The position numbers and the translations under genes were made by a program. Source: Planctomycetota bacterium (lineage in GTDB: Bacteria; Planctomycetota; SZUA-567; H5-PLA8). From it: a stretch of DNA of 64,000 nucleotides. The stretch covers positions 1,223,316-1,287,315 of the forward strand of contig JAOSKN010000003.1 of the NCBI GenBank assembly GCA_027493525.1, written 5' to 3'. This document shows, one piece after another, positions 1-64,000 of this stretch. The notes under the pieces were generated by a model. That model saw only the letters and a list, made by a program, of their open reading frames with translations, did not search any database and was not told the DNA's origin. The first letter of the stretch is position 1, and each line of letters begins with the position of its first letter.

Positions 1-155
1 AACGGTGAACGGTGAACGGTGAACGGTGAACGGTGAACGGTGAACGGTGAACGGTGAACGGCAGGTGCTCTAAGACACTTTACTGTTTCTTGCAGTTACT
101 ATTTACCGTTCACTGTTTACTGATCACTGTTTACTGATCACTGTTTACCGATCAA
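1..155. repeat. Heptamer array (AACGGTG)n at 1-60 with a degenerate inverted partner array at ~103-155
   Basis: About 8.5 perfect copies at the window start. ACCGTTC/ACTGTTT/ACTGATC units downstream are reverse-complement-like. Confidence 0.9.
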
Positions 156-174
156 CCATCTCAAGGATGCGCCC

Positions 175-1343
175 ATGTCCAACCTGACCTCCGCACTCCT
201 TCCCCTACTCCTCCTTGCGGCCTGCGCCGCGGCCCGCGCCGGCGACGGGGAGGCTCCGCCGAAGCCCGAGCGCGTCGTTTACGCCTGGTTCCCGGCCGAC
301 ATGAACGACTGGAGCACCGCCGCGGTGGACTGGTCGGCGCTCACCCATATCTGCTTCCGCTCCGCCGTCGTCCAGGCCGACGGCACGCTCAAGATCGGCG
401 GCGGCTGCGACCCCGAGAAGATCAAGGCCCTCGTCGCCGAGGCCCACGCGCACAAGGTCAAGGTCTGCGTCCTCGTCTGGGGCAGCGGGCGCAAGGCCGC
501 CGACGCGTACCTCGCCGAGCACGCCAAGACCTTCGCCGACGAGGTCCTCAAGTTTCTCAAGGAGTACGGCCTGGACGGTGTCAACCTCGACGACGAGACC
601 TGGCAGGAGCACAACGAGGTCGCCGGCGACTCCAACCGCGACCGCGTCAACCTGCTCTTCAAGACCCTCCACGACACGCTCAAGGCCGCTAACCCCGCCT
701 ACCACATCAGCTACGCCGCCCCGCCCGTCATCTCCGCCGACGACAAGTACGGCGCGGCCTGGCTCGACTTCAAGACCATCGTCCGGCACGTCGATCACAT
801 CACCTTCATGTCCTACTGCATGTTCACCCCCACCATCGGCTGGACCGGCAGCGCGCAGCCCGTCCGCGGCGGCGGCAAGGTCGGCGCCCACGCGCGCGAC
901 TACGACACCGTGATCAAGGACTACCTCGAAGCCACCGGCGGGGCGAAGGAGAAGCTCGTCCTGGGCCTGGGCCTCCACCGCGGCGGCAACGAGTGGACCG
1001 TCTCCAGCGACAAGCCCCTCGCCGGCATCTATCCGCTTCTCGCCAAGCCCCGCAAGCTCACCGCCGCCGAGGCCGCCGAGCAGGCCAAACGGCACGGCCG
1101 CCGCTTCGACCCCGAGCAGCAGGCCCCTGGTACTGCTACAAGGATAACGACGTCTTCGTGCAGGGCTGGTACGAGGACGACGAGTCCCTCGCCGCCAAGC
1201 TCAAGCTCGCCCGCGAACACGGCCTCCCCGGCGTCTGCCTCTGGGTCCTCGACGGCAAGGCCGAGCCCGCCTCCACCTTCAAGCTCCTGAAGGAGCACGT
1301 CCTCGACGCGCCCGCCCCCGCCGCCGCCCCCGCGGAAAAGTGA
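175..1343 (+). CDS. Secreted GH18 (chitinase-like) glycoside hydrolase, frameshifted at ~1125
   Basis: Signal peptide, GLDGVNLDDE (DxxDxDxE-like) motif. The C-terminal WYEDDESLAAKLKLAREHGLPGVCLW lies in ORF 993..1343; adding one C to the C-run at ~1125 joins the frames. Confidence 0.85.
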
Positions 1344-1397
1344 ACCGCGCGCACGGCGCTAACTCGATCACGCCCTGAAATTCCCCCGGGAATTCTA

Positions 1398-1443
1398 TTG
1401 TCTTACAAATGCCGCAGGGGTATTATAAGTGTACTAGTTCACT
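1398..1443 (+). promoter_or_regulatory. sigma70-like promoter with a downstream palindromic operator
   Basis: TTGTCT(1398)-17 nt-TATTAT(1421), then near-palindrome AGTGTACTAGTTCACT (1428-1443), then RBS AGGAGG. Confidence 0.6.
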
Positions 1444-1454
1444 AGGAGGCCCCC

Positions 1455-3377
1455 ATGCCCGAACCCCGCAGCCTCTTCGGCCAGGCGCTCCTCGAACGCA
1501 AACACGCGCCCGGCCTCGAGTTCTTCCGCGAGCACCTGCGCGCGCGCTGCGAAGCGATCCGGACCCCCGGCTCGCGCTACCACCTCGACTGGCGCGCGTG
1601 CGAGCTCCCCATCTGGAAGCAGCGCATGGGCTGCCGCGCCATCCCCGCCGCCCTCGAACAGTTCAGCTTCGCCGCCGTGCTCCTCGACGAAGCCCACGCC
1701 GCGCACGCCCGCGACCTCTTCATGACCCTGGTCGACCGCCGCATCGACGAGGAGATGGAGACCCTCAACCCGCACGGCGTACTCCACAAGGGCTGGCGGC
1801 ACACCCCGCTCGATGCCGGCGCCAGCTCCGTCGCCCTGGGCCTGGCCTTCGACGCGCTCCACCCGTTCCTCGCCGCCGCCGAGCGCGTGAAGATCGGCGC
1901 GTGGCTGCGGCCCTTCATCGAGTACCTCTTCGAGCATGCCCCGGATCCCGACGAGCTGAAGCCCGAATGGAACATCGCCAGCACCGCGACGACCGGCCTC
2001 GCCCTCCTCGCCCTCGCGCTCCACGACGCCGGCCTGCTTGACGAGGCGCGCTGCGAGCGCGCGCAGCGCATGGCCCTGCATCGCGCGAAGGTGCTCCTCG
2101 GCCGCTGCGTGGACGCCGGAGGCGCGCTCTTCGAGGGGCCCTGCTACGGCGCCAGCGCCCTCGAGTACGTCGCCGCCTACGCCTACGCCCGCGCGCGCCT
2201 CGGCGACCGCGAACTCCTCGGCCACCCCGCCTGGGCGCTCGCCGTCCGCGGGCTCGTCCACGAACTCGTCCCCGCCACCGGCGTCCCCAACCACCTCAAC
2301 GACTGCAACGAACCCCACGCGCTCCCCTGGCTGGCCCTCGCCGCCTCCAGCGCCCGCGACGGCCTCGCCCAGTGGCTCTGGCAGCGCATGACCAACTTCC
2401 CCGAAGCGCCGCGCATCCAGCCCGATGAACGCGACGTCTGGCGCGCCTTCGAGACCCGCTACCTGCTCTACTGCGACCCCGCGCTGAAGCCCGTCCCGCC
2501 CCGCGAGGCCGGCCTGCCGCTGCGCATGCGCTTCCCCGAACGCGACCTCGTCGACCTCCGCACCGGCTGGGACCGCGACGACGCCTTCCTCTCCTTCGTC
2601 TGCGACCACTCGCCCCGCGGCGGGCACCGCCAGGCCGACCGCGGACACTTCGCCTTCCACGCCCTCGGCGAAGCCTTCGCCGTCGACACCGGCTACGGCA
2701 AGGTCGCCGTCCACGGCGCGGGAACCCTGCGCATGGGCGCCCTCGGCGAAGCGCACAACCTGCCCCTGATTCACGGCGAAATGCAGCATGAAATGCCCGC
2801 CCCCGGCGGCATCCGCAAGCTGGACTTGGACGCCGAGATTCCCCGCGTCGAAGCCGAAATCGGCGCCAGTTGGCGCTCCCTGAACCGCTTCACCCGCCGC
2901 CTCGCCTGGCTCCCCGGCGCCCCCGGCGAAGCGCCGTTCCTCCTCGTCGCGGACCTCGCCGAGTGGGACGCCGAAGGCCCCGTCCTCACCTCCTGGCTGC
3001 TCCACACCCACGCCCGCAACAGCGCCGAGTTCGACGGCCCCCAGGCCGTCCTCACCGGCGGGAACGCCGGCCAGCGCTGCCTCGTGCGGATGCTCGCCCC
3101 CGGTATCGGGCACTGGCGGCAAGAGGCCTTCCTCGGCCATCCGCGCCTGCGCTACGACCGCATCGCCCAGCCGCTGCTTGCCCTGGTCCTCCTCGCGCCG
3201 TTCAAAGCCGGCGCCGAACCGCCGCGCGTGGAAACCCACGCCGAACCCGAAGGCTGCGCCCTCCGCGTCCGCAACGGCCCGCATGCCTACGCCGCCGCCC
3301 TCGCCCTCCCCGGGCGCAGCCTCGAATGGAATGGGATGAAGACGGATGGAGAATTCTCGGTAAAAATCGAGCGCTAA
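1455..3377 (+). CDS. Heparinase II/III-like (alpha-toroid + beta-sandwich) lyase family protein
   Basis: WN, FEGPCYG, NDCN, LRTGWD, GHRQADRGHF, DTGYG and AHN motifs. Confidence 0.7.
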   Translation: MPEPRSLFGQALLERKHAPGLEFFREHLRARCEAIRTPGSRYHLDWRACELPIWKQRMGCRAIPAALEQFSFAAVLLDEAHAAHARDLFMTLVDRRIDEEMETLNPHGVLHKGWRHTPLDAGASSVALGLAFDALHPFLAAAERVKIGAWLRPFIEYLFEHAPDPDELKPEWNIASTATTGLALLALALHDAGLLDEARCERAQRMALHRAKVLLGRCVDAGGALFEGPCYGASALEYVAAYAYARARLGDRELLGHPAWALAVRGLVHELVPATGVPNHLNDCNEPHALPWLALAASSARDGLAQWLWQRMTNFPEAPRIQPDERDVWRAFETRYLLYCDPALKPVPPREAGLPLRMRFPERDLVDLRTGWDRDDAFLSFVCDHSPRGGHRQADRGHFAFHALGEAFAVDTGYGKVAVHGAGTLRMGALGEAHNLPLIHGEMQHEMPAPGGIRKLDLDAEIPRVEAEIGASWRSLNRFTRRLAWLPGAPGEAPFLLVADLAEWDAEGPVLTSWLLHTHARNSAEFDGPQAVLTGGNAGQRCLVRMLAPGIGHWRQEAFLGHPRLRYDRIAQPLLALVLLAPFKAGAEPPRVETHAEPEGCALRVRNGPHAYAAALALPGRSLEWNGMKTDGEFSVKIER

Positions 3378-3437
3378 GCGGTGCGGATAAGAGGGCGTCC
3401 TAAGCGGCTTCGGAGCGCCGGGCAAGCGAGGCGAGCC

Positions 3438-4163
3438 TCAGGCCTCATCTCTTGCGTCTTGCCCCTCACATTCCGCATTTCGAATTCCGCATTCCGCATT
3501 TTCCGCTCCCCGGCCGCCCCTCCTCACCCACCACAACAACCCCTGCCCCGCCAGCAGCCCCAGCGCGCCGTAAAAGCCGGCGATCCGGAGCGGCGCGGTC
3601 TCGTAATCCGTCAGGCGCTGGAGGAAGACCGCCCACGAGGTGAAGAGCGGCGTCACGAGGCAGTAGAAGGCCAGCAGCGACGCGCAGCCCAGCCCGAGGT
3701 AACTCAGCGCGTACCCCAGCGCGAAGGCCCAGCGCGGCCTGAAGCGGAAATGCCCGCGCCGCGAAGCGTGCAGCAGGCTGATCACCAGCGCCCCGGCCCA
3801 CGCCGCGCCGCCCAGCACGCCGTACGGCACGAAATTCGGCTCGTACAACGCCAGGAAGCCCGCGAAGTAGCCGGCCACCAGGAAGCTCCCGGCCAAGAGG
3901 TCGGTCGTGAAGAGCTGCGCCTTGAGGTCCCGCTCCGCCCGCCGCCGGCGCGCCTCCAGGACCATCAGCCGCCACGACGCGAGCGCCGCGACGGCCAGCA
4001 GCGCGCCGAAGACCGTCCAGTTCAGCCCCGCGCGAGGTATCCGCCCGCCGAAGAGCGCCCAGCCGAACATCACCAGCCCCGACGAAGAGAGCGCGATCAG
4101 CGTCCAGATCAGCCCGCGTTCCAACGCCGCCGGCCGGTTCGTTGAAGCCTCGCCCTCGCCCAT
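3438..4163 (-). CDS. Multi-pass membrane protein of unknown function
   Basis: About 6 hydrophobic segments; the C-terminus runs through a TTCCGCA heptamer tract. Confidence 0.65.
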   Translation of the reverse strand: MGEGEASTNRPAALERGLIWTLIALSSSGLVMFGWALFGGRIPRAGLNWTVFGALLAVAALASWRLMVLEARRRRAERDLKAQLFTTDLLAGSFLVAGYFAGFLALYEPNFVPYGVLGGAAWAGALVISLLHASRRGHFRFRPRWAFALGYALSYLGLGCASLLAFYCLVTPLFTSWAVFLQRLTDYETAPLRIAGFYGALGLLAGQGLLWWVRRGGRGAENAECGIRNAECEGQDARDEA

Positions 4164-4175
4164 CCCTCGCCCTCG

Positions 4176-4320
4176 CGTGCCACGGGTCGGCGATGCCGCT
4201 GTAGCGCCGGCGTCCTCGCCGGCTCGCGTGGGCGTCCCGCCCGCGCGTCTTTTCGTTCTCCCGTACCGCGAACATCCGGGCCGCCCGCCGCGCCACGGGT
4301 CAGCGAAGCTGCCCCGTGCC
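4176..4320. repeat. REP cluster (CGTGCCACGGGTCGGCGAAGCCGCCCCGTGCC family + GTAGCGCCGGCGTCCTCGCCGGC family)
   Basis: Hairpin units also recur at 5855-6120, 10175-10495, 13875-13990, 15165-15300, 30738-30770 and 41905-41995 (inverted). Confidence 0.9.
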
Positions 4321-4533
4321 TCCCCTCCTCCGTACCCCCCCGCTCCGCCCTACATCCTATACCGAATTCCCTGTATGCTCGCGACGGATTGGTGAAGCTC
4401 GGCGCGCATGAGCGCGTCCTTTGAAATCCGCGCGGCGCCGGGCGGCCTCGAGTTCGCCGTCCACGTGAGCCGTACGATGTCGCGGAATGCTTCGTTCCAG
4501 TCGTCTGGCTCGCGTACCGGAGGTCCGAAGCGC

Positions 4534-5895
4534 ATGCTCATCCTGACGGAACTGGCCATCGTGCTGGCCCTGGTTGGCGTCAACGGGCTCTTCGCGATGT
4601 CCGAAATGGCGCTCGTTTCGGCTCGCCGCGCGCGGCTCCAGCGCCTGGCCGCCGGCGGCAGGGGCGGCGCGGACGCCGCGCTCAAGCTCAAGGACAACCC
4701 CGACGACTTCCTGGCCGCCGTGCAGATCGGGATCACGCTGATCGGGATCGTCGCCGGCGCGTTCGGCGGGGCGAGCCTCGCGACGAAGCTCGCCGAATGG
4801 ATCGGCCGCATCGAGCCCCTGGCGCCTTACGGCCAGCCGCTCGGTTTCGGGCTCACCGTGGGATCGATTACCTACCTCTCGCTGGTGCTCGGCGAGCTGG
4901 TGCCCAAGCGGCTGGCGCTGGCGCATCCGGAGGTCCTGGCCGTGTGGCTCGCGCGCCCGATGCGGGTCCTTGCGCGCCTGACGCATCCGGCGGTGCGCGT
5001 GCTGAGCTTCTCGACGAGCCTGCTGCTCAAGCTGCTTCCCGTCCCGCACGCCAGCGAACCCGCGGTGACGGAGGAGGAATTGAAGCTGCTCATGGACCAG
5101 GCGGCCCAGTCGGGCGTGCTCAAGCGCGGCGAGCAGGCGCTGCTGAACAACGTCCTGCGCCTGGACGATCTGCCCGTCGGCCGGCTCATGACGCCGCGCG
5201 ACGAACTGGTCTGGATCGACGCGTCCGACCCCGCCGCGATCGACTGGATCGCCCTCGGGCAATCCCGGCACACCCACTTTCCCGTCTGCCGGGGAAGCCT
5301 GAATCACATCCTGGGCATGCTGGCCGTGAAGGACATCTGGGCCGAGGGCATGTCGGGGAAAGCGCCCGACGTGGCCAGCAGGCTGTCCGCGCCCCTGTAC
5401 GTGCCCGAGACCAGCACCGGGGCGCGGCTCCTGGAACTCTTCAAGCAGATGAACCTGCGCCAGGCGCTGGTCATCGACGAGTACGGACTCGTCCTGGGCA
5501 TCGTGACCCTCAACGACATCCTCAAGGCCATCGTGGGCGGGCTGCCGGCGGCGCCCGCGGTGGAACCGGACATCGCGAAACGGCCCGACGGCTCCTACCT
5601 CGTCGACGGCCTGGTCTATCTCGACCGCCTGAAAGACGTGCTCGAACTGGGCGCGCTCCCCGGCGAAAACGACGCCGGGTATAAGACGGCCGGCGGACTC
5701 GCCATGCACGTGCTCCAGAAGGTCCCGCGAGCGGCCGAACGCTTCGACCTCCAGGACTGGACCTTCGAAGTCGTGGACATGGACGGCAACCGCGTGGATA
5801 AGCTGCTGGTGACCCCGAAAAAAAGGGAACGTGATACGGAGCCGCGCCCGCCCGCGTGCCACGGGTCAGCGAAGCTGCCCCGTGCCCGCCCGTAG
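4534..5895 (+). CDS. Hemolysin-family CNNM/CBS/CorC_HlyC protein (TlyC-like)
   Basis: NGLFAMSEMALVS, VQIGITLIG, GELVPK, CBS pair, IDEYG and VVDMDGNRVDK. RBS GGAGG before ATG 4534; the ORF is open from 4408. The true stop is probably TGA ~5833 if the A7 run is really A8. Confidence 0.9.
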   Translation: MLILTELAIVLALVGVNGLFAMSEMALVSARRARLQRLAAGGRGGADAALKLKDNPDDFLAAVQIGITLIGIVAGAFGGASLATKLAEWIGRIEPLAPYGQPLGFGLTVGSITYLSLVLGELVPKRLALAHPEVLAVWLARPMRVLARLTHPAVRVLSFSTSLLLKLLPVPHASEPAVTEEELKLLMDQAAQSGVLKRGEQALLNNVLRLDDLPVGRLMTPRDELVWIDASDPAAIDWIALGQSRHTHFPVCRGSLNHILGMLAVKDIWAEGMSGKAPDVASRLSAPLYVPETSTGARLLELFKQMNLRQALVIDEYGLVLGIVTLNDILKAIVGGLPAAPAVEPDIAKRPDGSYLVDGLVYLDRLKDVLELGALPGENDAGYKTAGGLAMHVLQKVPRAAERFDLQDWTFEVVDMDGNRVDKLLVTPKKRERDTEPRPPACHGSAKLPRARP

Positions 5896-6120
5896 CGCCG
5901 GCGTCCTCGCCGGCTCGCGTGGGCGTCCCGCCCGCGCGTCTGTTCGTTCTCCCGTACCGCGAGCATCCCGCCTCCCCCGCCGTGCCACGGGTCGGCGAAG
6001 CCGCCGTAGCGCCGGCGTCCTCGCCGGCTCGCGTGGGCGTCCCGCCCGCGCGTCTTTTCGTTCTCCCGTACCGTGAGCATCCCGCCCGCGTGCCACGGGT
6101 CGGCGAAGCCGCCCCGTGCC
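5855..6120. repeat. REP cluster (tandem composite units)
   Basis: Two near-identical ~115-bp composite REP units plus a terminal hairpin. Confidence 0.9.
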
Positions 6121-6202
6121 GCGCCTCCGTGCCCCCGCCCCGCCCTACACTCCATACCGGATTCCCGGTATGCTCGCGAAAGGTCGGCGAGGAGTAACGC
6201 GC

Positions 6203-6499
6203 ATGAGCGCAGCCTTCGAGATCCGCGCGGCGCCGGGCGGCGTCGAGTTCGCCGTCCACGCAAGCCCCGGCAGCTCGAAGGCCGGCGTGCGCGGCCTCCA
6301 CGGCGCGGCCCTCAAGGTCGCCGTCAACGCCCCGCCGGAGAAAGGAAAAGCCAACGCCGCGCTCGAACGGCTCCTCGCCGAGGTCCTCGGCGTACCCCCG
6401 AAGGCCGTAACCGTCGTCGCCGGCCTCGCGTCACGCCAGAAGCGCGTCCGCGTCCAGGGCCTCGACGCCCAAACCGCCCGCAAGCGCCTGGGCATCTGA
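6203..6499 (+). CDS. yggU: DUF167/UPF0235 family protein
   Basis: VHASPGSSK, LKVAVNAPPEKGKAN and GLASRQKRV motifs; close to proC/yggS; RBS GAGGAG. Confidence 0.88.
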   Translation: MSAAFEIRAAPGGVEFAVHASPGSSKAGVRGLHGAALKVAVNAPPEKGKANAALERLLAEVLGVPPKAVTVVAGLASRQKRVRVQGLDAQTARKRLGI

Positions 6500-6614
6500 G
6501 CCCGTCGCCCCTGCCTCAAGCGTTTTCCCCTGCTCCTCGAGAAGGGGCAGGGACGGCGCCCCAAGAATCCGGCGGGGAACCGCGGAGAAGACAAAGCGCG
6601 CGGAGAGGGGATTT

Positions 6615-6755
6615 AGGATTGCGGATTGCGGATTGCGGATTGCGGATGCACTTTCAAACCGCATTACACAGTTCAAAGAATTAATTTACGAGCCAGCGGC
6701 TGGAAATGTGATCAAAGAAATCGGCTGATTAATTCCGCAATCCGCAATCCGCAAT
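6615..6755. repeat. Inverted pair of heptamer arrays (GGATTGC)n / (CCGCAAT)n between convergent genes
   Basis: Seen directly at 6615-6650 and 6733-6755. Confidence 0.85.
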
Positions 6756-6759
6756 GAGC

Positions 6760-8025
6760 CTACTTCTTGTCCCCGAACAGCCCGAAGAACCGGCTCCGCC
6801 GGTTGCGCCGCCGCGACGACGAACGATGCACCGCGCTGATCGCGCCGCTCGGGCTGCGGTACGACGTCGTGTCCGTGTCCTTCACCCCGCTGCGGATCTG
6901 GTCCAGCGCCCGCTCCAGGTCCCGCACCAGCGTCGAGGCCGTCTGCTGCCGCTCGCCGGGCTTCTTGCGCATCATCCGGTCCACCACGAAGTACACCATC
7001 GGCGCCTGCCCCGGCACCAGCCGCTCGATCGGCTCCGGGTCCTCGAAAACCTGCTTCTCCATGATCTCCTTCGCGTCCTTGCCCGTGAAGGGGACCTTCC
7101 CCGTCAGCATCCGCCAGTAGCTCACGCCCAGGCTGTAGATGTCCGCGCGGTGGTCCAGCGGCAGCCCGCGCGCCTGCTCCGGCGCCATGTAGTGCGGGCT
7201 CCCGAAGACGCCCTCGCTCTGGTCGGCCTTGCCCTTCTCGTTCAGCGTCTTCGCGATCCCCAGGTCCGCCAGCCGCACCTCGCCCGACTCCGTCAGCATC
7301 AGGTTGTCCGGCTTGATGTCGCAGTGCACGATCTTCGACTTCTCGGCGTACTCCAGCGCCCGCGCCGCCTGCAGGACGATCTCCGTCGCGCGCACCGCCT
7401 CCAGCTTCCGCCCGCGGCTGATCAGGTCCTGCACCGAACCCCCGCCGACGAACTCCATCGAGAGGAAGTAGACCCCGCCCTCCTCGCCGACCTCGTGCAC
7501 CCCGATCACGTTCGGATGGTTCAGCCGCCCCGCCGCGCGCGCCTCCGAAAGGAACCGCTCCACGAACGAGCGGTCGCGGACCAGCTCCGGCGCGAGGATC
7601 TTCAGCGCCACCGTCCGCCCCAGCGAGATCTGCGTCGCCTTGTAGACCTCGCCCATCCCGCCCACGCCGATCCGCGTCTGCAGGTGGTATCCGCCGATCT
7701 TCTGTCCCGCCAGCGAGCCCTCGCTCTTGTCGCTGTCCGAAAGAAAACTCAGCAGCGTCTCGCCCAGCCGCACCGTGTCGCCCACGCACAGCATCGTGTC
7801 CTTCGCGATCTTCATCCCGTTCACGAGCGTGCCGTTGTGGCTTTCCAGGTCGGTGATGACGTAAAGTTCCTTCTGCCGCTGGATCTGGAAATGCGTCCGC
7901 GAGACCAGGAAGTCCGTGAGGATCAGATCGCACTGCGCCGAACGCCCGATCACGTAGGCGCGATCTTCCTCAAGATTGAGGCTCACGCCCTTCTCGTTGC
8001 CGCGTTCGACGATCAGGCGAGGCAT
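6760..8025 (-). CDS. FHA-domain Ser/Thr protein kinase
   Basis: FHA motifs IGRS, VSRTH, SHNGT; kinase motifs IGVGGMGEVY, VALK, HCDIKPDN, DLG, YMAPE. Confidence 0.95.
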   Translation of the reverse strand: MPRLIVERGNEKGVSLNLEEDRAYVIGRSAQCDLILTDFLVSRTHFQIQRQKELYVITDLESHNGTLVNGMKIAKDTMLCVGDTVRLGETLLSFLSDSDKSEGSLAGQKIGGYHLQTRIGVGGMGEVYKATQISLGRTVALKILAPELVRDRSFVERFLSEARAAGRLNHPNVIGVHEVGEEGGVYFLSMEFVGGGSVQDLISRGRKLEAVRATEIVLQAARALEYAEKSKIVHCDIKPDNLMLTESGEVRLADLGIAKTLNEKGKADQSEGVFGSPHYMAPEQARGLPLDHRADIYSLGVSYWRMLTGKVPFTGKDAKEIMEKQVFEDPEPIERLVPGQAPMVYFVVDRMMRKKPGERQQTASTLVRDLERALDQIRSGVKDTDTTSYRSPSGAISAVHRSSSRRRNRRSRFFGLFGDKK

Positions 8026-8037
8026 TCGTAACTCCGT

Positions 8038-8216
8038 AGTAATCAGTAATCAGTAATCAGTAATCAGTAATCAGTAATCAGTAATCAGTAATCAGTAATC
8101 AACCACTGCCACTGCATGTCAAGAAATCCCAATTCTGTTCACTGTTCACTGACCACTGATCACTGTTCACTGTTCACTGACCACTGTTCACTGTTCACTG
8201 ATCACTGATCACTGAC
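8038..8216. repeat. Inverted pair of heptamer arrays (AATCAGT)x~9 / (ACTGTTC, ACTGATC)n
   Basis: Seen directly at 8038-8101 and 8135-8216. Confidence 0.9.
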
Positions 8217-9040
8217 TACGGTCCCTGCCCCAGTTCCCGGCTCCGCTCCGCCGCGCGCCGGATCGCCGCGGTGAGCTTCTCCTTCACCCCGTCGGCCTCC
8301 AGCCGCTCCACCGCCGCCTGCGTGGTGCCGTTGGGACTCGTCACGCGCCGGCGCAGTTCCTCCGGCGCCAGGCCCGTCTCCTCCAGCAGCTTCGCCGCGC
8401 CCAGGCACGTCCGCGTGCTCAATTGCAGCGCCTGCTGCGGCGTGAAACCCTCGCGAATCCCCGCCTCGACCATCGCCTCGACCAGGTAGAACAGGTACGC
8501 CGGGCCGCTCCCCGAAAGCCCCGTCACCGCGTCCATCATCCGCTCTTCGACGCGCAGCACGACCGCGGAACTCGAAAGCAGCGTCTCGATCGCGCGCAGG
8601 TCCGGCTCCGTCGCGTGCCGGCCCGCGCACAGGCACGCCGCGCCCAGGCCCACCAGCATCGGCGTGTTCGGCATCACCCGCACCGTCCGCGCGCCCGCCG
8701 GAAGCCCCGCCTCCAGCCGCCGCGTCGGCACCCCCGCCGCGATCGACGCCAGCAGGTGCCGCTTCACCTCGAAGAACGCGCCGATGTCCTTCAAGACCTC
8801 TTCGATCGTCTGCGGCTTCACGCACAGCACCAGCACGTCCGCCGCCTCGAGCACCTCGCGGTTGGTCCGCGCCGCGCGCACCCCGAGTTCCTTCGCGAAG
8901 AGCTCCCGCCGCGCGTCCGATACGTCGCTGGCGATCACACGGTCTTTCGGCAGCAGATTGCTCTTGATTACACCGCGCGCCAGCGCCTCGGCCATGTTGC
9001 CCGCGCCCAGCAGTCCCAACGTCCGGCTCGCCAATTCCAT
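8216..9040 (-). CDS. proC: Pyrroline-5-carboxylate reductase
   Basis: GAGNMA, CVKPQ, RVMPNTP, GLSGSGPAY and VTSPNGTT motifs. Confidence 0.97.
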   Translation of the reverse strand: MELASRTLGLLGAGNMAEALARGVIKSNLLPKDRVIASDVSDARRELFAKELGVRAARTNREVLEAADVLVLCVKPQTIEEVLKDIGAFFEVKRHLLASIAAGVPTRRLEAGLPAGARTVRVMPNTPMLVGLGAACLCAGRHATEPDLRAIETLLSSSAVVLRVEERMMDAVTGLSGSGPAYLFYLVEAMVEAGIREGFTPQQALQLSTRTCLGAAKLLEETGLAPEELRRRVTSPNGTTQAAVERLEADGVKEKLTAAIRRAAERSRELGQGP

Positions 9041-9394
9041 GAAGCGTCAACCCGTCCGTGCGCGGCACGCCAACTCGAAGGTGAACCCGTCCCGTCCGCC
9101 CCGCGTGCTCTGGCCCTCTGCGGTTGGAAGAGGTCGATGCAAATGCTAACGCACCTTGCGTAGTTGCCAACTGGGAAAAGGAACCCGCCCCGCGCTCGTC
9201 TCCATGCCTTCCTACTTATCCTTGTCTCCTGCGCCTTGATCGCTTTCCCTTCCTCCCCGAGGAGGGGCAGGGGCGGCGCCGAACCAATCCGCGCGAAGCG
9301 CGCCCCAATTCCGAATGGAGTTCAGACTAAAATTGCTCGGCGTTCTCCGCGTCTTCTGCGGTTCAAGCCGTGTGGTCGTGTGCGGAAGGCGGGA

Positions 9395-10123
9395 CTACGC
9401 AAAGAGCGCCGATCCCACCCGCACCATCGTCGCGCCTTCCTCCACCGCCGCCTCATAGTCCTGCGTCATGCCCATCGATAACTCGAGCAGCGGCGCCGGC
9501 GCCCAGCCTTGCGCGTTGGCCTCCTCCAGCAGCGCCCGCAGCCGCGCGAAGACCGGGCGCGCAACCCGCTCCGCGTCGTCCCCGTGCGGCGCCATCGCCA
9601 TCAAGCCCGCCACGCGGCACGGCGCGCACGCCGCCGCCTCGCCCAGAAACCCGCGCAGTTCGCCCGGCGCCAGCCCGTGCTTCTGCGCCTCGCCGCTCAC
9701 GTTCACCTCCGCCAGGCAGGGGACCTCCGCCAGCCCGCGCTTGCGCGCCTCCCGCGCGATCTCGCGGAGCAGCCGGCTCGAATCCACCGCGCCCAGCCAG
9801 GCGTAGTCGCGCAATGCGTATTTGACTTTGTTCGTCTGGAGGTGCCCGATGAAGTGCCAGCGCGCCCCGGCCGCGGCAACCTCGCCGCGCAGCGCCTCGA
9901 GCTTCTCCCGCGCGTCCTGGATCCGGTTCTCCCCCAAGTCGCGCACGCCCCCGGCCAAGAGCGCCCGGACCTCCGCCGCGCCGACGTACTTCGTCACCGC
10001 GATCAGCCGCACCCCCGCCGCGTCGCGCCCGGCCCGCGCCGCCGCCGCGCCGATCCGCGCCCGCACCTCCGCCAGGTTCCGCGCGATCCGCTCGGGTTCG
10101 ATCGAAGGAAGCCGCTCCGCCAT
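9395..10123 (-). CDS. yggS: PLP homeostasis protein YggS
   Basis: LIAVTK, GENRIQ, WHFIGHLQTNK, LSMGMTQDY and VRVGSALF motifs. Confidence 0.96.
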   Translation of the reverse strand: MAERLPSIEPERIARNLAEVRARIGAAAARAGRDAAGVRLIAVTKYVGAAEVRALLAGGVRDLGENRIQDAREKLEALRGEVAAAGARWHFIGHLQTNKVKYALRDYAWLGAVDSSRLLREIAREARKRGLAEVPCLAEVNVSGEAQKHGLAPGELRGFLGEAAACAPCRVAGLMAMAPHGDDAERVARPVFARLRALLEEANAQGWAPAPLLELSMGMTQDYEAAVEEGATMVRVGSALFA

Positions 10124-10174
10124 GCTGGGAAGGTAATCGCTCGTCCGTACACGGCAAACGGTGGATTCGGAATC

Positions 10175-10495
10175 GTACCGCGAGCGTCCCGCCCGCTCCA
10201 CGTGCCACGGGTCAGCGAAGCCGCCCCGTGCCTTTCGTAGCGCCGGCGTCCTCGCCGGCTCGCGCGGGCGTCCCGCCCGCCGTGCCACGGGTCGGCGAAG
10301 CCGCCCCGTGCCTTTCGTAGCGCCGGCGTCCTCGCCGGCTCGCGCGGGCGTCCCGCCCGCGCGTCTTTTCGTTCCCCCATACCGCGAGCGTCCCGCCCGC
10401 CGTGCCACGGGTCAGCGAAGCTGCCCCGTGCCCCCGTAGCCCCGGCGTCCTCGCCGGCCTTCTTCCGTACCGCTCCCCGCCGTGCCACGGGTCGG
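10175..10495. repeat. REP cluster
   Basis: Four CGTGCCACGGGTC-type hairpins interleaved with GTAGCGCCGGCGTCCTCGCCGGC units. Confidence 0.9.
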
Positions 10496-10497
10496 TT

Positions 10498-10555
10498 GCG
10501 TCGTAGCCGAAGTAGAGCGTCGTACGCGTAGTAGAGGGGCATCGTACCCATAGTC
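10498..10555. repeat. Array of three degenerate 17-bp units (consensus GCRTCGTAGNCGTAGTA)
   Basis: Units at 10498-10514, 10517-10533 and 10539-10555; same family as 15337-15421. Confidence 0.85.
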
Positions 10556-10589
10556 TGGACTGGCGCGCCGGACTTGGTATGCTGCCGTC
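10556..10589 (+). promoter_or_regulatory. Putative leaderless promoter of RHS cassette 1
   Basis: TGGACT-16 nt-TATGCT-6 nt-ATG; identical geometry at 15422-15455. Confidence 0.55.
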
Positions 10590-11807
10590 ATGGTGGCGCG
10601 AGCCGAACCCCTGCGCAGGCGTGAACTTGAGTCCGCTGAGTGGCTCCCTTGGCGTCGTAAGCGAAGCGCTGAAATCCACCACTCAAGCACAATCTATCAG
10701 GCCAACTGGTTGACCTTTACCATCGGCGGGCGCAGGTTCTTCCTGTCGCGGTATCGTATCCAATGCCCCGAGTTGGGCATCTTCCTGAGCCGAGACTTCC
10801 TGCCGTACCCAAACAAGTACAGGGCGTGGTCGAATAATCCCGTGGGGCAGGTGGATAGGGACGGATTGGCTTCAACTGATACACTTACAGGATATCACCT
10901 TGACATATCGTTGTCTGGATTGCGGCCAGAAGTCAGAATCGAAATTGCCAAGAGATGGCTAGATTCTGCCGAACAATGGATCAATTTTTATAAGGACGAC
11001 CTAGAACAAGCAACCAAATTTGGCATAACTAACTTGACAAGCCATCAAGAATCACTTCATCAAGCAGAATTAGAGTACGCCAGAAGAAGGCAGAAATTCC
11101 GAGAAATCTTAAGGGATGCTCTCAATGACTTTGCCCAAAGCGAGGATAAGCGTGTACGCGACGAATACGAAAGAATAAGATGCAAGAAGGTTTGTGAGTG
11201 CATGGAGGACGCTCTCTTGCTATTCTTTGAGGCTAATAGGGCAAGGCGTAACGACCCTGAATGGAACAATGTTCTCCAAGAATTCTTGACTGCCGGAGGG
11301 GATAAAATTCGCAATGACTTTATTGTGGCAGTTGCGCTGACAGTGGTTTCAGCAGGGGTACTTGCATTTGCAAAAGCACCAGTTGTTCTAGAATCGACCA
11401 TTGCCGTCGGGAGTACGGTTACGAGAACTGCCTTATTGGGCCACAAAGCTGCGCTTGCGGCTGAGGCGTTAGAGATTGGCCTGGGAGGCCTTAAAATCTA
11501 CAATATGCAGGATCTAACTCGTACCATTTCGTCGGTTGAAGATTTGGGGACATTGGATACAGGAGTTATAAACAAACTTAATGGAATAAAGCCAGGCCTC
11601 GGTGATAGATATAATGCCTATTGGCGTAAGTCAATCCATGGAGGTGTTTTCAATCTTAAGCAATTGCGGGAGCGTCTACGGGATTGCGACAATAGTCCAA
11701 GTCGATTACTTGGCGACGATAGACGGAGCGAAATTATACGCAATCTCACGGAGGCCGAACAGTCCGAGTTGAGAGATTTGCGGAAGGAGTACGGATGCGA
11801 TAGGTAG
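10590..11807 (+). CDS. Short RHS-core tail + C-terminal toxin domain (helical, with a hydrophobic segment)
   Basis: RIQCPELGIFLSRDFL...YRAWSNNPVGQVDRDGL matches the RHS core end (PxxxxDPxG-like). GC drops abruptly after it. Confidence 0.8.
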   Translation: MVARAEPLRRRELESAEWLPWRRKRSAEIHHSSTIYQANWLTFTIGGRRFFLSRYRIQCPELGIFLSRDFLPYPNKYRAWSNNPVGQVDRDGLASTDTLTGYHLDISLSGLRPEVRIEIAKRWLDSAEQWINFYKDDLEQATKFGITNLTSHQESLHQAELEYARRRQKFREILRDALNDFAQSEDKRVRDEYERIRCKKVCECMEDALLLFFEANRARRNDPEWNNVLQEFLTAGGDKIRNDFIVAVALTVVSAGVLAFAKAPVVLESTIAVGSTVTRTALLGHKAALAAEALEIGLGGLKIYNMQDLTRTISSVEDLGTLDTGVINKLNGIKPGLGDRYNAYWRKSIHGGVFNLKQLRERLRDCDNSPSRLLGDDRRSEIIRNLTEAEQSELRDLRKEYGCDR

Positions 11808-11826
11808 GCTAATGAGAAATTGATAC

Positions 11827-12288
11827 ATGCCCGAGCTTGGGAAGGTGCTTTTTCTTGTGGTGGTAACAGGAGCAATTGTTCTGATTGCTTATGGATTATA
11901 TGAGGGATCGAATCTTATAATTGCATTGGGTCTCGTTTACCTGTTCAGGTCCATCTATCGTTTGGGCACAAGAAGAGACTTAAGTAAAGAGCATGATACT
12001 TCTCGGGTCAAGAGCATTTCGCCTAAGTTTCATCTTTCAACTCTACTTGCGTGTGTTTGTGCATCTGCATTTTTCCTTGGAGTTGGGGTTTGGTATTGGA
12101 AGAAGATTACCTTTCAGGAAAACGTGGCTGATATTTTAGTGGTAATAATCCCAGGGGTATCGATAGTCATATTATTGGGGGTTTACCTTGAAAAACGTGT
12201 GACGGCCCTGCATCGCCCCAGCGACCCGCCTGTAGGGGATGTAGCGGCCCAGGCGACTGTAAAGGATGAAAAGGAGTCGAAAGCGTGA
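11827..12288 (+). CDS. Putative membrane immunity protein (about 4 TM)
   Basis: AT-rich, directly downstream of the RHS-CT; internal FHLSTLL motif. Confidence 0.7.
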   Translation: MPELGKVLFLVVVTGAIVLIAYGLYEGSNLIIALGLVYLFRSIYRLGTRRDLSKEHDTSRVKSISPKFHLSTLLACVCASAFFLGVGVWYWKKITFQENVADILVVIIPGVSIVILLGVYLEKRVTALHRPSDPPVGDVAAQATVKDEKESKA

Positions 12289-12348
12289 AGATGTGGAACG
12301 GACGAAACAACTGCGGCCGCACTTCTCACGCACGGATACGGCGAAGGG
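12241..12348. repeat. Conserved ~110-bp cassette 3' block, copy 1
   Basis: Near-identical to 18373-18481. Confidence 0.9.
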
Positions 12349-12953
12349 CGTATGTGTCAAAAATGTTCGTGAGGCGTAAACAGTCGTCGTCGCAGGAGGT
12401 TGAACGAGATTGCCCCAAGGACCCCGCCCCATGACCCCGCCGCCCATCGAGACGGTCTCGGTCGAGCGGCAGGACGGGCGGTGCGTCGTGGTCGTCAGGC
12501 GCGGCGGGATCGAGGCCACGGGCGCGGACCAGGACGAGCAGACGGCGCTCTTCGCGGCCCCTGGGTTCCGGCGCTCATCCTGCGCGGGCCGCTTCGAGCG
12601 CGTCCTGGACCTGGGGGGCTGTTCCGGGCGGGTGGCCGGGAGGAAGGGCGCCAAACAGCAAGCGACCGTTCACTTGCTCCTTGCCGATGCGCGTTCGATG
12701 GAGCTGGAATCTTCCGCAAGCACGGAGGCTTTCGAGACCGGGAACTCCTGCGCGCGAACGATTGGATGGAAGCGTGAGCGCGAGCGGACGCCTCCCAGCA
12801 CGGAGCAAGTCAACCGCCCTTGCTCCGTCGCACCCGCTCCTGGCCACCCGCAGTTCGTCTCTTGCTGTATTCCGTTTGCAGTTTGCCGTTTGTTTGGAAT
12901 TTGATTCTTGCCGTTTGCAGTTTTCCGTACGCAGCTTGAATCTATTAAACTCG

Positions 12954-13799
12954 TTACTCTTTCGCCTCCGGCGCCAGCACCTTCGCGCCCTCCTTGATCC
13001 GGTGGTTGAACGGCGGCCGCGCCAGGATCTTCTCGAGCGCCTGCCGCACCAGCGGCTCGGCCTCCGCGCGCCACGCCGCCTCCAGCGCCGCCTGGTGCTC
13101 CTTCCGCGCGACCTTGTCCAGCGCGTCGGCCGCCATCCGCCGCACCAGCGGGACCGCGGCGCTGCGCAAGCACCCCAGCAGCGCCGGCGCGGCGGCCGGC
13201 GTTCCCGTCTCGCCCAGCGCGCCGAGGTACGGCAGCAGCGCCCCGGCGTCGGCCGCCTGCAGCGGCGCGCGGAGCTTCTTCTGCTCGTTCTGCAAGCCCA
13301 GCGCGATCCGTTCGGCCGCCCTGACCCGCTGCTCCTCCGGCAGCCCCGCGGCCAGTTGCGCCAGCGTCACCGCCGCCTTCCGCCGCACGCTCGGCTCCTC
13401 CGAATCCAGCAGCCCGAAGACCGCCTCGTACGCCCCGCCCGCCTTCGCCAGCCCCGCCGCGTGCAGCGCCGCCAACTGCGCGCCCGGATCGGCCTCCCGC
13501 TTCAGCAGCTCCGGCAGCCGCTCGGCCGCAAGCTTCGGGTCCAGCGCCGCCAGCAGCTCGACCGCCTCTTTGCGTACCTTCGGATCCGCGTGCCCCAGCA
13601 GCCGCGCCACCCCCGCCGCCGTCCCCGCCTCGTCCGGGATTTTCGGCGCGGGCGCGGGCGCCGGCGCCGGATCGAGCGGCCGCTCCGGCGCCCCCGAACC
13701 CGCCCCGCCCGCCGCCCCGCCCCGCAGCCACAGCAGCGCGAAGGCCAGCGCCAGTATGAAGCCGAACCCCGCCGCCGCCTTCCAGATGTTCGCGTCCAT
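12954..13799 (-). CDS. Membrane-anchored HEAT-repeat protein
   Basis: N-terminal TM, Pro-rich linker, and repeats such as DPKVRKEAVELL, EPSVRRKAAVTL, PLVRRMAADAL. Confidence 0.85.
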   Translation of the reverse strand: MDANIWKAAAGFGFILALAFALLWLRGGAAGGAGSGAPERPLDPAPAPAPAPKIPDEAGTAAGVARLLGHADPKVRKEAVELLAALDPKLAAERLPELLKREADPGAQLAALHAAGLAKAGGAYEAVFGLLDSEEPSVRRKAAVTLAQLAAGLPEEQRVRAAERIALGLQNEQKKLRAPLQAADAGALLPYLGALGETGTPAAAPALLGCLRSAAVPLVRRMAADALDKVARKEHQAALEAAWRAEAEPLVRQALEKILARPPFNHRIKEGAKVLAPEAKE

Positions 13800-14155
13800 C
13801 CGTGCCCCCTTGCACCTTCGTTCGCAGTATGCCACGCGCCCCGAGCCTGTCGAATGCCTCAGCGCCCAACCCCGCGTGCCACGAGTCGGTACTCCGCCCC
13901 GTGCCCCGATTCCACGTCATGCCACGGGTCGGTACTCCGCCCCGTGCCCCGATTCCACGTCGTGCCACGGGTCGGCGCAGCCGCCCCCTGCCCCGCCTTT
14001 CCAGCCGTTTGCCGTTTGTTTGGAATTTGGTTCTTGCCGTTTGAAATTTGTTTGGCTCTTGGTTCTTCTAATTTGGTTCTTCCCGCCTCCCTGGTTCTCG
14101 CCGCCGCCCCGCGCCCCCGATTCGCAATTTGCCCTGTACGTCCCCCGGCCACCGG

Positions 14156-14191
14156 TGTATGTACTACAATACTGGTAGTATGCTACATACA
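14156..14191. promoter_or_regulatory. Candidate operator: inverted repeat TGTATGTA-N20-TACATACA
   Basis: AT-rich inverted repeat upstream of ATG 14217. Confidence 0.45.
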
Positions 14192-14216
14192 GGACTTCAT
14201 AAGGAACTAACATACC

Positions 14217-15152
14217 ATGCCTTACAAGATCACATTCATCGCGTGCGGCCTCGCCGCCGCCCCCCTCTTCGCCGGCCAAGCTGCCTCTTCTATGCCGGCC
14301 CTCAAGCCGTTTCCCGAACAAGGCGTCTACGAGCGCGACGGGAAGCGCTACGAATGCGGCCTCTATCCCGGCGGCAAGAACGAGATGCCCGAGGCCCATC
14401 GCAAGGCCGGCGAACGCCTCGCCGCGCAGATCGTCCCGCTCAGCCCGGCGGGCCAGCCTGACCCCAACGGCAGGATCGCGCTCCTCGCCGCCGGCCATTC
14501 CAACCCGCGCGAATACTTCGGCGCCTACGCGCCGTTCATCGCCGCCGAAGTCCAGAAGGGCGCGCTCCATCCCAAGGTCGCGCTCGCCTCGATCTGCAAG
14601 GGCGGGAAAATGTGCCAGGATTGGGCCAAGGAATGCCGCGCCCAGACGCCCGCCGGCGGGCCGAAGGAGACGCAGGTGCTCTTCCTGCTCACCTCCTATC
14701 ACAACGCCTCCCGCGGCGCGACCGAGAAGAAGCAGCCCGAGGCGCTCAAAATGAACTTCGAGGCGCGCACGCAGGCGATGAAGGAGGATCTCAAGGTCAT
14801 CGTCCAGGCCTTCGCCAAGACCTATCCCCAGCTCAAACTCGCCTACCTGGGGTGCGACACCTGGCGCGGAAACTCCGGCCTCGAACCGATGGTCTGGGAA
14901 GAAGCGTTCGCCTTCAAAGCGCTCATCGAAGAGCAGCTCAAAGGCGATCCCGAACTGGCCTTCGAAGGCCCCAACCGCAAAGCGCCCTGGCTGGCCTGGG
15001 GCGGCTACATCTGGGAGCACAATCCGCCCAAGGATCGCTTCGCCGCCGACGGCGTCCATCCCAGCGGCTCCGGCAAAGCCTTCGCCTACGGCCGCTGGCA
15101 CGAGCTCCTGACCAAGGACAGCACCGCCGCGCCGTGGTTCCTCAAACGCTGA
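14217..15152 (+). CDS. Secreted SGNH/GDSL-like hydrolase
   Basis: Signal peptide, block I-like AAGHSN, C-terminal DGVHP. Confidence 0.65.
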   Translation: MPYKITFIACGLAAAPLFAGQAASSMPALKPFPEQGVYERDGKRYECGLYPGGKNEMPEAHRKAGERLAAQIVPLSPAGQPDPNGRIALLAAGHSNPREYFGAYAPFIAAEVQKGALHPKVALASICKGGKMCQDWAKECRAQTPAGGPKETQVLFLLTSYHNASRGATEKKQPEALKMNFEARTQAMKEDLKVIVQAFAKTYPQLKLAYLGCDTWRGNSGLEPMVWEEAFAFKALIEEQLKGDPELAFEGPNRKAPWLAWGGYIWEHNPPKDRFAADGVHPSGSGKAFAYGRWHELLTKDSTAAPWFLKR

Positions 15153-15336
15153 ACCCCGCGCCCCGCCGTGCCGCGGGTCGGTACTCCGCCCCGTGCCCCC
15201 GCACCGCCTCGTCCCATGTCGTGCCACGGGTCAGCGAAGCTGCCCCGTGCCAGCGCAGCCGCCCCGAGCCTTTCGTAGCGCCGGCGTCCCGCCGGCCATA
15301 CCGCCCCGTCCCGGCGGCAAGTGCCATCTCGCCCTG

Positions 15337-15421
15337 GCCTCGTAGCCGTAGTCGCGTCGTATGCGTAGTAGCGCCGTAGACGTAGTGGCATCGTAGGCGT
15401 AGTAGCGTCGTAGCCAAAGTA
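15337..15421. repeat. Array of five contiguous degenerate 17-bp units
   Basis: GCCTCGTAGCCGTAGTC|GCGTCGTATGCGTAGTA|GCGCCGTAGACGTAGTG|GCATCGTAGGCGTAGTA|GCGTCGTAGCCAAAGTA. Confidence 0.92.
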
Positions 15422-15455
15422 TGGCATACGGCCGGTAACAGGGTATGCTGCGCGC

Positions 15456-16456
15456 ATGGTGGCCGTGGCCCAACCCGAGCGGGCGTGGAGCGTTACCCGC
15501 GCCGAGCGGCGCCCAGCAAGCGCCCCCGTCCCGTCCGCGCCCAGTCCGGCGCATGGGCCGGCGAGCTCATCTACCAGGCCAACTGGTTGACCTTTACCAT
15601 AGGGGCCAAGCGGTTGTGTTTGAGTCCTACTCGTGTTTATGACCCGGAGACAGGGAGGTTCCCAAGTAGAGATCCGCTCGATACTTATATACTTCTTAGT
15701 GGCCACAGCCCAAATGATTCATCCGCTATATTTGAGGGTGGCATTCCTGGAGCAATGCTATTAGCCCGAAGGACTCAATTATTGCAAAAATATGTTTTCG
15801 TAGATAATTCACCAGTTCTCTTAGTTGACCCGGTGGGATTGTACTGCTGTGTAACTGATTTTACCATAATTGATACAGGGTATATCAAGTATCCGCCTGC
15901 TCAGCCTGGACAAACGTACCCTTATCCCCTTCGTAATTGGGCAGGAGGAAGTATTAATTTTGTTGGAATTGTTGCGGCCGGAAAAAATAAGGGAAAGCTT
16001 TACTATGAATCTACCGTGCTGTTTAAGGTCTTAGTCAAACTGAGCGATGGATCAGATCCCGAAGACTGTTCATTTGTGCGTGAATGGAAAAACGAAATTA
16101 TTGCGGAAAACAACATTGTCAAGAAGGATCCATATGGCATTGAGATTCCACTAAAGGCTATAGTTGTGGGAAAGACAATTGAAATTTATGATAACCCTGG
16201 AATTATTTTTGTGGGGAGGCGTGCCGTTGGCTTGGAGCTAACTAGTGATTGGCGTTTAACCGTAAAGGATAAAACTGGGCGAATACCGGAATCCTGGATT
16301 GATTATAGATTGGCGATATATAATACAATTCTTGCAAAAAGTTCTGGAATTGAGGAAAAGGGAAAGAAGACAAGTGAACCCTGCCCATTATCCATTAAAG
16401 AAGCCTTTGGATGTGACGTAAACCGAATCGTTAATGTTCCAGAATACGGGAAATGA
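15456..16456 (+). CDS. Short RHS-core tail + C-terminal toxin domain (cassette 2); leader ATG 15456 is out of frame with the core ORF 15485..16456
   Basis: IYQANWLTFTIG shared with cassette 1; RVYDPETGRFPSRDPL...YVFVDNSPVLLVDPVGL; AT-rich CT. Confidence 0.8.
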
Positions 16457-16871
16457 GCGATGAAGCTTCAATATCGCCTGAGTACGCTAATTGGAATTGT
16501 CATTACTGCGGGGGTGGCGATTGGAATTACGGTCTATATTTATCCGTATTATTTGGCTAAGAAATCAATAGATAGGTATTGCGCTATGCCTTTGGATACA
16601 TTAGTCACTGGCTATGTATTGCGCAATAGTCAATCTAGAAGGGAGCCCATGGGATCTAAGTTTAGAGACGAAGTTGGAGCCATAAATAAATATTCGCTAT
16701 GGTCTTTAGAGTGTGCCCTGCAAAGTAAATCTCCTCAGGTTAGACGAAATGCTGCATACATTATTGCATGGGCGGGCTCCGTTGATCCTGAGACTCTTCA
16801 ATTCTTGAACGCCAGGATACAAAGTGAGAATGATAGCTTGGCTCGAGGTTTGATGGTTTGGGCATATATGC

Positions 16872-18253
16872 GGGGTATTGTCAAAAGTTGTGGATGGCGA
16901 GAGGAGAATCATGCGGCGTTTTCCTTGATGCCGTCCACGAAACGGATGCCTCGAATCACGTCTTCCAGCAGCTTATGGCCGTTTAGTTTCCGCCAGCGCT
17001 TCTCGGCAACCTGAGCGAGTTTGAACACCATCGCCAGCGTGGCTTGGCGCGTGCCGCAGCCTTTGGTCTTGTGCGTCCGCAAGCGCACCGTGGCGAAGGC
17101 GGACTCGATCGGGTTCGTCGTTCTCAGATGCGCCCAATGCTCGGCGGGGAAATCGTAAAACGCCAACAGCGCGTCTTGGTCCTTGAGCAGACACTCGACC
17201 GCCTTGGGATGCTTGGCTTGGTACGTCGCCACGAACGCATCGAACGCTGCCTGCGCATCCTTGCGCGTCTGGGCCATCCAGATCTGATGCAATTTCTCCT
17301 TGGCTGAAGGCTGTAATTTCTTGGGCAGGCCGTTCAGCACATTCATCGTCTTGTGAACCCAGCAACGCTGCACCCGGCACTTGGCAAAGGCTTTCGGAAG
17401 CGCCGCCCAGAAGCCCAACGCACCGTCGCCGATGGCCAGGTCCGGGCCGTTCTTCAAGCCGCGCGCTTTCAGGTCCGTCAAGACCTCAAGCCAGGACTGT
17501 TCGCTCTCCCGCACGCCGTCATGCACGGCGACCAGTTCCTTCTTGCCGTCGGCCGTGGCCCCCATGACCACCAGGATGCACGAGCGGTCTTCCTCCAGGC
17601 GGACGTTGAAGTAGATGCCGTCCACCCACAGATACACGTAGCGCTTGCCCGCCAAGGACCGCCGGTTCCAGCTCGCGTACTCGGAGGCCCAGACGTCCTT
17701 GATCCGCGTGATCGTATTGGCCGAAAGCCCCTTGGCTTGCGGCCCCAACAGCGCGCTCAGCGCCTCCGGAAAGTCCTGCGTGGAGATGCCCTTCAAATAG
17801 AGCCACGGGATCAGGTCTTCCATGCTCTTGGTCCGGCGCAAATAGGGCGGCAGAATCTTGCTCGTAAAGGGCTCTCGCTCGTCCGAGGGGCGCCGGTCTT
17901 CCACGCGCGGCTGCGCTACGCGTACGGCGCCGATGCCCGTCTGGATCGTTCGTTCCGGCAGGTAGCCGTTGCGCACCACCACGCGATGCCCGCGCTCGTC
18001 CCGCGCCCGCTCGAAACGCTGGAGGTATTCTTCCACCTCCGCGTTCAGCGCCGCGGCTAGCAAGCGCTGCGCGCCTTCGTTCAGGATGTGAGTAAGCCCG
18101 TCCCGGCTGGCAGCTTGCGGATCGAGCGAAACCGTCGTACCCTGGCTCATGTGGCGTATCCTCCTGCCCTTGTGGGCGTGGTGGCCTTAGATCTCCACCA
18201 AGGATACGCCGCACTTTTCTTTCTCGCTCATCCACAACTTTTGACAATACCCC
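16872..18253 (-). mobile_element. IS256-family element, copy 1 (1382 bp)
   Basis: 25-bp TIR GGGGTATTGTCAAAAGTTGTGGATG; 9-bp TSD CATATATGC. Confidence 0.97.
16909..18150 (-). CDS. IS256-family (mutator-type) transposase
   Basis: RNGY, YLWVDGIY, DGALGFW, QRCWVHK and RTTNPIES motifs. Confidence 0.97.
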   Translation of the reverse strand: MSQGTTVSLDPQAASRDGLTHILNEGAQRLLAAALNAEVEEYLQRFERARDERGHRVVVRNGYLPERTIQTGIGAVRVAQPRVEDRRPSDEREPFTSKILPPYLRRTKSMEDLIPWLYLKGISTQDFPEALSALLGPQAKGLSANTITRIKDVWASEYASWNRRSLAGKRYVYLWVDGIYFNVRLEEDRSCILVVMGATADGKKELVAVHDGVRESEQSWLEVLTDLKARGLKNGPDLAIGDGALGFWAALPKAFAKCRVQRCWVHKTMNVLNGLPKKLQPSAKEKLHQIWMAQTRKDAQAAFDAFVATYQAKHPKAVECLLKDQDALLAFYDFPAEHWAHLRTTNPIESAFATVRLRTHKTKGCGTRQATLAMVFKLAQVAEKRWRKLNGHKLLEDVIRGIRFVDGIKENAA

Positions 18254-18372
18254 CATATATGCGTAACTCTAGTAGCGATGCTGGAGCGACTCCCTATATT
18301 GACATAGAAGGAAATTGGCACGTGGAAGAGCTACCGAATTTTTAACGACAGTAATTTGTTGCTGTAGCGCGT

Positions 18373-18481
18373 GTAGCGGCCAAGGCGACTGTAGAGGATG
18401 AATAGGAGTCGAAAGCGTGAAAGATGTGGAACGGACGAAACAACTGCGGCCGCACTTCTCACGCACGGATACGGCGAAGGG
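18373..18481. repeat. Conserved ~110-bp cassette 3' block, copy 2
   Basis: Near-identical to 12241-12348. Confidence 0.9.
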
Positions 18482-18930
18482 TTTTCGAATTGCCAAAGAG
18501 CCACGACTTGCGAAAAGATCACGGGCGGGTGGCACGGGCGCCGAGAAGACACACGATGAAGGCAAGACTCCTTGATTGTGGTGCCACTGCGCTGCGGTAC
18601 TCCGCAGCCAGTGCGAGGCGCGCACCCCGGATTCAACTCGCACGTAGACCCGAATGAAGTAACTTGAGTGGGCCACGCGACCCGGGTCGCGTGGCGCTGG
18701 CTGCCAACGGTCGCAGCCAGTTGCGCCAGTTCCTGAAAGGCACAAGGCGAGGCGAAGAGTGACAGTGCTACCAGCCAGGGGATTTTTTATTGATGCACAA
18801 GGAAAAGCAATACTCAATTGGCCAAGTGCTAGTTGCGGCGGCTCCCAGCAGTTCAAGGACGCCACAGAAAGATGGAATAAACTGGAGGATCAAGATGCAA
18901 TTCTTACATACTAGCATGGCTCTTACAATG

Positions 18931-20312
18931 GGGGTATTGTCAAAAGTTGTGGATGGCGAGAGGAGAATCATGCGGCGTTTTCCTTGATGCCGTCCACGAA
19001 ACGGATGCCTCGAATCACGTCTTCCAGCAGCTTATGGCCGTTTAGTTTCCGCCAGCGCTTCTCGGCAACCTGAGCGAGTTTGAACACCATCGCCAGCGTG
19101 GCTTGGCGCGTGCCGCAGCCTTTGGTCTTGTGCGTCCGCAAGCGCACCGTGGCGAAGGCGGACTCGATCGGGTTCGTCGTTCTCAGATGCGCCCAATGCT
19201 CGGCGGGGAAATCGTAAAACGCCAACAGCGCGTCTTGGTCCTTGAGCAGACACTCGACCGCCTTGGGATGCTTGGCTTGGTACGTCGCCACGAACGCATC
19301 GAACGCTGCCTGCGCATCCTTGCGCGTCTGGGCCATCCAGATCTGATGCAATTTCTCCTTGGCTGAAGGCTGTAATTTCTTGGGCAGGCCGTTCAGCACA
19401 TTCATCGTCTTGTGAACCCAGCAACGCTGCACCCGGCACTTGGCAAAGGCTTTCGGAAGCGCCGCCCAGAAGCCCAACGCACCGTCGCCGATGGCCAGGT
19501 CCGGGCCGTTCTTCAAGCCGCGCGCTTTCAGGTCCGTCAAGACCTCAAGCCAGGACTGTTCGCTCTCCCGCACGCCGTCATGCACGGCGACCAGTTCCTT
19601 CTTGCCGTCGGCCGTGGCCCCCATGACCACCAGGATGCACGAGCGGTCTTCCTCCAGGCGGACGTTGAAGTAGATGCCGTCCACCCACAGATACACGTAG
19701 CGCTTGCCCGCCAAGGACCGCCGGTTCCAGCTCGCGTACTCGGAGGCCCAGACGTCCTTGATCCGCGTGATCGTATTGGCCGAAAGCCCCTTGGCTTGCG
19801 GCCCCAACAGCGCGCTCAGCGCCTCCGGAAAGTCCTGCGTGGAGATGCCCTTCAAATAGAGCCACGGGATCAGGTCTTCCATGCTCTTGGTCCGGCGCAA
19901 ATAGGGCGGCAGAATCTTGCTCGTAAAGGGCTCTCGCTCGTCCGAGGGGCGCCGGTCTTCCACGCGCGGCTGCGCTACGCGTACGGCGCCGATGCCCGTC
20001 TGGATCGTTCGTTCCGGCAGGTAGCCGTTGCGCACCACCACGCGATGCCCGCGCTCGTCCCGCGCCCGCTCGAAACGCTGGAGGTATTCTTCCACCTCCG
20101 CGTTCAGCGCCGCGGCTAGCAAGCGCTGCGCGCCTTCGTTCAGGATGTGAGTAAGCACGTCCCGGCTGGACGCTTGCGGATCGAGCGAAACCGTCGTACC
20201 CTGGCTCATGTGGCGTATCCTCCTGCCCTTGTGGGCGTGGTGGCCTTAGATCTCCACCAAGGATACGCCGCACTTTTCTTTCTCGCTCATCCACAACTTT
20301 TGACAATACCCC
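18931..20312 (-). mobile_element. IS256-family element, copy 2 (1382 bp)
   Basis: Same TIRs as copy 1; 9-bp TSD CTTACAATG. Confidence 0.97.
18968..20209 (-). CDS. IS256-family transposase
   Basis: Identical to copy 1 except two N-terminal residues (AASRDG vs ASSRDV). Confidence 0.97.
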   Translation of the reverse strand: MSQGTTVSLDPQASSRDVLTHILNEGAQRLLAAALNAEVEEYLQRFERARDERGHRVVVRNGYLPERTIQTGIGAVRVAQPRVEDRRPSDEREPFTSKILPPYLRRTKSMEDLIPWLYLKGISTQDFPEALSALLGPQAKGLSANTITRIKDVWASEYASWNRRSLAGKRYVYLWVDGIYFNVRLEEDRSCILVVMGATADGKKELVAVHDGVRESEQSWLEVLTDLKARGLKNGPDLAIGDGALGFWAALPKAFAKCRVQRCWVHKTMNVLNGLPKKLQPSAKEKLHQIWMAQTRKDAQAAFDAFVATYQAKHPKAVECLLKDQDALLAFYDFPAEHWAHLRTTNPIESAFATVRLRTHKTKGCGTRQATLAMVFKLAQVAEKRWRKLNGHKLLEDVIRGIRFVDGIKENAA

Positions 20313-20735
20313 CTTACAATGCTGATTGGCATGAGTTTGTTCAGCGCTAGCGTCCTTAGGGCGGAAGATGATAAACCTGTACCCAATAAACTTTCTGACA
20401 AGGAGTTAGTGGCTAAAATCAGGGAAGCGGTAGAAAAGAAAATTGATCCTGAAAAGGTCCAGGAATTTGTGGGAACTAAGCCAACGCTCAGCACTGTTGG
20501 TGACGAAAATACACTAAGATTTAGTCTAGTGACTATTGACTATGAAAATAGGGAGTCGGTTCCAAAATGGGACAAGAGGAAGAATGTCATATATTGGGTA
20601 AGGCCTATAGAATCTAAAAGGACCAAGGTTATTGGCATTTTTTATTTAAAAGACGGTGGTATGCAGATATTTGAAGGTGAAGTAGCCACTCCCGAATGAG
20701 GCAAGTGCATATGAAGCGACCCGGCTGGTGGCACT

Positions 20736-22190
20736 CAATACTGTTCGGCACGATTGTTGCGTGTGAGTCGTTCTCGAAACATTTTTAGCGCGCTTATTTT
20801 TCATTCATTTTTCCAGCCGATGCTTAGCGCATGGAACACCCGGAGCGCTATCAAGGACTCAAGTTCTTCAAGCCCTTGAGCCGGCTCTTGGGCGAACTGC
20901 GCGAACGGCACGCGAATCCCAACCGCACCCTGCATTACGACGAATACCTCATCCTGCTCCTGCTGGCCTACTACAACCCCGTCCTGCAATCCTTGCGCGG
21001 ACTGCGCAAGGCCGCCGGCCTGCCCTGGACCGAGCGCAACCTGGGCCTGCACCGCACCTCGCTGGGCAGTCTTTCCGAGGCCTCGCACGTCTTCGATCCC
21101 GACGGGCTCCGGCGGATCTTCCTGGAACTGGCCGGTCAAGCCCAAGCGCTCGACGCCCCGCCGCGCCCCCAAGGGCTGCCCGAAGACCTGCGCCTGCTGG
21201 CCGCCGACGCCTCGCTCTGGAAACTCCTGCCGCGCATGGCGCGCGCGTTGTACGTCGGACCGCTCACCCGCGCCCGCAAAGGCGCCCTGAAAGGACACTT
21301 CGTCTTCGACGTGTTGCGCGGAGTCCCCGTCGACGCGGCCTTCACCGAAGGCGCGACCGACGAACGGCACGTCCTGCCTAAGCAGCTGCTCGCCGGCGCC
21401 TTTTACCTGCTCGACCGCGGCTACTTCTCCTTCTCCGTGCTCCAAGCCTTTCGCGCCGCGCAAGCCTCGTTCCTCATGCGCCTGCGCGAGGGCCCGTGCG
21501 TGTCGGTCGTGGAGACGCGGGCGCGCTCCGAGGCCGCGCGCGGCGCCGGCGTCGTCAGCGACGAAATCGTGGACTTGGGCAAGGACCCGGCTCGGCGCCA
21601 GCGCGTGCGCGTGGTCCGCGCGCGGCATCGCGCTCCGGCCCCGCGCAACCTGCACCCGCAGCGCAAGCGCGGCAAGCACGCGGCCTACGCGCACGAACCG
21701 CTCGACCAGGAATGGGTGCTCGTGACCGACCGCTTCGACCTGGACGCGGAGTTGCTGGTGGCGCTCTACGCCTACCGCTGGCAGATCGAGACGTTTTTCC
21801 GCTGGTTCAAGAACACCTTGAAGTGCCGGCATCTGCTGGCCGAGTCGGAGAACGGCCTGGCGCTGCAGTTCTACGCCGCGCCGATCGCCACGCTGCTGGC
21901 GGTCGTCCATACCGGGCGCAAACCCACCAAGGGCCTGCTGACGACGCTGCACCTGTACCTGATGGGCTGGGCCGAGTGGCGCGACGTCGAGGAGGAACTC
22001 CAGCGCTGTAAAAGCGCCCGGCCTTGAATGCGCAGCCGTCGTGTCGCCCCACGACCGGCCGCGCCCCGTCATGCCCCAACGCAAACCCGCCGCGCCTCCA
22101 GCCGCCCAAGTCCGAAGCCCTGCCGGCACACACAGGACCGTCTTCTCGCCGAGCCTTCTCACCACGCAAGGCTTGAGCCGAACAGTGTTG
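20736..22190 (+). mobile_element. IS4-family element (1455 bp)
   Basis: TIR CAA(T/C)ACTGTTCGGC; 9-bp TSD GGTGGCACT (20727-20735 and 22191-22199). Confidence 0.92.
20831..22027 (+). CDS. IS4-family DDE transposase
   Basis: AADAS, LDRGY and YAYRWQIETFFRWFK (YREK signature). Confidence 0.93.
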   Translation: MEHPERYQGLKFFKPLSRLLGELRERHANPNRTLHYDEYLILLLLAYYNPVLQSLRGLRKAAGLPWTERNLGLHRTSLGSLSEASHVFDPDGLRRIFLELAGQAQALDAPPRPQGLPEDLRLLAADASLWKLLPRMARALYVGPLTRARKGALKGHFVFDVLRGVPVDAAFTEGATDERHVLPKQLLAGAFYLLDRGYFSFSVLQAFRAAQASFLMRLREGPCVSVVETRARSEAARGAGVVSDEIVDLGKDPARRQRVRVVRARHRAPAPRNLHPQRKRGKHAAYAHEPLDQEWVLVTDRFDLDAELLVALYAYRWQIETFFRWFKNTLKCRHLLAESENGLALQFYAAPIATLLAVVHTGRKPTKGLLTTLHLYLMGWAEWRDVEEELQRCKSARP

Positions 22191-22220
22191 GGTGGCACTG
22201 ACTGAGGTTGGTTTGTGATC

Positions 22221-22483
22221 TGGTGCCACTGCGCTGCGGTACTCCGCAGCCAGTGCGAGGCGCGCACCCCAGGTTCAACTCGGACGGGTGGCACGGGTGG
22301 CGGCCGATGATGGCCTTTACTGGAGTGTGCCACTGGCGGCTTGTCCGCCAGTGCGACGGCCGGCAAGTTAGAGATTGCGATGAAGAGTTGCGCAACATAT
22401 TCTTTGGGCGTGAGAAGGATTGGAATGGATTTCGGCTCGTGCGTTCCATCCAAGAGCACTGGCGGACAAGCCGCCAGTGGCAC
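22221..22483. repeat. REP hairpins, including an inverted REP pair (REPIN-like) at ~22325-22483
   Basis: GTGCCACTGCGCTGCGGTACTCCGCAGCCAGTGC (also at ~18580); GTGCCACTGGCGGCTTGTCCGCCAGTGC and its reverse complement. Confidence 0.85.
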
Positions 22484-22527
22484 ACTTCGGAACCACCCGC
22501 CGTTTAGGCCCTTACCTAGGAGTATTC

Positions 22528-22803
22528 ATGGATCGTAAAGGCTTAAGGCGATGGGCATATTTTCTCTTCCTATTCTTGGAATCTATTAATATCATCCTAG
22601 TGCTGGTCATCCCAAATTACAAAATTAACGATCAGGGCGTATTCTTGGCCCTTTCAATCCTTTCTTCAGGGCTTAGTGCAAAGTTGTTTTATATTCTAGC
22701 CAAAGATTTCCTCATTAGTCGCATTCGCGCCTTGATGATTGCCTTGGCCTTTAACTGTATATTTTTTGGCCTATTTTATTCATACCATTTCCGTTTCAGG
22801 TAA
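22528..22803 (+). CDS. Small AT-rich 3-TM membrane protein (orphan immunity-like)
   Basis: RBS AGGAG; hydrophobic; low GC. Confidence 0.6.
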   Translation: MDRKGLRRWAYFLFLFLESINIILVLVIPNYKINDQGVFLALSILSSGLSAKLFYILAKDFLISRIRALMIALAFNCIFFGLFYSYHFRFR

Positions 22804-23081
22804 GTACTTTCGTATACGCCATAAATGTTCACGTGGCGTAAGCAGCTGATGTTGCAGGCGGTTGAGCTCATGCATATCTCCTCTTGCCCGCAGCGCGTGG
22901 GGGCGGGCGGAGGCGACCCGCCCGCGTCCCGCAGGGACGCCGTGAAAATAGCCCAGCCTTACGAGACTGGGGATCCGGCTCAAAACGGCAAACAACAAGA
23001 ACCAAATGCCAAACAAATAAAGCGTCCCCCTTTCCGATTGGACAGGGGCTAAGAGACTGGCAGCTTGGTTAGCGGGCCGGT

Positions 23082-23861
23082 CGCGGGTGGCCCCCATAAC
23101 CCCGTTATGGGGGCGCCGAAGGCGATGGCAACTTCATGAAAACCAATCGCGATCCTGAAATGCCGGGTTGTCTCCAGGTAAAGCGCGCCTTAAATTTTCG
23201 GCATGGCCTCCACTCGACCACCACGCACGATCTTCGATCTCGAAGGCCATCTGTAGTTCGTCACCTTTTCCTGCTATCGAAAGTTTCAATTCCTGAGCCG
23301 AGACCGCTGCAAGCAGATCGTCCTGACGCACCTCGACCGTTGGGGCTGGCAGGAGCGCGTCGGGGTCGTGGGTTACGTCGTGATGCCCGACCACGTCCAT
23401 GCGCTGCTGCGCCCCGCGGAACCCGGACGCCTGAGTCCGTTCATGCAGCTTTGGAAACGCGAATCAAGCCGGCACATTCACGCCTTCCTCCGTCTGGGTG
23501 ACGGCGCCGCGCCCTTTGGCGCAAGGGTCCGCGACGACGCGGGCCGCGTGCACTGCTGGAACAAACGCTATTATCCCTTCAACGTGTACAGCATGAAAAA
23601 GGCGATACAAAAGCTGGAGTACATGCACCACAATCCCGTGCGGCAAGGCTTGGCGGAGGATCCGTGCGCCTGGGCCTGGAGCAGCGCCCGCTACTGGCAG
23701 CAAGGCATTCGCCCGCCCGTCCGCATGTGCGGGATCGAAGGGTCCTTGCCGTGGGAGCGGAGCGCGAAGCGAGTGCAGGCTTGAAAGGACCGTGGCACGT
23801 TCTTCATGAGGTTGCCATCGGCTTCGCCGCCCCCATAACGGAGTTATGGGGGCCACCCGCG
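23082..23861 (+). mobile_element. RAYT/IS200-like element bounded by ~59-bp inverted REP-type ends
   Basis: 23082-23140 and 23803-23861 are inverted copies, each GTGG + hairpin CCCCCATAAC-x-GTTATGGGGG. Confidence 0.85.
23203..23784 (+). pseudogene. REP-associated tyrosine (HUH Y1) transposase with in-frame TAG at 23254
   Basis: GHL*FVTFSCY, YVVMPDHVH (HUH), YMHHNPVRQGL and WAWSS motifs. Confidence 0.88.
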
Positions 23862-23984
23862 TTTGTTTGGAATTTGGTTCTTGCCGTTTGCCGTTTGAAG
23901 CTTGTTTGGTTCTTGGTTCTTTAATTTGGTTCTTCCCCGCCCTTTAGTTCTTCTAATTTGGAATTTACTAACCCCATTACGCCC

Positions 23985-24013
23985 TTGACACCCTAGACCC
24001 TATCCCGTATATT
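23985..24013 (+). promoter_or_regulatory. sigma70-like promoter
   Basis: TTGACA-17 nt-TATATT. Confidence 0.65.
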
Positions 24014-24022
24014 TCCCGTATC

Positions 24023-25465
24023 GTGGACGCGCGACCCCCTCAGGCCCGTGCCTCACCGCGCGCCCCGCCCGACCTCCCAAGGACACCCCCATGCCCGTCC
24101 CTGCCGCCAGCGCCCTGCGCGCCTCCAGCCCCGCCGCGCCCTTCCGGCTCCCGCCGCCCCCGCCGCGCAGCCAACCCTGCCACGACCTGGGCTTCCTCCG
24201 AAGCGCCCCCGCCCGAAGCCCCCGCCGCGCCGCCCGATCCCGCCGCCGCCTGGATCGAAGCCCTCCCCGAGGCCGAGCGCCAGGAACTCGAGGTGCTCGT
24301 CTACGCATTGCGTTCGCCATCTCCGCGCCACGGGCCGGCGCCCCGCCCCGCGCCTCCCCCCACGCCCCCGCCACCGGTGGCGCGGGCGGCCCGCCCGGTC
24401 CCCGCCGTGCCCCCGGAACCCAGCCCCAAGAACCCGGAACCCGCCCCGCCCCTCTGGCAGCGCCTCGCCCCGCTCCAAGACCGCGGCGCAACCTCTATTC
24501 ACGTTCGTAGACACGCCCTGCACCGCCTCGCCGCCTTCGTGCTCCTCTGGCTCCGCGCCGAGCGCGACGAGGCCGCCGCCGCAGCGGACACGCAAAGCGT
24601 ATTGCCTGCCCGCGAGCCCGGCTACGAACTGGCCGAACTCCTCGGGCTCCCCGAGTCCGCCCTCAACCGCCTCTGCCGCGAACGCACCGGGCAGACCGCC
24701 CGCGAATGGTGGGACCTCCTGCGCGCCCCGGCCCTCGTCGAGGCGCTGAAGGAAGACGCCCGCGCCTGGCTCGACGGCGAGCCCTTCCCGCCGGGCCGTA
24801 ACTCGGACAAGCGCCGGCCGGGCGCCGGGCGGATCCTCCACGCCCTCCAGCGCCGCCGCCGCGAAGCCGGCCGCTCGCGCCAGGAGCGCGCCTGGGCCCT
24901 GGGCTTCCGCAACGCCGCGCGCCTCGACCGCGCCCTGTACCTCGCCGCCGGGCGCACCGCCGCCGCGCTCGACGCCGAAGTCGCCGCCGAGGCGCAGGCC
25001 GGCTGGTACTTCGATCCGGGGGCCTGCCGGCTCTGGCGCGCCGAAGCGCCCGGCGAACGCGAGCGCGAGGCACGCCGTGCAGCTTTTTTAAGCTCGCGGA
25101 CCGGCAGCCTCGGCAAGCCCGGCATCTGGGTCCCGAACCCCAGGCCCGACCCGCGCAACCCGTTTATTTTTGAGCCGCTCACGGACTGGAATTCGGTCGT
25201 AAGCTACTGCCAGCGCAGGGAATTGGACCCCGCGGTGCTGGTGATTCATAATGCGCGCTTCAGCGCCGAGACCCGGCCGGGCAAGGACTTCGGCCGCGAG
25301 GCCGCGCGCTGGCTGGGCTACAGCATGGAGGAAATCGACCGCGCCGCCGGCGCCCTCGACGCCTTCCGCGCCGAGCACGGCCTCGCCCCGGAAGGACGCG
25401 AGGACCTTTTACGCGCCGTCTTCGATAAGAATTACGATCCCGACGAAGATAGATGGAGCAATTGA
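24023..25465 (+). CDS. Protein with Pro-rich N-terminus and a divergent AraC-like double HTH (start uncertain)
   Basis: LAELLGLPESALNRLCRERTGQT and AWALGFRNAARLDRALYLAAGRT. Confidence 0.55.
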   Translation: MDARPPQARASPRAPPDLPRTPPCPSLPPAPCAPPAPPRPSGSRRPRRAANPATTWASSEAPPPEAPAAPPDPAAAWIEALPEAERQELEVLVYALRSPSPRHGPAPRPAPPPTPPPPVARAARPVPAVPPEPSPKNPEPAPPLWQRLAPLQDRGATSIHVRRHALHRLAAFVLLWLRAERDEAAAAADTQSVLPAREPGYELAELLGLPESALNRLCRERTGQTAREWWDLLRAPALVEALKEDARAWLDGEPFPPGRNSDKRRPGAGRILHALQRRRREAGRSRQERAWALGFRNAARLDRALYLAAGRTAAALDAEVAAEAQAGWYFDPGACRLWRAEAPGEREREARRAAFLSSRTGSLGKPGIWVPNPRPDPRNPFIFEPLTDWNSVVSYCQRRELDPAVLVIHNARFSAETRPGKDFGREAARWLGYSMEEIDRAAGALDAFRAEHGLAPEGREDLLRAVFDKNYDPDEDRWSN

Positions 25466-25594
25466 CATGTAGCCCAACCAAGTAATTACTACGTGACTCA
25501 ACCCCTGCCGCCGCTCATGCCGAGCCGCCTCAACTCATTGTTCGCTGTTCCCTGTTCCCTGTTCACTGTTTACTGCTTACTGTTCACTGTCCCC

Positions 25595-26417
25595 CTACAC
25601 CCCCGCCTCCTTCATCAGCTTCCGCGTGGCCGCGTAGGCCTCGCCGACCCACTCGCGGATCTTCTCGGGCTCGGGGCTGTACTCCAGTTCCAGGCTGATC
25701 GTCCCGCTGGCGACGCCCACTTTCCCGAGCGCCTTCAGGTACGGGCCGAACTTCACCACGCCGCGCCCCGGAGGCAGGTCGCCGTGAACCTTCCCGTCGC
25801 AGTCGCTGATATGGACGTGGCAGGCGCGGCCCTTCAGCGCCTCCAGCGCGCCGGCCGGCGTCCCGCTCAGGACCATGTGGCTGATGTCGATGTTCGCCTG
25901 GATCGCCGGATGCTTCACGTCGTCGAGGAACCGCGACATCGCCTCGATGTCGTTCAGGATCGAGAGCTTGAACGGCTCCAGTTCCAGCGCCACCAGCTTC
26001 CCCTGCTTCTCCGCGTAATCGCCCAGCGCCTTGCACGCCTCCACGCCCCACTGCCATTGCAGCTTCGGCGGGATCACCTCCCGCTGCCAGAGGTACTCGC
26101 CGAGCACCAACAGGTAGTTGTGCCCGTCGAACGTCGAGAGCATGTCCACGTAGGCCTTGCTGCGCTTCAGATGGAACTCGCGGACGGTCGAGCTGAAATC
26201 GCAGAGCCCCAGGCTGCACCCGGCGACGCTCACGATCGGCAGCTTCAGCCGCGCGCAGGTCTTGCGAATCCGATATATCTTCTCCGGCGCGTCCGGCTCC
26301 AGCGGATCGAGCTGGATGTCCACCGTGTCGAAGCCCAGCTCCTTCGTCCACTCCAGCCCCCTGCTCCAGCGGTTTCCCGCTCTGATCCCAGGCCGAATTG
26401 ATCATGCCAAGCTTCAT
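25595..26417 (-). CDS. Sugar phosphate isomerase/epimerase (xylose isomerase-like TIM barrel), frameshifted at ~26358
   Basis: ALELEP, NIDISH, HVHISD, PPGRG and SLELE. The N-terminus MKLGMINSAW is in another frame across a G5 run. Confidence 0.85.
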
Positions 26418-26496
26418 GGGAATTCTCCTTTTGGCTTTCTCGCGCAAGGATGAAGGAGGAAATATGAAGTATGAAATAAGGACCGCTTCAAGCTTC

Positions 26497-27603
26497 CTAT
26501 TTCCCTTCCTCGATCTCCGCCAATTCCACCGCCCGGCGCTCCGCGGCGCTCTTGTAGCAGGCGTCCACGAGCGCCATCGTCTTGAGGTTGTCGCGGCCGG
26601 AGAGGCTCGCCGGGGCGCGCCCGGACTCCAGCGCGCAGAGCAGCTCCGCCATCGGCCCGGCGAAGGCGTCCGGGAACCAGACCTCCTCCCAGCGCGGGCG
26701 CTGCCAGCCCGGATACGCTTTGCAGGCGTAGTCCAGCGTGCTCGGCGCGCGCTCGGGATACTTCGGCCAGCCCACCGTGCCCAGCGCCAGCCCGTCGAGC
26801 CCCTCGATGCGCCAGCGGATCCCGATCTCGCCCGCGCAGCCCTCCCGCGCCGGGCCGGTCCAGACGTCGTCCCACGCCGTCGCGCGCAGCCCGTTCTCGT
26901 ATTCGAGGATGTACAGGCAGATGCCGTCGGAATGCGCGAAGCGCGTCCGCGGGTCCGGCCGCACGCTCGCGTAGACCCGCGCCGGGTCGCCGAACCAGAA
27001 GCGGAAGGTGTCGAGATGGTGGATCGACATGATCCGCAGCGTGCACCAGCCCTGCTCGGCCTGCCACGGCATCCAGTGCGGGATCGCGCGCAGCTCCAGC
27101 GTCGCCAGCACCGGCTCGCCCAGCAGCCCCCGCCCCAGCAGATCCTTCGCCGCGCGGACCGCCTGGTCGTAGCGCATGTTCTGGTTCACCGCCAGGGTCA
27201 GCCCCGCGTCCTCGCAGAGCCGCACGAGCTCCCGCGCCTGCGCGTAGTTCGCGCCCAGCGGCTTCTGGCACAAGATCCCCTTCAACCGCTTTGCGTAACG
27301 GACCGCCTCGCGCACCACGCCGAACTGCTCGTGCGGCGGCACCCCGATATCCAGCACCTCGAGCGACTCGTCCGCCAGCAGCCCCGCGAGCGTCTCGTGA
27401 ACCTTCGGCAGCCCGTGCCGCGCCGCGACCTCGCGCGCCCGCGCCGGCGTCCGCGAGGCAATGGCCACCGGGTTCAGCCCCGCCTGCCGGTACGCGACCA
27501 GGTGGCAGTCGGCCACGATGAACCCCGCCCCGACCACTCCGATCCGCCAGTCCTTGCGCCGTGGCAGCTCCGGGAGGTACGCCAGGGTCGGCGGCACGCT
27601 CAT
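26497..27603 (-). CDS. Gfo/Idh/MocA-family oxidoreductase
   Basis: [21 protein letters not shown] and IHHLD motifs. Confidence 0.92.
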
Positions 27604-27747
27604 ATAAAGGAGGCTCCAGCTTGTTTGAAACTTATATGATCCTTATACCCCGCCCGCGCGCGCCTGCCAGCCGATTCCGCCCACTTAACCTGCCGCCGCC
27701 GCGCGGAATCCCGTCCCAGGCCCCGCAACCACCGCGTCATAAGGGGC

Positions 27748-29031
27748 ATGCGAAAAGGCGCGGCCCCGGCAGGCTTACCTCGCGCAAGGCGCGCGCGGCG
27801 CCTCGCCGTGCTGGCCCTCGCCTTCGCCATCGTCTGCCAGCCGGCCCCGCGCCCGAGCCAGGCCGACGGCTTCCACACCGAGCACTTCAGCGAGCCGCAC
27901 TTCCCCGAGCAATGGGAGAAGCTCCGCTTCCGCCTCTTCGGCGCCGCGCAGGCCGGCGACGCGGTCGACGCCTCGCTGCTCTACTCGGTGATCCAGGAGC
28001 TGCTCGACATCCTGCATTACGTGGACCCCTACAACATCGCGCCGGACTCCCCGCCTTGGGCGCAGACCGAGGCCGGCCGCGAGATGGCGCGCGCGATGGC
28101 GCAGGCGATCCTCTGCGAACTCGCCGCCGACTCCGCCCAGCCGGTCTGGGAGGCCTACGCGCAGGAGCTGCGCTTCGAGAGTCCCGCCCCGCGCAAGCTG
28201 CTGGAAGAGATCCGCACCCGCCGCGCCACCGCCGAAGCCACCTGGCTGACGCTCCGCGAGAAGGCCGGCCGCCGCATCCCGAGACTGCTCGGCAGCCTGG
28301 AGACCGACCGCGAGCGCGAGGACCGCGAGATCGCCGCCGCCGTCCGCCTGTACCTGACCACGCGCGACCCGCTCATCGTCCAGCGCCTCGGCCCGGAGAC
28401 GAACTTCAGGCTGGATTCCCACCTGCACCGCCCGTACCGCGGCGAGAGCGCTGCGCCGCCGAGCAGGCTCAACTCGCCCGAGGCCCTCATCCGCGAACTG
28501 AAGCGCTTCGACGACCTGTACCGCGTGGACGACCTGTACCTTCTCGCCAGCTCGTACCGGGCCGAACTCGACAAGGCCGAATCCGTCGCGCGGAGTTTCC
28601 GCTCGCGCTATCCCGAGTTCGTCCGCGGCGACGTGCTCCCCTGTCCCGAGTACGCCGAAGCGCTGGAGGAGGTCCTGCTGCGGATGGGCGCGCGCGCCGA
28701 GCCGCTGCTGCGCGAAGGCTTGAACCACCGCAGCCCCCGCGTCGCGCAGGCCGCCCGGCGCCTGCTCGAACGCCTCCGCGCCGGCGGCGTCGAGCCCTAC
28801 CCGGGGCTGCGCGCGCTGGAAAGCCGCCCGCTGCGCCTGGCGCGCCTGGCCGCGGCGGCCTGGGATTACGGCGATCCCCACGGGCCGTCACCCGCCACCG
28901 AAGAGGCCGCGCGCGAACTGCGCCGGCGCGGGAGCGCCTGCGTCCCGGACCTGCGGCGCCTCGAAGAGATCGAGTTCCTCGGGCTCGGCGCGGACTGCCG
29001 CCGCGCGCGCCGCTTCCTGACCGGCCAGTGA
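27748..29031 (+). CDS. Secreted helical protein of unknown function (paralog A)
   Basis: Signal peptide; shares motifs with the next gene. Confidence 0.75.
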   Translation: MRKGAAPAGLPRARRARRLAVLALAFAIVCQPAPRPSQADGFHTEHFSEPHFPEQWEKLRFRLFGAAQAGDAVDASLLYSVIQELLDILHYVDPYNIAPDSPPWAQTEAGREMARAMAQAILCELAADSAQPVWEAYAQELRFESPAPRKLLEEIRTRRATAEATWLTLREKAGRRIPRLLGSLETDREREDREIAAAVRLYLTTRDPLIVQRLGPETNFRLDSHLHRPYRGESAAPPSRLNSPEALIRELKRFDDLYRVDDLYLLASSYRAELDKAESVARSFRSRYPEFVRGDVLPCPEYAEALEEVLLRMGARAEPLLREGLNHRSPRVAQAARRLLERLRAGGVEPYPGLRALESRPLRLARLAAAAWDYGDPHGPSPATEEAARELRRRGSACVPDLRRLEEIEFLGLGADCRRARRFLTGQ

Positions 29032-29156
29032 GAGGCCGCGCGGGCGCGCTCGCAATGGGCATTCGATCCGCGAGGCCGCTCCGCGCTTCGTCCGCGGGAT
29101 GGGAAATCGGCCTGAAATTCCGGTGGCAAGCGAGGCGCGACAAACGTCCTAGATCC

Positions 29157-30686
29157 ATGCGCAAGCCCGCTAACCGATCTCCCGCGCGCGCCCTGGCCCC
29201 CGCGCTCGCGCTGCTGCTGGTCCTTGCGCTGCCGGCCCCGCTGATCGCCTGCGGCTTCCATGCGGCCTACTTCACCGGCGACTTCCACGAAGACTGGCAG
29301 CGCCTCAAGCCGCGGCTCGACAAGGTCTCCCCCGCGACGTCGTTCGTCAACGGGCGCCCCGTGCTGCGCGGCGAACCGATGCGCGACGGCGTCGTCCGCG
29401 AGCTGCTGCGCATCCTGCGTTACGTCGATACCTACAACGACGCGCCCGACTCCCCGGGCTGGATGCACAGCGAGGAAGGGCGCGAGCACGCGCGCGCCTG
29501 CGCCGCCACGATCCTGCAGGAACTCGGCGCCGCCGCCGCGCCCGCGGTCTGGGAAGCCCTCGCCGACGAGATCCGCTTCGCCACCGAGGAACGGCGCAAG
29601 ACCCTCGCCGCCATCCGCGCCCGCCGCGACGAGCAGCAGGCCGCCTTCTTCAAGTACCGCGAGTCGGCCAAGCGCTTCCCTGAACTCAAGGCCGCCCTCG
29701 AACCCGCGCCGCCGAGCCGCGAGGACCGCGTCCTCGCCGCCTGGGTCGACGCCATGAATCTCGCCGGCGTCCCGTACGAAGGCATGCCGCGCGTCGCCGT
29801 GCAGGGCGCCGACGGCAAGGCCCACCGCGCGGTCCCCGCCAACCGCAGGACCGGCGCCTTCCCCTACGGCCTGCTGGGCGGAGACCAGCGCGTCTTCCAG
29901 CTCGTCGCGATGCACCCGCGCGCCGCCTCCGATCCCGACCTGCGCCTGCTCCTGGCCGAGTATCAGAAGCAGGCGCAGGAACTCGCCGGCGAGGTCCTGC
30001 GCTTCAACACCCGTTATCCCGCGCCCGGCGCGGGCATGGGCAACGTCGGCTCGGACATGCTCCCCGCCGACGAGTTCCGCGCCGACCTGGAGCAGGTCCT
30101 GGTAAACATGGGCCAGGGCGCGTTGGAGGTGCTGAAGCAAAACCTCCGCCATCGCAACCTCGAAGCCGCCAAGACCGCGCAGCGCCTCGCCGCGCTCGTC
30201 GAGGCGCAGCCGGTCCCGCCGCCGCTCCGCGACCTGCGCCTCGCGGAAAACGAGGACCGGCTGCTCGGCCGCCTCGCCGTGGAGGTCTGGGACGCCGACG
30301 ACCCCGTTCCCGACTCGCTCATCGCCGCGCGCGCGCTGGGCGAGCTGAAGGCCCGCGGCAAGGACGCTTGGCCCAAGCTGATCGAGTTGATGAAGTTCGA
30401 AAAGCTGAACCTGCGCAACGAATGCGCGCGCGCCCTGGTCAAGCTCACCCAGCAGCAGCTCGGCGACGACCCCGCCGCCTGGGAAGCCTGGCACAAGCGC
30501 GCCGTCCTCCAGCAACCGCTCGACATCGCGGAGAATCCCGAGTTCGAGGAGCGGCCCCGGCCCGACGTTTCGACCGAGGCCGGCGGCGAACTGCTCATCG
30601 GCCGCCGCGAAGGCGCCGCGGCCCCGGCCGCGAAGACGCCTGCGCCGCCGCTGGAAGAGGAAGAAGAAGATCAAGCGGAACCCTGA
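29157..30686 (+). CDS. Secreted helical/HEAT-like protein of unknown function (paralog B)
   Basis: Signal peptide; C-terminal ALVKLTQQQLGDDPAAWEAW; acidic tail. Confidence 0.75.
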   Translation: MRKPANRSPARALAPALALLLVLALPAPLIACGFHAAYFTGDFHEDWQRLKPRLDKVSPATSFVNGRPVLRGEPMRDGVVRELLRILRYVDTYNDAPDSPGWMHSEEGREHARACAATILQELGAAAAPAVWEALADEIRFATEERRKTLAAIRARRDEQQAAFFKYRESAKRFPELKAALEPAPPSREDRVLAAWVDAMNLAGVPYEGMPRVAVQGADGKAHRAVPANRRTGAFPYGLLGGDQRVFQLVAMHPRAASDPDLRLLLAEYQKQAQELAGEVLRFNTRYPAPGAGMGNVGSDMLPADEFRADLEQVLVNMGQGALEVLKQNLRHRNLEAAKTAQRLAALVEAQPVPPPLRDLRLAENEDRLLGRLAVEVWDADDPVPDSLIAARALGELKARGKDAWPKLIELMKFEKLNLRNECARALVKLTQQQLGDDPAAWEAWHKRAVLQQPLDIAENPEFEERPRPDVSTEAGGELLIGRREGAAAPAAKTPAPPLEEEEEDQAEP

Positions 30687-30827
30687 GGCGGGCATCAAAC
30701 GTATTGCGTATGTTCTAGGCATGGGCGTCCCGCCCGCCGTGCCACGGGTCGGCGCAGCCGCCCCGTGCCCCCGCTCCGTGCCGCCGGCTGCTGGCGCGCG
30801 ATCGATACGTATTGCGTAAGCAAGGCG

Positions 30828-32429
30828 ATGAATTTGCGCCCCGCGCGGGCGGCTTTATCATCGCCCGCGAAAGCCCCCGGGGATCCCCGCTTGCCCGCGT
30901 TCCTCTCCGCGCTCCGGCGCCGCCCCGCCGCCGCCGTGCTGCCCCTGGCCTTCGCCGTCCTCGCCGCCGCGCGCCTGCATACCTGGAACGAGCCGCTCGA
31001 GTTCGACCTCACCAGCTACTCGGTGGCCGCGCGCGAATGGCGCCACGGGCGCGCGCTCTACGCCGAACTCTGGGACCACAAGCCGCCCGCGCTCTTCGCC
31101 GCCTACGCCGCCGCGCAGGCGCTCTGCGGGATGACCGAGGCCTCGCTCTATCTGCTCTGGCTCGTCCCGGCCTGCCTCACCGCCGCGGGGCTCTACGCCG
31201 CCGGCGCCGCGCTGACCCGCTCGCGCCTTGGCGGCGTGCTGGCCGCGGCCTTCTGGGCCGCCGTCGCCGGCGACCTGCAACTCCAGGCCAACCAGCCGAA
31301 CACCGAGGTCTTCCTCAACGCCTGCCTCGTCTGGGCCTTCGTCTGCTGGCTCCGCGCCTCCGACGGCCGGCCGCGCCCGTGGACCTTCGCCGCGCTCGGG
31401 CTGTCGATGGCGCTGGCCTCGCTCTTCAAGCCCGTCGTCTTCGTCCACGCCGCGTTCGGGTCGCTCGCGTACCTGGCCTACCGCGTCGAACCCGGCGCGC
31501 CGGCGCGCGCCGCGAAGCACCTGGCCGTCGCCGCCGCCGCGGGGCTCGCGCCGTGGCTGCTCGTCGCGGGCGCCTTTTTGCTCAGCGGCGGGTACGTGGA
31601 CTTCGTGGCCGCGGTCTTCGACTACAACCGCTTCTTCTCGGGGCTCTGGAGCGCGAACGTGCGCATGGGCCTGAGCCTCTCCAAGCTCGTGCCCGCGGCG
31701 ATGGCCAACGTGACGCCGCTGCTGGGCCTCGCCGCGCTGGGCCTCGCGCTGGGCCGCTGGAAGAAGCCGCGCCCCCGCGACGCGCAACTGCTGGCCTACG
31801 CCGCCGCGACCTTCCTCGCCGTCTGCCTGCCCGGGCGCTTCTATCCGCACTACTACCAGCTCTGGCTCCCGGCGCTCTGCCTCGCCGGCGCGTGGGCGCT
31901 GCGGCGGCTCGCCGCGCGGCTCAGGCCCCGGCGCAAGCCGGCCTTGCTGCGCCTCGGCGCGGCCAGCGTCCTGCTGCTGGTGCTGCTCCAGGCCCCGAGC
32001 TACCGGCTCGAACCGGAGCAGTGGACGCGCGCCAAGTATCCCCACGAACGCTTTGTGGAAGTCCGCGAGCTGGCCTTCGACATCGAGCGGCTGCTCGAGC
32101 CGGGCGAGCGCTTCTACCAGTGGGGCAAGGAGACGGGGCTGTACTTCTACTCGAAGCGCCGCCCGCCGTCGGGGATCCTATTCCATGAGCCCCTGCGCGC
32201 CGGGCCGCTGACCGAACCGCTCCGCGCGCGGCTGCTCGCGGACCTGGAAGCCGCGCGCCCGGAGCTGCTGGTGCTGGCCAGCGACGCGCCGTGGCCGCCG
32301 CCGCTGGAGGCCTGGGTCGCGGCGCGGTACGAACCGCTCCCGGAGAGCTGGCAGCCGCGCGGGTTCCGGTATCTCGGGCTGAAGGGCGGGAAGCTGCTGG
32401 CGCGCGCGCAGGCGGCGCGCATGGATTGA
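30828..32429 (+). CDS. GT-C fold (ArnT/PMT-like) membrane glycosyltransferase
   Basis: LYAELWDHKPP, ANQPNTE and FYPHYY motifs; many TMs. Confidence 0.85.
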   Translation: MNLRPARAALSSPAKAPGDPRLPAFLSALRRRPAAAVLPLAFAVLAAARLHTWNEPLEFDLTSYSVAAREWRHGRALYAELWDHKPPALFAAYAAAQALCGMTEASLYLLWLVPACLTAAGLYAAGAALTRSRLGGVLAAAFWAAVAGDLQLQANQPNTEVFLNACLVWAFVCWLRASDGRPRPWTFAALGLSMALASLFKPVVFVHAAFGSLAYLAYRVEPGAPARAAKHLAVAAAAGLAPWLLVAGAFLLSGGYVDFVAAVFDYNRFFSGLWSANVRMGLSLSKLVPAAMANVTPLLGLAALGLALGRWKKPRPRDAQLLAYAAATFLAVCLPGRFYPHYYQLWLPALCLAGAWALRRLAARLRPRRKPALLRLGAASVLLLVLLQAPSYRLEPEQWTRAKYPHERFVEVRELAFDIERLLEPGERFYQWGKETGLYFYSKRRPPSGILFHEPLRAGPLTEPLRARLLADLEAARPELLVLASDAPWPPPLEAWVAARYEPLPESWQPRGFRYLGLKGGKLLARAQAARMD

Positions 32430-32481
32430 GCGAGAAACGGCTGTGTAGCGTTGCGGAAAGTCCCGGGGCTTCCGCCTCCGC

Positions 32482-35400
32482 CTACTTCACGTCCCGCGCG
32501 TTCGGCATCGTCGTCACCGTGTCCGGAAGATGCTCCACCTCCGCGTCGTCCGGCAGCTTTTCGAGGCGGAAATCGTCGAGCAATAGCGCTTTGCCTTCCC
32601 CGGCGAGGAAGTACAGGTTCCCCGGATGGAACGGCGCGGGCGTGAGCAGCGTGAAGCTCACCCGCGTCCAGTCCCGGTCGTTGACCTCGAACGACTCCCG
32701 GAAGCGCAGGTACCGCCCGTCGATGGCGTTGTTCTTGCCCAGGATCCGGTTCACGTCCACGCTCGCGCCGAACGCGCCCTCGAGCGCGCGGGCCGCGAAC
32801 GAGAGCCGGTATTTCGCGGCCGGTTCGAGGCGGTAATTCAGGACCTTCTTGCTTCCGGCCAGGAGCGAGCGCTTCCCGTCGGCCGCCGCCGCCTCGTGGT
32901 ACGTCCCGCCGAAGCGGTCGAACTCGAACGAGGGATCGTCCATGAACGGGTAGGCGCCGGCGCGGAGCTTCCGGACGGCGCCCTCGGCTTCGACCTCCAG
33001 GTCCACGATCTCCGGGCGGCGCAGCGCCGCCGGGTCGGCGTAGGGGAAGCTGACCGTCGCCAGTTCGCCCGGGCCGACGCTGAACGGGAGCTTCGCCGTC
33101 TCGAGGGCCGCGTGGGCCGAGGCCGCGCGGACCTCGCCCGAGATCGCGCGCTGCGTCGGGTTGTAGAGGTGGACGTCCATCTGCCTGAAGTCGCGCTGGT
33201 CCCAGTGCGAGAGCAGGCTGTGGACGCCCCGGGCCTCGCGGACGAAGAGGATCCCGCAGAGCTGCCGCGCCGGGACGAGGAACTCCACCGTCGGCCGCCC
33301 GCCGCGGTAGACGGTCTCGAAGCGGATCTCGCGCGGCGGCCGGCCCAGTTCCAGCAGCACCGCGCGGGTCGGGATCCAGTCGGCGGGCGCCGTGCCGGCG
33401 GCGTCCAACTCGGCCAGCGGCGTCAGGTCGATCCGCGCCCTGTAGTCGTGCCACGCGCGCCCTTCCAGCGTGGCGTTGCCTTCCGGCCAGTCGCGCCGGC
33501 TGCGGTTCCAGAACTGCGCCAGGAAGCCGCGCGTCCCGTCGGGGCTGAGCACGCGATGCAGCTTCCCGTTCAGCTCGCTCTCGCTGAGCATGATGCGGCC
33601 CTTGAACTGCGAGGCCAGCGGGAGGTTCCCGTCGATCTCCAGCCCCAGGTCGTCGAGGAAGCGCGCCTCGTTGATCCAGCGCGTGATCCAGTTGCGCAGG
33701 CGCACGACCTCGACCGCCCACGGCTCCTCCTCGCGGTGGTCCAGCCGCGTGCCGTACATCCACGCCGAGTTGAAGCGCTTGAAGCGCTTCGCGCCCCAGC
33801 CCGAGCCCGACTGCCCCTCGAACTGCAAGTGGTCGGGATGCGTGAAGCGGAGCATCTCGCTGTCCATGCTGCTGCTGCCCACCTGCTGGGCCATGTAGGG
33901 CTGGTAGGCGTCGCACTGCATCTCCATGATCGGGAGGAAGTCCGGGTTGCGCTTGCGGCTCTCCTCGAGGATGCGTTTGGCGAGCTGCGAACGGTGGTAG
34001 CCGCCGCGCCCTTCGCCGTGCATCCCGAGGTGGGGGTTGTACTCCGGGATGTAGCCCTGGGTGTGGAACGTGTCGAGGTACGCGGTCGTGCAGTGGAAGT
34101 CCCCGGCGTACTTCTCGGCGACCCAGAAGGTCAGCCAGTCGCGCCACGGCTTGCTGTAGGCGGACATGGCCGTGTACGCCCACGGATAGCCGCCGCGGAA
34201 GCCGCTGGCGCGGATCTTCTCCATTTCCCCGGGCCACTCGGCCTTCGGCTCCGGGGGCTTGCGCGCGGGCGAGCCGTAGCGCGCGTTCTCGAGCAGCCAC
34301 TGCCAGGCCTTGCCCTCCTTCTTGCCGGGCGGCGCGGCCCAGTCGGGCATCCGCTCCCACGGCGTGCCGAAGAAGTCCTTGCAGGCGTCGTCGAAGACCC
34401 ACGTCGAAGGCCCTTGCGGCAGGATGTAGTAGCCGATCTGCCCGCCCTGCTCGCGCCAGGACTTGTTGAGCTTCGCGAAGGCCTCCGGCCCGCCGGCGTC
34501 GTCGGGCGGATAGTAGTAGCAGGGGCAGGACTGCGCGGTGTCGGAACCCCAGACCTGCACGTGGCTGAAGCCCATCTCGATCGCCTTGCGCAGCACGCCT
34601 TCCGTCATGGACTCGTACTGGAAGCCCGGGCGCTGGAACGAGACGTTCCCGAACATCCAGCCGTCGGTGTCGGCCGTCCACGCCGGCCACGTCGCGTCGG
34701 GGAAGACGGTCCGGAACCAGGCCTTGTACCAGAGCGCGCCGGCGTGCCAGTCGCCCGCGTGCGCGCCCAGCGCCGCGTGGAAGGTCGCCTCGCCGCCGCC
34801 GGCCTTGATGCGGTCCTGCCGCAGCAGGCTGAAGCCCATCCAGGTCCGCGAGGCGTCGGGCGCGGCCTTGAAGACCGACGAGACCAGCTTCGGGTCGTGC
34901 GTCCCGAGGTAGAAGCCGGCCTGCCCGTCGTAGAGGTCGAAGTACCCCCGCCGGGCCGATCGGGTACGGGCTCTCCAGCGCCGCCTTGGTGGTCGGATCG
35001 GGGAACTTCTTCCCCGTCCCATACGGCCACAGCAGCGTGTCGTCGCGCCCGTCGGCCCCGATGCGGACTTGCTCCAGGATCGGGAAGTGGACTTGCAGGA
35101 CGTCCTCCGCGTGCCCGTTCTTCACCGTGACGTCCGACTCCAGGTAGCCGGCGTCGGTGAGCGTGTAGCGGGTGACGACCTCGATCGGCAGCTCGAGACC
35201 CCGGTACTGGAAGCGCGCCTCGCGCCCGGAGACGGCGCCTTCGACGAGCTTGAAGCCGCTCGCGGCGTCGAGCCACAAGCCGCTGTCGTTCTTCCCGTCG
35301 TCGGGCTTGACGAAGACGCGGAAGGCGGGGCTCTCCAGGCCCGGCGGGACGAGCTTCGCCGAGCCGGCGCCGAGCGTCTCGATGCCCGCCAGCGCGCCGG

Positions 35401-36385
35401 TCCGCGCCGAGAAGGTGTAGCGGACGTTCTCGCCCGCGAGCTGCGGGTAGGCGGCGGGGTCCACCTCGGCCAGGACCTCCGGCAGCGCGAGGACCGGGAT
35501 CTCCGCGGGGCCGTCGGTCTCGAGCGTCAGGCGCACGCGGAGCGAGGCCGGCGGCGCCTGCGGCTCGTGGCTCAGCGCGCCGTCGAAGGGCAACGCGGTC
35601 CACGTCCCGCCCTCGTCGAAGGACGTCTCGCAGCTCACGCGCCCGTGGGCGTTGAGCCGGTCCAGGTGCACGCGCCGCCAGGCCTTCACGCCCGGCAGGC
35701 GCAGCGTCTTGAAGTCCAGCGTCGCCGACTTGGAGAAGGCCGAAGGCGTCGCGGGGGGCCCGAGCCCCTCCGGGACGAACTCCGCGTCGGGATGCAGCAC
35801 GATCCGGTCCAGGCGCTTGCCGCCGTGCAGGTTCGAGATCGTGACCGTCGTGAAGCCCTTGCGCAGTTCGACCGTGCCGGTCTGCTGCCAGTACCAAGTC
35901 CTGAACTCCTTGGACGCGAGGACCACCGGCGCGGGCGCGCCGGTCCCGACCTGCTGGTTGTAGACCCAGTGCCCGCCCGACGGGCGCCAGAGCCGCGTCC
36001 AGACCTGGTACGTGCCGGGAAAGCGCACGATGACCGGGAGCACCAGCGTCGTGGCGCGTTCGATATACTTCCCGCCGGCGGCCTCCGGATCCTCGAAGTC
36101 GCGGTTCTGGCCGTGGGCGCGGAGCGCGTCCATGATCGCCTCGCTGGACGTGCCGCTCTTGTCCACGTCCTGCCAGAAGACGTCGTCGTAGTTCTCGGCC
36201 TCCAGGGCCAAGTACTTCACGTTTCCCGGCTGCGAAGGCACGGCGCCTTTGAGGCTGATGCGCCCGCCGCTGACGTACGCCCCGGAGTTCTGCTCCACGC
36301 TCAGCGGGAGCGCGAAGACGCGGGGCTCCTCGGCGCCGAAGAGCGAGGCGCAGGCCAGAAGCAGCAGGGCGATTCGCAGGTACAT
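32482..36385 (-). CDS. Large secreted glycoside-hydrolase-like protein (DUF6259-like), frameshifted at ~34947
   Basis: Signal peptide and CBM-like N-terminus in ORF 32147..36385. GDWHAGALWYKAW, AYLDTF and IMEMQCD are in ORF 32482..35022. Confidence 0.65.
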
Positions 36386-36447
36386 CGGACATCCTCCGCG
36401 GAAACGAGGCGCGTCCGCGCGGCTTGCGTCAACGCGCGGCAGAGGCT

Positions 36448-37712
36448 CTATTTTTCGATCAGGACATCGGGGACGGGCACGGTGGTGACGCCCACCATGC
36501 AGTCGCGCAGCTTCAGGTAGCCCTTGCCGATCAGGAACTCCTGGGGCTCGGTGAACGCGCCCAGGCGGCAGCGGTCGAGCAGGATGTTGGGCTTCACGCC
36601 GTCGATCTCGTGCGCGACGATCTTGCCGATCTTGAAGTTGTACCAGTCGCGCAACGTCACGCAGGTGTTCCCGCCGACTTCGATGAAGGGTTTCTCCAGG
36701 GAGACCTTGTTCGCGATATGCCCGTGGTTCAACACGATCAGGGCGGGCTTGTTGCCGTCCTGCTGAATCAGTTTGTACTCCTTGGAGTTCGCGTCGAGCT
36801 TCAGGTTATTGCAGACGTAGGAAGCGTTGTTCTTGCCGATCGCGACAAAGCCCGGCTCGTCGCGGATGTGGATGCCCACGTTCCCGGCGATGATCTTCCA
36901 GGCATCGACCCACAAGTTGCCGCCGCCCCAGAAGTCGAACATCTCGCCGACCCCGCGCGTATGGACGTAATCGAACTTGAAGCCCATGCCCATGGCGTTC
37001 ATCACGCGAAGCCCATACCCGCAATTGGTCACGGTGAGGTAACCGAAAACCAAGTTGTCGCAGTTGTGCTCCGTCGGCTTCTGCCCGACCTGGATGGCGA
37101 TCTCGCAATCCTCGATATGCAGGGACGGGAAATGATGCTTGCCGCTCCCGATGCCCTTGCCCGGCTTGGTCACCAGGATGCCGATGCCGGCGCGTCCTTC
37201 GGCGCCTATGGGCCGGCCAATGATCGAGAGGTCACGCACCTCCATTTCGCCTCCACGCATCTCCAGCACCGTGCCACCCGGCGGCCCCACCCAGACCAGG
37301 GCCGTGACGCCCCCGTCCAGAGAAGAGCCCTCCTTCATCGCCCCCCGCGACCGCTGCCGAGCAACTGCCCGCCAACTTTGAAGGGGGCAACGATGGTCTT
37401 GGAGATCAGCAGCGGCCCCGCCGGCAGCAGGATGGGCTTGCGGTGCTGGCCCTGCGTGTCGAGCGCGCGCTGCAAGACCTCCGTGCAGTCCTGACCCACC
37501 ACGGCGCCGTGCCGGCGCAGGTCGTAGAAAGACGAATCGTCGGAATCCGCCGCGATGACGGGCGCCGGAGGGACATCTGCCGCCTCGGGAACGCCGGGCG
37601 TATCCTCCGTATCGTCGTCCTCCGCCCAAGCCGGGCACGCCGCGAACGCGGCCGCCATGAACAGAAAGCAGGTCATGCCAAATCCGCGTATAACGTCCAT
37701 GCGCTCGATCAT
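36448..37712 (-). CDS. Secreted beta-helix (pectate-lyase-3/GH28-related) protein, frameshifted at ~37343
   Basis: YDLRRHGAVVGQDCTEVLQRALD...LPAGPLLISKT entry motif followed by beta-helix-like repeats. Confidence 0.7.
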
Positions 37713-37796
37713 GAAACTCGAACCTCCCGAATTTTCGATCCTCGCCGGAGGTAAGCCGCGCCCGAAGGGGCGCGCCGCCGCCACCGCGCCTGGCCG

Positions 37797-38828
37797 CTAC
37801 TCGACCAACAATCCCGGCCCCTGTTCTCGAAGCAGAAGCTGCGGCTTGATAAACTCGACCGCCGTGTCCCGCTCCGCACTACGCGCCAGCGCGCGACGCC
37901 AGATTTCGAGGTACGGAATTCGAAAGGAATGGAACGCGCGGCCCGGCTGCATGGACCAGGGGGTCGCGTTCACGCCGCAGCACTCGAGCGGACCGGCACC
38001 GGGCGCGCGGGCGCGCAGGAGCGTCAGGAAGCGCCAGAGCGTGTAGTCGGTCCAGCCGAAGACGGCGCTCGCGCCAGGCAGCACCGCGCGCAGGCGCTGC
38101 GGTTCGTCCTCCAGCGACTGCATCGCGACGATCCGGTGGCGCGCGGGATCGAAAGGCTCGCCGAGCGCCGCGAGCGCCTGCTTCAGCAGCCGCGTAAGCA
38201 GCGGGACCTGCCACTCCAGAATGGCGAGCCAGACGATCTCGTGGCGCCCGCGACCGAGGAAGTGCGCCGCGGCCTGGCGGATCAGGTCCGCGTGATCGGT
38301 CAGCACCGCCGGGCCTTGCGGCGGCTGGTCCCAGAACCAGCGATTGCAGGCGACGACGCGCAGACCCTGGGCCATGCTCCGGATGCGGCGGATGTCGCCC
38401 TGGTCGCCGGAGAGGTCCACCAGCACGGCGCGCGCCCGCAGCGAGGCGATGGCCTGGAGGCCCAGCGCCAGCCGCGCCTCGTCGCGCTCGAAGGCGATCT
38501 GAACCTGGATCGCGCCGGCTTCGCCCAGCGCCGTATCCAGGTCCTTGAAGTAAGGTTCGAGTTCGGCGGGGAGGTAACTGGTCAGCAGGCCGAAGGTGGC
38601 GGTCTGCGTCTCGGCGACGAAGATCCCGCGCCGCGGCTCGCGCGTGATGAACCCTTCGCTCTCCAGGGCATCGAAGGCCGAGAGCACCACCGTCCGGCTC
38701 ACCGCGAAGCGCCCGGCCAGTTCGCGGACGTTCGCCAACCGGCTGCCGGGCGCGACGAGGCCCTGGACGATCTCGCGCCGGAGCGCCTCGGTGACTTGCT
38801 GGGTCTTGGAGAGTGCGGCCTCGAACAT
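37797..38828 (-). CDS. GntR wHTH regulator with LacI-type sugar-binding domain
   Basis: GSRLANVRELAGRFAVSRTVV...LESEGFI...RRGIFV. Confidence 0.88.
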   Translation of the reverse strand: MFEAALSKTQQVTEALRREIVQGLVAPGSRLANVRELAGRFAVSRTVVLSAFDALESEGFITREPRRGIFVAETQTATFGLLTSYLPAELEPYFKDLDTALGEAGAIQVQIAFERDEARLALGLQAIASLRARAVLVDLSGDQGDIRRIRSMAQGLRVVACNRWFWDQPPQGPAVLTDHADLIRQAAAHFLGRGRHEIVWLAILEWQVPLLTRLLKQALAALGEPFDPARHRIVAMQSLEDEPQRLRAVLPGASAVFGWTDYTLWRFLTLLRARAPGAGPLECCGVNATPWSMQPGRAFHSFRIPYLEIWRRALARSAERDTAVEFIKPQLLLREQGPGLLVE

Positions 38829-38851
38829 CAGGGGGCTCCCGAATCTGTCCT

Positions 38852-39005
38852 TGTCTGATACTTAAAAGTGACAGGTGGTGACAGACATAGAGAGTCTTAC
38901 CCCACAAGTGAGGCGGTGGTCAGCGGAAAACAAAATAATGTTGTAATATATTATAATATAATAGGTTGCACTTATGATTTTACTCCGAGAAGCAGGTATC
39001 AGACA
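38852..39005. promoter_or_regulatory. AT-rich regulatory region with inverted TGTCTGATAC / GTATCAGACA boxes
   Basis: Boxes at ~38852 and ~38996, plus a partial TGACAGACA at ~38879. Confidence 0.45.
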
Positions 39006-39072
39006 TTCAAATGGAAGATCCCATGACCTGGTTGAGGACATTTGATGGGAAATCCAAATACCGTATAAAATC

Positions 39073-40458
39073 CTAAATACTACCCCCCTCCATGAGCATC
39101 CGGCGCACCCAATGGGTCTTCATCAGCGGGTCGCGGAGTTCCAGAAAGGCCGCGTAGAGCTTCGCGCGCATCTCGGCGAGCTTCGTCGCGTGGGCGGGGT
39201 CTTCGGCGAGGTTCCGGCCTTCGTGGGGGTCGGCGCGAAGGTCGTAGAGTTCGTCCAGATCGGTCGGATTCCAGACCAGCTTCCAGTCCTTGTCCCGGTA
39301 CATGCGCTGCGAGTACATCCCGAACTGCCCGCCGTGGTACGTTGCCAGCAGCCGCCGGCGGCAGGGCGAGTCGTCGTCCTGCCCTTTCAGGATCGGCAGC
39401 AGCGAACGGCCTTGGAATTTCGCCGGGACCGCGCCGGTCGCGAGGTCCGCGAAGGTTGCGGCGAGATCCAGCACGTTGCTGGCGAAGCCGTCATAGCGCC
39501 GCCCGGGCGCGATCGTGCCGGGCCAGCGCGCCAGGAGCGGCACGCGGACGATCTCGTCGTAGAGGTTGCAGTGCTTGTCGAAGAGCCCGTGAGCGCCGGT
39601 CATGTCGCCGTGGTCGGTGCTGTATACGACCAGGGTCTCTCCGGCGATGCCGTCCTCTTCCAAGGCGTCCAGGAGCGTGCCGACGCGCCGGTCGATCATG
39701 CTCACCGAGCCGAAATAGCCGGCGGCCTGGCGGTCCCAGTAGCCGCGCCAGGGCTTGCCGTCGAGTTCCCAGGTGCGGCGCATCTGCCGCTGCTGGCGCG
39801 GCTTGCCGGCCAGATCGTCGGCGAAATTCGGCCAGGGTTCGATGGCGGCAGGGTCGTACATCGAGGCGTACGGCTCGGGCGTGTGGTACGGCGGATGCGG
39901 CTCCTCGAAGTTGAGCATCGCGAAGAACGGCCGGTCGCGTCCGGCCTGGGCGCGGATGAACTCCCGCGTCAACGCCGTGACGCGCGCGCTCTGGTGTTCC
40001 TCCGGCGCGCCCGCGACGGGATGCGGGAGGCACGGCGGGAGGCTGTCGCGCGGTGGGAGGCCCGCGTGGTTCTTCTCGGGCGGCACGTTGAGGAACTCGT
40101 CGAAGCCCACGTCCTGCGGCTTGTAGCCCGGCGCGACGTGCCACTTGCCGGCGTGCGCGGAGACGTAGCCGGCCCGCTTCAGCAGCCGCGGGAAGAACTC
40201 CAGGCTCAGCGGCGCATGCGCGCGGGACTCGCTGAGGTTGAAGAGCGCGATCCCGCCGTGCTCGACCGGCCACAAGCCCGTCAGGAGCGACTGCCGCGCC
40301 GGCGCGCTGACGGGCGTGTTGCAGCCCGCGTGCGTGAAGACCAGGCCCTCGCGCGCCAGCCGGTCCAGATTCGGCGTCTTCACCAGCGGATGCCCGGCAT
40401 AGCCCGCGCAATCGTGGCGGTGCTGGTCGCTGAAAATGAAGAGGATATTGGGCTTCAC
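39073..40458 (-). CDS. Family S1 sulfatase, Ser-type
   Basis: PNILFIFSDQHR, SAPARQSLLTG, GKWH, PHPP, STDHG and ELYDLRADPHE motifs. Confidence 0.93.
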   Translation of the reverse strand: MKPNILFIFSDQHRHDCAGYAGHPLVKTPNLDRLAREGLVFTHAGCNTPVSAPARQSLLTGLWPVEHGGIALFNLSESRAHAPLSLEFFPRLLKRAGYVSAHAGKWHVAPGYKPQDVGFDEFLNVPPEKNHAGLPPRDSLPPCLPHPVAGAPEEHQSARVTALTREFIRAQAGRDRPFFAMLNFEEPHPPYHTPEPYASMYDPAAIEPWPNFADDLAGKPRQQRQMRRTWELDGKPWRGYWDRQAAGYFGSVSMIDRRVGTLLDALEEDGIAGETLVVYSTDHGDMTGAHGLFDKHCNLYDEIVRVPLLARWPGTIAPGRRYDGFASNVLDLAATFADLATGAVPAKFQGRSLLPILKGQDDDSPCRRRLLATYHGGQFGMYSQRMYRDKDWKLVWNPTDLDELYDLRADPHEGRNLAEDPAHATKLAEMRAKLYAAFLELRDPLMKTHWVRRMLMEGGSI

Positions 40459-40469
40459 GGAGCGAGCCT

Positions 40470-40842
40470 AAATTCCAAGTGCCCAGGAACCAAGATGCCA
40501 AACAAAACGGCAAATCACAAACGGCAAGAACCAAGATGCCGGGCAAAACGGAAAATCTCAATCGGCAAGAACCAAGATGCCAAACAAAACGGCAAATCAC
40601 AAACGGCAAGAACCAAACAAACGGCAAACGGCAAACAGCAAACGACAAACAGCAACCGCGAACGAATTGGGATTGAACCACATCAAAAACTCTGCGGCCC
40701 TCTGTGTACTCTGTGCCTCTGTGGTGAGCTGTTCGCTGTTCGCTGTTCGCTGTTCGCTGTTCGCTGTTCGCTGTTCGCTGTTCGCTGTTCGCCGTTCGCC
40801 GCGTGCCGTTCATTCCGCATTCCGCATTTTGAATTCCGCATT
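40470..40842. repeat. Mosaic heptamer arrays: (CAAACGG/CAAGAAC...) then (CTGTTCG)x~10 and (TTCCGCA)
   Basis: Seen directly; related mosaics at 12865-12925, 14005-14080, 22980-23020 and 23860-23970. Confidence 0.88.
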
Positions 40843-41747
40843 CAGATGGACTCTTCCTTCCAGCCCAAGCGCGCCGACTCCGCCAACCCTTCGCGGTAGG
40901 TGGGGAAGCGCAGCGCGAGGCCGAAGTCGCGCTTGAGCTTCGCGTTGCCGACGCGCTTGTTGCTCTGCCTGAGCAGGTCCGCGCAGGCGTCGGCGGGGGC
41001 CTTGTAGTCGACCGGCGGCGGCGGGGCGCTCATCAGTTCGGCGATGCGGTTGACGTACTCGCCGCCGCGCTTGGGCTCGTCGTCGCTTAGGTTGTACGCC
41101 TCCCCCGCCCGGCCGCGCTCCAACGCCAGCGCGAAGGCTTCGAGGAAGTCCTCGATGTAGATGTGGTTCATCACCTTCTCGGGGTCCCAGGTGAGGCGAT
41201 ACGTGCCGGCGGCGATCTTCTCGTTGATGACGCCCTGGGGGCGGTAGATCGAGGCGGGGCGGAAGATCACGACCGGCAGGCCGCGTTCGCGGTGCGCCGC
41301 GAAGAGCAGTTCCTCCGCGGCCACGCGGAGCCTGCCCATCGCGCTGGCCGGGTCGCGCGGCGCGTCCTCGTCGAGCCACTCGCCGCCGGTCTGCCCGTAG
41401 ACGGCGGTGCTGCTCTCGTAGACGTAGCGCGCGAGTTTGGCGCCTTCCAGCGCGGCCAGGACGTTGCGCGTCCCGTCCACGTGGAGCGCCTGGAGCTGTT
41501 CGGGCGAACCCTGCATGCTGCCCATAAGGTGGTAGACGGCGGTGATGCCCGCGCCGATCTCGCGCAGCGTCTCGGGCTTCGTCACGTCGCCGAGCCGCGG
41601 TTCGATGCCCAGCGCGCGCAGCACGGGTAGGCGTTCTTCCTTGCGCGTGAGGCCCCGCACGGCATGCCCCCGCGCGAGCAACCGCTGCGCCAGCCGCCGC
41701 CCGCGATACCCGCAGCCCACGATCAGGACCGAGTGTGGAGTGGACAT
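40842..41747 (-). CDS. Atypical SDR / NAD-dependent epimerase
   Basis: IVGCGYRG, SSTAVYG, FRPASIY and NHIYIED motifs. Confidence 0.88.
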   Translation of the reverse strand: MSTPHSVLIVGCGYRGRRLAQRLLARGHAVRGLTRKEERLPVLRALGIEPRLGDVTKPETLREIGAGITAVYHLMGSMQGSPEQLQALHVDGTRNVLAALEGAKLARYVYESSTAVYGQTGGEWLDEDAPRDPASAMGRLRVAAEELLFAAHRERGLPVVIFRPASIYRPQGVINEKIAAGTYRLTWDPEKVMNHIYIEDFLEAFALALERGRAGEAYNLSDDEPKRGGEYVNRIAELMSAPPPPVDYKAPADACADLLRQSNKRVGNAKLKRDFGLALRFPTYREGLAESARLGWKEESI

Positions 41748-41994
41748 GGAAAGACCCCGCGTCCGTACGATGACGACAGCCTACGCGCTGCGTCCAGGGT
41801 TTTCGATTTACGATTTGGGGTTGGAGATCGATGCGCTTGCCGTGCCACGGAACGTGCGCGCAACGCACGCTCCGAGCTGGGCGATGGCGCATCTGTACCC
41901 GACGGCACGGGGCAGCTTCGCTGACCCGTGGCACGGCAACAACGGGAATCGGTGCTTCACCCGGCACGGGGCAGCTTCGCTGACCCGTGGCACG

Positions 41995-42300
41995 TCAGGC
42001 GTCCGTTGGTTTCAACGGCAGCGCCGCCTGCGGGTCAAGCTCCCAGCGGCTCTCGTCCCGGAAGGTCACGTCGAGGTGTTTCGCGTTGAGTCGGAAGATG
42101 GCGATGCGCTGAAGGAGCGCGCCGGCTTCGCCGAGTTCCCGCTCGCGCCCGTCCGGCCCCGCGGCGAAGGCCTTGCGCTCGCGCAGGCGGTGCCTGAAAA
42201 AGAGGCGCGTGCCGTCGGCGAGCAGCACCGCGGCCTCGGAAAAGTCGGCGTTGGCCTTCCAGGCCACGAAGGCCCCGCGCGCGCGATCGGCGTCGGTCAT
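41995..42300 (-). CDS. Small hypothetical protein
   Basis: ORF with normal composition (FRLNAKHLDVTF). Confidence 0.55.
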   Translation of the reverse strand: MTDADRARGAFVAWKANADFSEAAVLLADGTRLFFRHRLRERKAFAAGPDGRERELGEAGALLQRIAIFRLNAKHLDVTFRDESRWELDPQAALPLKPTDA

Positions 42301-42407
42301 GCGGACAGTCTGGCGCAAAGCCGCCCCCGAGGCCAGCGCCGGGGCGCGGCACTGGAATCCCGGCGCGAAGCGCGGAGACTGATCCTTTCACCCCAGCGGA
42401 GCGGACG

Positions 42408-43142
42408 ATGAAGCGACTCGACGGCAAGACGGCGCTGATCACCGGCGGCGGTTCGGGCATCGGCGCGGCGTGCGCGGCGGCCCTGGCGGCCGAAGGCTGC
42501 CGCGTGGCGATCTGCGGGCGCGACGCGCGGAAGCTCGAGACCGCCGCGGCCGCGTTCAAGGGCGAGCCGAAGATCCTCGCGCATCCCTGCGACGTGGCCG
42601 ACCGCGCCAGCGTGGCCGCGCTGCTGGCGTGGGCGGGGAAGGAACTCGGGCGCATCGACATCCTGATCAACGGCGCCGGGACGAACGTGCCGAACCGCCT
42701 GATCGGCGAGGTGAAGCCCGAGGACTGGGACATGATCATGGCGATCAACGTCACCGGCGCGTTCAACATGCTCAAGGGCGTCCTGCCGCGGATGCGCGAG
42801 CGCCGCGACGGGCTGGTGATCAACATCGGCTCCACGGCGGGGCTGCGCGCCGGGGCGCTCGGCGGCGTGGCCTACAACGCCAGCAAGTTCGCGCTGAAGG
42901 CGCTGAGCATCAGCGTGATGGACGAACTGCGCGAGGAAGGCGTGCGCGTGACGACGATTCATCCGGGCGAGGTCGATACGCCGATCCTGGCCAACCGCCC
43001 CAAGCCGGTCACGCCCGAACACCGCGCGAAGATGCTCCACCCGGAAGACGTGGCCGCGGCCGTGCTGATGGTCGCCTGCCTGCCCCCGCGCGCGGAGGTG
43101 ACCGAGCTGACCATCAAGCCGATCGTGCAGGCCTTCGTCTGA
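42408..43142 (+). CDS. Classical SDR oxidoreductase
   Basis: TGGGSGIG, INGAG and YNASK motifs. Confidence 0.94.
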   Translation: MKRLDGKTALITGGGSGIGAACAAALAAEGCRVAICGRDARKLETAAAAFKGEPKILAHPCDVADRASVAALLAWAGKELGRIDILINGAGTNVPNRLIGEVKPEDWDMIMAINVTGAFNMLKGVLPRMRERRDGLVINIGSTAGLRAGALGGVAYNASKFALKALSISVMDELREEGVRVTTIHPGEVDTPILANRPKPVTPEHRAKMLHPEDVAAAVLMVACLPPRAEVTELTIKPIVQAFV

Positions 43143-43299
43143 CCACACCGCATGCGTCTCGCCCGCAGCCTGACCGTACCGCGGGCGGCTCGGCCGCGGC
43201 CTGACCCTGGCCCTTAATTTGGAATACCACGGCGCGCCGGACACATAAGAGCACCATTGGGACCTCTATCGGATTCGCGCCGCGGATTCGGGATCGCGT

Positions 43300-45618
43300 A
43301 TGGCAAACCGTGAAGCGAAAGCAACCCACGACGGCGCGGGCGGCTCCGGAACCGGCGGCGCGTCCGCGCACTCCAATCCCAAATCTGGAATCGCAAATCC
43401 AAAATCCTTCCGCCCCGGCCTGGGCCTGCTTTTTCTCGCCAGCGTGCTGGGCCTGGCGCTGCTGCTGGGGCTGCTCTTCGCGCTGATCCTGCACGGCTCG
43501 CGGCAATCCACGCTGGAACTCTCGGCGCGGATGCGCGAGGAGGTCGGGCGGGGCGTGGCCTCGCGCGTCCGCGACTACCTGGGGCAGGCCTACGAGGCGC
43601 TCCAGGGCGTCCGGACGCGCATCGCGAAAGGGCTGCTCGAGCCCCGCGACACGCTCGCCCTGGAGCGCGACTTCTATACGCAGCTCGTGGACAACCCCAA
43701 CCTCGCCGAACTGACGCTCACCTACGGCAGGCAGACGGGCTTCGACGCCGGCGGCGCGCTGGTACTCGAGCAAGCCGGGCGCGGGCAGGTCTCGGTCTTC
43801 CGCGCGCTGGTCGAGGGCGCCGACGCGGAGGCCCCGCCGATTTACACGCGCTGGATCGAAGAGGAACGCGGCGCCTTCTTCACCGCGTTGCGCGGGCGCG
43901 GGCCGGACGACGGCTACGCCGCACCGACGCCGCGGCGCGAAGGCAACCTCGCCGGCGCGCCCATCCCCGACCCCACCGGGCATCCGACGTTTCTCGGCGT
44001 GACGAGCGCGGATGTCTACGGGCAAGCCTTCTGGAGCGACCTGCACCGCTCGCAGCTCGACGCGAACCTGCCCGAAGACCGCCGCCGGACGGTGCTGACC
44101 GTGCAGCAGGTCCTCGAAGACGCCAAGGGCGAGTTCGCCGGCGTGCTGCGCGTGGGCTTCACCACGAAGCAGCTCGACAGGATCGCCGCGGTGCGCCGCG
44201 CCGACACCGGGGAGGCCGACCCACACCTGATCTTCCTCGTCAACGGCTACGGCGGGCTGGTTTCGCGCCCGGCGCCGCAGGCGCGCATGCTCGAGACCGA
44301 GACCGACCTGCGCGCGGACGAGCGCGACGCGCCGGAAGCCGTGCGGGAGGCGCTGGCGCTGTGGCGCTCGCTGGGCGGGCACGCGCCCGAGCCGCGGAGC
44401 TTCAGCGGGACGCTGGAGACCCCTGGCGGGCGCTGCCTCGTCACGTTCCGGCCGCTCGACGAGGCCGGCTACTTCAATGCGGGCGCGGGGGACTGGAGCG
44501 TGGGCATCGCGGTGGCGGAGGAGGCGTACCTCGGCGGGCTGGCCGCGATGCAGCGCAGCCTCGCCCTCGCTTCGGCGCTGGTGATGGCCGCGATCCTGCT
44601 CGGCGGCTGGTGGACGCTGCGGCTGGTGCGGCGCGACCTGAGCCAGGTCGTGGACGAGACCGCGCGGATGCGGCGCTTCGAGTTCGAGCCCCGCGCGCGG
44701 GAGGTCCGGCTGCGCGACGTCGGCGAGGTCGTCGAGGGGCTGGAACTGGCCAAGACCGCGACGCGCGCCATGGGCAAGTACGTCCCCGTCGCGCTGGTGC
44801 GGCAGCTCTACGAGAGCGGGCGCGAGCCGGTCCTGGGCGGGGAACTGCGCGACCTGACGATCCTGTTCTCGGACATCAAGGACTTCACGCAGGTCTCGGA
44901 ACGGCTCGCCCCGGACGTGCTCGCACAGGCGCTGGGGCTGTACCTCCAGACGCTGACCGAGGCCGTCCACGCCGAGGGCGGCGTGATCGACAAGTACATC
45001 GGCGACGCGGTGATGGCGCTCTGGAACGCCCCCGACGAGACGCCCGGGCACGCGCGAAGCGCCTGCGCGGCCGCGCTGGCCTGCGCCCGCGCGGCGGAGG
45101 CGCTCTATGCCTCGCCCGCGTGGCGCGGCCTGCCGGTCTGGACGACGCGCTTCGGGCTCCACACCGGCGGCGCGATGGTCGGGCATTTCGGCGCGCCGGA
45201 GCGGATGAATTACACCGCGCTCGGCGACAACGTGAACCTCGCCTCGCGCCTGGAAGGGCTCAACAAGGCCTACGGCACGCGGATCGTGGTCAGCGAGGAC
45301 GTGCGCCAGGCCGCCGGGGAGGCCTTCGACTTCAGGCTGCTGGACCTCGTCGCGGTGAAGGGCAAGTCGAAGGCGCTGCGCGTCTACGAGCTGCTGGGCG
45401 AGAGCGCCGCAGTCCCCCAGGACCGTTGCGCGGCCGCGCGCGCATACGAGGCGGCCTTCGAGCGCTACCTCGCGCGGGACTTCACCGCCGCGCAGGCCGC
45501 TTGCGCGAACCTGGGCGCCGACGCACCCGCGCGGGTGCTGGCCGAGCGCTGCGCGAGGTTCCTCGCGACGCCGCCGGCGGCGGACTGGGATGGGGTGTAC
45601 GTGGCGACGACGAAGTGA
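43300..45618 (+). CDS. Class III adenylate/guanylate cyclase with two TMs and a Cache-like sensor
   Basis: ILFSDIKDFT, DKYIGDAVMALW, GDNVNLASRLE and VKGK motifs. Confidence 0.93.
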   Translation: MANREAKATHDGAGGSGTGGASAHSNPKSGIANPKSFRPGLGLLFLASVLGLALLLGLLFALILHGSRQSTLELSARMREEVGRGVASRVRDYLGQAYEALQGVRTRIAKGLLEPRDTLALERDFYTQLVDNPNLAELTLTYGRQTGFDAGGALVLEQAGRGQVSVFRALVEGADAEAPPIYTRWIEEERGAFFTALRGRGPDDGYAAPTPRREGNLAGAPIPDPTGHPTFLGVTSADVYGQAFWSDLHRSQLDANLPEDRRRTVLTVQQVLEDAKGEFAGVLRVGFTTKQLDRIAAVRRADTGEADPHLIFLVNGYGGLVSRPAPQARMLETETDLRADERDAPEAVREALALWRSLGGHAPEPRSFSGTLETPGGRCLVTFRPLDEAGYFNAGAGDWSVGIAVAEEAYLGGLAAMQRSLALASALVMAAILLGGWWTLRLVRRDLSQVVDETARMRRFEFEPRAREVRLRDVGEVVEGLELAKTATRAMGKYVPVALVRQLYESGREPVLGGELRDLTILFSDIKDFTQVSERLAPDVLAQALGLYLQTLTEAVHAEGGVIDKYIGDAVMALWNAPDETPGHARSACAAALACARAAEALYASPAWRGLPVWTTRFGLHTGGAMVGHFGAPERMNYTALGDNVNLASRLEGLNKAYGTRIVVSEDVRQAAGEAFDFRLLDLVAVKGKSKALRVYELLGESAAVPQDRCAAARAYEAAFERYLARDFTAAQAACANLGADAPARVLAERCARFLATPPAADWDGVYVATTK

Positions 45619-45825
45619 GTTCCGAGTTCCGAGTTCCGAGTTCCGAGTTCCGAGAGACGAGAAATCAGATCGAAAAGCTTGAAAGGCCCGCATGATCCAC
45701 GCGGAAGAATCGTTCCATCAAACCGGAATAAAGGACAGGGTGAGGTGCATCTATCCGCACCAGGAATCCGGCACTCGAATCCCGGGTCTCGGGTTCGGGT
45801 CTCGGGTTTCGGAACTCGGAACCTA
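45617..45825. repeat. Inverted pair of heptamer arrays (GAGTTCC)x5 / (GGAACTC-like)
   Basis: Seen directly at 45617-45655 and ~45765-45825. Confidence 0.8.
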
Positions 45826-45984
45826 ACTAAGGGCTTGAAATGCTCAGGCGATGCTTCAAAAGGGCACGGTTCGAATTCAGTATCAGGGCCTATGGCGTTC
45901 GCGTGAACGCGAGGCTTTGGCGTTCCGGCGGCCGGATCGAGGCGCCGGTGCGGAGCGTGGCGCGTGAAGGAAAGGAAGCGAAAC

Positions 45985-46230
45985 GTGGAGAAGAACAAGG
46001 GCGGCAAGGCGAAGTTCCTGGTGGCGATGGCGATGAGCGGGATGCTGGCGGGCTGCGCCGGCGGCGCGAAGGCGCCGGAGAAGACTCCCGCGAAGACCCC
46101 CGCCGCGACGGAGAAGACCGGCGAGAAGGCCTCGTGCTCGGGCAAGGACGGCTGCGGCGGCAAGGACGGCTGCGGCGGCAAGACGGGCGAGAAAACCGCC
46201 GAGAAGACCGACGCCGAGAAGACCGAGTAG
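45985..46230 (+). CDS. Small lipoprotein with SCSGKDGCGGKDGCGGK Cys repeat
   Basis: Lipobox LAGC; Lys/Glu/Thr-rich low-complexity body. Confidence 0.7.
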   Translation: MEKNKGGKAKFLVAMAMSGMLAGCAGGAKAPEKTPAKTPAATEKTGEKASCSGKDGCGGKDGCGGKTGEKTAEKTDAEKTE

Positions 46231-46264
46231 TCGTTACCTGCGTATCAGGCGTGAAGTTTGATCC

Positions 46265-46309
46265 GCGCCGGGTTTGGACCGTGCGGCGCACGGTCCAGGC
46301 TCGGCGCGG
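46265..46309. terminator. Long hairpin between convergent genes (probable terminator)
   Basis: CGCGCCGGGTTTGGACCGTGC-GGC-GCACGGTCCAGGCTCGGCGCG. Confidence 0.65.
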
Positions 46310-46312
46310 CAT

Positions 46313-46741
46313 TTATTCAACGCGGGGCTTACGCCGCGCCAGCCACTCCAGCGGCACGGCCAGCGCGATCAGGATGCCCAAGGCAACCAGCAGGTTCTTG
46401 AACACGCCGGCAATCTGGAAGTCGGCATCCATTGGGGACATGGGGGATGTAATTCCTACCACCGCAGCTTCGGGACCAAATTCCTTTTCTTGCCTTATTG
46501 CAAAAGGCCAGCCTTGCCGCCCGCGGAAAGCTTTTGCTTTCCGTGGTGTCCGTGGTGGTACTGGTTCGATAGATTTCGCGGGTAAATAAAATTCGCGAAT
46601 GTCCTCCACGACCCGCACGTTCGCCCACAGCATCCCCGCCGCGGCGAAGGTCAGGAGCAGCAGCGTGGAGAGGTGAAGCTGAAACCAGGCGCGTTTGCGG
46701 GTCTCGCTCACGGCTCGCGTTCCATACCTGATCGCCTCCAT
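46313..46741 (-). CDS. Small 2-TM membrane protein with FQLHLSTLL motif
   Basis: N-terminal WFQLHLSTLLLL, QGWP motif, C-terminal TM. Confidence 0.65.
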   Translation of the reverse strand: MEAIRYGTRAVSETRKRAWFQLHLSTLLLLTFAAAGMLWANVRVVEDIREFYLPAKSIEPVPPRTPRKAKAFRGRQGWPFAIRQEKEFGPEAAVVGITSPMSPMDADFQIAGVFKNLLVALGILIALAVPLEWLARRKPRVE

Positions 46742-46917
46742 TCTCCCCGTCCGCCCGGGCTCCGTCGAGCGGAATCCCGCTACCACGCGCCCCGAACTTC
46801 GCAGGCCGCTTTTTCCAATTCATTTTGGACGGGTTTCGGGGACAATTAGTTATCCGCGCAATCCACCGGCCGCGCAGGCTTCCAGGCGCGAGTCGGGACT
46901 TCAGGAGGGGCGTTTCG

Positions 46918-48876
46918 ATGGCCGTGGAAACCTGGAACGGGGTTTCCCTGGAACTCTGGGCGAAGACGCTCCTGATTCGCGAGACCGAAGAGCGCTTCCT
47001 GCGGCTCTTCTCGGAAGGCAAGCTCTTCGGCACCGTCCACACCTGCATCGGCCAGGAGTACACGGCGGTCGCGGTCGCGGAGGCGCTCCAGCCGGGCGAC
47101 CTGATCTTCAGCAACCATCGCTGCCACGGGCATTACCTCGCGCGCACCGGCGACGTGGAGGGCCTGACCGCGGAGATCATGGGCCGCGCGACGGGGCTCT
47201 GCGGCGGGCGCGGCGGCAGCCAGCACCTCTGCGCGGCGGGCTTCTTCAGCAACGGCGTGCAGGGCGGGATCGTGCCGGTGGCGGCGGGGCTGGCGCTGGC
47301 CGAGGAACTCGCCGGGACCTCCAACCTCGCCGCGGTCTTCATCGGCGACGGCACGCTGGGCGAAGGCGTCGTCTACGAGACGCTGAATATCGCGAGCAAG
47401 TGGGCGCTGCCGCTGCTGGTCGTGCTCGAGAACAACGGCTACGCGCAGAGCACCAGCCAGCGCGAGACGCTCGCCGGGGAGCTCGACGCGCGCGCGGAGG
47501 CCTTCGGGATCCGCGCCGGCCGCTGCGAACTGTGGGACATCCCGCAGCTCCTGGCTCGCGCGGAGGCCGCCGCGGCCTACGTGCGGCGCGAGCGCAAGCC
47601 GTTCTTTCTGCGCGTGGACACCTACCGGCTGATGGCGCACTCCAAGGGCGACGACGACCGAGACCCGGCGGAGGTCGCCGCGTACCGCGCGAAGGATCCG
47701 CTGGGGCGCTTCGCGGCCGAGCACCCCGAGGATGCCGCGCGCCTGCAGCGCGAAGCCTCCGCGCTCGTGGACCGCGCCGTGGCCAAGGCCGAGGCCGCGC
47801 CGTACGCGGAGGCCGGCCCGCACGACGCCGATCCCCCGGCCTGGCGCGCCGTGCGCTGGCAGCCCACGACCTTCCAGGCGCACGACCGCGTGGTCGGGCG
47901 CCTCCACGACGCGCTGCGCAACCACCTGCTGCAGAACGAGAAGCTCGTGCTGCTGGGTGAGGACATCGCCGGGCCGTACGGCGGGGCCTTCAAGGTCACG
48001 CGGCAGCTCAGCCTGGAGTTCCCCGGCCGCGTGCGCAACACGCCGATCAGCGAGGCGGCGCTGGTGGGGCTCGGCAACGGCCTCGCGCTCAACGGCTGGC
48101 TCCCCGTCTGCGAGATCATGTTCGGCGACTTCCTGACGCTGGCCTTCGACCAGTTCCTGAATCACGCCGCGAAGTTCCGCTACATGTACAACGAGCAGGT
48201 CAAGGTCCCGCTCGTGATCCGCACGCCCATGGGCGGCAGGCGCGGCTACGGCGCGACGCACAGCCAGTCGCTGGAGAAGCACTGGCTGGGCGTGCCGCAC
48301 ACGCGGGTGCTGGCGCTGCATCACCGCTTCGACCCGTACGAACTCGTCGACCGCCTCCTTTCCAACGCCGACCGCCCCACCCTGCTGATCGAGAACAAGC
48401 TGCTCTACGGGCTCAAGACCGACGCGCCGCCGCCGCGGGGTTTCGTCGTGGAGCACAGCGACGAAACGTTCCCCACGACGCGGCTGCGCCCGCTGACCGA
48501 GCCGGACCTCGTCATCTTCTGTTACGGGGGCCTGCTGCCGGAGGCCGAGCAGGCCGCGGACCGGCTCTTCGAAGAGCACGACCTGGCCGCCGAGATCGTC
48601 TGCCCGGCGTGCCTCTATCCGTTCAACGCCGCGCCGCTGGAGGAATCGCTGCGCCGCACGGGCAAGCTCCTGATCGTCGAGGAAGGGCAGGGGTTCGCGG
48701 CGCTCGGGGCGGAGGTCCTGGCGCAACTGGCCGAACGCGGCGCGGCGCCGGCGCGCGTCCGCCGCCTGGCCGCGCCCGCGCACCCCATCCCCTCCAGCGG
48801 CCCGCTGGAGAAGGCGCTGCTGCCGGGCGCCGCGCAGCTCGTCGAAACCGCGGCGGGGATGTGCGCCGATGCCTGA
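46918..48876 (+). CDS. Fused E1 alpha/beta ThDP-dependent 2-oxoacid dehydrogenase/transketolase-like protein
   Basis: HTCIGQE, SNHRCHGH, GDG...ENN, YRLMAHS, LGEDI, TPISE, EIMFGDF and GATHSQS motifs. Confidence 0.93.
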   Translation: MAVETWNGVSLELWAKTLLIRETEERFLRLFSEGKLFGTVHTCIGQEYTAVAVAEALQPGDLIFSNHRCHGHYLARTGDVEGLTAEIMGRATGLCGGRGGSQHLCAAGFFSNGVQGGIVPVAAGLALAEELAGTSNLAAVFIGDGTLGEGVVYETLNIASKWALPLLVVLENNGYAQSTSQRETLAGELDARAEAFGIRAGRCELWDIPQLLARAEAAAAYVRRERKPFFLRVDTYRLMAHSKGDDDRDPAEVAAYRAKDPLGRFAAEHPEDAARLQREASALVDRAVAKAEAAPYAEAGPHDADPPAWRAVRWQPTTFQAHDRVVGRLHDALRNHLLQNEKLVLLGEDIAGPYGGAFKVTRQLSLEFPGRVRNTPISEAALVGLGNGLALNGWLPVCEIMFGDFLTLAFDQFLNHAAKFRYMYNEQVKVPLVIRTPMGGRRGYGATHSQSLEKHWLGVPHTRVLALHHRFDPYELVDRLLSNADRPTLLIENKLLYGLKTDAPPPRGFVVEHSDETFPTTRLRPLTEPDLVIFCYGGLLPEAEQAADRLFEEHDLAAEIVCPACLYPFNAAPLEESLRRTGKLLIVEEGQGFAALGAEVLAQLAERGAAPARVRRLAAPAHPIPSSGPLEKALLPGAAQLVETAAGMCADA

Positions 48877-51800
48877 ACCCGCCATCGTCCGCGTGCCGCA
48901 CGAGACCGTGAACGACGAGACGGTGACGCTCCAGCGCCGCGCCGTGGCCGAGGGTCGCGCGGTGAAGGCCGGCGAAGTCCTCGCGGTGCTCGAGACGAGC
49001 AAGGCCAGCATCGAGGTCGAGGCGCCGCGCGACGGGTACGTCTTCTGGTGCGCGGAGGAAGGCGCGGACATCCCCGTCGGCGGAGCGCTCTGTGGGATCG
49101 CGGACACCGAGCGGCGCCCCGAGTTCGCCGCCGAGGCGCTGAAGCCGGCGCACGCTCAGGCCGACTCTGACGCGCCGCGCGCAGGAGGCCCCGCGCGGTT
49201 CAGCGCCGAGGCGCGCCGGTTGATCGCCGAGCACGGCCTGGACGAACGGCGCTTCGACGGCCAGGGCCTGGTCCGCGGCGCGGACGTGCTCAAGGCTTGC
49301 CGCCCCGCCCAGGCAGATCACGCCCCTGCCGCCGCGTGCGAGCCGCCGCCAGCCTTCGCGAAGCCCGGCGCGCCCGCGCGCCGCGAACGGCTCCCGCGCG
49401 CCAAGCGCGCCGAGAACCGCATGCTCCGCGCCGCCGCGGCGCGGACCGTGCCCAGCACCGTCTCGGTCCAGGTCCCCACGCGCGGGCTGCGCGCGTCGAT
49501 CCACGAGCAGTCCGAGCGCTACGGCAGCTTCACGGCGGTGGCGATCCACGAGTTGGCGCGGCTCTTGCGCGAAGTCCCCGTCCTGAACGCCTACCAGCAC
49601 GACGACGCGATCCACTTCTACGAATCCGTCAACGTCGCCGTGGCGATGGACGCCGGCAAGGGGCTCAAGGCGCCGGTGATCCGCGACGCCGACCGCAAGA
49701 GCCTGCGCGAAATCGCCGCCGAGCTGCAGGCCTTCCTGATGACGTACCTGCGCGGCGAGCTGGCCGCCGCGGACTTGGAGGGCGCGACGTTCACGCTCTC
49801 CGACCTGAGCGGCGAGGGCGTGCAGCAGTTCGTGCCGGTGCTGAACGAGGCCCAGGCGGCGACGCTGGGCATCGGCGCGGAGCTGCCGCACGGCGCCGGA
49901 CGCGCGCTGACGCTGACGCTCACCTTCGACCACCTGCTCACCGAGGGGCGCACGGCGGCGGGCTTCCTGCGCGCGCTGGGCAAGGCGCTGGCGAAGTACG
50001 ACCGCGACCCCGGCGCGGAGCCCCCGCGCCGCGCGCCCCGGCCTTCGCCCCCGCCGACCCCGGCGATCCCCTCGTCGGGTACGTCGTGCGCGCCTGGTCC
50101 GGCGTGCTCAAGGCCGGGGCCGTCGAGCCGGACGCCAATTTCTTCGACCTCGGCGGCGACTCGATCATGGCCGCTCAGTTCATCAACGACCTCCAGGAGC
50201 TGGCCGAGGAGACCTTCCACGCGGTGGCGCTCTTCGACGCCCCCACGGCCGGGCAGTTCGCGGCGATGCTGCGCAAGGATTACCCGCGCACGACCGCCGC
50301 GCTGCTCAAACGGCTCGGGGCCGGCGACGCCTGGGCCGGAACCCGGGCGCAGGCCGACGAGCCGCCCGTGGACGAGGCCATGCTCGCCGCGCTGCGCGCG
50401 CTGATCCCCGCGCTGCCCAAGCAGCCGCCGCGCCCGCCGGCGCGGAAGAACCCGCGCGCGGTCTTCGTGCTCTCCCCGCCGCGCTGCGGTTCGACGCTGC
50501 TGCGCGTGATGCTTGCCGGGCACCCGGGGCTCTTCGCGCCGCCGGAATTGGAGCTGCTGAACTTCGATTCGCTGGGCGCGCGGCGGGAGTACTGCGCCGG
50601 CCCGCTGGCCGGAAAGCTCGAGGGGCTGCTGCGCGCGCTGATGGACCTGAAGGGCGTCGACGCCGAGGCCGCGCGCGCGCTGATGACCCCTTACGAAGAC
50701 CGCGACCTGGACACGGGCAGCTTCTTCGGCGAACTGCAGGGCTGGCTCGGCGGCCGGCTCCTCGTCGACAAGACCCCGGCCTACGCGCTGGACCTGCATG
50801 CGCTGGAGCGGGCCGAGGCCTGCTTCGAGGCGCCGCGCTACGTCCACCTCAACCGGCACCCGTACGGGATGACGCTCTCCTTCGAGGAGTCCCGCATCGA
50901 CCAGGTTTTCTTCCGCGTCGCGCACCCCTTTGGCGTGCGGCGGCTGGCGGAACTGATCTGGAACGTCTGCACGGAGAACATCCGCACGTTCCTCGCGAAC
51001 GTCCCGGCCGCGCGGCAGATGCTGCTGCGCTACGAGGACCTCGTCGCCGACCCGCGCGCGCGGATGCTCGAGCTGTCGGACTTCATGCAGGTGCCGTTCG
51101 ACGAGCGCATGCTCACGCCGTACGAAGGCAAGGAAGCCAAGATGACCGACGGGCTGCACGCGGTCTCGCGGATGATCGGCGACCCGAAGTTCCACAAGCA
51201 CAAGTCCATCGACGCGCGGATGGCCGACCGCTGGCGCGAGGCCTACGACAGGGACTTCCTGGGCGAGGTGACGTGGCGGAACGCGCGCGCCCTGGGCTAT
51301 GCGCGGGAGGCGCCGAGCGGCAAGCCCGCGGCGGAGCCGGCCGGCGCCGAGGCCCAGCCGCCGCTCTCGACGTCGGTGGTGCCGATCAAGCGCAGCGGGA
51401 CCAAGCGCGCGTTCTTCTGCGTCCACCCCGCGGGCGGCTCGGTCTACAGCTTCGGGACGCTCGTGAAGCACTTCGACCCGGAGCGCCCGATCTACGGGCT
51501 CCAGGCGAAGGGCGTGGAGGACCTCGAGGACGCCGAACTGCACTCCAGCATCGAGGAGATGGCCGCCTACTACGCCGAGGTGGTCCGTTCGGTACAGCCC
51601 GAGGGCCCGTACCTCATCGGCGGGCGCTGCATGGGCGGGATCATCGCCTTCGAGATGGCGCGCCGGCTGGCGGACCTGGGGTTCGCCGTGCCCTACGTCG
51701 CGCTCCTCGACACGCGGAACCTGCTCAGTTCGCGCAAGAAGCACGCCCAGGATCCGATCCCGGTCAAACTGAAGCGCTTCATCCGGCATTTCGACCTGGC

Positions 51801-52152
51801 CCGCAAGGTCCGCAAATGGAAGAAGCGCCGCGCCGAGCGCGAGGCGCTGAAGGAAGCCTCGCCCACGCAGCGCCGCATCCAGGATCTCAAGAGTATCCAC
51901 AAAAAGGCCCGGCGCACCTACGAGGCGGAGCCCTACGCCGGCGCGGTGACGCTCTACCACAACAGTTCCGACACGCGCGAGAAGACCTACATCGCGCACT
52001 GGCAGGCCGTCGCGCCGAACCTGGAATGCGTGGAGATCCGCGGCAGCCACGTCTCCATGTTCCAGGAGCCGCACATCCGCGACCTGGCCGCCGAGATGGC
52101 CCGGGGGATGGACCGCGTGGACGCGCAGGCCCTGGCCGGGCGGCGGTCATGA
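48869..52152 (+). CDS. E2 (lipoyl + acyltransferase)-ACP-sulfotransferase-thioesterase fusion; 1-nt shift in the C-run 50021-50025
   Basis: ETSKA lipoyl site; TFDHLLTEG; FFDLGGDSI; SPPRCGSTLLRVMLAGH, DKTP, RHPY, RYEDL; FCVHPAGG, GRCMG, GSHVSM. Confidence 0.85.
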
Positions 52153-52214
52153 ACGGCGCCGGCCGCGCGCCTCAACGCTCTGCCTTCTGGACGTGTCGAG
52201 GGAAATATGAGAAG

Positions 52215-52290
52215 TGGTGGAGCTGAGGGGATTTGAACCCCTGACCTCTGCATTGCGAACGCAGCGCTCTCCCAACTGAGCTACAGCCCC
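52215..52290 (-). tRNA. tRNA-Ala (anticodon CGC), CCA encoded
   Basis: GGGGCTGTAGCTCAGTTGGGAGAGCGCTGCGTTCGCAATGCAGAGGTCAGGGGTTCAAATCCCCTCAGCTCCACCA folds as a cloverleaf. Confidence 0.97.
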
Positions 52291-52381
52291 ACACTCCATG
52301 CGTCCCCGCGGCTTGCGCGGGGAGGCAAAGTATGACGCGAGGGCCGGCTTCCGTCAAAGGGAAGCGCGCGGCCTGGCGCGG

Positions 52382-55300
52382 CTACTTTTCGGCTTTAGGT
52401 TGGGGGCACATCCAGACCACGCCCGGCAGCGCGCGGTCGTCCTCGCCCGCCAGGCGGGCCGAGAAGCCCCAGCCGCCCTCGCCCTGGTTCACACGCACGA
52501 CCACGAGGTGTTCTCCGGCCTTCAGCGCCACCTGAACCTTATCCTCGTCGGGGGTGAGGCCGCGTTCGATCTCGTGGCGATGCACTTCCTGCCCGTCGAT
52601 CCAGACCACGATGCCGTCATCGCTGCCCAGCAGGAGCCGGCCGGCAACCTCCTTCTCGACCTTCACGAGGGCCGCGGCGTAGACATAGGCGTTCACGTTG
52701 GGGCTGAGCGCTTTGGCCAGGTCGATCGGGCCGAAGTCCGCGGGCTTAAAGAGCGTCCGCCAAGCCACGTCGCGCTCGCCGTCTTTGTACGTCGCGGCGA
52801 AATCGGGGCGGCCGTCCTTCGCGACCGTCTCCCACGCGCCGGCCTTCTCGTCCTGGAACGGCCCGAGGAAGAGCCAGTGCTTGAAATAGCCGCGCTCCTT
52901 CTCGAAGGCCAGCAGGGCCTCGCCGAGGCGCTTGCCTTCCTTCGATTCCGGGTCGAATACCGCGGCGAGCTCCTTCAACAGCGGCTCGCCGGCGGCAGCG
53001 GGCGCCTTGGCGGCGACGGCGTCGTGGAACTTTCGCAGTTCGCGCGCCACGGCGTCGGCCCGCCGTTCGCGCTTGACCGTCTCGACGAAATGCTTGAGCG
53101 CCTCGGCGCGCTCCTCGCCGCTCCATTGTTCCTTCGCCAGCAGCGCCGCGAAGCGCCGGTCGGCCAATTGGCGTTCAAAGACGTCCTTGAACGCGCCGGC
53201 GGCCTCGTCCCGCGCGCGGGCGGCCAGCCAGGCCTCGAACTCGGCGTCCTTCTTCAGTTCCTTGGCGAGGGCCTCGAGCTTCTCGACGAAGCGGTTGACG
53301 AGCGGGCCGCTGGGCGCGGCGGTCAGGAGTTCGGCCAGACGCTCCTGGAGCGCGGCGCAGTCCTTGGCGGCGAGCGCGAGGTCGGCGAGATGCCCGAGGG
53401 CCTGGCGCGCGTAGACGCGCGCGGCGTAGTCGGCCTGGGCTTCCGGTTTCGCGGCCAACCAGTGCTTGCGGGCGAGCTGGATCCCGCCTTCGCCCGGCTG
53501 AACGATTCCCGTTCCGGCGTAGGTCCGGACGCACTCGGATAGCAGCAGCCCCAGCGAAGGGCCGTCCGCCAGGGCCGGCGCGGGCGGCTCGGAGAGGAGC
53601 GACGAGATGGGCCTGTCGCCGCACCAGCGCGCGAGGCGCAACGCGGCCTGCCAGGCGGCCAGATCGCCCTTCGGCGGCAGGGTCACGGGGCCGCCCGGGG
53701 TGAGAAGCCGCTCGCCGGCCCGCACCAGCGGCTGCGCCTCGAGCTTGTACTCCTTGCGTTTGGCTTCCTTGGTCCGGAGGCAGCAGAGCGCGTCGCCGAC
53801 GATCATCAGCCGCCAGGGGAGCCAGAAGTTCTGCGCCGTGCGGAGCCGGAAGGCGCTGGCGAACGGCGTGCCCTTGGCGATCCGCGGGCCGTAGTAGCTG
53901 GGCGGCTGGAAGCTGGTGAGGAACGGCTCGGCGGTGGAGCCGAAATACCAGTAGGCCCCGCCCCACAGCGCGCGCCCGGCCAGGCTGTCCGGACTGACGA
54001 CGTCCGCCGCGGAACCGGAGTGGGTCACGTGAATCGCCACGGGGCCGCCGACGGGGAAGTCGTCGGAGTTCCCCCGCCCCCGCCGATGGACCAGTTCGTC
54101 GAGCCGCCGGAGCTGTTGATGGTCAGCAGGCCGTAGCGATTCCAGGGGCCGGTTCGGGCGCGGAAGGTCTCGATTACCGCGTCCTTGCCGTTCACGTGGT
54201 CCACGCGCAGGAGGCCTTTCCAGGCCGCTTCGGAGAAGTCCATGCGGTACTTGCCCCAGATCGTCTTGGGGTTCGTGCCGTAGGTGTTGAAGAGGAGCGC
54301 GTCCTGGGGCTGCAGGAAGAGCGAGCACATGGCCTGGTAGGCGCTGCGCGGGGCGTCGCCGAGGAGGCGCGTGGCGACGGCCAGGCGGGTGTGGTCGCCG
54401 GGGTCGCGTCCGAGGGTGTCCTCGAGCGCGTGCGTGCCGCCCCAGCGCTCGTAGACCTCGCCCGAATAGCGGTAGGGGTACGCGCCGGCGAGGGTCACGG
54501 CGGCCCAGCGGTCCTCGCGCGGGAGCCCGATGGCATTGAGGCCCTGGAGCACGCGCGCGGCCAGGTCCCAGGCCTGCGCCGCGCTGAGGAAGTCGTTGGG
54601 CTGCGCGGTGCGCTTCTGGTCGCCGGAACCGATCTCGGGCACGGGAACGATCTCGAAGCCCTGAAAGCGCCCGGCGGCCAGCGCCAGCCCGCCGGCGGTC
54701 TCGCCCGAGACGCCGTCGCTCACCACGAGGCCCAGCGGCTCGCTTTCGACGCGGGCGAGGCGTTCGCGCAGGTCCTCGACGCCGACGCGGGCGGGGACTT
54801 TCCCGTCGTCGCGCTCCCAGGCGGCGGCCACGGTGCGCCGCAGCAGGTCGGGCTCCAGCGCGTCGCCGGCCCCCCGCCCTTCGGCGGGCGGGACGACGAG
54901 CACCTGCCGGGGCTTGAAGGCGGCGGCGAAGCGCGGCGCGTATTCGTCGTCCTGGAAGAGCACGGGGAAGAACTCGCCGTCGCTCCAGGCCGCGAGCGCG
55001 TTGGCGTAGGCGTCCATGTCGGGCACGAGGACCAGCACGTCGCGGATCGTGCGCTTGGCCCATTTGGAACGGTTGGGTCCGTTGCGCCCGTCGGCCGCGT
55101 CGCGCATGGCCCGCGCGGCGCGGTAGAGCGTCACCGACTCGCCGGCGGAGGAGGCCTTCTCGGCCTCGCGATAATACTCGTCGGCCTCCTTCTCGGCGCC
55201 CGCCGCGAAGGCCCAGTCGGCCAGATCGAGGAAGGTATCGGCGACGTTTCGCCCGAGCGGGGCCTCCCTCGTGAGCCGCGCGGCCCAGGCCCGGCAGGCC

Positions 55301-56415
55301 TCGTCCTGCTCCAGCAGCAGCGCGGCGTAGGCCACGAGGCCCGTCGCGCGCAGCAATTCCTCCAGCGACATCTCGCGCGCGATCAGCTTGTCGAGAAGTT
55401 CCTTGAGCGGCGCGTCGTTCTTGGCGTCGCGCTCTCCGCCGCGCAGGAGCGAGCGCAGGGCGGCGAGCTGGACTTTGAGGTCGGCGGGGCGGGCCTGGGC
55501 GAGCGCGGCGTTGCGCTTCTGGGCCTCCTGCCCCAGGGCCTGCATCGCGGCGCGCAGGACGGCGGGCAGGGGCGCGGCGGCCTGCTGAACGGCGGCGAAA
55601 GCCTCGTCGGTGTCCGGCGCGGCGGCGTACTTGACGGCGGCCTCGTGCGCGGCGGCAAGCGCCTTGCGAGCCGGCTCGGGCCAGCTTCCGGAGAGGCTCA
55701 CGAACTCGCGCAGCGCCGGCTCCAGCGCCGAAGCGGGCGGCGCGTCGGCGCGCTTGGCCTGCGCGAGCTTTTCCAGGAGCTGCACGAGCCGCGCGGCGCG
55801 CGCGGCCTGGTGCGCGGGGGCCTCGGCGGCGAGTTCCTCCAGGCGCGCGGCGAGGGCCGGCTCCTTGCCGGCCAGCGGCGCGAGCAGCGCGGCGGCCTCG
55901 TCCGAGCGGCCCATCTGCTCCAGGACCGCCAGGGCATGCGCGCGGCGGGCCGCGTCGGCGGGATCGGCCTTCACGGCGTCGCGCAGCGCGGCATACGGGA
56001 GCGGCCACTTGAGGATCCCATCGAGCAGGTCGGCCATCTTGGCCTTGAGCAACGGGACTTCGGAGACGGCGATGGTCTCGCCCTTGGGCGTGAGAAACAG
56101 AAACCCGTCCTGCGGCGCGCCGGCAAACGGCGCGAGGTCTTTCTCGCCCGACCAGACCTTCACGGCATGGAAGCGCGCCAGGCGCTCCTTGAAGCCGGTG
56201 GGTTCGTCGAGCCAGTGGCCGGCGTCGAGGCTCGCGACGTCCCAGTCGCGGCGCACGAGGACCAGGACGGGCTTGCCGTCGCGGGCGGCGGCCTTGAGCG
56301 CGGCCTCGAGCGGCCGCTCCTCGCCGCCCCGGGCGGCGCCGGCCAGCAAGAGGATCAGGAAGGCCGCGGCGGAAACGAACGCGCGGCTCGTCGAAGCAAT
56401 GGCTCGGCTGGACAT
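52382..56415 (-). CDS. Large secreted multidomain protein (thioredoxin-like, helical, alpha/beta, C-terminal beta-sandwich), frameshifted at ~54073
   Basis: Signal peptide; AARDGKPVLVLV; C-terminal WLFLGPF...LLLGSDDGIVVWIDGQEV. ORFs 54025..56601 and 52382..56485 join at a G-run. Confidence 0.7.
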
Positions 56416-56593
56416 GTAAACGCGGGGCTCCTTGCGCATCGCCGGGGGTCCGGGCGGATCGGGACGCGACAGTATCCCCATGCAAGGCGACGCCTGCCAG
56501 CGCCTTTCATTCGCTTCGGAGGGTCGAATTCCATCGACGCTCCCGCCCTCGCGGGGTATGAAGGCGGGACCGAACCGTCCCCTGGAGCCACGC

Positions 56594-59500
56594 ATGCGCA
56601 AGAACCCGACGCTTCCGCTGGTGTTCGCGAGCCTCCTGCTTGGGCTTTACGCCCCCGGCGCGAGCGCGGCGGACGACGCGCTGGAGCTATTCGCCGGCAC
56701 CGACGGGCGCACGCAGGTCCAAACCGGCGGCAGGACGCTCGGCGCGCTGGACGTGGCCTGCTTCGACAAGGCCTGGCGCGGCGCGGGCGCGCTGGCCGAG
56801 AAAGGCGACGGGCCGGACGAGCAGACGCACCTGATCCGCATGCGCACGCCCTTTGGCGCGGTCTTCAAGGGTTCGATTCGCATGGCCGCCGAAGGCGAAG
56901 CCGCCGCGGCGTCGCTGAAGCTGACCCCGGACAAGCCCGCCGAACTGAACAGCCTGCATATCGCCGGGGAATTCCCCGTCGCGAACTGCCTGGGCGGATC
57001 GTGGAAGACCGATTCGGCCGAGGGCGCGTTCCCCGAGAACCTCGACCCCGACAAGATCCACCTCTTCGGCAACAAGGCGAAGTTCCTGGAGCTGACGCTC
57101 GCCGGCGGCGCGAACGTGCGCTTCGAATTCCCGCAGCCGACGAGCGTGCTGATCCAGGACAACCGCAAATGGTCGCGCGATTTCGTGATCCGCCTGATCC
57201 TCGCGGGCGAAGGCGACAACGGGCAGACCTACCAGGCCGGGAAGGAATACGAACTGGCCTTCCGCATCGCGTCCCGGGGCGGCGTGAAGCTGACCCACGA
57301 CAAGCCCCTCGTCCTCGTCGCGAACGAGGAATGGAAGCCGCTGAAGACCGACCTGCGGATCGAACCCGGCAGCGCGCTGGACTTCTCGGAGCTGGGTTTC
57401 CTCGACGCGCCCGCGGGGAAGCACGGCTGGATTCAAACGAACGCCCAGGGGCAATTCGTCTTCGAGAAGCGGCCCGACAAGCCCGTCCGGTTCTACGGCG
57501 TGAATTTCTGCTTCAGCGCCAACTACATGACGCACGAACAGAGCGACGAACTGGCCGAGCGTCTCGCGCGTCTGGGCTACAACGCGATCCGCATCCACCA
57601 CTACGAGGGCGAACTGTGCCAGGGCCAGCCGCTCTCGACGACGTTCAACCCGGAGAAGCTCGACCAGCTCGACTACCTGCTGGCCGCGTGCTTCAAGCGC
57701 GGGATCTACGCGACCACCGACCTGTACGTCTCGCGCCCGATCAAGAAGTCCGAGCTGGGGCTGCCGGGCGACGGGAACGAGGGGCGCTTCAAGGAGCTGG
57801 CGCACATCCACGGCGGCGCGTTCGCCAACTGGAAGCTCTTCTCGAAGAACCTGCTCGAGCACGTCAACCCGTACACGCGGCGGAGCTGGGCGGAAGAGCC
57901 GGGGCTCGCCTGGATCTGCATGCTCAACGAAGACAACCTGGCCAACCACATCAACACGCTGCTCGAGATTCCCGAGTGGGTCCGGGCGTGGAACGCGTGG
58001 CTCGCCGCCCGGTACGAGACGCGCGAGAAGCTCAACGCGGCCTGGGAGGGGAAGCTCAAGGACGGCCAGGACCCCGCGCAGGGGAACGTCGAAATGCTCG
58101 GCAACATCCACAGCCGCGGCGACCCGCGCCAGAAGCGATCTCGCGGTCCTCCTCGCCGAATCCAGCCGCCGCAGCTTCGAGCGCATGAAGCAGTACGTGC
58201 GCGACGAGCTGGGCTGCAAGGCGCTGTTGACCGACTTCAACGGCTGGACCAACCTGGGCGTCGACGCGTGGATGCGCGAGCCCTTCGACTACGTGGACGA
58301 CCACTTCTACATCGATCACCCGCAGTTCATCGAGCAGGCCTGGCGACTGCCCAGCCGCTGCCCGAACACCAGCCCCATCGCCGGCGGGGCGCACGGCGGT
58401 CGCGGCAACGCCTTCGTGCGGCTCTTCGACAAGCCGTTCACGATCACCGAGTACAACTACTCCGGACCGGGGCGCTTCCGCGGCGTCGGCGGGATCCTCA
58501 CCGGCGCGCTCGGCGCGCTGCAGGACTGGGGCGCGCTCTGGCGCTTCGCGTACTCGCATAACCGCAATCACATCTTCACGCCGTATCGGATGGACTATTT
58601 CAACATGTGCGGGGATCCGCTGAGCCAGGCCGCCGAGCGCGCGGCGCTGCTGCTGTACCTCCGCGGCGACATGCAGCCGGCCCCGCACCGGCTCGCGATC
58701 GCGCTCACGCCGGAGGACGCGCAGCGGCCCGGCCGCTCCGTGCCGGGGCCGCGCCGCGTTGGGATTGGGCGGCCTGGCTCACGCGCGTGGGCTACGACTG
58801 CGTCGCCGACCCGGCGGCGAAGCTGGAATACGACCTCGTCCTGCCCGTGGGCTGGGCGACGAAGCCCGAGGCTTTCGCCGGCGCGAACCTCGCCGCGGGC
58901 CAGGGCGCCTACGAAATCGAAGACGACGCGCTGCTCGCCGCGTTGAAGGAGAAGATCCTTCCCAAAGGGAATCGCAGCGATCCGAAGCGCAACGTCCTGG
59001 AGAGCGAGACCGGAGAACTCTTCATCGACGGCGCCAACGACGTGATGGTCCTCGATACCCCCCGCACCGCCGGCGGCTACGCTCCGGACGGGAAGGCCGT
59101 GGAGGCCCCGCGCGGCGGCGTGCGGGCCGTGATGGCCGGAAGCGACGCGACGGTCTGGGTCAGCGCGTTGGACGACCGGCCGATCACGTCCAGCAAGCGG
59201 CTGCTCGTCACGCACCTGACCGACCTGCAGAACACTGAGATTCGCTACGGCGAGCGGGCACGGCAGACGCTCCTGGAATGGGGCAAACTGCCGCACCTGG
59301 TCCGCGCGGGCCGGGCCGAGGTCCGCGTCAAGCTCGACGAACCCGGCGCGTACAAGGTCTGGTCGCTCGCGACGAACGGGAAGCGCGTGGCGGAATTGAA
59401 GCCCGAGGTCAAGGACGGGGCGCTGGTCTTTACGGCCGACGTGGCCGCCGGCGGCGAGGAGGAAGGCGCGCGGATGCTTTACGAGATCGCGCGGGAGTAG
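56594..59500 (+). CDS. Secreted clan GH-A-like glycoside hydrolase; two frameshifts (~58135, ~58746)
   Basis: VRFYGVN, GYNAIRIHH, MLNED, DDHFYIDHP and ITEYN motifs across three consecutive ORFs. Confidence 0.78.
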
Positions 59501-59576
59501 TCCTCTCAATTGGCTTCTGTTCGGCCCTCAAGAATGCCGATAACCGGAAGGTATCGGAACTCGCGAGGGCCCGGCG

Positions 59577-60773
59577 GTGTTCGACTGGATCGACCCCTAT
59601 CTGGATCAATACCTGGGCTACCAGGCCCGGCACCCGCAGCTTACGGCCCTGATCTGGGCCGGCGTCTGGCTTCTGGCGCTGCTCCTGGGCCTGCTGCTCG
59701 CCAAGCTGTTCTTCACACGCCTCGCCCGCGGGGTCGCGGACATGGCTTGGGCGCGGGAGGGCGTCCGCTACAAGACCTGGGAGATCCTCCCGGCCGACGC
59801 GGCCCGGCAGCGCATCGAAGCCGCGTTCCGCTTCCTCTTCGTGCTCCTGCGCCTCTTCCTGCTGGCCGCCTACGCGGTGGTGGTGCTGAACCTCTTTCCG
59901 CAGACCGAACGCGCCGGGTGGGCGATGGCCGAGGCGCTCGGGCAGCGGCTCTACGCGCTCCTGCTCGACGTCCTGCTCTACATCCCGAGCTTGGTCTACA
60001 TCGCGGCGGTGGTCTGGCTGACCGCGCACGCGATCCGGCTGCTCAAGGCGTTCATGCAGCAGATCGAGGAGCAGAAGCTCGCGTTTCGCATGTTCCCGCC
60101 GGAATACGCCGCCCCGACGCGGCAGATCGCGACCTTCTTCATCGTCGTCTTCGCGATGGTCGTCGTCGCGCCGTACCTGCCCGGGAGCGGCTCCAACGCC
60201 TTCCAGGCGGTGACGCTCTTCATCGGCGTGCTGGTCTCGCTGGGTTCGTCCACGGCCGTCGCGAACCTGATCGCGTCGTTCGTGCTCCAGTACATGCGCG
60301 CCTTCCGCGTCGGCGACACGGTGGAGGTCGGCGCGCATGTCGGCAGGATCCTGCAGGTGGACCTTTTCTCCACGCGCATCCTGACCCTGGCCAACGAGGA
60401 AGTCGCGATCCCCAACAGCCTGGTCCTGACCAGCGCGATGAAGAACTACTCCCGGTCCGAGCACGTCGCCGTGCGGGGCGCGGTAAGCATCGGCTACGAC
60501 GTGCCAGGAACGAAGGTTCACGCGGCGCTGCTGGAGGCCGCCAAGCGCGACGCGGAGATTCTCGCCGACCCCGCGCCCTTCGTCGTCCAGAAGTCGCTCG
60601 ACGATTACTACGTCAGCTACGAACTCTTCGCCTACACGAAGGAGGTTGCGCGCCTGCCGCGGGTCCGCAGCAAGCTCCACGAGACGATCCGGGAGACATT
60701 CGACGAGGCCGGGATCGAGATTCTGTCGCCGGCGTTCACGGAGCTGCGCGGAAAGGTGGCGGTGGGGGCGTGA
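59577..60773 (+). CDS. MscS-family mechanosensitive channel
   Basis: ANLIAS, FRVGDTV, TRILT...IPNS, NYS, VSIGYD and AGIEILSP motifs. Confidence 0.92.
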   Translation: MFDWIDPYLDQYLGYQARHPQLTALIWAGVWLLALLLGLLLAKLFFTRLARGVADMAWAREGVRYKTWEILPADAARQRIEAAFRFLFVLLRLFLLAAYAVVVLNLFPQTERAGWAMAEALGQRLYALLLDVLLYIPSLVYIAAVVWLTAHAIRLLKAFMQQIEEQKLAFRMFPPEYAAPTRQIATFFIVVFAMVVVAPYLPGSGSNAFQAVTLFIGVLVSLGSSTAVANLIASFVLQYMRAFRVGDTVEVGAHVGRILQVDLFSTRILTLANEEVAIPNSLVLTSAMKNYSRSEHVAVRGAVSIGYDVPGTKVHAALLEAAKRDAEILADPAPFVVQKSLDDYYVSYELFAYTKEVARLPRVRSKLHETIRETFDEAGIEILSPAFTELRGKVAVGA

Positions 60774-60988
60774 CGATTGGGGATTTACGAGTTGGGATGT
60801 TGGATTGAATGCGGCACGGCCGCGAGCGCGTCGAGGCGCGGCGTATCGCCCACCCGCCCGCCGTAGCAGCCGAGCGACCAGCAGCTCTGCTGGTCGGTGT
60901 GGACGATCAGGAGGTTGGGCCGGCTTGGCATCGACAGCAACTCCTTCGGTGACGACAGGAATACAACGAACGTAGCGCTGCCGCAGCC

Positions 60989-62362
60989 TCAATCAAAATA
61001 CCGGAACCACCCCTCCCCCTTCGCCAATTTCTGCAACATCACCGCAAGTTCCATCGCGTGGTAGTCGCCCCACAGGCTCGACTCGCCGTACGGCGCGCGG
61101 CCGCGTTCAGGACGGTAGTCCCAGCCGCGGGGCTGGTGGTAGATGCTGTGCAGGAGCAGGCCCTGGTGCTTGGGGTCCTCGCTGAGGTACGGCGGGCAGA
61201 GCAGCGTGTGCGCCATCGTCAGGCCGGCCTGGGTGTAGCGCGCCGCGAGCTTGCGGTTCTTCCGCGCGCGGAAGTACGCGCCCAGGCGTAAATAACCCTG
61301 CGCGGCGATGGCGGCCGCCGAGCTGTCCACGGGCTCGTAGGGGTTGCGCGGCTGCGAGGGCTGGTCGTAGAGCTTGGGCAGATGGACGAGCCCCGGCGCG
61401 CCGGTGTCCCACATGGGGATCCCGTCGGCGCAGGTATGCGCGATCAGGAAATCGGCCGTCGCGCGCGCGGCGCGTTCGACGCGCTTGATGAGGCCGCCTC
61501 GTTCGACCAGGCCCTTGAACTCGCGCTCGGGCAGCGTGGGCAGGAACTCGAGCTGCTCCGCGCAACCGGTCAGAATCCACGCCAGCCCGCGCGTCCAGGT
61601 GCTGAAGGGGCTGTAGCCCTGCTGCGTGCTGGGGCAGCGGTACTGCCCGTCGGCCGGGTTGAAGATCGACTCGTGGACCACCCGCCCGCGCACGTCCCAA
61701 CTGTCGCGCCCGCGGCCGTAGTAGACGTTGTACTTCAGCGTGTTCTCGAGGTGCTCGACGAAGCGGCGCAGCAGCGAGATCTTCGCGTCGTTCTCGCCCA
61801 TCAGCGCGTGCCCGAAGACGTGCGCGAGCGCCAAGACGCGCAGGCTGCGGATCGTGTCGCTGAAGAGCGACTGCGGGCCGTTGAAGCTGTGGATGAAGCC
61901 GGTCCCGTCGGCGGTGCGCGTCCAGCGCGCGGCCTGCACCGCGCCGCTGACCTTCAGCGCCAGTTCGAGGCACGCGCGCAACCCGGCGTCCTCCTTGATC
62001 CGCCCCGCGTTCATCAGCCGGCGCAGGTTCCCGTACGTCGAGACGTTGTTGAAGCCGTGGTCGTGGACGCCGACGTGGCTGACGTGGACGGCCATCCGTT
62101 CGAGCGTGTTCTTAAGACCCAGCTTCAGGAAGGCCTGGTCGCCGGTGGCCTCGAACTGGAGGATCTGGCAGCCGTATTGGAAGCCCTGGGTCCATTCGGT
62201 CCAGCCGCGCGTGGCGTAGCGGCCCTTTACCGTGAAGACCGGCGTGCCCTTGGCGGGGTCCCAGGTCTTCTCGAGGTTCTTGATCTTCCGCCCGCTCAGG
62301 GCGAAGAAGCGCTTCAGGAGCGGCTGAAAGGACTTCGGCTTCAGTTCGTAGTCGATGCGCAT
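60989..62362 (-). CDS. GH88-like unsaturated glucuronyl hydrolase
   Basis: HDHGF, QQGYS...WTRGLAW, DSSAAAIAA and WGDYH motifs. Confidence 0.85.
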   Translation of the reverse strand: MRIDYELKPKSFQPLLKRFFALSGRKIKNLEKTWDPAKGTPVFTVKGRYATRGWTEWTQGFQYGCQILQFEATGDQAFLKLGLKNTLERMAVHVSHVGVHDHGFNNVSTYGNLRRLMNAGRIKEDAGLRACLELALKVSGAVQAARWTRTADGTGFIHSFNGPQSLFSDTIRSLRVLALAHVFGHALMGENDAKISLLRRFVEHLENTLKYNVYYGRGRDSWDVRGRVVHESIFNPADGQYRCPSTQQGYSPFSTWTRGLAWILTGCAEQLEFLPTLPEREFKGLVERGGLIKRVERAARATADFLIAHTCADGIPMWDTGAPGLVHLPKLYDQPSQPRNPYEPVDSSAAAIAAQGYLRLGAYFRARKNRKLAARYTQAGLTMAHTLLCPPYLSEDPKHQGLLLHSIYHQPRGWDYRPERGRAPYGESSLWGDYHAMELAVMLQKLAKGEGWFRYFD

Positions 62363-62488
62363 GGCGCCTCCCTCGGTCCGGGCGGTCGTTCGTTCAATGA
62401 GCGCAGGGAACGAAACCGGGTATACTCAAGGTTCGGCGTTCGGCAACTCGCCCGGGCCGAATGGGGCGTAAAGAAGCCGCGAAGGGCC

Positions 62489-63427
62489 ATGCCACCCATG
62501 AACCCACCCGACCGGCTCGACCCGACGCTCAAGGAGGCCGCGCACCCGCGGACGTTCCGGACCCACACGTACGTATATCCGGTCCTCTCGCGGCGCAGCG
62601 GCGGCGTCTCGGTCGGAATCAACCTGAACCCCGACAAGGCCTGCAATTTCGACTGCATCTACTGCCAGGTGGACCGGAGCAAGACTCCGCAGGAGCGCTT
62701 CGTCGGCATGGAGAAGCTGGTCGCGGAGCTCCGCGAGGTTCTGGGCGGGCTGAAGCCCGGCGGGAAACTCTGGAGCGAGCCCGAATTCGCCGCGCTGCCG
62801 GCCGGGAAGAAGCGCGTCACCGACATCGCCTTCAGCGGCGACGGCGAGCCGACGACCTTCAAGAATTTCCGCGAAGTGGCCGCGCGCTGCGTCGAGGTCA
62901 AGGAAGGCCTGGGCTTCGACGACGCCAAGGTGGTCCTGATCACCAACGCGACCGGCCTGGACCGGCCCGACGTGAAAGAGGCCCTGCGCTTCCTCGACGC
63001 CCACCGCGGCGAGGTCTGGGCGAAACTCGATGCCGGCACGCCCGAATACTTCCGTCTGATCGACCACACGGAATTCCCGTTCCAACGCATCCTGGAGAAC
63101 ATCGTTTCATGTGCCAGGGAGCGGGAGATCGTGATCCAGTCCTGTTTCATGCGGGTGCGCGGGAGCGGGCCGGACGACCGGGAAATCAAAGCATTCTGTC
63201 AGCGACTTCTGAAGTTGAAGGCTGAAGGCGCCCGGATTCGCCTCGTCCAAGTCTATACCGTGGCCCGGCCTCCTGCTTACGGCGTGGTCTCCAGCCTGTC
63301 CCAAGTTGAAGTGGACAGTGTGGTGGCGTCGGTGAAGCGAATCGCTGGACTGCGGGCGGAGGCCTACTACGGTGAAGTCGAGGAGGGTGCTGGACTTATA
63401 GGGAAAGACCTCCCTGATAAAATGTGA
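62489..63427 (+). CDS. Radical SAM protein (TYW1-like bacterial family)
   Basis: YPVLSRRSGGVSVGINL, CNFDCIYC, FSGDGEPT, ITNAT and KLDAG motifs. Confidence 0.88.
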   Translation: MPPMNPPDRLDPTLKEAAHPRTFRTHTYVYPVLSRRSGGVSVGINLNPDKACNFDCIYCQVDRSKTPQERFVGMEKLVAELREVLGGLKPGGKLWSEPEFAALPAGKKRVTDIAFSGDGEPTTFKNFREVAARCVEVKEGLGFDDAKVVLITNATGLDRPDVKEALRFLDAHRGEVWAKLDAGTPEYFRLIDHTEFPFQRILENIVSCAREREIVIQSCFMRVRGSGPDDREIKAFCQRLLKLKAEGARIRLVQVYTVARPPAYGVVSSLSQVEVDSVVASVKRIAGLRAEAYYGEVEEGAGLIGKDLPDKM

Positions 63428-63545
63428 AACTGAAAGTTTGAAGTAATCTCACAAGTGCACTAAGATCACCCTTTCTTGATTCGCCAGTCAACAGAATCCA
63501 GGGGAATGCCACTTCGCGGGGGCATAGCGTAGGGAGAACGTTTCG

Positions 63546-64000
63546 ATGTCGAGCTTGGCAAAGAAGTTAGCATTGGGCCTGTTGCTCCTGGCGGGACTGA
63601 GCTGGCTTGCCGTCACCAGCTTCTCGCCACCCAAACAAAACCAACCGGTTGGTCCGTTAGGTGGCCACCAAGAGCAGGCCCTCGAGCAGGAACACGCTCC
63701 ATCCTCCAACGAGCCGCAACCGGTTCGCTTCGCTGAAGCCCCGCCGGAAGGCCGCTTTGCGGAGGTCGAAGCCGGCCGATACAGCGCGCGGATGGGCGCG
63801 ATCCAGGTGGACGTCCACCCCGCCGGGAGCGTCTCGCTCAAGAACCTCCCCGCCGGGGCCCGCGAGCCCGACCATCTGACGTGGACGCTCACCGAGGTCC
63901 GGCGCGGCGCCGAGACCCTGTACGAAGAGACCAACAGCGCGCACGGCATGGCGCGGGTCAACGAGAAGTCCGACGGCAAGGGGCTGAGCTTCCCGCGCGG
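63546..64000 (+). CDS. Exported/membrane-anchored protein, truncated by the window edge
   Basis: MSSLAKKLALGLLLLAGLSWLAV... stays open to the end of the window; RBS GGAG. Confidence 0.65.
   Translation, partial: MSSLAKKLALGLLLLAGLSWLAVTSFSPPKQNQPVGPLGGHQEQALEQEHAPSSNEPQPVRFAEAPPEGRFAEVEAGRYSARMGAIQVDVHPAGSVSLKNLPAGAREPDHLTWTLTEVRRGAETLYEETNSAHGMARVNEKSDGKGLSFPR

Follow-up and report, generated by a model that had tools for sequence, protein, structure and literature searches.

Antisense YD-core units upstream of two RHS-type cassettes in a Planctomycetota genome, possibly remnants of RHS-core sequence

In a Planctomycetota genome, 17-nt units upstream of two RHS-type cassettes read on the minus strand like codons of the YD repeat. 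The locus raises the question of where these units came from and whether they serve the cassettes. The window, meaning the whole stretch of DNA analysed, is 64,000 nt long and covers positions 1,223,316-1,287,315 of the forward strand of contig JAOSKN010000003.1 (assembly GCA_027493525.1). Two arrays and a lone unit had been reported in a preliminary description, and all were recovered at the same places and with the same minus-strand readings, as follows.

10498-10555, minus strand: array A, three 17-nt YD-core units, A1 (10498-10514, score 18.7), A2 (10517-10533, score 20.0) and A3 (10539-10555, score 17.9), sense on the minus strand; readings DYGYDA, YYAYDA, YFGYDA
10652-10668, minus strand: lone antisense YD-core unit, score 15.2; reading RFAYDA
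15337-15421, minus strand: array B, five abutting 17-nt YD-core units, B1-B5 (scores 14.4, 18.7, 12.8, 19.8 and 17.5), sense on the minus strand; readings YFGYDA, YYAYDA, HYVYGA, YYAYDA, DYGYEA

Each 17-mer contains the five-codon Y-x-Y-D core and then GC, the first two bases of a codon that is mostly one for Ala. For the scores, 58 YxYD cores in the RHS reading frames of this genome were turned into a position matrix (consensus GACTACGCCTACGACGC). The nine units scored 12.8-20.0, compared with a mean of 17.8 (sd 2.6) for genuine cores, and the earlier assignment of the units as antisense YD-core codons is thereby confirmed; random 17-mers attain such scores at a frequency of 5e-6 to 5e-5. When the array consensus was searched with up to three mismatches, eight matches were found in the window against 0.08 expected, and none of 100 shuffles reached eight, so chance is excluded for the window units. 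Seven of the eight matches are array units, and A3 needs more than three mismatches. Judged by their sequence, the units are real and derive from RHS-type (YD) sequence. The period of array B is exactly 17 nt, and the start-to-start spacing in array A is 19 and 22 nt. Tandem Repeats Finder reported 15340-15413 with period 17 (4.4 copies, 78% matches) and period 34 (87%), and 10498-10536 with period 19. A1 and B5 are identical at 16/17 positions, as are A2 and B2, and A3 and B1 at 14/17. On the plus strand, the order of unit types is I-II-III in array A and III-II-IV-II-I in array B; types common to both arrays yet reordered point to an old, rearranging array. The lone unit sits within the leader reading frame of cassette A, where it is read as WRRKRSA.

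The surroundings of the arrays comprise the following features.

10179-10497, plus strand: cluster of GTAG-tagged REP-like palindromes in 80-nt units (families D2, D3, D5), adjoining array A upstream
10556-10592, plus strand: promoter-like stretch and start of cassette A; TGGACT, 16 nt, TATGCT (10578-10583), 6 nt, ATG 10590
10590-11807, plus strand: ORF of cassette A, 405 aa; short leader, divergent RHS core end, low-GC toxin-like region without known family
11827-12288, plus strand: immunity-like ORF in cassette A (by position and low GC only), 153 aa, without known family
15150-15336, plus strand: REP-like cluster upstream of array B (families D2, D3, D5, D6)
15422-15458, plus strand: promoter-like stretch and start of cassette B; TGGCAT, 16 nt, TATGCT (15444-15449), 6 nt, ATG 15456
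15456-16456, plus strand: cassette B; leader, RHS core end (IYQANWLT...RVYDPETGRF...VDPVGL), toxin-like region
16460-16871, plus strand: immunity-like ORF in cassette B with a weak match to HEAT_2; interrupted at 16872, where the inverted repeat of an insertion sequence begins

Both leaders have the same order of GTAG-tagged REP cluster, array, -10-like box, six bases and ATG (MVA...), followed by about 110 nt, the divergent RHS core end, the low-GC toxin-like region and the immunity-like gene. Homology between them extends from the REPs via the array and the start into the core end, by which the two leaders are paralogous copies, and the identical placement of the arrays is therefore one inherited fact and not two. 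The linkage of both arrays to RHS-type C-terminal cassettes was borne out. The claim that both end at a -35-like hexamer holds for the geometry, but it counts once, and the match to a -35 is poor (TGGACT 4/6, TGGCAT 2/6, counted by eye from the sequence); a sigma-70 scan listed neither promoter-like site. ATG 10590 (MVA...) is likely a leaderless start. From the last unit to the -10 box there are 22 nt in both leaders, with spacers that agree at only 11/22 bases, and this identical distance hints at a promoter-linked role.

The core end of cassette A reads IYQANWLT...RIQCPELGIFLSRDF...VDRDGL, its G+C content is 44-55%, and its relatives include long RHS proteins. DPxGL-type motifs are present in both cassettes (VDRDGL in A, VDPVGL in B), and the 59-residue core end is common to long proteins with PF05593 or continuous YD repeats. 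Pfam revealed no family in either cassette ORF, YD repeats (PF05593) included; PF05593 matches lie elsewhere in the genome (C3 129-136 kb, C2 1.94 Mb, C1 0.81 Mb). Matches to TIGR03696 are below the cut-off of 32.5 bits (cassette A 20.7, cassette B 26.8) and span only model positions 33-76 and 33-53. The toxin-like regions gave no family or structure match (for cassette A, no PDB match), and the order and low GC of the ORFs are as expected for a toxin followed by its immunity gene, both roles being putative. As the window reads, ATG 15456 is shifted by one base against the body of cassette B, whose ORF is callable from GTG 15485; in a contig from another sample, one extra C in the run that ends at 15522 puts this ATG in frame. 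Each cassette has thus its own translation start, ATG 10590 being in frame in the window. The window contains no RHS gene, and a full-length RHS gene with this core end was not found in the genome, where only cassettes A and B carry it.

Genome-wide, the array consensus has 95 matches with up to three mismatches, but arrays A and B are the only clusters, both beside RHS-type cassettes. Array B is the sole cluster in the genome of at least four CGTAG motifs spaced by at most 22 nt. A comparable tandem pattern is absent from the rest of the 7.46-Mb genome, and among 401 Planctomycetota genomes scanned it was found in this one and in none of the other 400, which shows that the arrays are restricted to this lineage. 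In the same-genus genomes compared, the whole island is missing. Thirteen loci have this or a related core-end type, and at least two cores within 250 nt upstream were found only in the two leaders described here and in two leaders of a sister genus (G007). Contigs of a second sample from the same bioreactor study span both arrays with zero changed letters, and no copy-number or length variant was seen in this one other covering sample. There are no inverted repeats inside the arrays, no inverted copy of the array site within 17 kb, and no joints or inversions at the arrays in population contigs. A phase-variable simple sequence repeat was rejected, as the units are 78% alike and identical in the one other sample; so was an invertible or shufflon-type switch, with no inverted copy within 17 kb, no joints and only transposase genes nearby.

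Between ATG and core end, the homologous leaders of the sister genus contain YD cores, two to four each, that run in the sense direction. On the contig with the shared leader, four cores (scores 16.5-20.5) are at +26, +55, +85 and +120 from the ATG, 29-35 nt apart and in frames 2, 1, 1 and 0, so that only the last is in frame; it runs into ...ENLIYQANWLT like full-length RHS proteins. One core is the exact reverse complement of the array consensus of the present genome. As the cores lie in three frames of one intact ORF, selection at the peptide level cannot explain their retention. Cores in genuine RHS proteins are spaced by about 21-27 aa (estimated by eye in P0007), and the leader cores are 2-4 times denser. 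Two of the leaders differ by a 30-nt gap with ends falling inside two adjacent cores, and in three cassettes the leader is identical and divergence begins only with the core end. The sister genus keeps the same GGTAnnnT-N6-ATGGT(G/C)GCG arrangement, including the -10-like box 6 nt before the ATG. Its sense cores are not adjacent to REPs, and no full-length gene with this core end was found there, all five open frames having at most 428 aa.

Eighteen differences among eight units are confined to 7/17 positions (P=0.0003, overstated, as are the other P values on unit variation, because the units share ancestry); the invariant positions on the plus strand are GC..CGTA..C..AGT. The differences are YD-compatible, and the units keep a YD score of 17.5 against 11.1 (sd 1.7) in randomly mutated copies. 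The case for codon-type variation made earlier is weakened: synonymous differences are in excess (7/18, P=0.002, inflated by kinship), while third-position differences are not significant (8/18, P=0.11). Plain neutral decay of a slipped repeat would not confine the variation in this way; a constraint on the DNA itself would fit, as would units that arose separately.

The best explanation, held tentatively and at a little under an even chance, is that the arrays are debris of RHS cores that moved, became inverted and multiplied as cores slipped against one another, without a dedicated function. The 17-mers would be fragments of RHS genes lying in the 5' leader of self-promoted 'RHS-tip' toxin/immunity cassettes, which make up a small family. 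The sister-genus leader would retain the sense cores between ATG and core end, whereas in the present genome the core block would sit inverted, directly upstream of the promoter, multiplied and reshuffled in a 17-nt register through slipped-strand pairing or unequal crossing-over between cores. The arrays would then be evolutionary leftovers from the collapse and rearrangement of RHS-core sequence beside the cassette. Of this reading, the data show the YD-type origin, the linkage by paralogy, the lineage restriction and one core-to-core indel; the inversion or relocation, the history of slippage and the absence of function we infer. It is nearest to the earlier idea of scars or samples of RHS genes. 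In its favour are the unit scores equal to those of genuine cores, the sense cores and the core-to-core gap in the sister genus, the reordered unit types, the 1311 intergenic tandem-repeat arrays of this genome, the restricted distribution with the island missing in same-genus genomes, and the lack of inverted partner, joint or length variant. Against it are the confinement of variation with the YD score preserved, the density of the cores, which random deletion would not spare, and their retention in three frames of one ORF. Also, no simple rearrangement converts the sister-genus layout to that of this genome because promoter and ATG keep their orientation, and the equal 22-nt distance to the -10 box in both leaders counts against it too.

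A cis-regulatory array is possible, though rather unlikely: the units would bind an activator or repressor of the leaderless cassette promoter, with the invariant positions as contacts and the sense copies of the sister genus as operators. The array adjoins the -35 position and has kept its distance to the -10 box despite the divergent spacer, variation is limited, and the mixed frames in the sister genus point to a constraint on DNA rather than on peptide. However, only two examples exist and they are paralogous, repeats every 17 nt do not keep helical phase, the genera differ in where and in which direction the cores lie with respect to the promoter, no further site cluster is present in the genome, and the likeness to YD cores would be a coincidence of about 1e-5 per unit. 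The activator-binding array of the preliminary description found no backing, as no activator was identified and no candidate regulator was found nearby, the island comprising transposase genes, a gene with HEAT repeats and an uncharacterised ORF. Unlikely, too, are recombination adaptors, in which clustered cores offer short homologies to any RHS gene and enable capture or exchange of toxin and immunity genes without longer homology. The units match the core consensus of the genome's own RHS genes, and the sister genus shows both core-to-core exchange and cassettes diverging behind an identical leader. Against this, a full-length gene with this core end was found neither in this genome nor in the sister genus, only one of four cores is in frame in the one sister-genus leader measured, and no chimeric junction was found, nor any joint in population contigs. 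Because the array cores run opposite to the cassette, no in-frame fusion could result from their exchange with an RHS gene, and 17 bases with mismatches are shorter than usual for homologous exchange. Recombination with cassettes is described as a source of diversity of polymorphic toxin genes (PMC3482391). The swapping of C-terminal parts proposed earlier found no support here, with no full-length gene of this core end in the genome and no joints or inversions at the arrays. A further reading, also unlikely, would make the clustered YD-core codons a selected cis element of self-promoted RHS-tip cassettes, kept at the DNA level in any frame or orientation as universal short-homology or enzyme-recognition sites, with the REP tags CGTC and GTAG on the antisense strand, through which a cassette could move into any RHS gene or be exchanged with it; if true, rearrangement of RHS loci would be tied to a defined sequence signal.

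A link to REPs is very unlikely. The plus strand of each unit reads CGTC-GTAG-..-GTAG, that is, two REP tetranucleotide tags, and the arrays edge REP clusters, so Y1 (RAYT-like) transposases might have produced the units incidentally or act on them. GTAG-tagged REPs are abundant, and each array has them immediately next to it on the same strand (GTAGCGCCGGCG has 109 genomic copies, and CGTAGC precedes the GCCGGCG hairpin in 79/506 cases, more often than any other 6-mer); of 22 Y1_Tnp matches in the genome one is inside the island (window about 23254-23484). Tag families have been described, Planctomycetes included (PMC3733652). But the units have no palindromic stem, the defining trait of REPs, the tags are an automatic outcome of antisense ...C TAC GAC G... 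codons, and the sister-genus cores lie away from REPs and continue in frame into true RHS core sequence. The 17-mers as REP/BIME elements were rejected, with no inverted repeat within the arrays and only two genomic sites, while the flanking 80-nt repeats are tagged, palindromic and in many copies, as REP/BIME elements are defined. Least credible is an antisense RNA, a plus-strand transcript with five anti-YD units pairing to many sites of RHS messengers. The units are complementary to the YD-core consensus, but neither promoter nor terminator frames the array, array A has no upstream plus-strand gene for read-through, and the sister-genus units are sense and within the mRNA leader. The guide or antisense RNA suggested at first had no RNA contig over the arrays and no Rfam match.

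RHS and related polymorphic toxins diversify by swapping of C-terminal cassettes, and the known route requires long homology to the core end. The cassettes described here start from signals of their own and lack a full-length partner, and of the YD repeat only the 15-17 best-conserved bases survive in the leaders. These cores are crowded, 2-4 times as dense as in genuine genes, and occur in more than one frame and in both orientations. Should this packing be under selection, it would point to a new mode of regulating or mobilising toxin cassettes. If RHS-core debris is the right reading, the arrays record the collapse of an RHS shell gene through exchange among its own repeats and are a caution that codon-like variation can survive in non-coding remnants.

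Direct-repeat operator and iteron arrays are similar in having 17-22-nt direct repeats that abut a promoter, with conserved and free positions. Here, unlike in those arrays, the units are contiguous at 17 nt and copy at codon level a protein motif of the neighbouring gene family, and a cognate binding protein was not identified for them. GTAG/CGTC-tagged REP elements (Di Nocera et al. 2013, PMC3733652) resemble the flanking 80-nt GTAG palindromes, and the 17-mers contain both tags; unlike the REPs described there, the 17-mers are tandem, form no stem-loop and occupy two sites only. Standalone polymorphic toxin cassettes (Zhang et al. 2012, PMC3482391) are alike in the order of toxin and immunity genes, putative ones in the present cassettes, and in many C-terminal domains behind a constant 5' part, but the constant part here is about 35-75 leader residues and about 60 core-end residues, with no trafficking domain; in the parts of that article considered, there is no mention of repeat-core codon arrays beside cassettes. 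As described by Poole et al. (2011, PMC3150448), orphan cdiA-CT modules mostly are without translation initiation signals and lie downstream of the main cdi genes. The present cassettes resemble the orphan rhs-CT/rhsI and cdiA-CT/cdiI modules described there in the core end up to the demarcating motif, the variable, putative toxin, the adjacent immunity-like gene, the low GC and the variable island with insertion sequences. They differ from them in a -10-like box and ATG common across genera (for rhs by analogy with cdi), in not lying downstream of a full-length rhs gene with the same core end, and in a leader that has condensed YD cores and not contiguous core sequence.

Nine 17-nt units are present in the window, with the positions and minus-strand readings of the preliminary description: three in array A (10498-10555), five in array B (15337-15421), and a lone unit at 10652-10668. 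When the unit consensus was searched with up to three mismatches, eight matches were found in the window, against 0.08 expected. The whole genome has clusters at these two places only, and both are linked to RHS-type cassettes.

That the units are antisense codons of the RHS YD motif, as had been proposed, was borne out by a position matrix built from 58 YxYD cores in long open frames of RHS regions of the same genome (nucleotide consensus GACTACGCCTACGACGC, x-Y-A-Y-D-A). Reverse complements of the nine units score 12.8-20.0, on par with the genuine cores (mean 17.8, sd 2.6); random genomic 17-mers reach such scores at frequencies of 5e-6 to 5e-5. The eight array units carry 18 differences from their consensus, confined to 7 of the 17 positions (P=0.0003). 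The reported synonymous variation stands in part: synonymous changes account for seven of them (P=0.002), and the third-position excess alone is not significant (8/18, P=0.11). Because the units have common descent, all these P values overstate the significance. With the observed differences the YD score is 17.5, compared with 11.1 (sd 1.7) for the same number of random changes. Derivation of the units from RHS-type sequence is firm.

The two-unit tandem pattern was found in one of 401 Planctomycetota genomes, namely this one. When 62 genomes of the class were searched with a looser two-core pattern, 3 had matches; the two arrays alone stand out, and the other matches are not above the reversed-pattern control. 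No match was obtained in Rfam (both strands of 9900-17100, at E of 1 or below) or in a plasmid collection searched in distant mode with 15320-15480. Near both arrays a single 11-nt pair of inverted repeats was found, and no inverted copy of the units occurs across 17 kb. The arrays belong to none of the classes of REPs (palindromic repeats), simple-sequence switches, or shufflon sites, and the main texts of the literature searched do not describe condensed YD-core arrays. The arrays are a real, sequence-specific, lineage-restricted oddity beside an unusual variant of RHS toxin cassettes.

The genome is 7.46 Mb long in six contigs, with G+C content of 67%, and the window is positions 1223316-1287315 of contig C3. 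Synteny with two same-genus genomes is intact to about 10100 and broken beyond, the break point lying inside a gene for an alanine racemase N-domain protein (9395-10408, minus strand). Because synteny is broken there and the sequence of the right flank is found 550 kb away in G002, one of the genomes compared, the stretch from about 10100 to 25500 is a strain-specific island. Its features, and the start boxes of the cassettes, are as follows:

Within the island, ATG at 10590 and 15456: two RHS-type cassettes, A and B
10574-10592 and 15440-15458: G(G/A)GTAnnnT box sites, found also at related loci L060, L026, L027, and L072
12954-13835, minus strand: HEAT-repeat gene
14217-15152: ORF without assigned function
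16872-18256 and 18930-20313: two identical Mutator-family insertion sequences
20831-22027: IS4-family transposase gene
23082-23861: Y1-transposase-like gene with 59-nt terminal inverted repeats

The Y1-transposase-like frame, at about 23254-23484, carries one internal TAG, and the inverted repeats bracketing it are 93% complementary. Outside these are GTTTGG/GGTTCTT-rich repeats, which recur at 12878-12923 and 14004-14081, on both sides of the HEAT-repeat gene. The immunity-like ORF of cassette B is interrupted at 16872 by the first Mutator-family insertion sequence. Between both insertion sequences, 18362-18481 duplicates the end of immunity A with its downstream flank (12230-12348; 90-100% identity), which may point to a third cassette since lost, or to a rearrangement.

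After both arrays the layout is a weak -35-like hexamer, 16 nt, TATGCT, 6 nt, and an ATG (MVA...). About 110 nt past the ATG come IYQANWLTFTIG, an RYYDP-like stretch, DPxGL, low-GC sequence, and a small second ORF. The earlier remark that both arrays end at the hexamer is correct as to the layout, which is the same in both, but the hexamer is weak and homology between the leaders extends from the REPs across the array as far as the core end (76% mean column identity). The leaders are paralogues, with the identical array position inherited. The leader promoters of both cassettes are not listed in a sigma-70 scan. The G(G/A)GTAnnnT box recurs 6-7 nt upstream of the ATG before cassettes in three genera, and is probably a -10 box with leaderless starts typical of this class.

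Matches of the core end to TIGR03696 are below the cut-off. The 59 residues of the core end also close long RHS proteins and loci that carry continuous YD repeats, and for this reason cassettes A and B are identified as RHS tips. No full-length gene with this core end was found in the genome, which has RHS genes at C3 128-137 kb and C2 1.935-1.944 Mb, and a PDB sequence search with both cassette proteins gave no match. In the window, ATG 15456 and the body of cassette B are offset by one base, and the C run at 15518-15522 has five residues; a sixth C is present in a contig of another sample from the same study, and with it the ATG is in frame. Either the assembly is in error here or the frameshift is a genuine polymorphism. 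The cassettes may work like orphan or standalone toxin cassettes. The features taken to define orphan rhs modules are borrowed, by analogy, from the cdi orphan modules of PMC3150448 and include a main gene upstream, which is absent for cassettes A and B, and no start signals of their own, which cassettes A and B do have.

Five cassettes of this type occur in G007, a genome from a sister genus in the same family. Three begin at contig ends and have in common one collapsed leader contig of 671 nt, in which GGGGTAGAAT, 6 nt, and ATGGTCGCG are followed by four YD cores in sense orientation at +26, +55, +85, and +120 (scores 16.5-20.5; frames 2, 1, 1, and 0). The ATG frame is open across all four cores into YYTYD...ENLIYQANWLT. 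In each of the remaining two leaders, two cores reach a matrix threshold of 11. Condensed cores thus characterise this family of leaders in two genera. The cores of G007 are in sense, downstream of the start, whereas those of the studied genome are antisense, upstream of the promoter, plus a single antisense unit within leader A. At nine other loci whose core end is this one or a related one, there is no more than one core, far upstream. A protein from another source (P0006) begins with MVALAEP and has a short leader like those of the studied genome.

The arrays may be debris of RHS-type sequence, a reading whose probability we put a little short of even. We infer the route by which the units came to form a 17-nt array: the exact periodicity points to slippage, or to unequal exchange, that kept to a fixed register. 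In our own comparison of the printed units, arrays A and B have common unit types in changed order, which points to an old and rearranging array. Between one G007 leader and the shared leader there is a 30-nt gap with its ends inside two adjacent cores, and this core-to-core indel shows such a process in action. The unusual abundance of intergenic tandem repeats in the genome also fits. Position-specific conservation, core density, and retention in three frames of one ORF count against pure debris; they hold the probability at that level and keep the rivals in consideration. Direct support was found for none of these rivals. A regulatory array is a minor possibility, for which no binder was found. 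Recombination adaptors are given a somewhat smaller chance; no junction or inversion was found at the arrays by repeat comparison or in population contigs. A link to REPs and the Y1 transposase is rather improbable. An antisense RNA is the least probable of those kept, with no Rfam family and no RNA contig over the arrays, although contigs cannot show absence.

Inversion hinged on the palindromic CCATGG start was rejected: in our own reading of the sequences, the -10 box and the ~15 nt directly following the ATG fit G007 better un-inverted. Internal deletion of an MVA-starting full-length gene is unsupported, if conceivable: among relatives, three long RHS genes begin with MAIQ, MGEV, and MHEE and have no such start motif. 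In each array copy, an ATG on the minus strand, inside CATG, precedes the first unit by 12 codons and shares its frame. A genuine minus-strand ORF through the arrays was dismissed, as neither a -10 box nor a ribosome site precedes this ATG and the equal spacing is explained by plus-strand promoter geometry.

GTAG-tagged REP palindromes (GTAGC GCCGGCG loop CGCCGGC) are clustered at 10179-10480, 13864-13995, and 15150-15300. The REP-related GTAGCGCCGGCG has 109 copies genome-wide, and ten of the 22 Y1_Tnp matches are near-identical 155-aa copies. Joints at 10433/15220, 13905/10201, and others fall in REP copies and were discarded as repeat artefacts. The genome is unusually rich in intergenic tandem repeats: among 1311 tandem arrays, 281 have period 7, 87 period 14, and 213 period 21. 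Intergenic heptamers in the window (AACGGTG, AGTAATC, CTGTTCA, TCACTGT, GCTGTTC, and GAGTTCC) occupy sites including 1-61, 8038-8101, 8135-8214, 25535-25590, 40728-40799, and 45617-45654, and resemble the direct heptamer repeats that have been reported from intergenic DNA of Beggiatoaceae (PMC4679880).

The toxin modules are in circulation beyond this strain, since contigs from elsewhere carry them. A biofilm metatranscriptome produced in another study (run X9) has contigs over 11637-12130 and 15829-16984 only; apart from 0-2 letters, these agree with the toxin and immunity portions of cassettes A and B. No conclusion is drawn from gaps over the leaders in these runs, because run contigs are incapable of showing absence or transcription. 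Two DNA runs from other habitats, salt-marsh and biofilm (X5 and X6), hold parts of toxin B, from 15633 and 15565 onward, respectively, without the leader of the studied genome.

Follow-up and report, generated by a model that had tools for sequence, protein, structure and literature searches.

RHS toxins are known as cargo that is sealed in a cage of YD repeats and fired by a secretion machine, and orphan tips are seen as spare parts. The closest known case to the units described here is that of the TA-like Rhs modules of Salmonella Typhimurium. PMC7043789 places a promoter inside the conserved core tip of main and orphan Rhs-CT/RhsI loci, 89 nt before the PxxxxDPxGL coding sequence, and describes these pairs as acting as type II TA-like modules. 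Polymorphic toxin cassettes, for which Planctomycetes are among the carriers, are treated in Zhang et al. 2012 (PMC3482391) as exchangeable toxin–immunity pairs, with HEAT-repeat and membrane immunity proteins, that serve as substrates for a constant 5' gene body.

In this work we analysed a window of 64,000 nucleotides (the whole stretch of DNA under study, C3:1223316-1287315 of genome G000). Two units in it, A and B, each consist of a core fragment, a polymorphic C-terminal part (CT) and an adjacent candidate immunity gene, an arrangement that orphan rhs-CT/rhsI and cdiA-CT/cdiI modules also have with their cognate immunity genes, together with low-GC payloads and recombination-driven diversity, the latter probable in A and B (PMC3150448 and PMC3967940). 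Classical orphans, as these sources present them, sit behind a parent gene whose core is homologous and can be deployed only through recombination, whereas no parent of the A/B subfamily was found in G000 or in G007, a genome of the same family but another genus, and the start codon and promoter-like element are conserved. With Salmonella the units share an RHS core end with CT, an immunity gene downstream and a promoter (predicted in A and B) just upstream of or inside the tip, which would allow expression without cage or secretion (PMC7043789). However, the Salmonella promoter P2 is internal to an rhs gene, either full-length or a trailing orphan, with a CTG start (PMC7043789), whereas A and B stand alone far from an RHS gene. 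Their ATG (MVA) is conserved and its geometry leaderless, the 3' module is conserved too, such units number several per genome, and T6SS parts were not found in G000. A and B also differ from the cassettes of Zhang et al. 2012, as far as described there (PMC3482391), in that a mini 5' body of about 100 aa, fixed and equipped with a start, is paired with a 3' module that is likewise fixed.

We consider it reasonably probable that A and B represent two tip subtypes within a conserved, free-standing family of RHS-tip toxin–immunity operons in Planctomycetota, and the best reading of this family would be that of autonomous, internally expressed operons. The mini-RHS family is conserved and previously unannotated, and it is invisible in current records because the public gene calls of both toxins (P0015 and P0001) begin inside or after the tip. 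It would extend the Salmonella finding of intracellular Rhs TA modules to a distant phylum and to independent operons as the fixed form. With no cage of the subfamily found in the genome, the units combine a conserved start with a constant 3' module, multiple copies per genome and strong purifying selection on the tip, and A and B raise the question of whether the RHS tip has a cage-independent role in self-cleavage, toxicity control or docking.

Layout of the two units

Every element that the initial annotation listed for the two loci was found in its place. The order in both is REP cluster, 17-nt units, TATGCT, 6 nt, ATGGTGGC, a 35-nt block and an RHS core tail, followed in the 3' half by an unrelated low-GC C-terminal part, a small gene for a membrane protein and, common to both loci, a 3' block of about 110 nt. 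Coordinates given here are window positions on the plus strand, except for the REP copies, which carry no strand, and the insertion sequence of unit B. REP clusters precede unit A (10181..10496, four copies, families D1-D5 in the repeat search) and unit B (15156..15298, families D1-D4), with further copies between the units (13864-13992, repeat search); in the whole of G000, 119 copies of the REP core TGCCACGGGTC fall into 87 clusters. In unit A the 17-nt units lie at 10495..10550, one detected by repeat search (10495-10514) and two degenerate ones by eye, and in unit B they form a periodic array of 5-6 units (15334..15425, families D6/D7 in the repeat search). The reverse complement of this motif, TACTACGSCTACGACGC, is present in G007 leaders too. 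A cluster of CGTAG (at least five, spacings of at most 25 nt) occurs once in the 7.46-Mb genome, at unit B. Synteny with same-genus genomes stops directly after yggS.

The promoter-like stretch of unit A, read directly (10556..10589), consists of TGGACT (10556-10561), 16 nt, TATGCT (10578-10583) and 6 nt before the ATG at 10590. The mini-RHS toxin A (10590..11807, 405 aa) has a leader opening MVARAEP... (10590-10691), an RHS tip from IYQANWLT to QVDRDGL (10692-10868), which begins with the 35-nt block (10692..10726, repeat family D16), and a C-terminal part (10869-11804), in which residues 243-261 form a single hydrophobic segment; the public gene call P0015 begins at residue 85. The candidate immunity gene immA (11827..12288, 153 aa) encodes 3-4 hydrophobic segments (four windows exceed the threshold, of which two overlap), and its last 13 codons (VAAQATVKDEKESKA) and stop are supplied by the 3' block (12247..12350), which holds a conserved imperfect hairpin at 12276-12342.

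In unit B the corresponding stretch (15422..15455, also read directly) is TGGCAT (15422-15427), 16 nt, TATGCT (15444-15449) and 6 nt before the ATG at 15456. The mini-RHS toxin B (15456..16456, about 333 aa, opening MVAVAQP...) has a tip with an insert of about 40 aa and VDPVGL (15569-15841), again beginning with the 35-nt block (15569-15603, family D16), and a C-terminal part (15842-16453). In the window sequence its ATG is out of frame with the 35-nt block, and the open frame runs from 15485 to 16456. An extra C behind 15522 is present in the contigs of all three DNA runs covering the site (X5, X1, X8) and brings the ATG into frame.

The 5' part of the candidate immB (16460..16871) encodes one N-terminal hydrophobic segment and gives a weak HEAT_2 match (24.3 bits, below the cut-off of 27.7). 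The gene is split by an insertion sequence of the IS256 family (16872..18253, minus strand, 1,382 bp), recognised by its 25-nt inverted ends and a transposase match, with 12 genome copies of 99-100% identity. Direct repeats of 9 bp, CATATATGC, were read by eye at both ends of the element; the second copy opens the remaining 3' part of immB (18254..18345, stop at 18343-18345), and the 3' block follows (18362..18481, hairpin at 18408-18475 and then a T-run). With toxB intact-looking and immB cut, a cytoplasmically active toxin B is hard to reconcile, unless the truncated immB is still protective, or the insertion is recent or confined to a subpopulation.

The C-terminal parts of A and B are unrelated by BLASTP (E=10) and have 45-49% GC in a genome of 67%. 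Neither matched a Pfam, NCBIfam or PADLOC toxin family, and in the protein library search CT-A had no homologues beyond its helical first third. Between toxin A and P0002, and between toxin B and P0047, similarity ends at DxxGL.

The RHS tip and its relatives

The two 35-nt blocks are 94% identical and are the only copies in G000 at up to 5 mismatches. Both tails matched TIGR03696, the model proposed in the initial annotation, although with scores under the cut-off of 32.5 bits (A 20.7 bits, model positions 33-76; B 26.8 bits, positions 33-53). Their relatives P0008 (36.5), P0042 (35.7) and P0046 (52.1) pass it. In the protein library 53 proteins were matched, and in nearly all of them the match was confined to query residues 33-100; six of the 53 are 1,935-2,351 aa long with RHS_repeat and YD_repeat_2x (87-168 bits), and two of the six full-length relatives exceed the TIGR03696 cut-off. 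Residues 33-98 of toxin A are 74% identical to positions 1878-1943 of P0018 (2,271 aa). The family would descend from YD-repeat RHS toxins of about 2,000-2,350 aa that lost the cage, and the tip corresponds to the last 60 or so residues of the RHS C-terminal plug, the aspartyl-protease region, with both Asp motifs.

The absence of a full-length RHS from the window, already seen in the initial annotation, was borne out by TIGR03696 and YD-repeat searches of the window, which gave nothing besides the A and B tails; the cage model TIGR01643 had no match there, and A and B have 34-38 residues before the tip. No full-length RHS of the subfamily was found in G000, a genome 88% complete, or in G007, where a shell query matched, in G000, the minis and one 137-residue stretch in a 224-aa open frame and nothing else, and in G007 the minis alone. 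The other YD-repeat loci of G000 are two RHS loci whose cores end in NPFFYTGQ... or GYRGQLHD....

Over the 61 codons of the tip, dN/dS is 0.04-0.22 (13 of 15 pairs computable) with pS of 0.38-0.80, and the tip is under purifying selection. Asp37, Asp57, Gly60 and Leu61 are invariant in all six A-type tips. In Photorhabdus Rhs1 the second Asp motif is the catalytic one, according to PMC8636562; by the motif definition given there, B has SRDP...VDPVGL and A has SRDF...VDRDGL, without Pro. Moreover, the first YDP of toxin A is gone (RIQCP), and the position of the cleavage motif reads DRDGL and not DPxGL. The AF2 model of the isolated N-terminal 105 aa shows nothing globular, just a short beta-meander (residues 41-67), and so gives no support for a fold of the tip that is independent of the cage.

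The constraint on the tip protein, together with the prediction of an exposed beta-hairpin meander rather than a domain, could also be expected if the minis were delivered weapons, the tip docking in trans to a cage or export device, or the toxins leaving the cell by another route. The membrane protein encoded by immA, the hydrophobic helix of toxA and the existence in G000 of minis in which a signal peptide is fused to a still shorter RHS tail are in line with this. We regard it as unlikely, however, as domain searches found no signal peptide or known trafficking domain in A or B, a cage without a tip of its own was not found in G000, and searches of this genome (88% complete), window included, found neither PAAR, in agreement with the initial annotation, nor TssC.

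Recurrence, start sites and expression

The initial annotation took the loci for stereotyped units with their own start rather than trailing orphans, and the same syntax outside G000 bears this out. G007 has five units in which the 5' block leads into an A-type tail and a low-GC CT that differs from unit to unit; a small immunity gene comes next, and the 3' block that the units share stands 1.0-1.5 kb downstream. Three of the five have a common collapsed 5' contig of 671 bp that carries the start. The syntax of the five, TAnnnT-6-ATG (MVA...), short leader, YQANWLT block, RHS tail and variable CT, is repeated in one metagenome contig (L053). TAnnnT stands exactly 6 nt before the ATG in all six readable loci (A, B, C38, L020, L021 and the metagenomic L053), the leaders vary in length but are all in frame, and N-termini of the form MVA[LVR]A[EQK] occur in four further clusters (P0002, P0020, P0022, P0047) of the library searched for tip relatives, which was clustered at 50% identity. 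An old local duplication with only two copies had been the alternative named in the initial annotation: in G000 the 5' module does have just the two neighbouring copies A and B, but it recurs in G007 and in metagenomes, and by sequence A and B are not a private local duplication.

The position of TAnnnT 6 nt before the start codon would imply a leaderless mRNA. The promoter-like stretches of A and B agree at 8 of 12 positions by hand count, are absent from a consensus scan with a threshold of 9/12, and match weakly at -35. Contigs from an RNA library, with identities of at least 99%, match within toxA (11637-11789), immA (11858-12130), toxB (15829-16480) and immB (16695-16852); they were assembled from one metatranscriptome, a kind of library that DNA can contaminate, and none on the cassettes extends to the 5' end.

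Several observations fit with A and B being silent orphan rhs-CT/immunity cassettes or decaying RHS relics, in which the upstream frames would be open by chance, owing to the high GC content, and nothing but the immunity genes would count. No parent gene was found in the genome, the tips score under the TIGR03696 cut-off and YDP is missing in A, the window sequence has a frameshift in B, whose immB carries an IS, a scan of the phylum gives many 5'-truncated RHS ends of varying length, and the public annotation starts both genes (P0015, P0001) inside or after the tip. We find this improbable, since dN/dS is low with near-saturated synonymous sites in units that are already mini in architecture, the ATG context is kept in two genera and one metagenome contig, MVA N-termini recur in the four further clusters, the frame of B is restored in three of three DNA runs, and RNA-library contigs lie on the toxin parts as well as on the immunity genes.

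If the units are autonomous operons, as we prefer, the -10-like TAnnnT 6 nt before the ATG would give a leaderless mRNA, with the transcript beginning at the ATG. The reading frame opens with MVA and an Arg-rich, poorly conserved leader of 35-65 aa, and continues with the tip and a polymorphic candidate toxin. The gene of a small candidate immunity protein, in many cases membrane-bound, comes next; its closing codons, stop included, are contributed by the constant 3' module, which also brings a conserved hairpin. Such a toxin would be made inside the producer and restrained by its immunity protein, like the Salmonella Rhs-CT/RhsI TA pairs, and the tip may act as a self-cleaving or folding pro-domain.

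The 3' block and exchange of payloads

The 3' blocks of A and B (compared over 12230-12348 and 18362-18481) are 90-100% identical. In G000 the block is dispersed, with 16 places by BLAST and 14 anchor matches; a low-GC ORF precedes it at 14 of the 16, and 5 of 14 ORFs upstream of it end, in frame, in a ...TVKDEKE... tail that it supplies. The G007 block adds ...KDRDEKDEEKPQP...PPPAPK to three of five upstream genes. Of 500 shuffles, one reached the 93% of paired cells seen in the hairpin, in which four pairs show compensatory changes; an Rfam scan of 9000-22000 gave no match. At the 5' end, the core of the 35-nt block, CAGGCCAACTGGTTGACC, uses a single codon per position in A and four of the five aligned G007 units (in L019, CGG replaces TGG). 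For residues with at least four codons, this anchor has a single codon at 3/3 positions, against 1/17 elsewhere in the tip (p about 0.004, our own arithmetic).

The initial annotation had inferred a dispersed, independently expressed or mobilised system that lands at REP clusters. Dispersal applies to the 3' block, at 14-16 genome places, and not to the 5' module with its two neighbouring copies in G000. Of 15 copies of the 3' block, 8 have a REP core no more than 4 kb away, which is an association with plastic intergenic DNA and not evidence of targeting. Mobilisation found no backing, as the window has no recombinase (22 matches to PF00589 in the genome, none in the window), the units are not flanked by target duplications, and no two sites were seen to carry an identical cassette.

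Integron cassettes with attC have promoter-proximal variable ORFs and a structured 3' element, and are low in GC and dispersed or arrayed; A and B resemble them in variable ORFs bounded by such an element, a likeness of general layout, but differ in that an integrase is absent beside the units and the flanks are coding sequence. That the anchor of 18-21 nt and the 3' hairpin are integron-like recombination sites of site-specifically mobilised cassettes is very unlikely: the anchor is invariant at synonymous sites, the dispersed block has its conserved hairpin and its REP neighbours, and a related socket type on contig C2 adjoins paired tyrosine recombinases, but both supposed sites lie inside coding sequence, the 5' junction in G007 falls after DxxGL and not at the anchor, and the points raised against mobilisation and dispersal of the 5' module apply here as well.

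In the autonomous operons that we favour, the probable route of payload exchange is homologous recombination, with the 5' tip sequence on one side and the 3' block on the other; it is the mosaic structure, rather than any exchange event caught, that points to such swapping. A bolder proposal, possible if doubtful, is that the socket (leaderless start, disordered leader and tip) and the 3' hairpin module form a cage-independent platform for swapped toxin–immunity pairs, with the 18-nt anchor and the hairpin as handles and the tip as self-cleaving pro-domain or beta-strand dock, which would make a new class of polymorphic toxins.

The G000 minis with a signal peptide and a still shorter RHS tail have the same 3' block and the same TAnnnT-6-start geometry.

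Layout and expression of the two units

The two mini-RHS loci of the window, units A (toxA and immA) and B (toxB and immB), are best explained as autonomous operons in which an RHS-tip toxin is followed by its immunity gene, and they would descend from cage-bearing RHS toxins. Both point the same way within the stretch from 10.1 to 18.5 kb, at a distance of 4.9 kb from each other, in a genome of 7.46 Mb (67% GC, six contigs, 88% complete). The stereotyped layout described in the initial annotation was confirmed element by element. Each unit runs from a REP cluster through 17-nt motif units to TGG(AC/CA)T-16-TATGCT-6-ATGGTGGC, followed by a 94% identical 35-nt block (the 5' block, 10692-10726 and 15569-15603). 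Next come the tail of the RHS core, a C-terminal part of low GC, a small gene encoding hydrophobic segments and lastly a 3' block of about 110 nt. The high-GC genes said to separate the units were also found; there are two, an unnamed one (14217-15152) and, on the minus strand, one for a HEAT-repeat protein (12954-13835). Two elements stood only in part. The TIGR03696 profile matched both core tails, but with only the last half of the model and with scores of 20.7 and 26.8 bits, below the cut-off of 32.5. The 17-nt array is clear in B but not in A, and a simple CGTAG test found no second cluster of this kind anywhere in the genome; the array cannot encode YD repeats, because a period of 17 is no multiple of 3. 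The motif TACTACGSCTACGACGC lies in this genome as an array on the opposite strand, 5' of the promoter-like element (10495-10550 and 15334-15425), and occurs four times on the sense strand, 3' of the ATG, in a leader (locus L026, contig C38) of G007, a genome from another genus of the same family.

The C-terminal parts of the two toxins are unrelated (E = 10), as are the small genes apart from their hydrophobic stretches. Neither the C-terminal parts nor immA matched any Pfam, NCBIfam or PADLOC family, a word-based homologue search with toxin B returned its own record alone, and the best ESM Atlas scores (0.80-0.84, below the 0.9 bar) are leads only. Rfam gave no match at an E of 1 or less over 9000-22000.

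All six contigs of one metatranscriptome with at least 99% identity fall in the cassettes: on toxA (11637-11789), immA (11858-12130), toxB (15829-16121, 16129-16281 and 16273-16480) and immB (16695-16852). These are assembled contigs that carry neither strand nor ends, and DNA carry-over is possible. No RNA contig fell on 9300-11576 or 12336-15624, where both 5' ends and the neighbouring high-GC genes lie, an absence of cover that proves nothing.

In the window sequence the ATG of toxB (15456) is out of frame with the 5' block, its frame stops at a TGA within the block, and the longest in-frame ORF starts at a GTG (15485). However, an extra C behind 15522, in a C run at 15520-15522, is present in the contigs of each of the three DNA runs with cover there, so that toxB is in frame from its ATG and opens with MVAVAQP..., resembling the MVARAEP... 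of toxin A. The most likely cause of the frameshift is thus an assembly error or else variation between strains, and the short C run is probably a homopolymer error of the assembly. The public protein records are shorter than these frames (P0015, 321 aa, begins at residue 85 of the toxA ORF at 10590-11807; P0001, 278 aa, for toxB at 15456-16456), and since they leave out all or most of the tip, meaning the last 60 or so residues of the RHS core, the family is hidden in the annotation.

The candidate immunity gene of unit B is split by an IS256-family element of 1,382 bp (16872-18253) with 25-nt inverted ends and 9-bp direct repeats. The genome holds 12 copies at 99-100% identity, so the element has been active recently. 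Its insertion in immB next to an apparently intact toxB argues against a toxin B that is strongly active in the cytoplasm, or else the insertion is recent. A second copy lies in the window at 18930-20311 (1,382 bp).

Start geometry and recurrence in related genomes

Could the shared 5' module be an old local duplication? This genome holds only A and B, as that explanation would have it, but the 5' block is present five times in G007. There all five copies are followed by an A-type tail (KYRIYDPELGIFLSRDFLPY.NKYRAWSNNPVGQVD..GL), a different low-GC C-terminal part and a small ORF, with the shared 3' block 1.0-1.5 kb 3' of the 5' block. Three of the copies stop about 55 nt from contig ends, and what lies upstream of them was collapsed into one 671-bp repeat contig (C38) with TAGAAT-6-ATGGTCGCG and the leader MVAMSPAHGG...; loci L020 and L021 of the same genome have the same arrangement in place. 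When the loci were aligned on the ATG, TAnnnT lay precisely 6 nt 5' of it in A, B, C38, L020 and L021, an agreement expected at one fixed place in about 0.5% of starts (our own arithmetic, for A and T frequencies of about 0.165 each). A strict pattern scan of genome contigs returned the G007 loci only. The same scan of metagenomes gave eight loci, among which L053 alone combined a short upstream frame (68 aa before the tip) with a readable start context, TACAAT-6-ATG; L056 and L060 likewise have fewer than 100 aa ahead of the match.

Given the TAnnnT-6-ATG geometry, we would expect transcription to start at the A of the ATG and to yield a leaderless mRNA. A simple promoter and terminator scan did not list the promoter proposed in the initial annotation, and it counted fewer terminators than in shuffled sequences.

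The nearest described case is that of Salmonella. Its main and orphan Rhs-CT are expressed, together with RhsI, from promoters that lie in the conserved core tip, 89 nt ahead of the sequence coding for PxxxxDPxGL; the longer, tip-containing product has toxic activity, and the pairs act like type II TA modules (PMC7043789). An internal promoter of the Salmonella P2 type, with TTGACC of the anchor (CAG GCC AAC TGG TTG ACC, in the tip) as -35, is not supported in the planctomycete units, because neither A and B nor the units of G007 have a conserved TAnnnT 17-19 nt further on. Unlike the Salmonella modules, the planctomycete units occur in several copies without a parent, bring an ATG and a promoter-like element of their own and close with a fixed 3' end, and by this analogy they look like the Salmonella-type arrangement made permanent. 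Searches of the open-access literature turned up no account of RHS-tip operons in Planctomycetota that stand alone and bear a start.

The RHS tip and its full-length relatives

Toxin A, used as query in an exhaustive HMMER search, matched 53 proteins, nearly all through residues 33-100 only. Because six of them are proteins of 1,935-2,351 aa with strong YD repeats and RHS_repeat (two also with Laminin_G_3) that carry the tip about 330-500 residues from the C-terminus, IYQANWLT...DxxGL is how the core of a planctomycete RHS subfamily normally ends. About half of the matches are 300-460 aa long, with a tip that begins within the first 110 or so residues, and four of these (P0002, P0020, P0022 and P0047) open with MVA[LV]A[EQK] as A and B do. 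Toxin A and P0002 are alike from Met1 to DR[DN]GL and unrelated beyond it. The insert of about 40 aa between the two Asp motifs of the B tip recurs in P0047, where the likeness stops at DP.GL. The tip was found in 11 of 401 sampled genomes of the phylum, and outside the source genome and G007 short open frames (329-466 aa, eight matches) outnumber long ones (914-1,903 aa, three matches), several of the short frames being ordinary 5'-truncated ends of varying length or frames cut by contig ends.

Within the source genome, YD repeats are confined to C3:128-136 kb and C2:1935-1944 kb, in genes with other core ends (NPFFYTGQ... and GYRGQLHD...). A shell-plus-tip query (P0012) matched only unit A and C1:813.5 kb here, and only the five mini units in G007. 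PAAR and TssC were not found in the source genome at its 88% completeness. The match at C1:813507-813920, a 224-aa open frame with 50% identity over 137 residues to an IYQANWLT-type RHS shell, is the sole shell remnant of the subfamily in this genome, with a tyrosine recombinase (C1:815587-816045) at a distance of 1.7 kb.

For the tips of A and the five G007 units (61 codons), dN/dS was 0.04-0.22 in all pairs for which it could be computed (13 of 15), with pS of 0.38-0.80, near saturation. As the units compared already share the mini architecture, protein-level selection has maintained the plug fragment in the absence of the cage. Within this set the Asp of each of the two motifs and the terminal GL do not vary; the C-terminal plug of Photorhabdus Rhs1, some 95 aa long, works as an aspartyl protease in which the second motif supplies the catalytic Asp (PMC8636562). 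The leaders are poorly conserved, Arg-rich and of unequal length, all in frame. Leader DNA of G007 read in another frame gives YD-like repeats, so the leader looks like recycled repeat DNA. An AF2 model of residues 1-105 of toxin A (10-row alignment, mean pLDDT 58.4) showed a beta-hairpin meander only at 41-67, the rest being of low confidence, and a model of the B tip and C-terminal part made without an alignment (pLDDT 31.6) was unusable.

The anchor uses a single codon throughout in A and four of the five aligned G007 units, the fifth (L019) having CGG for TGG; B has the same codons, and another genome (G012) has all except GCC, replaced by TCC. Some constraint at the nucleotide level acts on the anchor, because residues with four or more codons are single-codon in 3/3 cases within it as against 1/17 elsewhere in the tip (hypergeometric p about 0.004, own arithmetic). 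That the anchor serves as a recombination handle is a guess.

The 3' block, mobility and neighbouring repeats

The 3' block has 16 BLAST places in the genome (14 matches to a 37-nt anchor), and in 14 of the 16 a low-GC ORF ends at or just ahead of it. In five of 14 copies, immA included, the upstream ORF enters the block in the same frame and ends in ...TVKDEKE(S/P)(K/E)A or a close variant; in G007, three of five end in ...KDRDEKDEEKPQP...PPPAPK. An imperfect hairpin of about 20 bp directly follows the stop (A, 12276-12342; B, 18408-18475), with a T-run after it in most copies. In the alignment 93% of cells are paired (reached by 1/500 shuffles) and four pairs show compensatory change, figures that kinship alone can give. 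Small ORFs within the block were rejected as coding, since a 1-nt indel changes the frame between copies. We read the block as a putative shared gene end plus terminator or stabiliser that would also offer homology on the 3' side when cassettes are exchanged.

Other cassette types end in this block too. Two of them represent a second socket type and lie in two paralogous 11-kb segments (C2:1888380-1899330 and C2:1912678-1922114). There TAGAAT-6-ATG or TATACT-6-GTG opens a frame in which a signal peptide is joined to an even shorter remnant of an RHS tail (..GDPVNRWDPMG), and a variable toxin and immunity gene lie between this remnant and the 3' block. Each segment has two PF00589 tyrosine recombinases 0.1-3 kb upstream and may be a mobile element with toxin cargo. 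No PF00589 tyrosine recombinase was found in the 64-kb window.

The data do not reach as far as the proposal of mobilised cassettes that land at REP clusters. Eight of 15 copies of the 3' block have a REP core at most 4 kb away, where about 9% would be expected by chance (own estimate, 87 clusters in 7.46 Mb), and shared residence in plastic intergenic DNA fits this association as well as targeting does. Synteny with two same-genus genomes (G002 and G001) covers the three genes that end with yggS, at 67-90% aa identity; beyond yggS nothing matched the window and no empty site could be defined. Four joints considered as excision products (9653>13345, 10399>13961, 10281>15219 and 13905>10201) have sides of only 21-32 nt in REP or GC-rich repeats, and a fifth (12288>12433) comes from a paralogous copy of the 3' block; all were rejected.

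The region 3' of unit A (12349-12925) is a mosaic of multi-copy repeats: pA1 with 15 BLAST matches at 81-100%, seven of them full-length at 92-94% outside the window, pA2 with about 17 at 72-91% and pA3 with about 39. In seven of eight copies examined, pA1 holds a small conserved ORF (MTPPPIETVSVERKDGRFVVVVRRGGIEATG...) whose ATG overlaps the stop of the preceding small frame; it had no Pfam or PADLOC match. Near unit B, the repeat pB (18579-18778, about 200 nt, GC-rich and hairpin-rich) has 26 BLAST matches, often just 5' of low-GC cassettes, with arrays at C1:1647-1652 kb, C2:118-119 kb and C2:845-847 kb. One copy adjoins a C-terminal fragment of a tyrosine recombinase (C3:507502-507669), and another IS256-family copy lies within a pB repeat in the cassette array at C1:1650 kb. 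Beyond unit B there are two further low-GC small ORFs (20319-20699 and 22420-22803), one with several hydrophobic segments, with a DDE_Tnp_1 transposase between them (20831-22027) and a partial pB repeat at about 22221-22286, and the plastic island reaches about 23 kb.

Follow-up and report, generated by a model that had tools for sequence, protein, structure and literature searches.

How can a carrier-sulfotransferase-thioesterase protein be primed and put to use when the usual machinery for loading it is missing? The question is raised by a two-gene unit of ~5.2 kb in the window, the 64,000-nucleotide stretch of planctomycete DNA analysed here. In this unit a fused E1 of 2-oxo acid dehydrogenase type is followed by an E2 that appears to continue into a carrier (T), a sulfotransferase (ST) and a thioesterase (TE) (see the table). 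The original prediction that ketosynthase (KS), adenylation (A) and condensation (C) domains are absent holds by Pfam for the unit and for the neighbouring ORFs scanned at 39-59 kb of the window. The place taken by condensation and adenylation domains in related modules is occupied by the E2, and no adenylation, acyltransferase or FkbH domain able to load the carrier is encoded within the two genes.

Features of the two-gene unit and its upstream flank, in window coordinates
Feature	Position	Strand	Basis or remark
Hairpin, 20-bp stem, T-rich tail	46263..46309	+	upstream of E1
Ribosome-binding site AGGAGG	46903..46908	+	9 nt 5' of E1 ATG; read from sequence
E1 gene, alpha and beta halves fused, 652 aa	46918..48876	+	ORF, Pfam
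E2 part of fused gene, 384 aa	48869..50020	+	ORF, Pfam
C5 run, reading frame shifts by one base	50021..50025	+	sequence
Out-of-frame E2 ORF tail, Pro/Ser/Arg-rich, non-coding	50026..50404	+	translation, third-position GC
Pro/Ala-rich linker in carrier frame	50029..50079	+	translation
Carrier domain, PCP-type thiolation	50080..50271	+	Pfam, structure-database sequence matches
ST domain, CurM/OLS family	50422..51300	+	Pfam, PDB matches
Type-I TE domain	51415..52065	+	Pfam, alignments, Foldseek
Stop codon of fused gene	52150..52152	+	ORF

The hairpin is probably the end of the upstream transcription unit, which would place the beginning of the two-gene unit 3' of it. ORF calling divides the locus into three frames: E1 (46918-48876), E2 (48869-50404) and a carrier-ST-TE frame that is open from 49297 to 52152. 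The TGA of E1 (48874-48876) overlaps the ATG of E2 (48869; ATGCCTGA), as had been claimed, and together with the strong ribosome-binding site of E1 this overlap resembles the arrangement of a coupled operon. The next gene downstream (52382-56394) is on the minus strand and convergent with the fused gene.

The first gene contains all of the domains of a 2-oxo acid dehydrogenase E1. Pfam matches to E1_dh (4.6e-47, ~46963-47811), Transket_pyr (3.7e-25, ~47905-48411) and Transketolase_C (2.7e-17, ~48499-48837) correspond to the ThDP-binding, pyrimidine-binding and C-terminal domains; the ThDP-binding motif GDG...NN is present in the translation within E1_dh, and the PDB matches are the alpha and beta subunits of PDH and BCKDH E1. 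The E2 frame matches Biotin_lipoyl (7.4e-08) and 2-oxoacid_dh (6.1e-36), with a lipoyl domain at ~48929-49093, a PSBD-like stretch at ~49190-49294 and a catalytic domain at ~49379-49996. Lipoyl lysine K45 (49001), the PSBD-like stretch and catalytic H355 (49931) align to human E2p, and the translations place the lysine, the histidine and the carrier serine (50161, motif GGDS) where they had been predicted. The E2 motifs deviate, with ETSKA at the lipoyl lysine and DHLLTEG where DHRxxDG is usual. None of the NCBIfam named PDH, OGDH or acetoin models scores above its cut-off, and all the scores fall well short of it (for example, 219.9 versus 393.85 and 111.6 versus 449), and the top scores of the E1 alpha half, also below cut-off, are to PDH-type models. 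There is no E3 gene within the unit; elsewhere, the genome encodes five Pyr_redox_dim (E3-like) proteins, an APS kinase, one PPTase and one BPL/LplA/LipB-family protein, and can thus supply the cofactors.

Within the 707-aa carrier-ST-TE frame, PP-binding (2.2e-13, positions 18-81), Sulfotransfer_3 (5.1e-22, 145-359) and Thioesterase (4.6e-27, 463-679) are matched in a single polypeptide. The carrier matches PCPs of non-ribosomal peptide synthetases (NRPSs). The best PDB matches of the ST are the olefin synthase (OLS) ST 4gox (1.7e-64) and the CurM ST 4gbm (3.2e-63), and its PAPS loop, PPRCGST, and other conserved blocks align with both; by sequence, the ST is a member of the CurM/OLS sulfotransferase family. 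At E<=1e-6, the genome encodes no further homologue of the carrier, the ST or the TE.

The original prediction matched the ST motifs to the ACP-ST-TE module of CurM and olefin synthase. The resemblance is borne out for the ST but not for the TE, nor for the carrier-ST-TE as a whole, the relatives of which are NRPS-type. The nearest are NRPS C-A-T-ST-TE modules (38-50% identity, up to 100% of length), and many proteins show T-ST-TE homology, at 38-44% identity, across 93-100% of the query. Among the matches listed, each of the 120 longer relatives is of NRPS type, carrying Condensation and/or AMP-binding domains, and a KS domain is absent from all of them. The carrier-ST-TE part appears to be derived from NRPS modules rather than from polyketide synthases. 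Some of the related proteins hold two to six matched stretches, which suggests that the ST is repeated in large synthetases, and hence that it serves on-line tailoring rather than chain-end activation. The A4 motifs of the A domains preceding T-ST (118 usable) are varied, with 10 FDVSVWE, 8 FDFSVWE, ~19 FDASVSE-like and ~30 FDGS-like sequences, so the ST family does not indicate one kind of substrate. These C-A-T-ST-TE and (C-)A-T-ST modules, mostly from Acidobacteriota MAGs and sharing the window's TE family, in which a few Cys variants occur, are adenylation-loaded and condensation-fed, unlike the module in the window. No descriptive paper on them was found in literature searches.

The putative catalytic residues of the TE are a Cys nucleophile (GRCMG, 51628), Asp (51709) and His (52048). 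The Asp, 27 residues after the nucleophile, is in a column common to 35 of 37 aligned TEs. Cys is the nucleophile in six of 80 aligned hits, the window's own included, and Ser in the other 74. The CurM TE has no sequence match to the window TE at E<=10 and is absent from the Foldseek matches listed (ranks 1-49), which are NRPS, PKS or FAS type-I TEs. On these comparisons, the TE is classed as an ordinary type-I TE with a Cys nucleophile, not a CurM-like one.

The lid of this TE has a net charge of +18, whereas the median among 36 homologues is -1.5. Such a strongly basic lid would fit an anionic substrate, by analogy with the SulM TE, which has a Cys nucleophile, receives its sulfated substrate in a basic pocket and acts after sulfonation of the carrier-bound substrate (PMC11298585). 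The terminal TE of ObiF likewise uses a Cys as nucleophile. However, the SulM and ObiF TEs have a Q-C-N motif, whereas the window TE has R-C-M with, by alignment, the Asp in its usual position; the Gln-Cys-Asn motif and the Asp after strand beta7 (PMC11298585) are both absent from it. Sequence matches between the window TE and the SulM or ObiF TE are likewise lacking. Moreover, SulN, the sulfonating enzyme of the sulfazecin system, is free and N-sulfonating, whereas the ST in the window is fused.

The two halves meet at the C5 run. E2 homology ends there, and carrier-ST-TE homology picks up one frame over and continues to 52152. Adding one base to the run gives a continuous protein of 1094 aa, and the original claim to this effect is confirmed by translation. 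Third-codon-position GC falls in class 1 before ~49950 and in class 0 from ~50040, with a sharp switch at the C5 run, indicating that the E2-frame tail beyond it is non-coding. An independent metagenome protein of 834 aa, P0005, carries lipoyl-E2, carrier and ST in a single uninterrupted frame, with 59% identity to the window E2 and 67% to the window carrier-ST. It keeps the lipoyl lysine, the catalytic histidine, GGDS and the PAPS loop, and its junction, AEPPA, is also that of the window once one C is added. We take the fusion as real because P0005 is continuous through the same junction, and the second gene, as originally proposed, is judged from this comparison to encode one fused E2-carrier-ST(-TE) protein by design. 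P0005 itself stops directly behind the ST and therefore does not confirm that the TE belongs to the conserved unit.

In a search of the E2 against longer proteins, the E2-carrier-ST architecture has a sole match, which is also the only full-length one among the 150 matches listed from 1.84 billion representatives. The fusion is very rare and is known from two sequences only; the original prediction knew of no described system with it, and P0005 is a second sequence of this kind. A second metagenome scan and two GTDB scans provided 166 loci, in which E1/E2 joined to carrier-ST-TE occurs in none of the 86 E1-E2 loci and none of the 80 loci of the GTDB T-ST search. T-ST is present in seven of the latter, all lacking E1/E2. 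Scanning metagenomes with P0005 produced 110 pattern matches, none of them a relative, and the two-gene unit is absent from the 40 relatives searched. E2 and carrier-ST-TE are thus unlinked in these loci, which the original prediction had named as a point against it, but fused in P0005. That there are two fused sequences only, one broken in its assembly and the other ending after the ST, counts against a loader role for E1/E2, as do the PDH-type top scores of the E1 alpha half, the varied A4 motifs and the missing E3 gene in the unit.

From these domains, catalytic motifs, family relations and the fusion seen in a second sequence, we infer the chemical steps, the hydroxyl on the acyl group and the product. 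The reading that we prefer, and to which we give about even chances, is that E1/E2 replace an adenylation domain as the loader of the carrier and that the acyl group, once tethered, is sulfated by the ST and released by the TE. In this pathway, the ThDP-dependent E1 would decarboxylate a 2-oxo acid, or cleave a ketose or acyloin, and reductively acylate the E2 lipoyl lysine, K45. From there, the catalytic domain of the E2 (H355) would hand the acyl group on, not to CoA but to the phosphopantetheine thiol on its own C-terminal carrier. The PAPS-dependent ST may next sulfonate a hydroxyl of the tethered acyl group, and the Cys-TE, with its strongly basic lid, would take over the resulting anionic group. 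The simplest release would be hydrolysis, yielding a small sulfated hydroxy acid; alternatively, the group may be transferred to an acceptor.

Loading by something other than adenylation also occurs in front of a related tridomain. P0222 has the order TubC_N-C-FkbH-T-ST-TE (FkbH model 323.5 bits, cut-off 146.65) and is 41% identical to the window T-ST-TE over 98% cover. FkbH proteins load a glyceryl unit, which is a hydroxyacyl group. As a second non-adenylation loader placed directly before the same T-ST-TE, this FkbH domain speaks for the loader role, although it lies inside an NRPS with a C domain whereas the loader in the window is of E1/E2 type.

A chemical precedent is found in the biosynthesis of quinocarcin (QncN/QncL/QncM) and scleric acid (SclQ1-4), where a ketose-derived glycolyl unit is reported to be put on a carrier (PMC6335953). 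The same account supports the use of PDH-like QncN/QncL as a precedent for loading a carrier. By its description, a ThDP component, a lipoyl/acyltransferase component and a carrier are encoded together, as in the window. The arrangement differs, since the Qnc system as described there has an E1beta-lipoyl-E2 fusion (QncL) and keeps its ThDP subunit and ACP as free-standing proteins, whereas in the window E1 alpha and beta are fused and the carrier is on the E2. The described Qnc unit is passed to an NRPS, whereas that of the window would meet only an ST and a TE.

It may also be that E1/E2 form an ordinary 2-oxo acid dehydrogenase that makes acyl-CoA, with the carrier-ST-TE loaded otherwise or acting on a free substrate and the fusion serving co-expression or co-localisation. 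The E2 retains the Ser of TFTLSDL in addition to the lipoyl lysine, PSBD-like stretch and catalytic histidine, as in CoA-using E2s; its nearest relatives are unfused, and no functional-looking residue change is common to both fused E2s. However, the unit offers no alternative loader, and the genome has no second homologue of the carrier, ST or TE at E<=1e-6. Retention of the fusion in P0005 at 59-67% identity points to a working connection, and the genome carries further E1/E2 sets that serve primary metabolism. We consider this explanation unlikely and retain E1/E2 as the candidate loader.

A similarly unlikely alternative is that the frame break is genuine and the second gene has lately been inactivated and persists as a remnant, in which case nothing would be made in this genome. 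The X1 contig (1002 bases, 49736-50738), from the only run bridging 50021-50025, shows five C and agrees with the assembly, and the absence of the unit from the 40 relatives may mean that it is dispensable. However, X1 is error-prone at such positions: it loses bases at six other places, five of which are G or C runs 2-5 bases long, and X2, which covers five of the six, has none of those deletions. X1 may also be the source sample of the assembly. X2 and X3 are silent on the C run, as none of their contigs among those listed bridges 49977-50095, and X6 coverage consists of short, diverged pieces only. Third-position GC of 0.93-0.95 on either side of the run, without a further stop or break over 3.3 kb, argues against decay, as does the same type of break in other long genes of the assembly. 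Two other long genes in the window also switch frame at C5 runs, and for one of these, relatives G002 and G005 have continuous frames of 1345 and 1350 aa. The break in the fused gene is probably a homopolymer assembly error, one C short.

A CurM-like outcome had also been proposed, in which E1/E2 load a 3-hydroxyacyl group from a 4-hydroxy-2-oxo acid, the ST sulfates its beta-hydroxyl and the TE combines hydrolysis with decarboxylative elimination to a short terminal alkene. Sulfation followed by decarboxylative elimination is described in PMC3903477. Here, oxidative ThDP/lipoyl chemistry would place the 3-hydroxyacyl group on the carrier, sulfation would make its hydroxyl a leaving group, and the TE would expel CO2 and sulfate on release, the route dispensing with ketosynthase, adenylation and condensation altogether. 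The carrier-ST-TE order is identical to that of CurM/OLS, and the best solved relatives of the ST are the activating STs 4gox and 4gbm (E ~1e-64 to both structures). However, CurM/OLS has KS-AT-KR upstream, which the window lacks in the unit and in the scanned neighbouring ORFs; the window carrier is PCP-like, and its TE is of another type, with Cys, and has only ordinary NRPS, PKS or FAS TEs among the Foldseek matches listed. The ST active-site stretch is PPELELL rather than the PPELHLL of CurM/OLS, the repeated stretches in NRPS relatives suggest on-line tailoring, and there is no sign of a 4-hydroxy-2-oxo acid as substrate. Given the NRPS-type relatives and the non-CurM TE, alkene release finds no specific support, and we regard it as distinctly improbable. 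Equally doubtful is the broader idea of a self-contained two-protein route that would start from a ketose or 2-oxo acid of central metabolism and end in a volatile, short terminal alkene; in a variant of it, the product would be a small sulfated hydroxy acid not known before.

Two separate genes (a long-tailed E2 and a carrier-ST-TE protein with an internal start of its own), or a programmed -1 frameshift in the C run, are very improbable, since, although the gene caller gives a 688-aa protein (P0004) from GTG 50086 and -1 is the direction required, this GTG, the sole start used, has no ribosome-binding site and removes the beginning of the carrier (the Pfam PP-binding match begins three residues upstream), in keeping with the earlier remark that the carrier frame has no convincing start of its own, the E2 tail has no coding signal, GAG CCC CCG is no classical slippery heptamer, and P0005 is continuous without any shift.

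If the E2 truly acylates its own carrier, adenylation and FkbH domains would be joined by E1/E2 as a third means of priming a T-ST-TE release module. Pyruvate dehydrogenase chemistry would then supply a carrier protein in just two settings, the first being that of the Qnc-type glycolyl loaders. Small in size and dependent on common cofactors only, the unit lends itself to direct reconstitution; it would provide a first functional handle on the large undescribed family of STs built into NRPSs of Acidobacteriota and others. In practical terms, the interest is in enzymes that convert keto acids into sulfate esters, with short alkenes as a less likely outcome.

By sequence, the E1 and E2 belong to a widespread fused-E1/E2 cassette that is otherwise found without carrier-ST-TE. 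In the unfused E1(alpha-beta)-E2 cassettes L011-L020, which share the ETSKA lipoyl motif and, unlike the window, lack carrier, ST and TE, the E1s are 47-63% and the E2s 32-45% identical to those of the window, and nine of the ten loci have the same gene order. The motifs VP(H/Q)ETVND and DHxxx(E/A)(G/A) are common to both groups. The E1 is closest (57-63%) to those of L011 and L012, from Acidobacteriota MAGs, and L016-L019, from metagenome contigs. This closeness to unfused-cassette E1s counts against the loader role: if these E1s act on pyruvate, the carrier would be left with an acetyl group and no hydroxyl for the ST. The neighbours scanned for L011, L012, L017 and L018 provide unremarkable contexts, a GxDS motif search near the unfused cassettes gave no convincing small carrier gene, and the 13 columns that separate fused from unfused E2s hold no functional clue. 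Three of eight unfused E2 relatives have a CxxC...CxxC C-terminal extension, indicating that this E2 clade accommodates additions at the C-terminus. In one of the three, L020, a gene encoding an Sfp-type PPTase is located directly downstream.

The unit in the window opens with an E1 gene whose translation contains the ThDP motif GDG...NN and whose stop overlaps the start codon of the second frame, the ATG at 48869 (ATGCCTGA). This second frame codes for a lipoyl domain, a stretch alignable with the human E2p subunit-binding domain, and a catalytic E2 domain in which the Ser of TFTLSDL is retained. Translations and Pfam matches bear out every coordinate and residue that the original prediction gave for the unit. 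The nearest type for the E1 alpha half is PDH-type E1 alpha. Because the NCBIfam matches of E1 and E2 all fall far under the curated cut-offs, the pair, as judged from sequence, lies outside all named 2-oxo acid dehydrogenases.

Features of the unit, of other frame-broken genes in the window, and of loci with unfused E1-E2 cassettes
Feature	Position	Strand	Remarks
Hairpin, 20-bp stem	46263-46309	+	probably closes unit on upstream side
Ribosome-binding site AGGAGG	9-nt spacing before E1 ATG	+	
E1, alpha and beta halves fused, 652 aa	46918-48876	+	Pfam: E1_dh 4.6e-47, Transket_pyr 3.7e-25, Transketolase_C 2.7e-17
Lipoyl domain of second frame	K45 at 49001	+	in ETSKA
E2 catalytic domain	H355 at 49931	+	DHLLTEG; DHRVVDG in E2p
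Carrier-ST-TE frame, shifted one base	from about 50029 to stop at 52152	+	
Carrier domain	phosphopantetheine-site Ser at 50161	+	in GGDS; Pfam
Frame-broken gene	32482-36385, near 34950	-	C5 run
Frame-broken gene	52382-56394, near 54079	-	C5 run
MBOAT membrane O-acyltransferase gene, L011	10836-12311		within a few kb of cassette
MBOAT gene, L017	11293-13143		within a few kb of cassette
MBOAT gene, L018	3368-4828		within a few kb of cassette
Sfp-type PPTase gene, L020	8230-8910		directly after E2
CxxC extension, L013	about 5900-6080		
CxxC extension, L014	about 9030-9206		
CxxC extension, L020	about 8095-8257		

Three long plus-strand frames are called between 46918 and 52152. E2 homology stops at about 50020, and from there to 50404 the E2 frame is Pro/Ser/Arg-rich and lacks coding signal. 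Around 50020, third-codon-position GC changes frame inside a span of about 90 bases, with a run of five C (50021-50025) at the switch point. The predicted fusion of E2 to the carrier and sulfotransferase (ST) is real. P0005, a metagenome protein of 834 aa found with the carrier-ST-thioesterase (TE) frame as query and encoded on a single contig of 11,787 bases, has Biotin_lipoyl, 2-oxoacid_dh, PP-binding and Sulfotransfer_3 in one frame that continues through the junction. Both window pieces align with it end to end (59% identity for E2, 67% for carrier-ST), and the junction reads ...AEPPAKRQPP... in P0005 versus ...AEPPAPRAP... in the window with one C added. The carrier frame was said to have no convincing start of its own, and the only called start does cut into the carrier domain: it is the internal GTG of P0004, the 688-aa product of the gene caller, which is not credible as the true protein.

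The frame break in the window is probably an artefact, and this assembly seems liable to single-base errors where C runs occur. Two other long genes, both on the minus strand, shift frame at C5 runs. For the gene near 54079, two relatives have continuous frames (G002, 1345 aa, 50% identity; G005, 1350 aa, 43%) whose lengths match its summed halves, 567 + 774 aa. For the gene near 34950, the frames in relatives G001 and G002 are 1265 aa, at only 28% identity. C5 runs outnumber G5 runs in the window by 70 to 25, and RpoB of the genome is intact. Among four sequencing runs compared, a single contig, from run X1, spans 50021-50025, where it has the same sequence as the assembly. Elsewhere in this stretch X1 is missing bases at six sites, five of which fall within runs of 2-5 G or C; a second run, X2, covers five of the six sites and has none of these deletions. 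As X1 drops bases and, containing 81% of sampled words, may be the source sample, it is neither accurate nor independent.

The fused layout is rare. A search with E2 restricted to longer proteins gave P0005 as the single match among 8000 scored candidates. When P0005 was searched against 1.84 billion representatives, the only full-length match among the 150 listed was to P0005; the other 149 cover the carrier-ST part alone (about residues 400-834), and a protein with both parts should outscore them. The tridomain is absent from all 40 relatives of the genome, ten of which have partial carrier, ST or TE matches only. Two same-genus genomes have only an E1 paralogue, 40% identical, with its counterpart in this genome at C3:519867. 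Since E1 is closer to its match in an Acidobacteriaceae MAG (63%) than to the best match among the 40 relatives (52%), the unit was probably acquired by transfer.

The window E1 and E2 belong to a cassette in which a fused E1(alpha-beta) gene precedes E2. It occurs at ten close loci, in MAGs labelled Acidobacteriaceae, Elusimicrobia, Deltaproteobacteria, Eremiobacterota, Planctomycetota and Korobacteraceae (L011-L016) and in metagenomes (L017-L020), with identities of 47-63% for E1 and 32-45% for E2. Common to the cassette E2s are an N-terminal VP(H/Q)ETVND, the lipoylation site ETSKA and, in the catalytic motif DH(R/Q)xx(E/A)(G/A), the absence of the usual Asp. Because three of eight unfused E2s end in about 45 extra residues that hold two CxxC pairs (CxxC...CxxC, zinc-ribbon-like), this clade tolerates C-terminal additions. 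Cassette contexts are mixed, and include a 2-oxoacid:ferredoxin oxidoreductase and AccA (L011), an acetyl-CoA hydrolase/transferase (L012), an AMP-binding enzyme right after E2 (L017) and a PPTase (L020). The three loci with MBOAT genes, one in the labelled Acidobacteriaceae MAG and two on unlabelled metagenome contigs, may be related by descent and so are not three independent cases. Homologues of the carrier, ST or TE are absent from all 86 loci fetched with E2, and none of 80 loci from a GTDB scan for the other half, seven of which carry T-ST, has E1 or E2. The original prediction named such separation as evidence against itself; the halves are indeed unlinked at these loci, but the fused P0005 exists.

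Relatives of the carrier-ST-TE part indicate that it is not of PKS origin. Matches of similar length are mostly A-T-ST-TE proteins or fragments thereof, and all 120 longer proteins listed have Condensation and/or AMP-binding domains, with no ketosynthase in any of the 120. A length of about 1700 aa, common among them, would suit C-A-T-ST-TE. The GTDB scan gave the same NRPS picture, at identities of up to 49%, and the window carrier matches NRPS PCPs. Named sources are mostly Acidobacteriota (Thermoanaerobaculia, Pyrinomonadaceae, Blastocatellia). In one relative, P0222 (1796 aa, TubC_N-C-FkbH-T-ST-TE), an FkbH domain replaces the A domain directly before T-ST-TE, so a change of loader has already taken place in front of this tridomain.

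NRPS-built-in ST domains form a large family (P0124-P0366), mostly from Acidobacteriota MAGs, in which C-A-T-ST-TE proteins occur alongside synthetases of up to 7660 aa with T-ST repeated 2-6 times. Because many large NRPSs hold 2-6 stretches that match the carrier-ST part of P0005, the ST looks like an on-line tailoring domain in this family and not solely a chain-end device; the sulfate may be retained as an ester or may serve as a leaving group. No paper describing the family was found in the literature searched, and in the SulM paper (PMC11298585) an integrated sulfotransferase domain comes up in a figure legend only.

The tridomain had been likened to the curacin/olefin-synthase (CurM/OLS) module. 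This holds for the ST, whose best solved relatives are those of OLS (4gox, 1.7e-64) and CurM (4gbm, 3.2e-63) and which shares with them the PAPS loop PPRCGSTLLRVMLAGH and later blocks, although PPELHLL in both structures is PPELELL in the window and in most NRPS-type relatives. It does not hold for the tridomain as a whole, whose relatives are NRPSs, or for the TE, which does not match CurM TE by sequence search even at E<=10. A TE structure model (pLDDT 89.7) matches type-I TEs of NRPS, PKS and FAS in Foldseek (7crn, Vlm2, AB3403, Pks13, NocB, EntF), with CurM TE absent among ranks 1-49 of the matches listed.

The TE nucleophile is Cys (GRCMG), as in six of 80 aligned matches, the window protein included, versus Ser in 74; the triad Asp and His align with the family. 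Its 71-residue lid contains 25 Lys/Arg and has a net charge of +18; across 36 homologues the median is -1.5. Second in basicity (+12) is the lid of P0010, the closest TE homologue (37%), which also has a Cys nucleophile and stands behind an A domain. The Cys TEs SulM and ObiF form four-membered rings, and in SulM TE the pocket that takes the sulfonated substrate is basic, according to the same paper (PMC11298585). However, these TEs carry a Q-C-N motif and a shifted Asp, both lacking in the window TE, and neither was matched by it in sequence searches.

What the sequences show is the domains with their motifs, the fusion, and the families to which the parts are related; from this we infer the following chemistry. 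Starting from a 2-oxo acid, or from a ketose as the quinocarcin (Qnc) system does, E1 would form the equivalent of an acyl-ThDP and would reductively acylate lipoyl-K45. The E2 domain would then move the acyl group onto the phosphopantetheine of its own C-terminal carrier, where the PAPS-dependent ST would sulfonate a hydroxyl on the tethered group. The basic-lid Cys-TE would accept the resulting anionic acyl group and release it. Reoxidation of the lipoyl arm would need an E3 encoded outside the unit; the genome has five E3 candidates, an APS kinase, one PPTase and one BPL/LplA/LipB-family protein. On this loading-sulfation-release scheme as a whole we are evenly divided, and its least certain point is which acyl group is involved. 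The PDH-like alpha half suggests that E1 might use pyruvate, which would leave no hydroxyl for the ST. Hydroxypyruvate or a ketose would give a glycolyl unit, and a 4-hydroxy-2-oxo acid a 3-hydroxyacyl unit.

The unit joins two known ideas, PDH-like carrier priming, as in the Qnc and scleric acid (Scl) systems, and a carrier-ST-TE release module, as in CurM/OLS and the NRPS family. The combined layout is not described in the literature searched. The CurM/OLS module has KS-AT-KR and its own TE type; the unit has neither and is thus not a strict member. Formation of a short terminal alkene, proposed for a 4-hydroxy-2-oxo acid donor, would suit the CurM/OLS kind of ST but not the TE, and is unlikely. 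Interest in the unit is tempered because the layout is found in two sequences only, one broken in assembly and the other, P0005, possibly without a TE, and because nothing indicates the substrate.

The genome (7.46 Mb, 6 contigs, 88% complete) has its closest named RpoB relatives in Planctomycetota, at 56-59% identity, and the window, in contig C3, has a G+C content of about 70%. The gene downstream of the unit is convergent. ORFs scanned at 39-59 kb of the window include a sulfatase, an epimerase, an SDR and an adenylate-cyclase-like protein, with no KS, A or C domains among these neighbours. The sulfatase gene (39073-40389, minus strand; Sulfatase 1.1e-43, SGSH_C 7.1e-25) is on the strand opposite to the unit, 6.5 kb upstream of it. 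At 217-1334 (plus strand), coding signal passes from frame 217-1125 to 1122-1334, which may be a further frame break. Two genes for 413-aa Mutator-family (IS256-like) transposases, at 16909-18150 and 18968-20209 on the minus strand and about 2 kb apart, sit in a stretch of lower G+C (0.53-0.61).
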